Positions 1-34,140 of a stretch of DNA of 34,140 nt are shown one piece after another. The notes beneath the pieces are model-generated. The model was not told the DNA's origin. It worked only from the letters and a program-made list of their open reading frames with translations, and did no database searches. Both the position numbers and the translations under genes were made by a program. Each line of letters opens with the position of its first letter. Position 1 is the stretch's first letter. The stretch covers positions 1 to 34,140 of IMG/VR virus record IMGVR_UViG_3300017774_008308. One strand, 5' to 3'. This stretch comes from a virus (lineage: Duplodnaviria; Caudoviricetes).

Positions 1-260
1 ATGAAAATGAAGAATATGTTCCTTATCAATTTGATGATGAAAAAGGAAAAGAATTATATTTAAAATATGATAAATCTTATGAAAATCCTTCATGGACTAG
101 AGGTGATTTTCCAAATAGTAAAGAAATCGATTTACAAACCCTATTAGACATTACAGGAATGTCTTTAGAAGAACTTAAAGAACTTAACACTTATCGAGAT
201 GAAGGTTGGACTTTAGATATAGATGAAGATAATGGAACAGTAACAGAGTTTGTAGACTAA
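1..260 (+). CDS. 3' part of acidic hypothetical protein (truncated by window edge)
   Basis: Frame 3 is open from the window start (ENEEYVPYQFDDEKG...VTEFVD) to TAA at 258-260; not in the ORF track. Confidence 0.75.
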   Translation, partial: ENEEYVPYQFDDEKGKELYLKYDKSYENPSWTRGDFPNSKEIDLQTLLDITGMSLEELKELNTYRDEGWTLDIDEDNGTVTEFVD

Positions 261-287
261 AAAATAAAATTAAAATAAACTTTAAAG

Positions 288-315
288 AAAAGCTTGGCAA
301 TGCCAGGCTTTTTTT
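288..315 (+). terminator. Intrinsic terminator hairpin overlapping the polB promoter
   Basis: AAAAGCTTGGC-AAT-GCCAGGCTTTT stem (one G-U pair) with a T7 tract at 309-315, just downstream of the stop at 260. Confidence 0.75.
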
Positions 316-324
316 GTATCTTCA
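293..324 (+). promoter_or_regulatory. Bacteroidota-type sigma70 promoter (P1)
   Basis: CTTG-N20-TATCTTCA, same geometry as five other copies; 15 nt before the polB ATG. Confidence 0.6.
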
Positions 325-339
325 TACCAAATAAAGTTT

Positions 340-2940
340 ATGTATCAATCCGTTTATTACGATAGAGAAGAATATCAGTATTATTTAAGAGATGATAAAA
401 AAGGTTGGAAAGTATTTAAATACTCTCCAACTTATTATGTTGCTCATGAAGATGGTGAAATAGAAACTCTTGATGGAACTAGAGTAGTTCCTATTAAAAA
501 AATGGATAATTACAAAGATCCAAAATATTTTGAAAAAGATGTAGATAAAAATACTCGTTTACTAGTTGATTTTTATCACGAATCAGATGAATCCCCCTCA
601 TATCATAATTTAGTTTATTTAGATATTGAGTGTGAAATTGTTGGAGCCCTTACTCCTGAAAATATTAAAAATCCAAAAGGTAAAATTACATCTATTGCTT
701 TATATGATAATAATAGTAAAAAATACTATTGTTTAATTTTAGATGAAAAGCAATTAATGAATGAAGCTAAATCCGAAAGTAAAGAAGTTATTCCCTATAA
801 AACAGAAAAAGAATTACTTAGTGGTTTTATTGATTTATGGATTAACCTTGACCCAACAATAATTTCAGGATGGAATAGTGAATTTTTTGATATACCTTAT
901 TTATATCATCGTATTAGTAAAGTAATAAGTGAGGATATAGCTAATTATTTATCTCCAATTCAAAAAGTTAAAACCCAAATCGTTCAAACAAAAAATGGTT
1001 TAGCCGAACATGTAAATATAGCAGGTCTTAATCATTTAGATTATATGAACTTATTTAAAAAGTTTATTACTAAACAGGAATCAAGTTATGCTCTAGGTAC
1101 AATTGGGGAAAAATATGTTAAATTAGGTAAAATTGATTATCAAGGTTCACTTGATAAATTATTTAAAGAAGACATAGATAAATTTATTGAATATAATATT
1201 CGAGATGTTGAAATTATTGTTGAATTAGAAAAATCACTTAAGTTTATTGAACTATCAGTTACAATTTGTCACTTATGTCATACACCTTACGAAACTATTT
1301 ACTATTCAACAGTATTAAATGATGGAGCTATTTTAACTTATTTAAAACGTAAAGGTATAGTTTCACCTAATAAACCAACAACATATAATCCTGGATTAAG
1401 AGAAATTAAAGAAGAATATGCTGGAGGTTATTTAAAAGATCCTGTACCTGGATTATATGAATGGGTTATTGATCTTGACTTTACTTCGTTATACCCGTCA
1501 ATTATCCGTTCACTCAATATGGGCATTGAAACATTAGTTGGACGCGTTGTTAACACAGGTAAATTCGATAATCAATGGTCATTAAAGGAACTTAAGAAAA
1601 TGGATTCTAATAAAATAGTTGAAATTGAAAAGGTAAAAAAAGATAGAAAATTAATTCGTTCTGAAATTAAAGTATCTCATTTAATTGAACTTATTGAAGA
1701 AGGTGATTTGCTTATTTCTGCCCCCGGAGTAATATTCCGTAAAGATAAATCAAGTGTTGTTTGTGAAATTTTAGCTGACTGGTTTGCTAAACGCCAGGAA
1801 TATAAAGCGTTAATGAAAAAAGCATATAAAGTTGATAATGACCCTATTATGGGTGAGTTTTACAATAAACGACAACATGCTTATAAAATTAAATTAAATG
1901 ATGTATATGGTGTATTTGCTATTAATAGTTGGAGATACACAGATGGACATAAATTTATTAGTAAAGCTATTACCTTAACAGGCCAAAGGCTTTTACAAGA
2001 AAGCATAAAAAATATGAATTCGTATCTAAATAAAGAAATGAACATTGATAAGGATTCAATTATTACTAGTGACACAGATAGTTTATTTATTCAATGTTCT
2101 GATTTACTACTCCATAGAAACCCGGATTTAGACCTAAATAATAAAGATGAAGTTATACCTAAAATCCTAGAAATAGCTACAGAATTACAGAATATGGCTA
2201 ATAAATTTATAGGTGATTTTTGTCGAGAAGCATTTAATATTAAGATTAATGAACCTCATTATTTTGAATTAAAACAAGAAGTTGTATTAGATAGAGGTTA
2301 TTTTGCAGGTAAACGCAGATATGCTATCCATATTGTAAATAAAGAAGGTGTAACAACTGATGAATTAGATATGAAAGGTTTAGATTTAATGAAATCAAAT
2401 TTTCCTCCATTATTTAGAAAATTTGGAGAACATATTTTAAATCAAATTATGTTTGGTACTAAAAAACCAAATATTGATACTCAAGTACTTGAATTTAGAG
2501 AATCACTTAGAACCGTAGGTTGGGAGCAAATCTTAAAACCTACAGGATTAAAAAAAATGAAAGAATATATAGCTTCAGGCCCTACATCTGGAGAAATATT
2601 TTCAAAACTTGGTTTAAAATGTCCTATTAATACAAAAGCAGCAATATACTACAATGACTTGCTACGATTTAAAGGATTAGATAAAAAACACCCCACATTT
2701 CAAATAGGAGATAAAATGTATATTGGATACCTGAAAGAAAATCCGTATCGTATAGATGTGATTGGATTTAATGGCCATAGTGATCCCCCTGAAATTATGG
2801 AATTTATTGAAAAATATATTGACCGAGATGGATTATTTGATTCAGTAATGAAAAATAAACTTGAAAGTATTTACCTAGATTTAGGTTGGGGTTATCCAAT
2901 ATTTAATAAAAAGATAAATAAATTTTTTATATTTAATTAA
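340..2940 (+). CDS. polB: Family B DNA polymerase (T4 gp43-like) with 3'-5' exonuclease
   Basis: Exo motifs DIECE, GWNSEFFDIPY, YNIRD; pol motifs DFTSLYPSII, KIKLNDVYG, DTDS, KRRY, KGLD. Confidence 0.97.
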   Translation: MYQSVYYDREEYQYYLRDDKKGWKVFKYSPTYYVAHEDGEIETLDGTRVVPIKKMDNYKDPKYFEKDVDKNTRLLVDFYHESDESPSYHNLVYLDIECEIVGALTPENIKNPKGKITSIALYDNNSKKYYCLILDEKQLMNEAKSESKEVIPYKTEKELLSGFIDLWINLDPTIISGWNSEFFDIPYLYHRISKVISEDIANYLSPIQKVKTQIVQTKNGLAEHVNIAGLNHLDYMNLFKKFITKQESSYALGTIGEKYVKLGKIDYQGSLDKLFKEDIDKFIEYNIRDVEIIVELEKSLKFIELSVTICHLCHTPYETIYYSTVLNDGAILTYLKRKGIVSPNKPTTYNPGLREIKEEYAGGYLKDPVPGLYEWVIDLDFTSLYPSIIRSLNMGIETLVGRVVNTGKFDNQWSLKELKKMDSNKIVEIEKVKKDRKLIRSEIKVSHLIELIEEGDLLISAPGVIFRKDKSSVVCEILADWFAKRQEYKALMKKAYKVDNDPIMGEFYNKRQHAYKIKLNDVYGVFAINSWRYTDGHKFISKAITLTGQRLLQESIKNMNSYLNKEMNIDKDSIITSDTDSLFIQCSDLLLHRNPDLDLNNKDEVIPKILEIATELQNMANKFIGDFCREAFNIKINEPHYFELKQEVVLDRGYFAGKRRYAIHIVNKEGVTTDELDMKGLDLMKSNFPPLFRKFGEHILNQIMFGTKKPNIDTQVLEFRESLRTVGWEQILKPTGLKKMKEYIASGPTSGEIFSKLGLKCPINTKAAIYYNDLLRFKGLDKKHPTFQIGDKMYIGYLKENPYRIDVIGFNGHSDPPEIMEFIEKYIDRDGLFDSVMKNKLESIYLDLGWGYPIFNKKINKFFIFN

Positions 2941-2945
2941 AAAAC

Positions 2946-3686
2946 ATGATTAATAAACTAGATCTTTCCTCAGTAATTTCAAAATATTATCTTAATGGGC
3001 TTGTTGAACCTGTTAAATGGGATATTAAAGATAAAGTTATAACTATTAAATTTAATGCACCAACAAAAGATATGATTGGTAAAGTTGAATTTATAGGTAT
3101 GCCTCTTGAAGATTCAACAATTGCTATTAGTAATACAACTCAATTAAATAAATTAATTGCAATTACAAATGGTTATTTAGAATTAAAATATGAAAAAATA
3201 AACAAATTTATTACAAAACTTATTATAGCTGATAATCAATTTACTTTAAATTATGCTTTAGCAGATACAATGATTATACCTAAAGCAGGTGAATTAGGAG
3301 ATATTGGAGATTGGAATATTGAAGCTCCTTTAGATAATGAAAGTATTAATGCTATTGTTAGAGCTAAATCAGCACTTGCTGAAAGTGAAACAGTAGTTAT
3401 TAAACCCTTTGAAAATGCAGATAATGAATTTCAAATTGAAATGCAATTTGGGGGTAATATAGAACATGCTAATAAAGTATCTTTTTATATCCCTCAAGCA
3501 ACATATTCTAACCTCCCAGATGATTTTAAAGAACATTACAATTCAAATATGATTAGAGAAATTATGTATTGTAATAAAGATATGGCTAATGGAACTATTA
3601 GTATTAATTTAGAAGGTATTATGAAATTAGAATTTAAAAATGAAAATTTTAAAAGCACTTATTATCTTGTGTCAAAAGAAATCTAA
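2946..3686 (+). CDS. DNA polymerase sliding clamp (gp45/PCNA-like)
   Basis: 246 aa, acidic, two-domain size typical of trimeric clamps; directly after polB and upstream of clamp loader genes. Confidence 0.75.
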   Translation: MINKLDLSSVISKYYLNGLVEPVKWDIKDKVITIKFNAPTKDMIGKVEFIGMPLEDSTIAISNTTQLNKLIAITNGYLELKYEKINKFITKLIIADNQFTLNYALADTMIIPKAGELGDIGDWNIEAPLDNESINAIVRAKSALAESETVVIKPFENADNEFQIEMQFGGNIEHANKVSFYIPQATYSNLPDDFKEHYNSNMIREIMYCNKDMANGTISINLEGIMKLEFKNENFKSTYYLVSKEI

Positions 3687-3703
3687 TAATATATTTATAT
3701 AAG

Positions 3704-3779
3704 ACAAAACCATGACTTTAGGGAGCAAGTTTTGTAAATGTTTAACCCGCTGATCCTAGGACAGCACAATTTTAATGTG
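3704..3779 (+). promoter_or_regulatory. Structured 5' leader of hsp20
   Basis: Stem ACAAAAC(3704-3710)/GTTTTGT(3729-3735) with an 18-nt loop; second stem GCTG-A-TC-CTAG-GA-CAGC (3749-3765); weak CACA/TGTG next to the ATG. Confidence 0.6.
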
Positions 3780-4231
3780 ATATGAGTACACTATTTAGAG
3801 AAAATTATTTCTCACCATTTGATTTATTAGTTAAAGACTTTTTTAAGTCGGAATTAGATTTCCAACCCGCCAATCAAGCCAAATATTCCCACCCTGTAGA
3901 TATCTACGAAAACCCCGAAGGCCTTTATTTTGAAATAGCCTGTACGGGTCTTACTAAAAAAGATATTGAAATTCAAATCGAAGGGGATATTTTAAATATT
4001 CGTTATAATAAAGATAACGATAAAAAATGTTGTGAAGTAAATAATTGCAATTATATTCATAAAGGAATTGCTAGACGTTCTTTTAGTTTAGGATATAAAG
4101 TTGCAAATAAATTTAACCTTACTCTAGCTTTAGCAGAAATGGAAAATGGTCTTCTTAAGATTTCCATCCCCTTTTCTGAAGAATTAAAACCAAAAATCCT
4201 TACAATTAAGTAATTAAAAAGCTCCCTAAAG
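3716..4231. repeat. 11-bp perfect inverted repeat bracketing hsp20
   Basis: CTTTAGGGAGC at 3716-3726 and its reverse complement GCTCCCTAAAG at 4221-4231. Confidence 0.9.
3782..4213 (+). CDS. hsp20: Small heat shock protein, Hsp20/alpha-crystallin family
   Basis: PVDIYE, GLTKKDIEI, YIHKGIARRSF, AEMENGLLKISIP motifs; 143 aa. Confidence 0.95.
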   Translation: MSTLFRENYFSPFDLLVKDFFKSELDFQPANQAKYSHPVDIYENPEGLYFEIACTGLTKKDIEIQIEGDILNIRYNKDNDKKCCEVNNCNYIHKGIARRSFSLGYKVANKFNLTLALAEMENGLLKISIPFSEELKPKILTIK

Positions 4232-4263
4232 CTTGGATTAATTAAGAATATTTCGTATATTCA
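4232..4263 (+). promoter_or_regulatory. Bacteroidota-type promoter (P2) ahead of the groES/groEL block
   Basis: CTTG-N20(ending TTCG)-TATATTCA. Confidence 0.7.
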
Positions 4264-4283
4264 CGTTATAAAATAAAAAAACT

Positions 4284-4583
4284 ATGAGTTATACAATTAT
4301 TAAAGATCCGGTTCTTGAACCATTTTTCCTTTCCAAAGACGAATACTGTTATACAGTATACGAAATTGTAACCCCTGATCCTAAAAATTTAGAAAAGGGT
4401 AGTAAAGGGAAAGATTATCAAAAAGCTCTCGGACATTACACAAAACTTTCCCATGCTTTGAATTGCATTGCCAAAGTAAAACTTGATCATAAGAAAGAAT
4501 ACGACAGTATTAAATCTTACATTCAGGAATGGGAAATTAACAAACAAGCAATGGAAACTTTATTAGAATCATTAGGAATATGA
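4284..4583 (+). CDS. Hypothetical phage protein
   Basis: 99 aa ORF, A-rich upstream region, ATGA overlap with groES. Confidence 0.8.
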   Translation: MSYTIIKDPVLEPFFLSKDEYCYTVYEIVTPDPKNLEKGSKGKDYQKALGHYTKLSHALNCIAKVKLDHKKEYDSIKSYIQEWEINKQAMETLLESLGI

Positions 4584-4876
4584 AATTAGAAGCAATTTAC
4601 AATGCCGTTATCGTAAAACCAATCGAAACGGAAGAAACCACTTATGGTGGAATAATCGTCCCGGATTTAGGGAGTGAAAAAAATAAACTAGCTGAAGTAA
4701 TAACAGTTGGTGAAGGTTACTTTTCGGTAACTGGGGTCTGGATAGAAACAGTTCTTAAAGTTGGAGATATAGTAATACTCCCTACAATGGGATTTAGTAA
4801 GGTAGAATTTGAAGGAGAAGAATACTGGATAGGCCCAGAAAATCAAGTTCTAGGTAAAATAAATAATAACAATTAA
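4580..4876 (+). CDS. groES: Co-chaperonin GroES (Cpn10)
   Basis: Mobile loop ETTYGGIIVPD, VITVGEG, LKVGDIV; 98 aa, directly before groEL. Confidence 0.95.
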   Translation: MKLEAIYNAVIVKPIETEETTYGGIIVPDLGSEKNKLAEVITVGEGYFSVTGVWIETVLKVGDIVILPTMGFSKVEFEGEEYWIGPENQVLGKINNNN

Positions 4877-4882
4877 AAATAA

Positions 4883-6499
<1,617 letters not shown>

Positions 6500-6510
6500 A
6501 AATAAAACAT

Positions 6511-6708
6511 ATGAGAGATACAGTGAATTTAATAGGTAAAAAAATTGTATTAAATGATAAAACATATACTATTAATACAATAAATTTTATGCCAACTCCT
6601 GCCCAACCTAAAAACCATATTTGGGTTGGGTTAGAAATCCAGGGGACACTTCATAATTACGCTTATGAAGATTTATTACCTCACTTTAAAGAACAAATTA
6701 AGTTATGA
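6511..6708 (+). CDS. Hypothetical protein
   Basis: 65 aa, fills the gap after groEL, ATGA overlap with next ORF. Confidence 0.7.
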   Translation: MRDTVNLIGKKIVLNDKTYTINTINFMPTPAQPKNHIWVGLEIQGTLHNYAYEDLLPHFKEQIKL

Positions 6709-6956
6709 AACAAGAAATTGAGAAAAATATCCTTATAGCAGAACGTGTACCTCCTGGAGATCAATGGCAAGTATCAGGAATTGAGGAAGTTCAACCTACT
6801 CTTACAGATGCTTTAAATGCTTTTTATATGAATACAACTATAAAACCTAGTGCATTTAGACTTGAACCCTTAAAAGGAAATTTGTACATTATTACAACAG
6901 AAGAAGTTGAAATTATAAAACCTAAGCCTAAAACCTTTAATTTATACGGAGAGTAA
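6705..6956 (+). CDS. Hypothetical protein
   Basis: 83 aa, coupled on both sides (ATGA, TAATG). Confidence 0.75.
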   Translation: MKQEIEKNILIAERVPPGDQWQVSGIEEVQPTLTDALNAFYMNTTIKPSAFRLEPLKGNLYIITTEEVEIIKPKPKTFNLYGE

Positions 6957-7870
6957 TGAGAAAAAAAGAACATACATTATGGGTTGAACGTTATAGATCC
7001 CAAACACTTGAAAATTATGTTGGAAATGAAAATATTAAATCTACTATAGAAAAATATCTTCAACAAAATGATATTCAAAATTTCTTATTTTATGGTCCTG
7101 CAGGAACAGGTAAAACTACTCTTGCTAAATTAATTGTAAATAACTTAGATTGTGATTTTATGTACATCAATGCTAGTGATGAAAGAGGAATTGACACAAT
7201 TCGTGACAAAGTATCAGGATTTGCAAGTGCCGCATCTTTTAAACCACTTAAAGTTATTATTTTAGATGAAGCTGATTTTATTACTATTCAAGGACAAGCA
7301 GCTCTTCGAAATGTAATTGAAACCTATTCACGTACAACTCGTTTTATTTTAACTTGTAACTATGTTGAAAGAATTATTGATCCTCTTCAATCACGTTGTC
7401 AAGTATTAAAAATTGTTCCTCCTTCAAAACAAGACATTGCTAAACATATATCAGGTATTTTAGAAAAAGAAGAAGTACTACATACCATAGAAGATATTAA
7501 ACTTTTAGTAAACCAATTTTATCCCGATTTACGCAAAATGTTAAACACAGCTCAATTATCAAATAAAGATGGAGAGCTTAAAATTGATAAATCAGTAATT
7601 GTATCTTCAAATTACATGATTCAAGTAGTTAAAGAATTATCTAACCCAAAACCAAATTTTAATGAAATACGTCAAATTATTGCAAACGCAAATATCCATG
7701 ATTTTGAGGAGCTGTATCGTTTCTTGTATGATAACGCTTCTGTTTATGTACCTGGGAATGAAGGAATGGTGGCAATCTATACTAACGAATATACGTACCA
7801 ATCGAACTTCAGACTAGATAAAGAAATTAACTGTATGGCTTTAATTGCTAGGTTAATTGAATTAAAATAA
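6956..7870 (+). CDS. Clamp loader AAA+ subunit (T4 gp44 / RFC small subunit-like)
   Basis: LWVERYR, Walker A GPAGTGKTT, NASDERGID, Walker B IILDEAD, SRC motif (LQSRC). Confidence 0.96.
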   Translation: MRKKEHTLWVERYRSQTLENYVGNENIKSTIEKYLQQNDIQNFLFYGPAGTGKTTLAKLIVNNLDCDFMYINASDERGIDTIRDKVSGFASAASFKPLKVIILDEADFITIQGQAALRNVIETYSRTTRFILTCNYVERIIDPLQSRCQVLKIVPPSKQDIAKHISGILEKEEVLHTIEDIKLLVNQFYPDLRKMLNTAQLSNKDGELKIDKSVIVSSNYMIQVVKELSNPKPNFNEIRQIIANANIHDFEELYRFLYDNASVYVPGNEGMVAIYTNEYTYQSNFRLDKEINCMALIARLIELK

Positions 7871-7888
7871 ATAAATAATAAAATAAAT

Positions 7889-8140
7889 ATGAACCAAAAA
7901 CCACAAATGAATGTCAACATTGACATTAAAAACACAACACCAATCACATCACCTGAGGGTAATCAAGTATTCCAAGAAGGAGTAATTTTACGTAGAGTAT
8001 CTAAATTTGTAACAGGAACTCAAGAGGATGGAATAGTTCCAGTTCCCGTATTTTTTGATGTAAAAACAGGAAAAATATTAGTAGAATTATTGCCTAAAGA
8101 ATTACGTGATGAATTTGAAAACCCAGATGACTCTATTTGA
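7889..8140 (+). CDS. Hypothetical protein between clamp loader subunits
   Basis: 83 aa ORF, beta-rich, cysteine-free. Confidence 0.8.
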   Translation: MNQKPQMNVNIDIKNTTPITSPEGNQVFQEGVILRRVSKFVTGTQEDGIVPVPVFFDVKTGKILVELLPKELRDEFENPDDSI

Positions 8141-8549
8141 TTTTTTGAATGAAATAACTTTTAATAAAAGAGATTGGTCAACTTTTACAGAAGATCAAAA
8201 AGAATCATTTAATCCGTATATGATCCACAGATATGTTAGTATGTATTCTAAATATGTTGATATCGCGAATGTTGCACAAAAACTTCCAATCAATGAAAAA
8301 GAAAAAATATATAATATATACAAAACCATGTTACCAAAGAAAAAAATGTTTCTTAAATATGTAAAAAAACAAAGTAAAAATACATATGATGATTTATTAA
8401 AATATGTTTCCGAATATTACCAATGTAGTTTTGGAGAAGCAGAAGAATATATTGATATTATACGAGAATCTGGAGTTAGAGGTATTCTTTGGGAAATGGG
8501 AATTAATGAAAAAGAAACAGACAAATTAATCAAAAAAGCAAAGTTATGA
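8127..8549 (+). CDS. Clamp loader small subunit (T4 gp62-like); start revised to ATG 8127
   Basis: MTLFDFLNEIT...FNPYMIHRYVSM...LPKKKMFLKY pattern recalled for gp62-like proteins; position after gp44-like gene. Confidence 0.75.
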   Translation: MTLFDFLNEITFNKRDWSTFTEDQKESFNPYMIHRYVSMYSKYVDIANVAQKLPINEKEKIYNIYKTMLPKKKMFLKYVKKQSKNTYDDLLKYVSEYYQCSFGEAEEYIDIIRESGVRGILWEMGINEKETDKLIKKAKL

Positions 8550-8923
8550 TTACTGAAAACCAAGGTTATAACCCAACAGGAACTGAAAAAGCCATCTCAG
8601 ATTTTGAAAAAATGTATCCAACTTTAGCTGAATCTTTTAAAGAAAATCAACAAGAACAATATGAATTATTTGCTCGCAAAATGATGGATTATGGTTTAGC
8701 AAATATTACTTTAGGGTCTACACTTGAGGATCCTGAGGATATTAATCTTTCGTTGACTGGTATTTGGTTGCGCTGTAATGACAAGATAAATCGCTTAAAA
8801 AACATGTTAAAACGCAAGGGTCGTAACTATGTTCAAGATGAGCCAATGATTGATAGTTTTATTGACATTGCTAACTACAGCATTATAGCCCAGTTAGTAA
8901 TGAAAGGTAAATGGAAAAAATAA
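8546..8923 (+). CDS. DUF1599 / nucleotide-modification-associated domain 1-like protein
   Basis: KxxDYG, RxxDKxxRL, DSFIDIANYSII motifs. Confidence 0.75.
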   Translation: MITENQGYNPTGTEKAISDFEKMYPTLAESFKENQQEQYELFARKMMDYGLANITLGSTLEDPEDINLSLTGIWLRCNDKINRLKNMLKRKGRNYVQDEPMIDSFIDIANYSIIAQLVMKGKWKK

Positions 8924-8941
8924 AAAGTTATATAAAAAGTT

Positions 8942-9931
8942 TTGACTAAAAAAAGAAAAATACCTCAAATTCTAAAACAAATAAAGAATCAACCACTACG
9001 AGAAATAAATCACGCTTTTCAAAAAGCTATTTCCTACAGTCAGTTTTCCGTATTTGCTTCGTGCCCTCATAAATGGAGTTTACAGTATAGAGACGGCAAA
9101 TACACGTCTGAATCATCAATTCATATGACCTTTGGGACTGCGTTGCACGAAACTTTACAGCATTATATAACAACTATATATGAGATAAGTGGTGCTGAAG
9201 CTGATCGAATTAATTTAGGAGAATATTTTGAAGAACGTTTTAGAGAAACATATTTAAAAGATTATAAATCAAATAAAAATATTCATTTTAGTACTCCCGA
9301 AGAAATGAATGAATTCTTTACAGATGGAATTGAAATAATAAATTTTTTAAAGAAAAAAAGAGGAAAATATTTTGGAAAAAAAGGATGGTATTTAGTAGGT
9401 TGTGAATTACCTTTAATTGTCCAACCAAACCCACAATATAATAATATATTATATAAAGGTTATTTAGATGTAGTTTTATATCATGAAGCTACTAATAAAT
9501 TTAAAATTTTAGATATTAAAACCTCTACTAGAGGTTGGGATGCTAAAACTAAAACAGATGAAATAAAACAATTTCAACTTATTTTGTACAAAAAGTACTT
9601 TGCTCAACAATTTAATATCCCCTTGGACGATATTGAAATTGAATTTTTTATTGTAAAACGTAAAGTTTGGGAACAATCGGATTTCCCCACATCAAGAATC
9701 CAAGAATTTAAACCAGCATCTGGTAAAGTTAAATTAAGTAAAGCATATAATGCAATTAATAAATTTATAAATGAAGCATTTAACGATAATGGGACTCATA
9801 ATACTGTAAACCATCTTCCAAATCCTTCTGCCTTTAATTGTAGATTTTGTGTTTTTAAAGATAATGAAGAACTATGTAATAAAGGATTAACCTTGAAGAA
9901 TCCTGATATATTTATATCAAAAAACAATTAA
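8942..9931 (+). CDS. PD-(D/E)XK nuclease, Cas4/AddB-like Fe-S exonuclease
   Basis: ISYSQ...CP, FGTALHE, E...GYLD...ILDIKTS, QLILY, and C-terminal CRFC-x8-C; TTG start uncertain. Confidence 0.88.
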   Translation: MTKKRKIPQILKQIKNQPLREINHAFQKAISYSQFSVFASCPHKWSLQYRDGKYTSESSIHMTFGTALHETLQHYITTIYEISGAEADRINLGEYFEERFRETYLKDYKSNKNIHFSTPEEMNEFFTDGIEIINFLKKKRGKYFGKKGWYLVGCELPLIVQPNPQYNNILYKGYLDVVLYHEATNKFKILDIKTSTRGWDAKTKTDEIKQFQLILYKKYFAQQFNIPLDDIEIEFFIVKRKVWEQSDFPTSRIQEFKPASGKVKLSKAYNAINKFINEAFNDNGTHNTVNHLPNPSAFNCRFCVFKDNEELCNKGLTLKNPDIFISKNN

Positions 9932-9942
9932 AAATTAAATCT

Positions 9943-10134
9943 ATGAGTAAAAAAGACATGACCCTAACTTCGGTTAAAGTACAAAGTGAGTTATTTGATA
10001 ATTTTAAAATTTCTTGTGTAAGATATAAATTTTCACTACAAAAGCTTGCCGATCGAACAATTCATTTGTATCTTACCGATGAAGAATTTAGAAAAAAAAT
10101 TCACAACCATAATAATCTAGAAATTAATAATTAA
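9943..10134 (+). CDS. Ribbon-helix-helix DNA-binding protein
   Basis: Alternating strand LTSVKV followed by two helices (ELFDNFKISC, SLQKLADRTIHLY); 63 aa; first gene before the glycan locus. Confidence 0.65.
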   Translation: MSKKDMTLTSVKVQSELFDNFKISCVRYKFSLQKLADRTIHLYLTDEEFRKKIHNHNNLEINN

Positions 10135-10153
10135 CAATTAAATTAAAGTTACA

Positions 10154-11596
10154 ATGAATAATAGTTTTGCATACCTTCCTCCGGAGAAGAGGAAAAAAAT
10201 CCTTTTAATTTGCGATGATATCCGAGTTCATTCGGGAGTAGCAACAGTAGCACGAGAAATAGTAATACATACGTGCCAACATTTCAATTGGGTAAATATT
10301 GGTGGTTCTATTAATCACCCCGAAGTAGGAAAACGTTTAGATCTATCTCAATCAACCAATGAGACCAAGGGTATAACTGATTCCTCAGTTGTAATTTACC
10401 CGGCAAATGAATATGGTGGACCTGATATGCTACGTCAACTTATCCAAATTGAAAAACCGGACGCTATAATGTTAGTTACAGACCCTCGTTATTTTGTTTG
10501 GTTATTTTCAATGGAAAATGAAATTAGAAAAAATATTCCTATTACATATTTAAACATTTGGGATGATTATCCTGCACCTTATTATAATAAAGCATTTTAT
10601 GAATCATGTGATTTATTAATGGGGATTAGTAAACAAACTGTTAATATTAATAAACTTGTTTTAGGAGATAAAGCAAAAGATAAAATAATTAGATATGTTC
10701 CTCATGGTTTAAGTGAAAAAATATATTTCCCTATCCCCCAAAATCATGAACAATATCCTCAATTTACAGAGTTTAAAAATAACTTATTTCAAGGAAAAGA
10801 ATTTGACTTTGTATTATTTTTTAATTCAAGAAACATTAGAAGAAAACAAATTCCAGATACAATGTTAGCTTATAAATATTTTATTGATAAACTTCCAATA
10901 GAAAAAGCTAAAAAATGTGCTCTTGTACTTCATACTGAATTAGTATCAGATCATGGAACAGACCTTAAAGCTATTGAAGAATTATTTTTAAGTGAAGATC
11001 AATACAATGTTATTTTTACTAATAAAACAATGAATTCAACAGAAATGAATTTTTTATATAATTCATCTGATGCTCAAATTTTATTAACATCTAATGAAGG
11101 ATGGGGATTATCATTAACTGAAGCAATATTAGTTGGAAATCCAATTATTGCTAATGTAACAGGGGGAATGCAAGATCAAATGAAATTTGAAGATGAAGAA
11201 GGTAATTGGTTTACTCCATCCCCCGAAATTCCTTCTAATAATACTGGAAAATATAAAAAATGTGGAGAATGGGCCTTCCCAGTTTTCCCAAATAATCGAT
11301 CTATTCAAGGTTCTCCTCAAACCCCTTATATATGGGATGATAGATGTCGTCCCGAAGATGCTGCTGAACAAATATTAGCTGTTTATTCTTTAGATAAAAA
11401 AGAAAGAAAAGCTAAAGGTTTAAAAGGTAGAGAATGGGCCTTAAATGAAGCGGGACTTACATCACCTCTTCAAGGTCAAAGAGTTATTGAAGCCTTTGAT
11501 ACATTATTTAAAACTTGGAAACCAAGAGAAAAATATGAATTGATCAATGTTAATGAAGTAAAAGATAAAGTTATAAACCATAATTTGTTATATTAA
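10154..11596 (+). CDS. Glycosyltransferase, GT-B fold (GT4-like)
   Basis: HSGVA N-terminal loop, VPHG, RNIRRK, EGWGLSLTEA (E-x7-E), TGGMQD. Confidence 0.9.
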   Translation: MNNSFAYLPPEKRKKILLICDDIRVHSGVATVAREIVIHTCQHFNWVNIGGSINHPEVGKRLDLSQSTNETKGITDSSVVIYPANEYGGPDMLRQLIQIEKPDAIMLVTDPRYFVWLFSMENEIRKNIPITYLNIWDDYPAPYYNKAFYESCDLLMGISKQTVNINKLVLGDKAKDKIIRYVPHGLSEKIYFPIPQNHEQYPQFTEFKNNLFQGKEFDFVLFFNSRNIRRKQIPDTMLAYKYFIDKLPIEKAKKCALVLHTELVSDHGTDLKAIEELFLSEDQYNVIFTNKTMNSTEMNFLYNSSDAQILLTSNEGWGLSLTEAILVGNPIIANVTGGMQDQMKFEDEEGNWFTPSPEIPSNNTGKYKKCGEWAFPVFPNNRSIQGSPQTPYIWDDRCRPEDAAEQILAVYSLDKKERKAKGLKGREWALNEAGLTSPLQGQRVIEAFDTLFKTWKPREKYELINVNEVKDKVINHNLLY

Positions 11597-11597
11597 T

Positions 11598-12899
11598 ATG
11601 AAACCACTATTTATTATAAGTTCCCCTTTTGACACCTACAGTGGCTACGGTGCTCGTTCAAGAGATTTGATTAAAGCCATTATTAAAACAGATAAATATA
11701 CTGTAAGATTATTATCCCAGCGATGGGGTTCTACCCCATTTGGGTTTTGCCAAGACAACCTAGAGTGGACATCTTTATTAGATTTAGTTCTCCCAAATAA
11801 TCAAATACCTAAACAGCCTGAAATTTGGGCTCAAGTAACTATCCCTAGTGAGTTCCAACCTGTTGGAAAATATAATATTGGGTTTACAGCAGGTATAGAA
11901 ACAACTATAGCCCCAGCAGACTGGATTGAAGGATGTAACAGAATGAATCTTAATATTGTATCCTCAGAACATTCTAAAAACGTTTTTCATCAATCTCAGT
12001 TTGAAAAAAGAAATAAACAAACTAATGCTTTAGAAGGGACTATTAAACTAGAAAAACCAATTGAAGTATTATTTGAAGGTGTTAATACAGATGTATATAA
12101 AATATTAGAAAAAAATATTAATAAGAATATTGATTTAAGTTATATCAAGGAAGATTTCGCTTATTTATTTTTAGGACATTGGATTAATGGAGACTTAGGA
12201 GAAGATAGAAAAAATGTAGGTTTATTAATTAAAGCATTTTATGAAACTTTTAAAAATAAATCTAAAAAACCAGCATTAATTCTTAAAACTTCTCAAGTAG
12301 GTTCATCTTATGTAGATAGAGAAGAAATTTTAAAGAAAATTAAAGCGATTAAAAAAACAGTTAATTCTACAAACTTACCAAATGTTTATTTACTCCATGG
12401 GGATTTTACGGATGAAGAAATAAATGAATTATATAATAATTCTAAAGTAAAAGCTATGGTTAATTTAACTAAAGGTGAAGGATTTGGTAGACCATTACTT
12501 GAATTTACTTTAACTAAAAAACCATTAATTACTACAGCTTGGTCAGGTCATATAGATTTCCTTAACCCCGAATTTACTAGTTTAATTGGTGGTCAATTAA
12601 CTAATGTTCATCAAAGTGCGGCCAACCAATGGTTATTACCTGAATCTCAATGGTTTTCTGCTGATCATGGCCAGATAGGACATTTTTTAAAAGATGTATT
12701 TGAAAATTACAAAAATTATACAGATAAAGCTAAACGTCAATCTTTTAAAAGCAAAACAGAATTTAGTTGGGATAAAATGAAAGAAAAATTATGTAATATT
12801 TTAGATACATCCATTCCTGAATTCCCAAAAGAATTTGCATTAAAACTCCCAACTATTAAAAAAATCGAATTCCCTAAAAAAGAAATAATAAATGGATAA
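11598..12899 (+). CDS. Glycosyltransferase, GT-B fold (GT4-like)
   Basis: SGYG, DRKN, GEGFGRPLLE (E-x7-E), WSGHIDF. Confidence 0.9.
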   Translation: MKPLFIISSPFDTYSGYGARSRDLIKAIIKTDKYTVRLLSQRWGSTPFGFCQDNLEWTSLLDLVLPNNQIPKQPEIWAQVTIPSEFQPVGKYNIGFTAGIETTIAPADWIEGCNRMNLNIVSSEHSKNVFHQSQFEKRNKQTNALEGTIKLEKPIEVLFEGVNTDVYKILEKNINKNIDLSYIKEDFAYLFLGHWINGDLGEDRKNVGLLIKAFYETFKNKSKKPALILKTSQVGSSYVDREEILKKIKAIKKTVNSTNLPNVYLLHGDFTDEEINELYNNSKVKAMVNLTKGEGFGRPLLEFTLTKKPLITTAWSGHIDFLNPEFTSLIGGQLTNVHQSAANQWLLPESQWFSADHGQIGHFLKDVFENYKNYTDKAKRQSFKSKTEFSWDKMKEKLCNILDTSIPEFPKEFALKLPTIKKIEFPKKEIING

Positions 12900-13347
12900 T
12901 TTAATTAATTGCGCCCATTGTGATTCAGATGCGTGTTATGTAGAAGAAGTGAATCAAGATATAAAAACCTATTTTTGTTATGGGTGTGGTTTTCAAACTA
13001 ATTCATTAATGAAAAAAGGAGAACCATTTTTTGAAGAACAATCAAAAATTCTTCCTGAACTTTATAAAGATTTATTTTATGCTGATAAAGAGGGAAAAAT
13101 ATGGATGGCATCCTCAGTAAATTTACCCCAACAAGGAATGATATTTGCAAATGGACCTTCTAAAGAAGATTGGGGATGGGCTTCTGTAAAAGCTGTTCCT
13201 GTTTTAGAAGAAGAAAAAACAAAATACCCAATCCTAGGAAAACCAGATGAATATTATGAATGGAGAATGGATATGACTACATTAAAAATGTTTCCTAAGC
13301 GTGATTATATAGATGCTCTTTCGTATATTAACGTATTACCTGAATAA
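12892..13347 (+). CDS. Hypothetical protein with N-terminal zinc ribbon
   Basis: CAHC...CYGCG. Confidence 0.75.
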   Translation: MDNLINCAHCDSDACYVEEVNQDIKTYFCYGCGFQTNSLMKKGEPFFEEQSKILPELYKDLFYADKEGKIWMASSVNLPQQGMIFANGPSKEDWGWASVKAVPVLEEEKTKYPILGKPDEYYEWRMDMTTLKMFPKRDYIDALSYINVLPE

Positions 13348-13358
13348 ATTATATTATT

Positions 13359-13994
13359 ATGAAGATAAGTTATGGATTAACCGTGTGTAACGAACACGAA
13401 GAATTAAAAAATTTAATTGAATATTTATTTAAAAGAATTGATAGTGAAGATGAAATTATAGTAGTATACGATCAAAATAGAGTTACTCCTGAAGTATTAA
13501 AGGTTATAGAAGATTATAAAGAAGAAGCAACTTCTCATCCTTTTAATTTTCAACAAAATTTCCTAGAAAACAAAAACTTTATGAATAGCAAATGTACTGG
13601 AGATTATATATTCCAGATTGATGCCGATGAAATTCCTGAAAGTTTTTTGGTAGAAAATCTAAAATCAATTTTAGAAGATAATCCTATAGACTTATTAATT
13701 ACACCTCGTAAAAATTTAGTTGAAGGATTAACTCAGGAACATATCCAAAAATGGGGATGGAATGTAAATGAACAAGGTTGGGTTAATTGGCCTGATGCTC
13801 AAAAACGAGTTTATAAAAATACCTCAGAAATTAAATGGTCAGGTCACCAGGTGCATGGGATGGTTGAAGGTTATAAAACATTTGCAACCTTACCTTTTAC
13901 TGAAGAATGGAGTATTATCCATAACAAGACAATTGATCGTCAAGAAAATCAAAATGAACGTTATACTAAAATTGAAATAGGAGAATTAAAATGA
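13359..13994 (+). CDS. Glycosyltransferase family 2 (GT-A)
   Basis: TVCNE, EIIVVYD, GDYIFQIDADE (DxD), WPD, VHG. Confidence 0.9.
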   Translation: MKISYGLTVCNEHEELKNLIEYLFKRIDSEDEIIVVYDQNRVTPEVLKVIEDYKEEATSHPFNFQQNFLENKNFMNSKCTGDYIFQIDADEIPESFLVENLKSILEDNPIDLLITPRKNLVEGLTQEHIQKWGWNVNEQGWVNWPDAQKRVYKNTSEIKWSGHQVHGMVEGYKTFATLPFTEEWSIIHNKTIDRQENQNERYTKIEIGELK

Positions 13995-14392
13995 GAAAGT
14001 ACCTACCAACCCTTAGCGAATTAGTAGACAGATTGTCTATTGCCCAGCTTAAAGAAGTGTTTATTGTAGAACACAAAAATGAATACTCACAAGAAATTGC
14101 TGATATCGTTCATGATATCCAAGTATTACTTGATGAACAAAATGGTAAAATAACAGCAGATACAATTCGAGCAATTGTTGTTTTATCCCAAATGAATCTT
14201 CATATTTGGCATAATGAATCTAATTACCGTAAAGGTATTAAAGATGGTAATAATTTAGAATTAACACACGGTTTAAATGGTATCCGTAATGTAGCAAAAA
14301 ACCGTATTCAAGAAGTAGTAGGTGGCCGTAAAGATTATAAAATCGATTGTTTGGCTGCAGATTTTAAAGATTGGGAAATATCATGGGAATAG
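13991..14392 (+). CDS. Helical hypothetical protein of glycan loci
   Basis: SELVDRLSI...NLHIWHNE...NGIRNVAKNRI pattern, resembling DUF6165/DUF4254-type proteins from memory. Confidence 0.6.
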   Translation: MRKYLPTLSELVDRLSIAQLKEVFIVEHKNEYSQEIADIVHDIQVLLDEQNGKITADTIRAIVVLSQMNLHIWHNESNYRKGIKDGNNLELTHGLNGIRNVAKNRIQEVVGGRKDYKIDCLAADFKDWEISWE

Positions 14393-15105
14393 TAGAACGT
14401 ACTCGAAAAGAATCTAAACCTTTTTTATCAATAATTTTACCTAGTAGAAAAAGAGTAGAGATGTTAAATGAAACTCTTTATTCAATATATTCACTAGCTG
14501 ATTTAAACAATCCAAATTTTGAGGTTATAATTAAGGTTGATTTTGATGATCATGAAACATTAGATTATATAAAAAATTGGTCCAATGAATATGAAAATTT
14601 ACATTTTATTATAAATTCACGTAAAAAAGGATTTTTAAATTTAGTAGATTTCTTAGAAGACATGATAGACTTAGCTAAAGGAAAATATATTTTAGCAGCT
14701 AATGATGATATGATGTTTAAAACCCAAAATTGGAATACAATTTTAACTAAATGTCTGACTGATTTTAAAATTTATTTTCCTTACGTAAATGGTTATAGAG
14801 AATCTTTTTGGTGTATTCCTAAAGAATTATATACTGCTTTAGGGCATGTTGCTCCTCACAATCAAACTGATACTTATTTAAATTGGTTAGGCCAAGTATT
14901 AGGAATTGTAGAATACATAGATGATATTGAATTATATCATAAATTTGATTATGAAGATGAAACAGCATCCGATAAAGTTGATGTAATCGATATTAACTAT
15001 GCTAGTAGAGATTATCATAGAAATTCACCTGAATTTAAAGAAGATATAAAAATACTTCAAAAACTTTTAGGTATAGAAAACCTAAACCCAATAACAAAAA
15101 ATTAA
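14383..15105 (+). CDS. Glycosyltransferase family 2 (GT-A); start revised to ATG 14383
   Basis: SIILPSRKR, EVIIKVDFDD, AKGKYILAANDDM. Confidence 0.85.
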   Translation: MGIVERTRKESKPFLSIILPSRKRVEMLNETLYSIYSLADLNNPNFEVIIKVDFDDHETLDYIKNWSNEYENLHFIINSRKKGFLNLVDFLEDMIDLAKGKYILAANDDMMFKTQNWNTILTKCLTDFKIYFPYVNGYRESFWCIPKELYTALGHVAPHNQTDTYLNWLGQVLGIVEYIDDIELYHKFDYEDETASDKVDVIDINYASRDYHRNSPEFKEDIKILQKLLGIENLNPITKN

Positions 15106-15581
15106 TGATATTTCCTGAGATAAAAATATTCAAACCTGATGCTTTTGAAGATTATAGAGGTGAACTTTATACTCTATTTAAACAAGAAGAGCATAATCTA
15201 ATTTTTAATCATGATAAAGTTTCAATTTCAAGGCAAAACGTTTTGAGAGGAATGCATGGTGATTCTAAATCCTGGAAATACATTTCTTGCCTTTCAGGTG
15301 AAATATATTTAGTAGTTATAGATAATAGACCTAATTCTCCAAATTATTTAAAATGGGATGGGATAATGATTACATCAAAAAATAGAACATCAGTTCTAAT
15401 CCCTCCTAATTTTGCTAACGGACATTATATCCTAAGTCCAGAAGCAACACTTTTTTATAAATGGTCATACCCCGGTGATTATCCTGATGTTCAAGATCAA
15501 TTTACATTAAAATGGAATGACCCTAAAATAGGAATTGATTGGCCTACTTCAAATCCTATTTTATCTAAACGTGATTCCTAG
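15105..15581 (+). CDS. rmlC: RmlC-family NDP-4-keto-6-deoxy-sugar 3(,5)-epimerase, GDP-heptose epimerase-like
   Basis: DYRG, NVLRGMHGD, IPPNFANGH, YPGDYPDVQDQFT, WNDPKIGIDWP, PILSKRD. Confidence 0.9.
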   Translation: MIFPEIKIFKPDAFEDYRGELYTLFKQEEHNLIFNHDKVSISRQNVLRGMHGDSKSWKYISCLSGEIYLVVIDNRPNSPNYLKWDGIMITSKNRTSVLIPPNFANGHYILSPEATLFYKWSYPGDYPDVQDQFTLKWNDPKIGIDWPTSNPILSKRDS

Positions 15582-15620
15582 AGAAAAAATTATTATATTA
15601 ACATCAAAAATAGAATAAAA

Positions 15621-16181
15621 ATGAAAAAAGCACTTATTATTACTTGGGAACGATTCCAAGATCATGAATTGGTTTACCCTTATTACTCATTAAAAGAAAA
15701 TGGATTTGAAGTAACTTTGATGGCCAATAAAATTGGTAGAATTTATGGTGATATGGGATGCCATATGCCTTGTGATGTTCTTACCTCAGATATGGAAAAC
15801 GAAGAAATTCGTAAACAATATCTAAATGAATATAATGTTATTTTAATTCCCGGAGGTGTTAAATCTCTAGAAAAATTAAGACAAGAACAAGGTGTTCTTA
15901 AATTTATCCAAGAATGGAATGCTGCAGGTAAAACTATCTTCTCAATTTGTAATGGAGCTCAGTTATTAATTTCAGCTAAAATTCTTCAAGGTAGAACTAT
16001 CTCAGGTTATTATTCAATTGATGTTGATGTTGAAAATGCTGGAGCAACTTATAGTAGAGGCCCAGTTGTTGTAGATGATAATATTATCTCAACTCCACAT
16101 TATGATTTTATGGGAGAATGGATGAGAACATGCATAGAAGTATATGATCAAAGAAGTTACAACCTAGAAACTATTATCTAA
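15621..16181 (+). CDS. DJ-1/PfpI family protein
   Basis: FQDHELVYP, ILIPGG, nucleophile elbow ICNGAQLL, VVVDDNIIS. Confidence 0.92.
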   Translation: MKKALIITWERFQDHELVYPYYSLKENGFEVTLMANKIGRIYGDMGCHMPCDVLTSDMENEEIRKQYLNEYNVILIPGGVKSLEKLRQEQGVLKFIQEWNAAGKTIFSICNGAQLLISAKILQGRTISGYYSIDVDVENAGATYSRGPVVVDDNIISTPHYDFMGEWMRTCIEVYDQRSYNLETII

Positions 16182-16861
16182 TGAAGAAAGATAATTATGA
16201 TGTTAATGTAGTTAAAAAACCATGGGGTTATGAATACCTAGCTTATGAAAATGAACACGTAGCTCTGTGGTTTCTTCACATTAAGCATACTCATGCTACA
16301 TCTTTACATTGCCATCCTAAAAAAACTACAGGATTAGTATTACTAGATGGTAAAGCTGAAGTATCATTTTTTAATAATACTAATGTTTTATTACCCGGAG
16401 ATAAAGTAATGATTAGAAAAGGTTTGTTTCATAGTACAAAAGCAACTACTGAAAAAGGAGCATTTGTGTTTGAAATTGAAACCCCCGTTGATAAACAAGA
16501 TTTAGTTAGATTTAGAGACAGTTATGGAAGAGAAGGTAAACCATATGAGGATAGCACCCACGAAATTCCTAAAACAGAAGATTGTCTTCTTATTTCTAAC
16601 CCAGAATTAAATCAAACAAATGAGTATGTTTTTTCAAATTGTACTCTAACTGTTAAAAGTATTACAGATATTTCTGAGTTTTTAAATATTGATGATTCAC
16701 TTAATGTTATGTTTTTAAAAGGTGGACTACAGGCTGATTACGGTCAAAATGTAGCTGGTTCTGGAGATGTTGTAATAGCAAGTACTATTAAACAACTTAC
16801 AGAAGTATTTAATAAAGTTGATTCTGAAACAATTATAATGATTATAAAAAATAATGGCTAA
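16181..16861 (+). CDS. Cupin-domain protein (mannose-6-phosphate isomerase C-terminal-like)
   Basis: KPWGYE, SLHCHPKK, GLFHS, EIETP, DLVRFRDSYGR. Confidence 0.8.
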   Translation: MKKDNYDVNVVKKPWGYEYLAYENEHVALWFLHIKHTHATSLHCHPKKTTGLVLLDGKAEVSFFNNTNVLLPGDKVMIRKGLFHSTKATTEKGAFVFEIETPVDKQDLVRFRDSYGREGKPYEDSTHEIPKTEDCLLISNPELNQTNEYVFSNCTLTVKSITDISEFLNIDDSLNVMFLKGGLQADYGQNVAGSGDVVIASTIKQLTEVFNKVDSETIIMIIKNNG

Positions 16862-17240
16862 TTTTTACCCCCCCGGATTTGAATCCGAAAAAAAGAATTT
16901 AGCTATCGATTTCGATGGTGTAATTCACAATGCTGATAAAGGTTGGCATGATGGAACTTGTTATGGAGACCCACTCCCAGGTTCATTAGAAGCATTACTT
17001 AACTTATCTGAAAAATATAATATTGTTATATTTACCGCTAAAGCAAAACCTGATAGACCTCTTGTAGATGGTAAAACAGGAGTTACTCACGTTTTAGAAT
17101 GGTTAAAAAAATATAATGTAGCTCACTATGTAGATTCGGTAACATCCGAAAAACCACGAGCAGATTTATACATAGACGATAATGGTTATCGTTTTGAAAA
17201 TTGGGAAGACACATTAAATTTTATAAAAAGTTATGAATAA
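16854..17240 (+). CDS. Minimal (capless) HAD-superfamily phosphatase
   Basis: AIDFDGVI (motif I), IFTAK (II), KP (III), YIDD (IV); 128 aa. Confidence 0.88.
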   Translation: MANFYPPGFESEKKNLAIDFDGVIHNADKGWHDGTCYGDPLPGSLEALLNLSEKYNIVIFTAKAKPDRPLVDGKTGVTHVLEWLKKYNVAHYVDSVTSEKPRADLYIDDNGYRFENWEDTLNFIKSYE

Positions 17241-18066
17241 TTTTAGATTAAAAGCCTTTAATAAGGCCTCTTTTTGCAGACATTTTGAAAATCAGGTTTA
17301 TAAAGCATCTCAAGATAAACATATTAAATTTCCATTTTACCTTTCAGCGGGTCAAGAATATATCCCCGCATCAATTTATACTTTATTAGAAGAAAAAGGT
17401 ATTGATCCTAATGTTTTTATTCAACATAGAGGCCATTCTCATTATCTTTGTAAAGGAGCGGATCCAATTCAACTAATTGATGAGTTATTAGGACGAAAAA
17501 CGGGATGTGCTAAAGGAATGGGAGGTTCAGCTTCAATCCATTCAATTAAAAAAAATATTTTTGGTCATGATGGTTTAATGGGTAGTCAAGTTCCTATCGC
17601 TGTTGGCCATGCTTATGAAACTCGTAAACCCACAGTTGTAGTAATGGGAGATGCCTCCGCGGAAGAAGATTATGTGTTAGGAGCATTAGGTTGGGCTTCA
17701 ACTAAAAATTTACCTATTTTATTTATTGTTGAAGATAATAATTTATCTATTTTAACAGAAAAAAGAGTAAGACGTAATTGGGAAATGGAGGATATTGCTA
17801 AAGCATTCAAATTGAAAGCTTTTAATATAGATGATAATCCATTAACTATTCAAAAGTATTTAGAAGATTATGATTTTTCATACCCTATGCTTTTAAATAT
17901 TAATACTCATAGAAAATATTGGCACTCAGGAGCTGGACAGGATGGGAATGAATTTGATCGTTATAAAAACGAATTAAAATCATTAGGGGATGAAGGTAAA
18001 AAAATTGATGAAGAAAATAAGTTATTTATAGAAAAATTATGGCAACAACAGTTAGAGATACAATAA
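17233..18066 (+). CDS. TPP-dependent dehydrogenase E1 alpha-like subunit
   Basis: LSAGQE, HRGH, GMGGSASIH, TPP motif GDA-x24-EDNN. Confidence 0.92.
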   Translation: MNNFRLKAFNKASFCRHFENQVYKASQDKHIKFPFYLSAGQEYIPASIYTLLEEKGIDPNVFIQHRGHSHYLCKGADPIQLIDELLGRKTGCAKGMGGSASIHSIKKNIFGHDGLMGSQVPIAVGHAYETRKPTVVVMGDASAEEDYVLGALGWASTKNLPILFIVEDNNLSILTEKRVRRNWEMEDIAKAFKLKAFNIDDNPLTIQKYLEDYDFSYPMLLNINTHRKYWHSGAGQDGNEFDRYKNELKSLGDEGKKIDEENKLFIEKLWQQQLEIQ

Positions 18067-18950
18067 AAGAAATCACTCGTAAACACCTTTCAGAAGGTAA
18101 AGGTAAATGTTACGGACAATGTTTAACAGCCGTAGGTTGGGTTGGTGGAACTCTACCTGAAATGTATGAAGAAGATGGTATGGTTGAATTTTCAATGGCA
18201 GATGTTTCTAATGGATCAATAGCTACAGGTATTGCTTTAGCAGGAGGTAGACCTATTTATGTAGTTCGTTATCAAGGATTTCAATGGTATAATTTAGTTT
18301 CAATAGTTAATTATGCTGCTAAATCTAAAGAATTATGGAACCGCCCTTGTCCTATATTTGTAAGAAGTATAGCAATGGAAGGTGGAGTAGGACCCGTAGC
18401 GGGTTCATCTCACCACTCATTAGCTCACAGAATGCCAGGTATTAAAGTTATTTCTCCTATGACCCCCGGTGAATATGAATATGCTTATGAGTGTTTTATG
18501 AATGAGGATGAACCTTATTATGTTTCTGAACATAGAAAATCATATGATAATGCTGAAGAATTAGAAAATATTATTTTACCAACAGCAGATTTCACCATTT
18601 TCCCTATTTCTATTACTAGATTGGAAATGAAAAAATTAGTTGATTTAGCTAAACAAGAAAATATTATTTTAAACATAATTCATCAATTATGGATCAAACC
18701 ATTTATTGTTGAAGATAGTTGGAAAATTGCTTTAGATAATTCTAAATTTGGTGGACTAGTAACAGATGATGATTATGTAGAAGGTACAGCAAGTAGTATA
18801 GCTAATGAATTAAGTTTGGCTACTGGAAAAAAAGTATGGACATTAGGCCTAGAACCTCGTACAGCTGGATTCCACCCAACAGTAGATAATTTACCCCCTA
18901 GTGCTGAACAGATTATAAAAAAATTAAAACAAATTAAATATGGGATATAG
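18039..18950 (+). CDS. TPP-dependent dehydrogenase E1 beta-like (transketolase pyrimidine-binding/C-terminal) subunit
   Basis: GIALAGGRPI, IVNYAAK, CPIFVR, MPGIKVISPMTP, LPPSAEQI; overlaps the alpha subunit. Confidence 0.9.
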   Translation: MATTVRDTIKEITRKHLSEGKGKCYGQCLTAVGWVGGTLPEMYEEDGMVEFSMADVSNGSIATGIALAGGRPIYVVRYQGFQWYNLVSIVNYAAKSKELWNRPCPIFVRSIAMEGGVGPVAGSSHHSLAHRMPGIKVISPMTPGEYEYAYECFMNEDEPYYVSEHRKSYDNAEELENIILPTADFTIFPISITRLEMKKLVDLAKQENIILNIIHQLWIKPFIVEDSWKIALDNSKFGGLVTDDDYVEGTASSIANELSLATGKKVWTLGLEPRTAGFHPTVDNLPPSAEQIIKKLKQIKYGI

Positions 18951-20103
18951 TTGGCCTCTTATTAATGATAATATCACTCAAAGTGATAGAGAAATTTTAG
19001 CAGACTTTTGTTTAAATGGTGAACGTTTTACAAATGGTCCTAAAGTAAAAGAATTTGAAAAAATTTGGTCTGAATGGTTAGGAGTTAAACACTCAGTAAT
19101 GGTTAACTCAGGAGCATCTGCTAATTTTATTTCTATAGCAATGGTTAAAGAATTAGTTGGTATTGGTGAAGTTATTGTCCCTCCAATTGGTTGGGTTTCA
19201 GATATATCATCCGTAGCTCAGTTAGGTATGACTCCTGTATTTGTAGATGTTTCAATAAATGATTTTAATATCACTTTTGAAAACATAAAAAATGCAGTTA
19301 CCCCAAATACAAAAGCTATTGTATTAGTTCATACTTTAGGGTTTAATGGTATAAGTGATGAGCTTATTCAATTTGCTAAGGAACGTAATATAATTTTAAT
19401 TGAAGATTGTTGTGAAGCTCATGGAGCTACTTATAAAGATAAAAAAGTAGGTTCATTTGGTGATATTTCATTATTTTCATTTTATTTTGGACATCATATT
19501 ACTACTATTGAAGGTGGTACTGTTTGTGTAAATAATGATAAATTATATGATTTAGCTAAGTTATTCCGTTCACACGGTATGACTAGAGAGGCATCACAAG
19601 AATTACAACGTGATTATCAATTAATGTACCCTGATTTAAATCCATTGTTTACATTCGCGGTAGCTGGGTTTAATATGCGAAGCAGCGAATTAAACGCCGT
19701 CCTTGGTATTGAACAGATGAAACGCATTGATAACAATATAAAACGTAGAACAGAAAATTTACATATTTGGTTAAATAATCTTGATTCTAATAAATTCATT
19801 ACAGGTTTTAAAACATCTGGGAGTAGTAATTTTGCTTTACCTCTAGTAATGCAAGGAAGTACTCGTAATAAACTTAAAGATGTTTGTAATGTTTTAGAAA
19901 ATGAAGGAGTTGAATATCGTTTAGGTACTGCGGGTGGTGGTAATCAAGCACGTCAACCTTATCTTAAAAAATTCACTCACAGAATAAGTGGAGTATTAGC
20001 TCAAGCTGATTATATTCACGATAATGCTCTTTATGTTGGTAATCATATTGATTTAACTAAAGAACAAATTATTAATCTTTGTAAAAAATTAAATAATGTT
20101 TAA
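18940..20103 (+). CDS. DegT/DnrJ-fold PLP enzyme, ColD-type GDP-4-keto-6-deoxy-sugar 3-dehydratase
   Basis: VNSGASAN, IEDCCEAHGA, SFYFGHHITTIEGG (His in place of the Schiff-base Lys), RSHGMTR, GFNMR; no Fe-S Cys cluster. Confidence 0.85.
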   Translation: MGYSWPLINDNITQSDREILADFCLNGERFTNGPKVKEFEKIWSEWLGVKHSVMVNSGASANFISIAMVKELVGIGEVIVPPIGWVSDISSVAQLGMTPVFVDVSINDFNITFENIKNAVTPNTKAIVLVHTLGFNGISDELIQFAKERNIILIEDCCEAHGATYKDKKVGSFGDISLFSFYFGHHITTIEGGTVCVNNDKLYDLAKLFRSHGMTREASQELQRDYQLMYPDLNPLFTFAVAGFNMRSSELNAVLGIEQMKRIDNNIKRRTENLHIWLNNLDSNKFITGFKTSGSSNFALPLVMQGSTRNKLKDVCNVLENEGVEYRLGTAGGGNQARQPYLKKFTHRISGVLAQADYIHDNALYVGNHIDLTKEQIINLCKKLNNV

Positions 20104-21058
20104 AAATCAAAAAGTTTTAGTAACAGGCGGAGCCGGAATGATTGGTCGTCAATTAGTAGATTTACTTCTAGAAAAAGGAGCCAAAGTAACAATAGCTGAC
20201 TTAAATGAACCTACTGATTTACCTCAGGAAGTGGATTTTATTAAAGCAAATCTACTATATTTTGACCAGTGTCAAAACATTTGTCAAGGTCAAGATTATG
20301 TTTTTAATTTAGTAGGTATTAAATGCTCCCCTAAAGTAACAATGGAACAACCAGCTGATATTATGGGTCCGATGATGCAATTTAATACTAATATGTTAGA
20401 GGCAGCTATGAAAGCTAATGTTAAATGGTATTTGTATACAAGCACTGTTGGTGTCTATACTCCTGCTGAAATATTTTATGAGGATGATGTTTGGAAAGGT
20501 TCTCCCTCACCAAATGATTGGTATGGTGGTTGGGCTAAGCGAATGGGGGAATTACAATGTGAAGCTTATGAAAAACAAAATGGTGAAGGTAGATGTTCAA
20601 TTGTAAGACCAGCTAATGTTTATGGACCTTATGATAATTTTGATTTGAAAAATGCTATGGTTGTTCCTTCGCTCATCAGAAAAGCAAACGAAAATGATAT
20701 AATTGATGTTTGGGGTGATGGTTCACCGATTAGAGATTTCATTCATGCTAAAGATGTTGCTCGTGGAATGATGTTTGTAGTTGAAAACAAAATTACTAAA
20801 CCTGTTAATTTAGGTTCGGGCACAGGAGTAACAATTAAAGAATTATCCGAAATTGTTGCTAATTATTTTAATAAATCTATTCAATACTCTCCAGAAAAAC
20901 CATCTGGAGATGCTAAACGTATTTTTAGTATGGAAAGAGCTAATTCGTATGGTTTTTATCCTGAAGTTTCTATTAAAGAAGGTATAGAAAGTACAATTGA
21001 GTGGTTTTTAAATAATCCTGATAAAATAGATAAGAAATTTAATGCCCTCAACAAATAA
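20096..21058 (+). CDS. NAD(P)-dependent epimerase/reductase (GDP-L-fucose synthase-like)
   Basis: TGGAGMIG, YGGWAKR, RPANVYGPYDNF, VWGDGSPIRDF. Confidence 0.9.
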   Translation: MFKNQKVLVTGGAGMIGRQLVDLLLEKGAKVTIADLNEPTDLPQEVDFIKANLLYFDQCQNICQGQDYVFNLVGIKCSPKVTMEQPADIMGPMMQFNTNMLEAAMKANVKWYLYTSTVGVYTPAEIFYEDDVWKGSPSPNDWYGGWAKRMGELQCEAYEKQNGEGRCSIVRPANVYGPYDNFDLKNAMVVPSLIRKANENDIIDVWGDGSPIRDFIHAKDVARGMMFVVENKITKPVNLGSGTGVTIKELSEIVANYFNKSIQYSPEKPSGDAKRIFSMERANSYGFYPEVSIKEGIESTIEWFLNNPDKIDKKFNALNK

Positions 21059-21633
21059 TGGATAAAATTTTAATCACAGGAGCAAACTCAGGTCTAGGTA
21101 AACATTTAGTATCTAAGTTTAAAGATAATGGATATGAAGTGTTTGAACATAAAGGTAGTAAACATTACGATTTATCTAATCAAGATGAAGTAAAAAAATT
21201 AGCAGATGATGCTAAAGATTTTGGAGTAAATATTCTGATAAATAATGCTGCTATAGTTTGTCCAAGTAAAGAATTGTTATTATATTCCGATAAAGAAATT
21301 AAAAATATGATAGAAGTAAATTTAACTTCTCCTATATTATTAACATTTTATTTACTAAATCAATTAACAGATATTATTAATATTAATTCAATGGTTGGAC
21401 TTGAAGTTAAATCCCCAAGAACATTATACTCAGCTACAAAGTGGGGGTTAAGGGGATTTGCTCAAAGTCTAAAAGAAGAAAATAAAAATATAAATGTCTT
21501 AGATGTTTATCCTACAAATATTAAAACAACCCCTGATAGACAAAATGCTATGGATGTTAATTTTGTAGTAGATAATATATATAATTCATTTTTAAATAAA
21601 GAACAAACACTTATATTAGATGGAAGAAAATAA
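21058..21633 (+). CDS. Classical short-chain dehydrogenase/reductase
   Basis: TGANSGLG, LINNAA, NINS, YSATK. Confidence 0.92.
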   Translation: MDKILITGANSGLGKHLVSKFKDNGYEVFEHKGSKHYDLSNQDEVKKLADDAKDFGVNILINNAAIVCPSKELLLYSDKEIKNMIEVNLTSPILLTFYLLNQLTDIININSMVGLEVKSPRTLYSATKWGLRGFAQSLKEENKNINVLDVYPTNIKTTPDRQNAMDVNFVVDNIYNSFLNKEQTLILDGRK

Positions 21634-22576
21634 AACAATATTAATTTGTGGAGCTACAGGTTTTATTGGTAGAAATTTATTAGATTTTTATTACAAACAA
21701 GGAAAATATAAAATCAAAGCAACTCATTTTAAACGTCCTGCTGTTGAAGGGTATGATGGTGTGAAATGGATAAATTGTGATTTACGTGATTCAAAACAAG
21801 TAAAAGAAGCTGTAAATGGAGTAGATATAATTTTACAATTTGCTGCTACAACTACAGGAGCTAAAGATATAGTTTCTAAACCTTACATTCATGTTACAGA
21901 CAATGCTGTTATGAATTCTTTACTACTTAGAGAAGCATTTGAACGAGGGATAGAACATTTTATTTTTCCTAGTTGTACTATCATGTATCAAAAATCAGAA
22001 ATAGCTATTAAAGAATCTGATTTTAATCCCTCAGAAGAAATTCAATCATTTTATTTTGGAGCAGGATATACTAAAATATATTTAGAAAGAATGTGTGAGT
22101 TTTATTCTCGTTTAGGTAAAACAAAACATACAGTTATTAGACATTCTAATATGTATGGTCCTTATGACAAATATGATTTAGAAAAATCTCATGTATTTGG
22201 AGCTACTATTACTAAAGTAATGACATCACAAGACGGAAAAGTAAATGTATGGGGTACTGGAGAAGAAAAACGTGATTTGTTATATGTTGAAGATTTAGTA
22301 GATTTTATAGATATTACTATTAACAAACAAACCACCCCATATGAATTACTTAATGTTGGTTTAGGTGAAGGAATTAAAATTAAAAATTTAGTTCAAAAAA
22401 TTATCACCCACTCAGAACGTGATTTAGAAATAGTTCATGATTTGTCAAAACCAACTGTTCCAACTTCTCTATTTTTAGATTGTTCTTTAGCAAAAGATAA
22501 ATTAAATTGGAAACCAAAACATACCTTAGATGAAGGTATTATTAAAACTTTAAATTGGTATAAAAACAATAAATAA
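21620..22576 (+). CDS. NAD(P)-dependent epimerase/reductase (second Fcl-like enzyme)
   Basis: GATGFIG, RHSNMYGPYD, SHV, VWGTGEEKRDLLYVED. Confidence 0.9.
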   Translation: MEENKTILICGATGFIGRNLLDFYYKQGKYKIKATHFKRPAVEGYDGVKWINCDLRDSKQVKEAVNGVDIILQFAATTTGAKDIVSKPYIHVTDNAVMNSLLLREAFERGIEHFIFPSCTIMYQKSEIAIKESDFNPSEEIQSFYFGAGYTKIYLERMCEFYSRLGKTKHTVIRHSNMYGPYDKYDLEKSHVFGATITKVMTSQDGKVNVWGTGEEKRDLLYVEDLVDFIDITINKQTTPYELLNVGLGEGIKIKNLVQKIITHSERDLEIVHDLSKPTVPTSLFLDCSLAKDKLNWKPKHTLDEGIIKTLNWYKNNK

Positions 22577-22577
22577 T

Positions 22578-23639
22578 ATGGGGATGTCAGATTGCATATC
22601 AGATTACAACCACAGTAATCTAAATAAAGTAAATAGAGTATTAATCACAGGTATAACAGGAATGGTTGGCTCACACTTAGCTGATTTCTTATTAGAAAAT
22701 ACAGATTGGAAAATTTATGGTTTAGCTCGTTGGGCTGATTCTTTAGATAATTTAGAACATTTAACAGAAAAAATTAATAATAAAGAACGGATTGAACTTA
22801 TTTATGGTGACTTGAATGATTTAGCTTCATTGATGACAGCTATTGATAAATCCCAACCAGATTATTTATTTCATTTAGCTGCTCAATCTTACCCACAAAC
22901 TAGTTTTGACTCACCTATAGAAACGATACAAACAAATATATTAGGGACGGCTAACTTGTTAGAGGCATTGCGTAAATCACGTTATAAAAACGCTATAACT
23001 CATGTATGTGCATCGAGTGAGGTATTTGGTCGTGTACCTAAAGAAAAACTTCCAATTAATGAAGAATGTTCCTTCCACCCAGCTTCACCTTATGCTATTT
23101 CAAAAGTAGGTACTGATTTAGTAGGTCGTTATTATGCTGAAGCCTATGGGATGACAATCATGACTACGCGTATGTTTACTCATACGGGTCCTAGACGTGG
23201 TGATGTGTTTTCGGAATCAACCTTTGCAAAACAAATTGCAATGATTGAAGCCGGTTTACAAGAACCTAAAATTTATGTAGGTAATTTAGATTCACTTCGC
23301 ACTTATGCTGATGTAAGAGATGCTGTTAAAGCTTATCATATGTTAGTTACAGTAAATCCAACCTCCGGAGAATATTATAATATTGGAGGTACATATACTT
23401 GTAAAATTGCGGATATGCTTAATTATTTAATTAACCAATCAACAGTTCAAAACATTGAAATCGTAACCGATCCTGAACGTTTAAGACCAATTGATGCGGA
23501 TTTACAAGTCCCAGATACTACTAAATTCCAAAACCACACAGGTTGGAAACCAGAATACACATTTGAACAGACAATGAATGATCTTCTTGAATATTGGAGA
23601 AACAGAGTCAATTCAGGACGTAAATTTTTAAGACGATGA
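22578..23639 (+). CDS. gmd: GDP-mannose / GDP-manno-heptose 4,6-dehydratase (DmhA-like)
   Basis: TGITGMVGSH, HLAAQS, SSEVFG, SPYAISK, HTGPRR, VGNLDSLR, RLRPID. Confidence 0.93.
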   Translation: MGMSDCISDYNHSNLNKVNRVLITGITGMVGSHLADFLLENTDWKIYGLARWADSLDNLEHLTEKINNKERIELIYGDLNDLASLMTAIDKSQPDYLFHLAAQSYPQTSFDSPIETIQTNILGTANLLEALRKSRYKNAITHVCASSEVFGRVPKEKLPINEECSFHPASPYAISKVGTDLVGRYYAEAYGMTIMTTRMFTHTGPRRGDVFSESTFAKQIAMIEAGLQEPKIYVGNLDSLRTYADVRDAVKAYHMLVTVNPTSGEYYNIGGTYTCKIADMLNYLINQSTVQNIEIVTDPERLRPIDADLQVPDTTKFQNHTGWKPEYTFEQTMNDLLEYWRNRVNSGRKFLRR

Positions 23640-24367
23640 AAATATTAGTTATAGGAGATAGTTGTTTAGACATCTTCAGATATGGTAAAATAACTCGTAT
23701 TGCTCCTGAAGCACCCGTTCCCATTATTGTCCCAGAAAGAGAAACATCAAACCCAGGAATGGCAGGAAACGTAGTATCTAATTTAAAATCATTAGGAGCT
23801 GAAGTAGAATTTATTACTAATAAAACAGAAATACGTAAAATTAGATACGTTTGTTCTAAATATAATCATTTATTATTACGCGTAGATGAAAATGATACTT
23901 GTGAAAAAATAGATATAATACCCTTTAAAACTGGAGTATTTAATGCTGTAATAATTTCTGATTATTGTAAAGGATTTTTAACTGAAAAAGATATAGAAAT
24001 AATTTCTAAAAGTTGTGATTGTCCAATATTCTTAGATACTAAGAAAATATTAGGAGAATGGGCTCACAATATTGATTTTATTAAAATTAATTATCATGAA
24101 TATGAGCGTAATAAAGAAGTTTTAAAAAATGATTTAATTCTACAAAATAAAACTATTGTAACTAGAGGTAAATACGGTTGTGATTATCAAGGTAAAAATT
24201 ACCCTACAATAGATGTACCTGTAAAAGATGTTTCCGGAGCAGGCGATACCTTTCTATCAGGACTAGTAGTAGAATATATTCGCTCTAAAAGCATAGATTT
24301 ATCAATTAACTTTGCTCAGAAATGCACAACAGTAGTAATTCAAAAATCAGGAGTATCAACAATATAA
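23636..24367 (+). CDS. rfaE: Heptose-7-phosphate kinase, stand-alone RfaE/HldE domain I (PfkB family)
   Basis: VIGDSCLD, RIAPEAPVP, GMAGNV, SDYCKG, DVSGAGDTF. Confidence 0.9.
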   Translation: MKILVIGDSCLDIFRYGKITRIAPEAPVPIIVPERETSNPGMAGNVVSNLKSLGAEVEFITNKTEIRKIRYVCSKYNHLLLRVDENDTCEKIDIIPFKTGVFNAVIISDYCKGFLTEKDIEIISKSCDCPIFLDTKKILGEWAHNIDFIKINYHEYERNKEVLKNDLILQNKTIVTRGKYGCDYQGKNYPTIDVPVKDVSGAGDTFLSGLVVEYIRSKSIDLSINFAQKCTTVVIQKSGVSTI

Positions 24368-24379
24368 TAAAATAAAAAC

Positions 24380-25177
24380 ATGGATAAATCATTTGAAATA
24401 GTAGAAACACAATTTGGTAATTTTTTAATTAATGAATATGATTTAATTGGAAATTTTATAAAACACCAAAAACAATGGGAATATCATCTATATGAATTTT
24501 ATTCTCAAATATTAGATGAAAATAGTTATTGTGTTGATGCTGGAGCTAATCTAGGATTTCACACGATTCAATTTGGTCGTTTATCTAAAAAAGTATATGC
24601 CTTTGAACCTCAATCATTAATATTTAATCAACTATGTGCTAATATTTTATTTAATGGATTAGATGAAGTAATAAATCCTTATAAATTAGCATTAGGAGAT
24701 AAAGTTGACAAACAACAATTGTGGAACATTGAACATGAAGATTGGGTTGGAAATGGATCTCATAATTGGGGTGGTAGAGGTATCATCCAAAAAGATTTAG
24801 ATCCTAAAAGAGCTAATGAAAATGAATATCGAGAATATGATGTAGTAGAAATAGTACCTTTAGATTCTATAAACATCCCTAAATGTGATCTTTTCAAAAT
24901 CGATATTCAAGGATATGAATATTTTGCTTTTTTAGGAGCTCAAGAATTAATAATAAATAATAAACCTATTATTTTATTAGAAAATCACCTAAATGATTTA
25001 GAAAACGAGAAAAAATCAAAACAATTTTTATTAGATTTAGGATATGATCTTTATAGATATAATGTTGGAAATAAAGAAGATTGTATTTTAATTCACCCTG
25101 AAAATCAAAATTATTCTAAATCACTTTCAGTAATTGAAAATATTAAAGATAAATATAACATTATTAAAGAATCATGA
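24380..25177 (+). CDS. FkbM-family SAM-dependent methyltransferase
   Basis: VDAGANLGFHT, VYAFEP, KIDIQGYE. Confidence 0.92.
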   Translation: MDKSFEIVETQFGNFLINEYDLIGNFIKHQKQWEYHLYEFYSQILDENSYCVDAGANLGFHTIQFGRLSKKVYAFEPQSLIFNQLCANILFNGLDEVINPYKLALGDKVDKQQLWNIEHEDWVGNGSHNWGGRGIIQKDLDPKRANENEYREYDVVEIVPLDSINIPKCDLFKIDIQGYEYFAFLGAQELIINNKPIILLENHLNDLENEKKSKQFLLDLGYDLYRYNVGNKEDCILIHPENQNYSKSLSVIENIKDKYNIIKES

Positions 25178-26019
25178 AAACCGCAGCAGTTTTATTTTGT
25201 CGAAACGATGAATATAAAGAAGACGAAAGAGCAATCATTTGTCTAAATTCAATGATAGAAACTTTTGATGAAGTTTGGTATATTGATTGGAATTCACCTG
25301 AGGATAAAGGATCATTACTTTGGAAAATTGAAGATAAACTAATCAAACAAGGTAAAATTAAACACATAATTATTCCTCCAAGTATTGCCAAACAGTTATC
25401 CCCTAACGGTAGTGTAGTTAATGGATTACTCCCCCCTAATATAGTATTTAGAAGAACAGATGCTGATTGGATTGTAACTACAACAATGGATATTATAGCA
25501 CCTAAAAAAGAGATATTTGAAGATTTTCTTAAAACAGCTGATCCAAATACTTTCTATACTGTAGAAAGAAGAGACATTGAGTATAAAGATGTAGAAGATT
25601 TTGGTTTTGATAATTGGAGAGAATATAGAAACCAATTAGATACTACAACAGAACCAAGACATTGGTTTACTAAAGTAACCCCTAATGATAAATATAGTTT
25701 AATAAATTGTTGTGGAGACTTTCAATTAGCATCTCGTAATGTTTGGAATACTATAAAAGGATTCGAAGAAAAAATGATCCATGCTTGTTACCCGGATACA
25801 AATGTCCAGAAAAAAGCAGTATTGAATGGATTTGGTTTAGAAGCTGTATTTACTATTCCTCTATATCATATGTCTCATGAAGGTATGGAAAATGACGGTT
25901 TATCTCCCTCAAAACAAAAATATAATGATCCTTGGGAATGGGTTGAATTTTTTGAAGAATCCCAAAATACTAGTGATTGGGGATTAAGCAATACAGAAAT
26001 TGAGTATGAAATTTATTAA
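25174..26019 (+). CDS. Putative GT-A fold glycosyltransferase
   Basis: RND, IDWNS, RRTDADWIVTTTMDII, CGDFQL, KGFEE pattern. Confidence 0.6.
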   Translation: MKTAAVLFCRNDEYKEDERAIICLNSMIETFDEVWYIDWNSPEDKGSLLWKIEDKLIKQGKIKHIIIPPSIAKQLSPNGSVVNGLLPPNIVFRRTDADWIVTTTMDIIAPKKEIFEDFLKTADPNTFYTVERRDIEYKDVEDFGFDNWREYRNQLDTTTEPRHWFTKVTPNDKYSLINCCGDFQLASRNVWNTIKGFEEKMIHACYPDTNVQKKAVLNGFGLEAVFTIPLYHMSHEGMENDGLSPSKQKYNDPWEWVEFFEESQNTSDWGLSNTEIEYEIY

Positions 26020-26033
26020 TTATAAATAACATA

Positions 26034-26882
26034 ATGGAAAAAATAGGAGTTATAGGACAGGGTTTTGTTGGGTCTGCAGTCTGTGAAGGAATGAAGAATT
26101 ATTTTGATGTAAGAACATACGATATCAATGGTAATTGTAATGAACCCTCACTAGATGAATTGATTAATCAAGTAAATGAAACATTCCTATGTGTGCCTAC
26201 TCCAATGAAAAAATCGGGGGAATGTGATTTATCAATTGTAAAAGAATGTTTACAAGATATTTTAAACATAGTTGAATATTACCAAAAAGAAAATTTTATA
26301 GTAATACTCAAGTCAACTATCCCCCCGGGAACTACAGAAAAATTAAATCAAGAATTTAAAAATATTCACATTGCTTTTAACCCGGAATTTTTAACTGAGG
26401 CAAATGCTGTTGAGGATTATAAAAATCAAAATAGAATAATTATAGGAGCCGACAGACCATACTCTTCAAGGGTAAAACAAATATTTTCAAAATCATTTCC
26501 AAAAGTACCTATTATTAAAACATCCTCAACTATAGCTGAAACCATTAAATATGTTACAAATACATTTTTATCAATGAAAGTTTCATATGCAAATGAGATA
26601 TATCAATTATGTAATACTTTAGAAATTGATTATGATAAAGTAATTGAATATGCTAGATATGATGATAGATTAGGCAATTCACATTGGTCTGTTCCTGGAC
26701 CCGATGGTGATTTAGGATTTGGAGGTCATTGTTTCCCTAAAGATATTGCTGCTTTGCAATATGTAATGAAAACACTAAATGTTGATTCAACAATGTTAGA
26801 TTCAACTATTATAAAAAACGAAATGGTACGAACAGACAAAGATTGGGAAAAACAAATCGGACGTGCTGTCTCAAAAAACTAA
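26034..26882 (+). CDS. ugd: UDP-glucose/GDP-mannose 6-dehydrogenase family, short form
   Basis: GQGFVG, CVPTP, KSTIPPGT, NPEFL, GFGGHCFPKD; 282 aa, lacks the C-terminal UDP-binding domain. Confidence 0.93.
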   Translation: MEKIGVIGQGFVGSAVCEGMKNYFDVRTYDINGNCNEPSLDELINQVNETFLCVPTPMKKSGECDLSIVKECLQDILNIVEYYQKENFIVILKSTIPPGTTEKLNQEFKNIHIAFNPEFLTEANAVEDYKNQNRIIIGADRPYSSRVKQIFSKSFPKVPIIKTSSTIAETIKYVTNTFLSMKVSYANEIYQLCNTLEIDYDKVIEYARYDDRLGNSHWSVPGPDGDLGFGGHCFPKDIAALQYVMKTLNVDSTMLDSTIIKNEMVRTDKDWEKQIGRAVSKN

Positions 26883-26904
26883 ACTTACTAATACATTTTA
26901 CATA

Positions 26905-27084
26905 ATGGGCCTATTTATATACTATAACAAACACGATAAAACTAAGGAACCTCACGGCAAATTTGAGGCTATTAATTTAGAGGATGCTATTTTAGTAGCT
27001 TCTCATATTAAAGATATGAATCTACAGGATTTCCTAAAAGTATTTAAAGTTGAACAAGTCTTTAAAAATTCTACAAAAAAATAA
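26905..27084 (+). CDS. Hypothetical protein; start revised to ATG 26905
   Basis: MGLFIYYNK... avoids overlap with ugd. Confidence 0.6.
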   Translation: MGLFIYYNKHDKTKEPHGKFEAINLEDAILVASHIKDMNLQDFLKVFKVEQVFKNSTKK

Positions 27085-27100
27085 TTAAAATAGTAATTAT

Positions 27101-27478
27101 ATGAATCCATTTGGCAAAAATCTTAACATTAAACTCCGTAACTCAGAACCTACTGAAAAGGATTATTTTTTAGATATTGTTTTAGCTATAGATGAGTGTT
27201 GGAAAAGAACTAACCATATGGAAGAGGAAGTGGGAATGGGAATTGCTAATTATGAAGAATCTTTTTATATTATAATTGAAAATTTAATCCTTCTTCACTA
27301 TGGGGAATGGAAAGGAAGTATCATTTTGTGGTGGTTATTTGAACGTTTTAATGATGAGGGAGAATTATTAGCTATAGAATTAAATAATCTTGATGAAAGT
27401 ACTCAAAAAGAATTATTAGTAGAAACTCCTGAACAACTTTGGGATTTGATTAAAAAAATTGAATTAAACGAAAAATAA
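27101..27478 (+). CDS. Acidic hypothetical protein
   Basis: 125 aa ORF in operon context. Confidence 0.75.
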   Translation: MNPFGKNLNIKLRNSEPTEKDYFLDIVLAIDECWKRTNHMEEEVGMGIANYEESFYIIIENLILLHYGEWKGSIILWWLFERFNDEGELLAIELNNLDESTQKELLVETPEQLWDLIKKIELNEK

Positions 27479-27482
27479 AAAT

Positions 27483-27776
27483 ATGATTATTAGATATTGT
27501 AAAGGATGTAAAGAACAAATTAATCCAAAAAGATTAGAAATTCTTCCAACAGCAACAACTTGTGTTCCCTGCTCAACAACACAAAAAAGAGGAGCAGTAA
27601 CAGTAATGAAAGGTGAAGGAGACCATACATGGATTGAAACAATATTCATGGAACATGATGACTTTCACCGTTATGAAGAACAAAATAAAAAATCAAAACG
27701 CATTACCTCTAAAAATTCTCAACCAGAATATCAAGATTACAACAAGGATAATTCAGTTGATAATATTGATATTTAA
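27483..27776 (+). CDS. DksA/TraR C4 zinc-finger protein
   Basis: CKGC-x3-I-x3-RLEILP-x4-CVPC. Confidence 0.85.
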   Translation: MIIRYCKGCKEQINPKRLEILPTATTCVPCSTTQKRGAVTVMKGEGDHTWIETIFMEHDDFHRYEEQNKKSKRITSKNSQPEYQDYNKDNSVDNIDI

Positions 27777-27795
27777 AACTTTATAAAATAAAGAT

Positions 27796-28440
27796 ATGCC
27801 AAAAGCAAAACCATTAGGAAAAGAATTAATTTTAGCAGCTGTTGCTAAGACTAAATCAAATAAAGCAGCGGCACGTTATTTGAATTGTTCTTATATACAC
27901 TATAAAAAATGGGCTAGAATATATGAGGCAACAAAACCAGGATATGAAAATTTATTTGAACAACATAAAAACCAATGTGGAAAAGGTATTCCAAAATTTT
28001 TAAGTAATGGAAACCCAAGAAAAGATTTTGCTTTATTAGACTTAATCGAAGGAAGAATTGACCCATCTTCTTTTAATCCAAATAAAATTAAATATAAGTT
28101 GTTACAAGAGGGTTATATGAAAGAGGAATGCTATTCGTGTGGCTTTCATGAACATCGCGTACTAGACTATAAAATGCCGCTTTTAATGCATTTTAAAGAT
28201 GGAAACAAACAACATTATCGACTTGAAAATCTAGAAATGCTTTGTTACAATTGTTATTTCCTATACCAGGGAGATCTGTTTACAGGAAAACAATTAGAGG
28301 GTATAGAGGATCATTTAACTAAAAATGATTCCAAAGTAGATTGGGAAATAGATTCATATACTCAAGAACGCTTAAAAGAATTAGGCTTATATGATTCAAC
28401 TCCTATAGATGATGGAAGCGAATATATAAGTCATTTATAA
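27796..28440 (+). CDS. HTH plus degenerate HNH-like zinc-binding protein
   Basis: NKAAARYLNCSYIHYKKWA (HTH-like); CYSC...HFKDGN...LENLEMLCYNC. Confidence 0.75.
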   Translation: MPKAKPLGKELILAAVAKTKSNKAAARYLNCSYIHYKKWARIYEATKPGYENLFEQHKNQCGKGIPKFLSNGNPRKDFALLDLIEGRIDPSSFNPNKIKYKLLQEGYMKEECYSCGFHEHRVLDYKMPLLMHFKDGNKQHYRLENLEMLCYNCYFLYQGDLFTGKQLEGIEDHLTKNDSKVDWEIDSYTQERLKELGLYDSTPIDDGSEYISHL

Positions 28441-28459
28441 ATTTATAATATTTAGAATC

Positions 28460-28648
28460 ATGGGTAGGAAAATAATTCCATTATTAAAAAAAGGTAAACA
28501 TAAAAAACATGATACTATTGTGAATGACTTTGATATCCAAAAAAGTAAACATCTAGAGAAGTTAGCAACTAAAATGATTAATGAACAAGATAAAATAGAG
28601 AAGCTTAAATCTAAAAATATAAACCCAAACTTTTTAAATCTATTCTAA
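28460..28648 (+). CDS. Basic hypothetical protein
   Basis: 62 aa, Lys-rich. Confidence 0.65.
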   Translation: MGRKIIPLLKKGKHKKHDTIVNDFDIQKSKHLEKLATKMINEQDKIEKLKSKNINPNFLNLF

Positions 28649-28649
28649 C

Positions 28650-29021
28650 ATGGCACTCGAAATCACAATCCAAAACTCAGATGAATTTCAAGAAATGGTT
28701 GAAGGCAAAGACTTTCGTATTTCTGAGGCTGTAGTTAATGGAATTTTAAGCAATTTATCTACAAAAAAAAGACATATTCACGTAATTTCTATAATTTGTA
28801 TTGAAGATGATGCTATTTATGATATTACAATTGAACGTAAACATTTTCTTGAAACACTTGAGGAAAATCTTCCATATTACATTAAAGAAGAAAAATATGA
28901 AGAATGTCAAATTATTGCAGACACAATAAATAAATTAAAAAATCAAGAAATAGGAAATATGATTGAAGATATTTCAAAATTAGGGAATCTGATTGAAGAT
29001 ATTTCCAAATCCAAAAAGTAA
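28650..29021 (+). CDS. Hypothetical protein with UvrB/C-like helical motif
   Basis: YIKEEKYEECQIIADTI; duplicated C-terminal decapeptide. Confidence 0.7.
   Translation: MALEITIQNSDEFQEMVEGKDFRISEAVVNGILSNLSTKKRHIHVISIICIEDDAIYDITIERKHFLETLEENLPYYIKEEKYEECQIIADTINKLKNQEIGNMIEDISKLGNLIEDISKSKK
28951..29010 (+). repeat. 30-bp in-frame tandem duplication
   Basis: TAGGAAATATGATTGAAGATATTTCAAAAT / TAGGGAATCTGATTGAAGATATTTCCAAAT, 27/30 identical. Confidence 0.9.
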
Positions 29022-29022
29022 A

Positions 29023-29054
29023 TTTGGTATACCCAGATAGGGTTCGTATATTTG
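29023..29054 (+). promoter_or_regulatory. Bacteroidota-type promoter (P3), perfect consensus
   Basis: TTTG-N20-TATATTTG matches -33 TTTG / -7 TAnnTTTG. Confidence 0.85.
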
Positions 29055-29078
29055 ACCATAACCATAAAAATAAAAGTT

Positions 29079-29645
29079 ATGATCTATTGGAAATACAACG
29101 TTAACACTTTCAAGTGGGAGAAAAACAAACGCAAAACTAGAATTTTTTGGGGGATAATTATTACCCTAATTATAGGTTCATTTATTGGAGGATGTTTTGT
29201 TAGAGGAAAAACATTAGAAAATTTTGAAAGAGAATTACTTATTTTAGATTTACAACAAGAAAAAAATAAGTTTACTCAAGAAAAATTAGTTGAAGAATTA
29301 AAAAGATTAAAAGTCAAATTCCCATATATTGTTATGGCCCAATCTATTCTTGAAACAGGTCATTGGAAAAGCCAAGTATTTAAAGAAAATAATAATCTAT
29401 TTGGAATGAAACAAGCAACTATTCGTATTAATACAGCTAAAGGTACTAATTTAAATCATGCCTATTATGATGATTGGTATCAATCCGTTTATGATTATGC
29501 TTTTTATAGTTGTAGATATTTAAGTAATATTGATACTGAAGAAGAATATTACTTATATTTAGGTCAAAATTATGCTGAAGACAGTAATTATATTAATTCT
29601 TTAAAAAATGTCATCAATAAAGAAAAACTTAAAGAATTATTCTGA
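29079..29645 (+). CDS. GH73 glucosaminidase (peptidoglycan hydrolase) with N-terminal signal anchor; start revised to ATG 29079
   Basis: AQSILETG, NNLFGMK, YAED; hydrophobic IFWGIIITLIIGSFIGGCFV after basic KNKRKTR; the track start (TTG 29052) lies inside promoter P3. Confidence 0.88.
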   Translation: MIYWKYNVNTFKWEKNKRKTRIFWGIIITLIIGSFIGGCFVRGKTLENFERELLILDLQQEKNKFTQEKLVEELKRLKVKFPYIVMAQSILETGHWKSQVFKENNNLFGMKQATIRINTAKGTNLNHAYYDDWYQSVYDYAFYSCRYLSNIDTEEEYYLYLGQNYAEDSNYINSLKNVINKEKLKELF

Positions 29646-29650
29646 TATGT

Positions 29651-29675
29651 ATTAGGGTAACGTTTTAACCCTAAT
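29651..29675 (+). promoter_or_regulatory. 8-bp hairpin directly before a small basic ORF
   Basis: ATTAGGGT-N9-ACCCTAAT, no U tract, 5 nt before ATG 29681. Confidence 0.6.
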
Positions 29676-29680
29676 CAACA

Positions 29681-29824
29681 ATGGCCAAATCAAAGTCTCA
29701 AGTAACAGTTTTAAAAGCAGATAAACCTAAAGTATCACGCACTGGAGTTCACGCAAAAACAAAAACTAGTAAGTTAAAATCTAGTAAAAATTATAGAAAG
29801 TTATATAAAAGTCAAGGTAAATAA
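29681..29824 (+). CDS. 47-aa highly basic protein (not in ORF track)
   Basis: MAKSKSQVTVLKADKPKVSRTGVHAKTKTSKLKSSKNYRKLYKSQGK. Confidence 0.8.
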   Translation: MAKSKSQVTVLKADKPKVSRTGVHAKTKTSKLKSSKNYRKLYKSQGK

Positions 29825-29845
29825 ATAAATAAAATAAATTAAGTT

Positions 29846-29962
29846 ATGAGTAAAACAAGTAATTCCGCTAAAATAGAATGTCTAAAAATTTGGATCGATA
29901 ATCTTAAATACAGAATGGGTAAAAAGGATAAACCAACTCCCTATTCTAAAAAACAAAGATGA
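29846..29962 (+). CDS. 38-aa basic protein (not in ORF track)
   Basis: MSKTSNSAKIECLKIWIDNLKYRMGKKDKPTPYSKKQR; TAAGTTATG start context; ATGA overlap with next ORF. Confidence 0.7.
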   Translation: MSKTSNSAKIECLKIWIDNLKYRMGKKDKPTPYSKKQR

Positions 29963-30123
29963 AACTTAAAGCAGATGCTGTAGATATATTTAATTCTCTT
30001 CCCGATGAATTATTAATCCAAATTGCTCTAAAAGATCCGGAAGCTTTAGAAGAATTATGTATATCTCTTACTTTAGAATTGTATTTCATGAAAAAGAAAT
30101 TAAATCCATTAAAAGTAAGTTAA
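29959..30123 (+). CDS. 54-aa helical protein (not in ORF track)
   Basis: MKLKADAVDIFNSLPDELLIQIALKDPEALEELCISLTLELYFMKKKLNPLKVS. Confidence 0.7.
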   Translation: MKLKADAVDIFNSLPDELLIQIALKDPEALEELCISLTLELYFMKKKLNPLKVS

Positions 30124-30140
30124 AAACATCTATAAAGAAA

Positions 30141-30172
30141 TTTGGCTTACCCAAATCTGTTTCGTATATTTA
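30141..30172 (+). promoter_or_regulatory. Bacteroidota-type promoter (P4)
   Basis: TTTG-N20(ending TTCG)-TATATTTA. Confidence 0.8.
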
Positions 30173-30190
30173 CCCCATAAAATAAAGGTT

Positions 30191-30637
30191 ATGCTAAGTG
30201 AATTAACATTAGAATATGAGAATGGTACTAAAGTTGTAAAAATAGTTCCAAAAAGCGAATCAACTATTTATCCCCAAAGAGATAGTATTAAACATTGCAC
30301 TCATAGATCTTTCAAATACGAGGTATCAAAACATCCTTATTTATGTATCTCTATTATAAAAACAGGAGATAAATATAAAATAATGCCCGAAGGTATTTCA
30401 TGTATCCCTGAAACTGAATTAAGTGATATTATAGTAATAGATAATTTACCTAAAATAGTTGAAAAGCCTAAACAGGAAAATAAATGGATGTTTGAATCCT
30501 CAAGTGGAGATGGTTTTTATCAAGTAAGAGAGAATATGGGTAAATTAAAATGTAGTTGTCCTGGATCCTGGAGAGCTAAAGATAAAAAATGCAAACATAT
30601 TAAAGAAGTAGAAAAAGAATTAGGCTCCCTGAAATAG
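30191..30637 (+). CDS. SWIM zinc-finger protein
   Basis: SSSG..YQV...CSCPG-x8-CKHI. Confidence 0.85.
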   Translation: MLSELTLEYENGTKVVKIVPKSESTIYPQRDSIKHCTHRSFKYEVSKHPYLCISIIKTGDKYKIMPEGISCIPETELSDIIVIDNLPKIVEKPKQENKWMFESSSGDGFYQVRENMGKLKCSCPGSWRAKDKKCKHIKEVEKELGSLK

Positions 30638-30651
30638 GGTTCGTATATTTA
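30620..30651 (+). promoter_or_regulatory. Bacteroidota-type promoter (P5)
   Basis: TTAG-N20(ending TTCG)-TATATTTA. Confidence 0.75.
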
Positions 30652-30692
30652 CGGATAAGATAATTAATTAATAATAATAAAAAATAAAGGTT

Positions 30693-31121
30693 ATGATAGA
30701 AAAAACAGAACGTAGAGGTAGACCTGTAGAACAAGTATTGGTTCAACCCGAAAAATTTACTCGTGAGTATTATGAAGTACCAACTAAACCTGAGTTAGGT
30801 ACCAAAACTGTACTTTATTACGATACTACTAAAAATCCTCTAAATCCATATAAATCAGAAATTACTTATCCTAAAGGATATAAACATAATAATTTAAAAG
30901 CTGAAAAACATAAATCATATAACAAGCAACCTGTAGTTTTAGTATTTAAAACATCAAATCGTTCAAATGCTCAAACCAAAATGAAGATATTTGCTAATGA
31001 AAACATCGATTATATTTTATCAACTGATAAATTAGTAGGTGTACCTGAAACAGCAGTTATTTTAGAATGTGGAGTAGGTGAAAATTTTATTCAAACGTGG
31101 CAATCTAAGTATTCTCTTTAA
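30693..31121 (+). CDS. Hypothetical protein with N-terminal RRGRP (AT-hook-like) motif
   Basis: 142 aa, TAAAGGTTATG start context. Confidence 0.75.
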   Translation: MIEKTERRGRPVEQVLVQPEKFTREYYEVPTKPELGTKTVLYYDTTKNPLNPYKSEITYPKGYKHNNLKAEKHKSYNKQPVVLVFKTSNRSNAQTKMKIFANENIDYILSTDKLVGVPETAVILECGVGENFIQTWQSKYSL

Positions 31122-31151
31122 TATTTATGACATATATTTAATTTATAAAAC

Positions 31152-31883
31152 ATGGCAACTAGAGCTCTTATTGGATACCTTGAAAACGGAGTATTAACAA
31201 CAACTTATAATCATTATGATGGTTATCCTGAACATTTAGGAAAAGCATTAAATAATTTTTTCAATTCACCTACATTAGCAAAAGATATTGCTAATTATGG
31301 TTATGTTAGTTATATTGATCCTCAAACAGGTGAAATTGAAGCTAATAACAAAGGAAGAGCTGATAAAATAAACCTTAACCAATTAGACCCAGAACAAGCC
31401 GCTGAAGAAGTAGCATCATTAGTAGATTCATTTGGAGCTGATTATGCTTATTTCTACACCCCAAATTCTGATAATTGGGATGTTGTTAAAAATAATAGTA
31501 TTCGTTCTATGATAGATCCTTTACAGACTATTTTATTTGGTGACTTTGATAACACATATGGTAAAGAAGAAATGGAGGAAGCTTATCACGTTGGTGATGA
31601 TAAAGAAGTAGTTACTAAAGAAAGTACTCCAGAGCTTAAAAGAGGTGTTTTAAATATAGTATTAAACCAAGCAATATCTCAACTTAAAGATCAACCTAAA
31701 GATGCTATTGAAGCCTATAAAAAATCTTTAGATAATGATATTCGTTTAAATGGAATTGAAAAATATATTAATTATAATGTAGAGGATTTTCAAGAAGATT
31801 TTCAAAATTATATTTCGGATAAAATGGAAATGAATGAAACCCATATTCGCCAAATGAAATATAAAGCAGGTATTATAAAATAA
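31152..31883 (+). CDS. Phage hypothetical protein (MxTR...YxHxDGYP family) with acidic C-terminal extension
   Basis: MATRALIG...YNHYDGYPEHLGK; ends MNE...RQMKYKAGIIK. Confidence 0.8.
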   Translation: MATRALIGYLENGVLTTTYNHYDGYPEHLGKALNNFFNSPTLAKDIANYGYVSYIDPQTGEIEANNKGRADKINLNQLDPEQAAEEVASLVDSFGADYAYFYTPNSDNWDVVKNNSIRSMIDPLQTILFGDFDNTYGKEEMEEAYHVGDDKEVVTKESTPELKRGVLNIVLNQAISQLKDQPKDAIEAYKKSLDNDIRLNGIEKYINYNVEDFQEDFQNYISDKMEMNETHIRQMKYKAGIIK

Positions 31884-31888
31884 ATAAA

Positions 31889-32425
31889 ATGAAAAAAGCA
31901 GATAATTTTAACGCATCAAAGTGGTTAGTAGAAAATAAAATTACTTTTCAATCAAAGCTAATTGAAGCAAAGGGACAGGAACCATCAAAATCAGGAGAGG
32001 AATTCTCATTATCCTGCAAGATAGTACAACTCTCAGGTGTTGAGTATGTTAACTATAATTTTAAATTAGATGATGTTGATTTTGAAGAAGAAAAGAGAGG
32101 AACAGGTATTTTATCTAAGGTCGGAAGCTTTATAAAAGGCAAACCTACAATCCAATTTTATTTTAAACCAGTATCAATAGAAGGTCTTTCAAAAAGTGAG
32201 ATAGAAGAAATTGAAGATGTATTTATTACTGTAAAATTAAAAAATGATGCTTTTGTTTTAGACACATGGAATACATCAGAAATAACCGCAGCCTCTATTC
32301 CTGATAGTACTCAAGCTACTAAATTTATAAATTATTTATTAGGAAAATCCCAATGGAAAGATGGTTTAAATAATACCTTTGGAGATATGAAAACTAAATT
32401 AACACCAGCTTCATTTAAAAAATAA
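31889..32425 (+). CDS. Hypothetical protein with shared 26-aa leader
   Basis: Starts MKKADNFNASKWLVENKITFQSKLIE. Confidence 0.8.
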   Translation: MKKADNFNASKWLVENKITFQSKLIEAKGQEPSKSGEEFSLSCKIVQLSGVEYVNYNFKLDDVDFEEEKRGTGILSKVGSFIKGKPTIQFYFKPVSIEGLSKSEIEEIEDVFITVKLKNDAFVLDTWNTSEITAASIPDSTQATKFINYLLGKSQWKDGLNNTFGDMKTKLTPASFKK

Positions 32426-32430
32426 ATAAA

Positions 32431-32664
32431 ATGAAAAAATCAGACAACTTTAACGCTATACAGTGGTTAACAGAAAACAAAATCACTACACAATCTAAGT
32501 TAAACGAAAACAACACTGAGGCTTCAGAGCTTTTATCTCTATTAGCATCCCCCGAAATAAAAAAATACATGGACAAGTTATCGGATACTTTAGAGGATGT
32601 TGATTTTATGCGAGTAAAAAAGCTATATGATGGTTTATACACAGAATTAAAAAAACACGAATAA
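32431..32664 (+). CDS. Hypothetical protein with shared 26-aa leader
   Basis: Starts MKKSDNFNAIQWLTENKITTQSKLNE. Confidence 0.8.
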   Translation: MKKSDNFNAIQWLTENKITTQSKLNENNTEASELLSLLASPEIKKYMDKLSDTLEDVDFMRVKKLYDGLYTELKKHE

Positions 32665-33596
32665 TGCAAAAATCAAAATTACAAGCAATTATTAAGGAAG
32701 AAATAAGAGCAGCTCTTAAAGCAAAGAATAATAATGTTCATGAAAGCTATTATGCTATGTTAGGTGGATCAAGCCCCCTTTCAGATGCAGCAATGAAAAC
32801 TAAAGTAGTTGAGCCTGCTCTAGGTCCAAACTTTGAGACTGTAATGATGTTTAAAGATGACAGCCTTAGTCCTAGATATAAGCAGCTTGATGCCAAGTTT
32901 CCTAGAGAAATGACAGATAAATGGGAGATTTTATATCGCTCGGATAGCTACCAAGGATATGCTAAACTATCTCCTGATGGAAAGGTGATTAAAGCAGCAA
33001 TATTAGATGGTGGTGGAATTTCAGGAGTTTTTTATGTAAAGTCTGGAGGAGGAATTAACGAATCTGTAACTTCAATATCTAAAGCAGATTTGATTGTAAA
33101 ACTAGAACCATTAAAGAAGCTTTTTCCTAAAATCACAGATCGTGATATAAAATCACTTACATTTGTTGGTACTAAAGCAGAAACAACAAACATATATAAA
33201 GCCTTAGGAGCTTTAAAAATCCAAGACTATTTTGACCCACCAAATGATGACTCAGAGGCTAGTGGCGCAGGTACTTGGGTTATTGATACTATGGATGCTA
33301 GTGATAAGGGTCTTATTAAAGAATCAAAACCTTACTTTAAATATGTAGATAAAGAACTCTATCCCAACCCAGGAATGGAGGTTAATGTTAGGGATATTGA
33401 TAATGAAATGATGATTTATTTTATTAAAAAAAATTTCAAGTTATTAATCACTACTAAAAATGAAAAAGACATTCCAGGATCCATTACTAAACAAAATAAC
33501 AATTATCAATTCCTAAAAACAGGAGGATCTAATTCCTCAACTTCGGATGAGATAAATAAGAAAGATATTTTAAGTATAAAGATAGTTAGAGATTAA
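32664..33596 (+). CDS. Hypothetical modular protein, possible processed internal head protein
   Basis: MQKSKLQAIIKEEI leader; VHES, INES, IKES sites at aa 27, 133, 220. Confidence 0.75.
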   Translation: MQKSKLQAIIKEEIRAALKAKNNNVHESYYAMLGGSSPLSDAAMKTKVVEPALGPNFETVMMFKDDSLSPRYKQLDAKFPREMTDKWEILYRSDSYQGYAKLSPDGKVIKAAILDGGGISGVFYVKSGGGINESVTSISKADLIVKLEPLKKLFPKITDRDIKSLTFVGTKAETTNIYKALGALKIQDYFDPPNDDSEASGAGTWVIDTMDASDKGLIKESKPYFKYVDKELYPNPGMEVNVRDIDNEMMIYFIKKNFKLLITTKNEKDIPGSITKQNNNYQFLKTGGSNSSTSDEINKKDILSIKIVRD

Positions 33597-33623
33597 AAGG
33601 TTATATAAGAAAAAATAAAGGTT

Positions 33624-33947
33624 ATGGAAAATCAAAAATTATTTATTGAATTATCTAGTATATTAAATACTAAAGGTGCTAATATTAGTATGGAAAGGTT
33701 ATTCCAAGATGGAATAATTACTTATTCAAATATCCCTGAGGTAAAAGAATATGTAGGTCCTAAGGGTAATGGATTTTGTTTTCGTGCAAATCACAAATAT
33801 TTTGGAATTAGTGAATCTGAACTAGCAGACTTATTCCCTATCACCATTAACAATCATATTATTAACTTAATAGAACACCTAGAATTTGAAATAGAATCAG
33901 GTAATGATCGTTATTATCCTGAATCATTTGCTTTTAGCATCGAATAA
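33624..33947 (+). CDS. Hypothetical protein
   Basis: 107 aa, TAAAGGTTATG start context. Confidence 0.75.
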   Translation: MENQKLFIELSSILNTKGANISMERLFQDGIITYSNIPEVKEYVGPKGNGFCFRANHKYFGISESELADLFPITINNHIINLIEHLEFEIESGNDRYYPESFAFSIE

Positions 33948-33974
33948 AAAAAAATAAAAACGTCATATGAAAAA

Positions 33975-34006
33975 TTTGGAATCCTGATGTGGGGTTCGTA
34001 TATTTA
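33975..34006 (+). promoter_or_regulatory. Bacteroidota-type promoter (P6)
   Basis: TTTG-N20(ending TTCG)-TATATTTA. Confidence 0.8.
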
Positions 34007-34032
34007 CCCATATAAAAACAAAATAAACACAC

Positions 34033-34140
34033 ATGAAACTAGCTCAATTACTTAAAGAAATCGCTGCAGATCCTAAGCAAGTGTACTTGCAAACACGCAA
34101 GACAAAAAGCGTTAGTGATAGTGCTTTTCCTTTCTATGTA
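34033..34140 (+). CDS. 5' part of hypothetical protein (runs off window)
   Basis: MKLAQLLKEIAADPKQ..., open to the window end, downstream of P6. Confidence 0.7.
   Translation, partial: MKLAQLLKEIAADPKQVYLQTRKTKSVSDSAFPFYV

Follow-up and report, generated by a model that had tools for sequence, protein, structure and literature searches.

Why should the mRNA of a phage small heat-shock gene carry, on either side of its coding region, two segments able to pair with each other? We addressed this question in the window (the whole stretch of DNA analysed, 34,140 nt; a 34-kb phage contig with ~29% GC), for which a sequence-only reading had proposed that the hsp20 mRNA pairs its 5' leader with its 3' tail, in competition with a local leader stem. 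All the coordinates on which that proposal was built were confirmed: the local stem joins ACAAAAC (3704-3710) to GTTTTGT (3729-3735), the two arms lie at 3716-3726 and 4221-4231, and the latter is an exact 11-nt complement, GCTCCCTAAAG, located 7 nt 3' of the hsp20 stop. The features of the region are as follows.

3691..3699, + strand: phage late-promoter-like motif ATATTTATA, found in 134/139 family leaders
3704..3735, + strand: hairpin H1 (outer stem 3704-3710/3729-3735; apex UG[A3715]CUU-UAGG-GAG-CA), incompatible with the long-range helix
3710..3726, + strand: 5' arm of the long-range helix, perfect core CTTTAGGGAGC at 3716-3726
3749..3765, + strand: hairpin H2, GCUG[A3753]UC-CUAG-GA-CAGC, with an SD-like word inside in the SD-bearing clades
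3782-4213, + strand: hsp20, small heat-shock protein (sHsp) of 143 aa, the looped-out gene (PF00011, E 1.9e-9; phrog_432)
4221..4236, + strand: 3' arm of the long-range helix, perfect core GCTCCCTAAAG at 4221-4231
4232..4263, + strand: host-type promoter of the next gene, CTTG 4232-4235, 20-nt spacer, TATATTCA 4256-4263; overlaps the 3' arm
4284..6499, + strand: context genes, a 99-aa ORF, groES (4580-4876) and groEL (4886-6499)

On the + strand, hsp20 has as neighbours genes for a family B DNA polymerase, a 246-aa protein, the 99-aa ORF, groES, groEL and a clamp loader. The phage-encoded groES and groEL downstream of hsp20 (4580-6499) are also present in relatives that have no hsp20 at this site, and positions 10154-26882 hold a long run of glycosyltransferase and nucleotide-sugar genes together with a DJ-1/PfpI gene. 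Genes for portal, sheath, tube, head and terminase are present in a near-complete relative (G003). A search for cultured close relatives gave none, the five records matched all being at <60% identity. The host is probably a member of the Bacteroidota, since the promoter motif fits the Bacteroidota consensus, SD-like (Shine-Dalgarno-like) words are scarce and family loci are binned in Flavobacteriaceae assemblies. The statement that this phage uses no SD sequences was upheld for the window, with SD usage in 2/48 genes, and failed for the family, in which 21/139 hsp20 leaders contain an SD-like word that mostly lies within hairpin H2. None of four phage records encodes bS21.

In the window, the pairing extends beyond the core as had been suggested, through G3714-C4232, a bulged A3715, a U-U mismatch and CCA/UGG (3710-3712/4234-4236), and the extended helix appears in both the MFE and the centroid structure of the whole region. 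The 18-nt loop described as exposed is predicted to fold instead, into UG[A]CUU-UAGG-GAG-CA with a tetraloop. An exact complement of at least 11 nt arose in 36/3000 shuffles of the window's tail and the window duplex was matched by 5/100 shuffles; by itself, the 11-nt complement is only modestly unusual. Thus the view that chance was unlikely could not be sustained from the window alone and was borne out only when relatives were compared.

For this comparison we gathered 264 homologous loci from viral and genome contigs, of which 262 were recognised; removal of 105 duplicates and 14 short loci left 143, and the family set consists of these minus four distant bacterial genes (139 distinct loci). 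With a pass defined as a best leader-tail helix matched by at most 1/40 tail shuffles, 138/139 family loci passed (two of them with a hand-set tail offset), against 0/10 other phage hsp20 genes, 1/30 host genes (from the class of a Flavobacteriaceae assembly) and 0/2 E. coli sHsp genes (ibpA, ibpB). Two outgroup loci (L324, L329) had window scores below -20, yet failed the shuffle test and were rejected. A Watson-Crick-only, strand-neutral score was passed by 120/139 loci, most failures holding G-U pairs and passing the helix shuffle test. In the first 58 distinct loci, cognate duplexes had a mean of -34.9 kcal/mol versus -22.7 for mismatched pairs. Over the family, the arms comprised 77 distinct core pairs, uninterrupted over 7-20 bp and mostly over 11-12. 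On a FastTree protein tree, both sides had changed on the same branch at least 23, 20, 11, 6, 15 and 19 times at six core columns, counts that were anchored on the predicted helix and so lean in its favour; a MAFFT alignment misplaced the 3' arms, and no pair counts were taken from it. Under strand-neutral scoring, internal mismatches were G-U in 80 cases and A-C in 11 (distinct contexts 32 versus 8), which argues that it is RNA of the + strand that pairs.

The helix is kept down to ~44% protein identity, and hsp20 ranked first for a leader-tail helix among the 179 genes of G003, the 177 of G002 and the 48 of the window. Its 3'-arm core stands 5-19 nt past the hsp20 stop in 134 of the 137 loci where it follows directly, and at 28, 34 and 34 nt in the other three. 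Part of the conservation of the 3' arm has another cause, since its CTTGG doubles as the upstream box of the next gene's promoter. Related phages supply compensatory changes in the arms (same-branch changes, with 138/139 loci passing), and the proposal of a gene-spanning 5'/3' RNA helix competing with a local leader stem is backed by conservation, co-change on the tree and the G-U strand bias. On these comparative grounds the helix is under selection, belongs to the RNA strand, is specific to hsp20 and is predicted to be incompatible with H1, and an RNA helix between the hsp20 leader and tail is almost certainly real.

A DUF2061 gene intervenes between hsp20 and the 3' arm in L268 (990-1220) and L277 (995-1201); there the arm is found past the stop of the added gene and has kept its pairing. 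In an independent collection of 80 metagenome loci, of which 55 were distinct and had enough flank, the arm came directly after hsp20 in 17 loci and 218-252 nt further on in 33, the contig ending too early in the remaining five; an intervening ORF was detected automatically in 30 of the 33 loci with a displaced arm, and the arm lay 1-9 nt past the inserted gene's stop. Since the 3' arm is placed behind the inserted gene, the helix brackets a unit and not the hsp20 stop codon. Most members of one clade (L268, L277, L362-L439) carry this DUF2061 membrane-protein gene within the loop closed by the helix, and interspersed sisters lack it.

When loci were anchored on the downstream gene, hsp20 was missing at the site in 7/32, with both promoter motifs kept. 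The gap in L296, L307 and L314 runs from ~3700-3710 to ~4229-4244, so that the breakpoints fall at or inside the arms. Empty alleles, with no hsp20 between the two promoter motifs (L296, L302-L304, L307, L314-L315; near 1130-1200), retain outer arm remnants; L302-L304 have another gene upstream of the empty site, and no hsp20 was found elsewhere in four empty-site genomes (6-59% complete). Inverted repeats around one gene that is lost in some relatives, with breakpoints at or inside the repeats, speak for the alternative that had been offered at the DNA level, an invertible cassette. We virtually discount it, however: G-U pairs are biased to the + strand, bulges are frequent, all 127 loci (of 143) with a recognisable neighbour have the same orientation and include no inverted copy of the cassette, and the empty sites fit deletion between repeats rather than inversion.

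We then considered where the transcript begins and ends. In G003, ATATTTAT[AT] stood sense-upstream of an ORF in 29/49 matches versus antisense in 3/49, and this late-promoter-like motif precedes portal, tail fibre, sheath, tube and hub genes, coming as near as 3 nt to the ATG. Transcription probably starts within a few nt downstream of ATATTTATA. H1 begins ~4 nt past the motif and is probably at the very 5' end, since ATATTTATA acts late-promoter-like and can lie 3 nt from an ATG. The host-type promoter behind hsp20, which we take to be Bacteroidota sigma-A-like by comparison with the consensus of that phylum, is found in 110/139 family tails; TCGTATATT-type motifs occur six times on the + strand of the window and never on the - strand, and YTTGG stands at the same spacing in 10/11 G003 copies of this promoter. 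There is no terminator behind the 3' arm in most loci, nor, in the window, between hsp20 and the genes on either side.

Small parts of the region are included in 24 RNA runs, and contigs of seven distinct runs were compared. Near-identical contigs cover parts of the leader, gene and tail; one bridges 4103-4273, none spans both arms, and one assembled contig starts at 3699, a weak hint of the 5' end. In RNA run X1, a joint from 3700 to 4244 was considered as a reverse-transcriptase skip over the helix and rejected: since the same joint is found in genomic empty alleles of relatives (L296, L307), it gives no support to the helix. An 18-nt search for this joint returned one unrelated locus.

H1 carries the 5' arm, its apex consisting of a stem, a bulged A, 2-3 bp and a small loop, and H1 and H2 represent one bulged-A architecture. 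The bulged-A apex of H1 was found in 83/139 loci versus 19% in shuffles; it was missed in 56/139 by a strict test and in 51/139 by a relaxed one, and the bulge was another base in some loci (C 9, G 1, T 9 of 139). H2 was found in 133/139 loci, its stems and inner pairs varying on both sides and its bulged A being constant. The conserved AGG centre of the long helix is at the same time the end of the H1 tetraloop. Since the H1 bulged A is paired within the long helix in 45/88 loci, the bulged-A motif belongs to H1 and is not kept for the long helix.

Loose matches to H2-like hairpins occur at other genes (14/179, 7/177 and 3/48 leaders) and are mostly weak; two strong H2-type bulged-A hairpins lie ~60-66 nt before other genes in G003 (C1, upstream of 25528 and 45917), one of them with the same stem as H2 of the L163 clade. 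A distant clade (L273-L276, L279) has an extra conserved structured segment before H1, ~100-55 nt upstream of hsp20, without an Rfam match. By eye, only the L028 clade (L028, L031, L035, L037, L044-L047, L054 and L057) has a 3' arm that could pair with the SD-bearing H2 as well, and this arm ends ~5 nt before the ATG of the next gene.

In a nested model with the coding sequence held open, H1 had a predicted probability of 0.69-0.79 at temperatures up to 37 °C when the tail was left out and of 0.00 when it was included, and H1 alone was predicted to melt between 45 and 55 °C. The suggestion of a pseudoknot was not borne out, stem and helix being mutually exclusive in this model, a type that cannot represent pseudoknots. 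The 5' arm sits ~55-70 nt upstream of the AUG (3782) in the window, no pairing of the tail with an SD or with the start region was seen there, and closure leaves the predicted accessibility of the start codon nearly unchanged, so that any translational effect would need a protein. Thermometers are usual in sHsp leaders according to 10.1101/2020.04.20.050740, and together with the predicted melting of H1 and the position of H2 over an SD-like word in some clades this would suit the thermosensor that the sequence-only reading had suggested. The long-range helix itself is nonetheless a highly improbable RNA thermometer, since in the window its predicted closure stays at 0.98-1.00 across 4-65 °C, with the start region uncovered at constant accessibility; in 23 loci, warming from 15 to 50 °C shifted predicted closure by no more than 0.05.

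IbpA represses its own translation via 5' UTR stem-loops, and weakening any of three compromises repression, as reported in 10.1101/2020.04.20.050740. Like ROSE/ibpA leaders, the phage leaders precede an sHsp gene and contain hairpins in tandem, each having a small loop and, 2-3 bp beneath it on the 5' side, a bulged purine, and in some clades the last hairpin holds the SD-like word; the ROSE feature of at least two leader hairpins with a bulged purine under a small loop is thus present (H1 83/139, H2 133/139), with A as the bulge. They differ from ROSE/ibpA (Rfam RF01832) in that the bulge is A and not G, the U(U/C)GCU motif (taken from PMC3669281) is absent from the H2 variants listed, and an SD is absent in most clades, the SD-like word being present in 21/139 only. 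They also differ in lacking an Rfam match: for window positions 3500-4400 and 11 relatives, Rfam gave none above threshold and none to ROSE (the E. coli ibpA control scored 100 bits). Unlike the phage family, ibpA, ibpB and the 10 other phage hsp20 genes are without the leader-tail helix.

Among the leaders of other phage hsp20 genes, 9/10 had a counterpart with a bulged G; E. coli ibpA had three, ibpB had one, and 1/30 host leaders contained it as well. The Rfam ROSE_2 consensus draws bulged-G hairpins. In cyanophages and in Agrobacterium, Pseudomonas and Salicola phages, such a hairpin, typically [G]CC-UUCG-GG, lies 40-60 nt upstream of hsp20; these loci (L282:555-580, L324, L326-L331, L283) match upstream hairpins of ibpA and ibpB (L318). 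The bulged-G hairpin is a candidate for a general sHsp recognition motif. On the protein side, self-repression by IbpA is reported to require Arg93, Lys at this position abolishing it, and an aromatic residue at Tyr34 in E. coli (PMC10474464). The Arg93 column holds R in 122/139 loci and in 112/129 distinct proteins, with Lys in 17; the Tyr34 column holds P, S, N or T in nearly all of the 129 family proteins, with one His and otherwise no aromatic residue, and an invariant His/Tyr adjoins it. Transfer of the IbpA mechanism is uncertain because of the Lys at Arg93 in 17 proteins and the absence of an aromatic residue 34. Several Hsp20 columns differ along with the bulged base between the family and 12 outgroup proteins, a comparison of two groups with no statistical power.

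Tentatively, and with a chance that we put somewhat below even, we read the helix as a clamp that closes the mRNA in competition with an operator read by Hsp20. This reading is favoured because the bulged A is kept in both H1 and H2 although a bulge weakens a hairpin, and because the AGG centre of the helix is the end of the H1 tetraloop while the H1 bulged A is not kept for the long helix. Late transcription would start just upstream of H1, and H1 and H2 would fold at once into a two-site operator resembling the bulged-G hairpins of ibpA. A free Hsp20 oligomer on H1/H2 would dampen translation and delay closure; with Hsp20 busy with clients, the tail, made ~500 nt later, would invade H1 and remove half of the operator. 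The 5' end would then pair with the tail and both might be shielded from nucleases, as in B. subtilis hbs, the result being a timed switch, with the mRNA either repressible by Hsp20 or closed and protected. Start site, ligand, direction and outcome of this switch are what we infer, and we assume that closed means on and stable. A sharper form, doubtful but quite conceivable, is a chaperone-gated co-transcriptional commitment switch, in which Hsp20 reads the two bulged-A hairpins, the mRNA tail is a built-in anti-operator that invades H1 from 500-750 nt away, and each transcript is locked repressed or closed/active by the free Hsp20 present during its synthesis. If true, control of the ROSE/IbpA type would here have been rewired to suit hosts in which Shine-Dalgarno pairing is hardly used.

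An RNase III stem and a passive clamp are the main rivals of the operator-clamp reading, and either could be true alongside it. Host RNase III might free hsp20 (and the inserted gene) from a longer transcript, or start decay as for icaR. RNase III processing stems occur around pre-rRNA and in the T7 early transcript. The predicted duplex totals a median of 23 bp and at least 20 in 123/139 loci, bulges included and inflated by A-U flanks, against an ideal substrate of 22 bp, many being <20, in PMC3867540, where the proximal and distal boxes of such substrates are described as degenerate; in the window hsp20 is not set off from the adjacent genes by a terminator, the helix can enclose units of two genes, and B. 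thetaiotaomicron, the positive control of our search, has RNase III. Nevertheless, the uninterrupted cores are short, H1 already explains the conserved centre, none of four phage records encodes the enzyme and, in hbs, deletion of RNase III is reported to be without effect (PMC5737220), all of which makes processing rather unlikely. A passive stability clamp with no protein ligand, in which H1 guards the nascent 5' end for as long as the tail is missing and the helix afterwards takes over the protection of both ends, would suit the start of H1 ~4 nt after the promoter-like motif, the proposal that hairpin I of Pseudomonas ibpA stabilises its mRNA (PMC3669281) and the shorter half-life of hbs single-arm mutants (PMC5737220). 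We consider it unlikely, since it leaves unexplained both the destabilising bulged A in the two hairpins and the restriction to hsp20 among 404 scored genes.

Two further explanations turn on what lies around the 3' arm. Its constant closeness to a stop codon, whether that of hsp20 or of the inserted gene, would be expected of a closed loop for ribosome recycling or covalent circularisation, but phage intergenic gaps are short anyway and the arm follows the last gene rather than hsp20; moreover, no back-joint was seen among the RNA contigs (which drop such forms) and Rfam gave no bulge-helix-bulge or ribozyme match, so that we hold such a loop very improbable. A split intrinsic terminator with the whole gene as its hairpin loop is barely credible: some tails are U-rich right behind the arm and a fresh promoter follows in 110/139, but at least 6 U in the next 8 nt are found in 20/139 only, several clades start the next gene within ~30 nt of the stop and have no intervening promoter, and a further, separate terminator-like hairpin is present in L060 and L061. 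Against these alternatives, it is the operator-clamp reading that we carry forward.

Phylogenetic support for the phage helix comes from a family of well over 100 loci, together with natural experiments in the form of gene insertions and deletions. Screens that cluster single intergenic regions, as in PMC10690425, are blind to such a helix; supplement file 5 of that paper gives 19 candidate RNAs upstream of viral HSP20 genes, among which H1/H2 may already be included. The bulged-purine hairpin common to ibpA, cyanophage and phage-family leaders is a concrete candidate for the target of an sHsp in its own mRNA, a question left open by the IbpA papers (10.1101/2020.04.20.050740, PMC10474464), and the phage family indicates how sHsp leader control might work without an SD. 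A literature search, with most subscription journals outside its scope, found no paper on a phage hsp20 leader-tail helix.

A 2025 preprint (PMC12697547) names two bacterial leader-tail mRNAs, hbs and icaR, and calls the subject understudied. The phage loci share with this type of 5'/3'-UTR interaction complementary segments across the coding sequence and mRNA-strand pairing with compensatory change. In B. subtilis hbs, as described in PMC5737220, a helix of similar size (14 bp) joins leader and tail over a short gene, away from the SD, and compensatory mutants prove its effect on half-life; the phage helix differs in being phage-borne and GC-rich, in its probable place close to the 5' end, in its incompatibility with a conserved leader hairpin and, usually, in the lack of a terminator behind it. 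Tail-leader pairing in S. aureus icaR gives an RNase III substrate and covers the SD (PMC3868564), whereas the phage 5' arm lies ~55-70 nt upstream of the AUG and most clades have no SD. As in the type I toxin mRNAs hok and aapA, described in 10.1101/615682, transient co-transcriptional hairpins would give way to 5'-3' long-distance pairing once the tail is made; unlike them, the phage locus is without a toxin, no antisense RNA was found and the long helix leaves the SD free. Leader-tail pairing is already known from hbs, icaR, hok and aapA, and the phage hsp20 helix, as judged from its conservation and co-change, is real, with a putative function in the control of its own mRNA.
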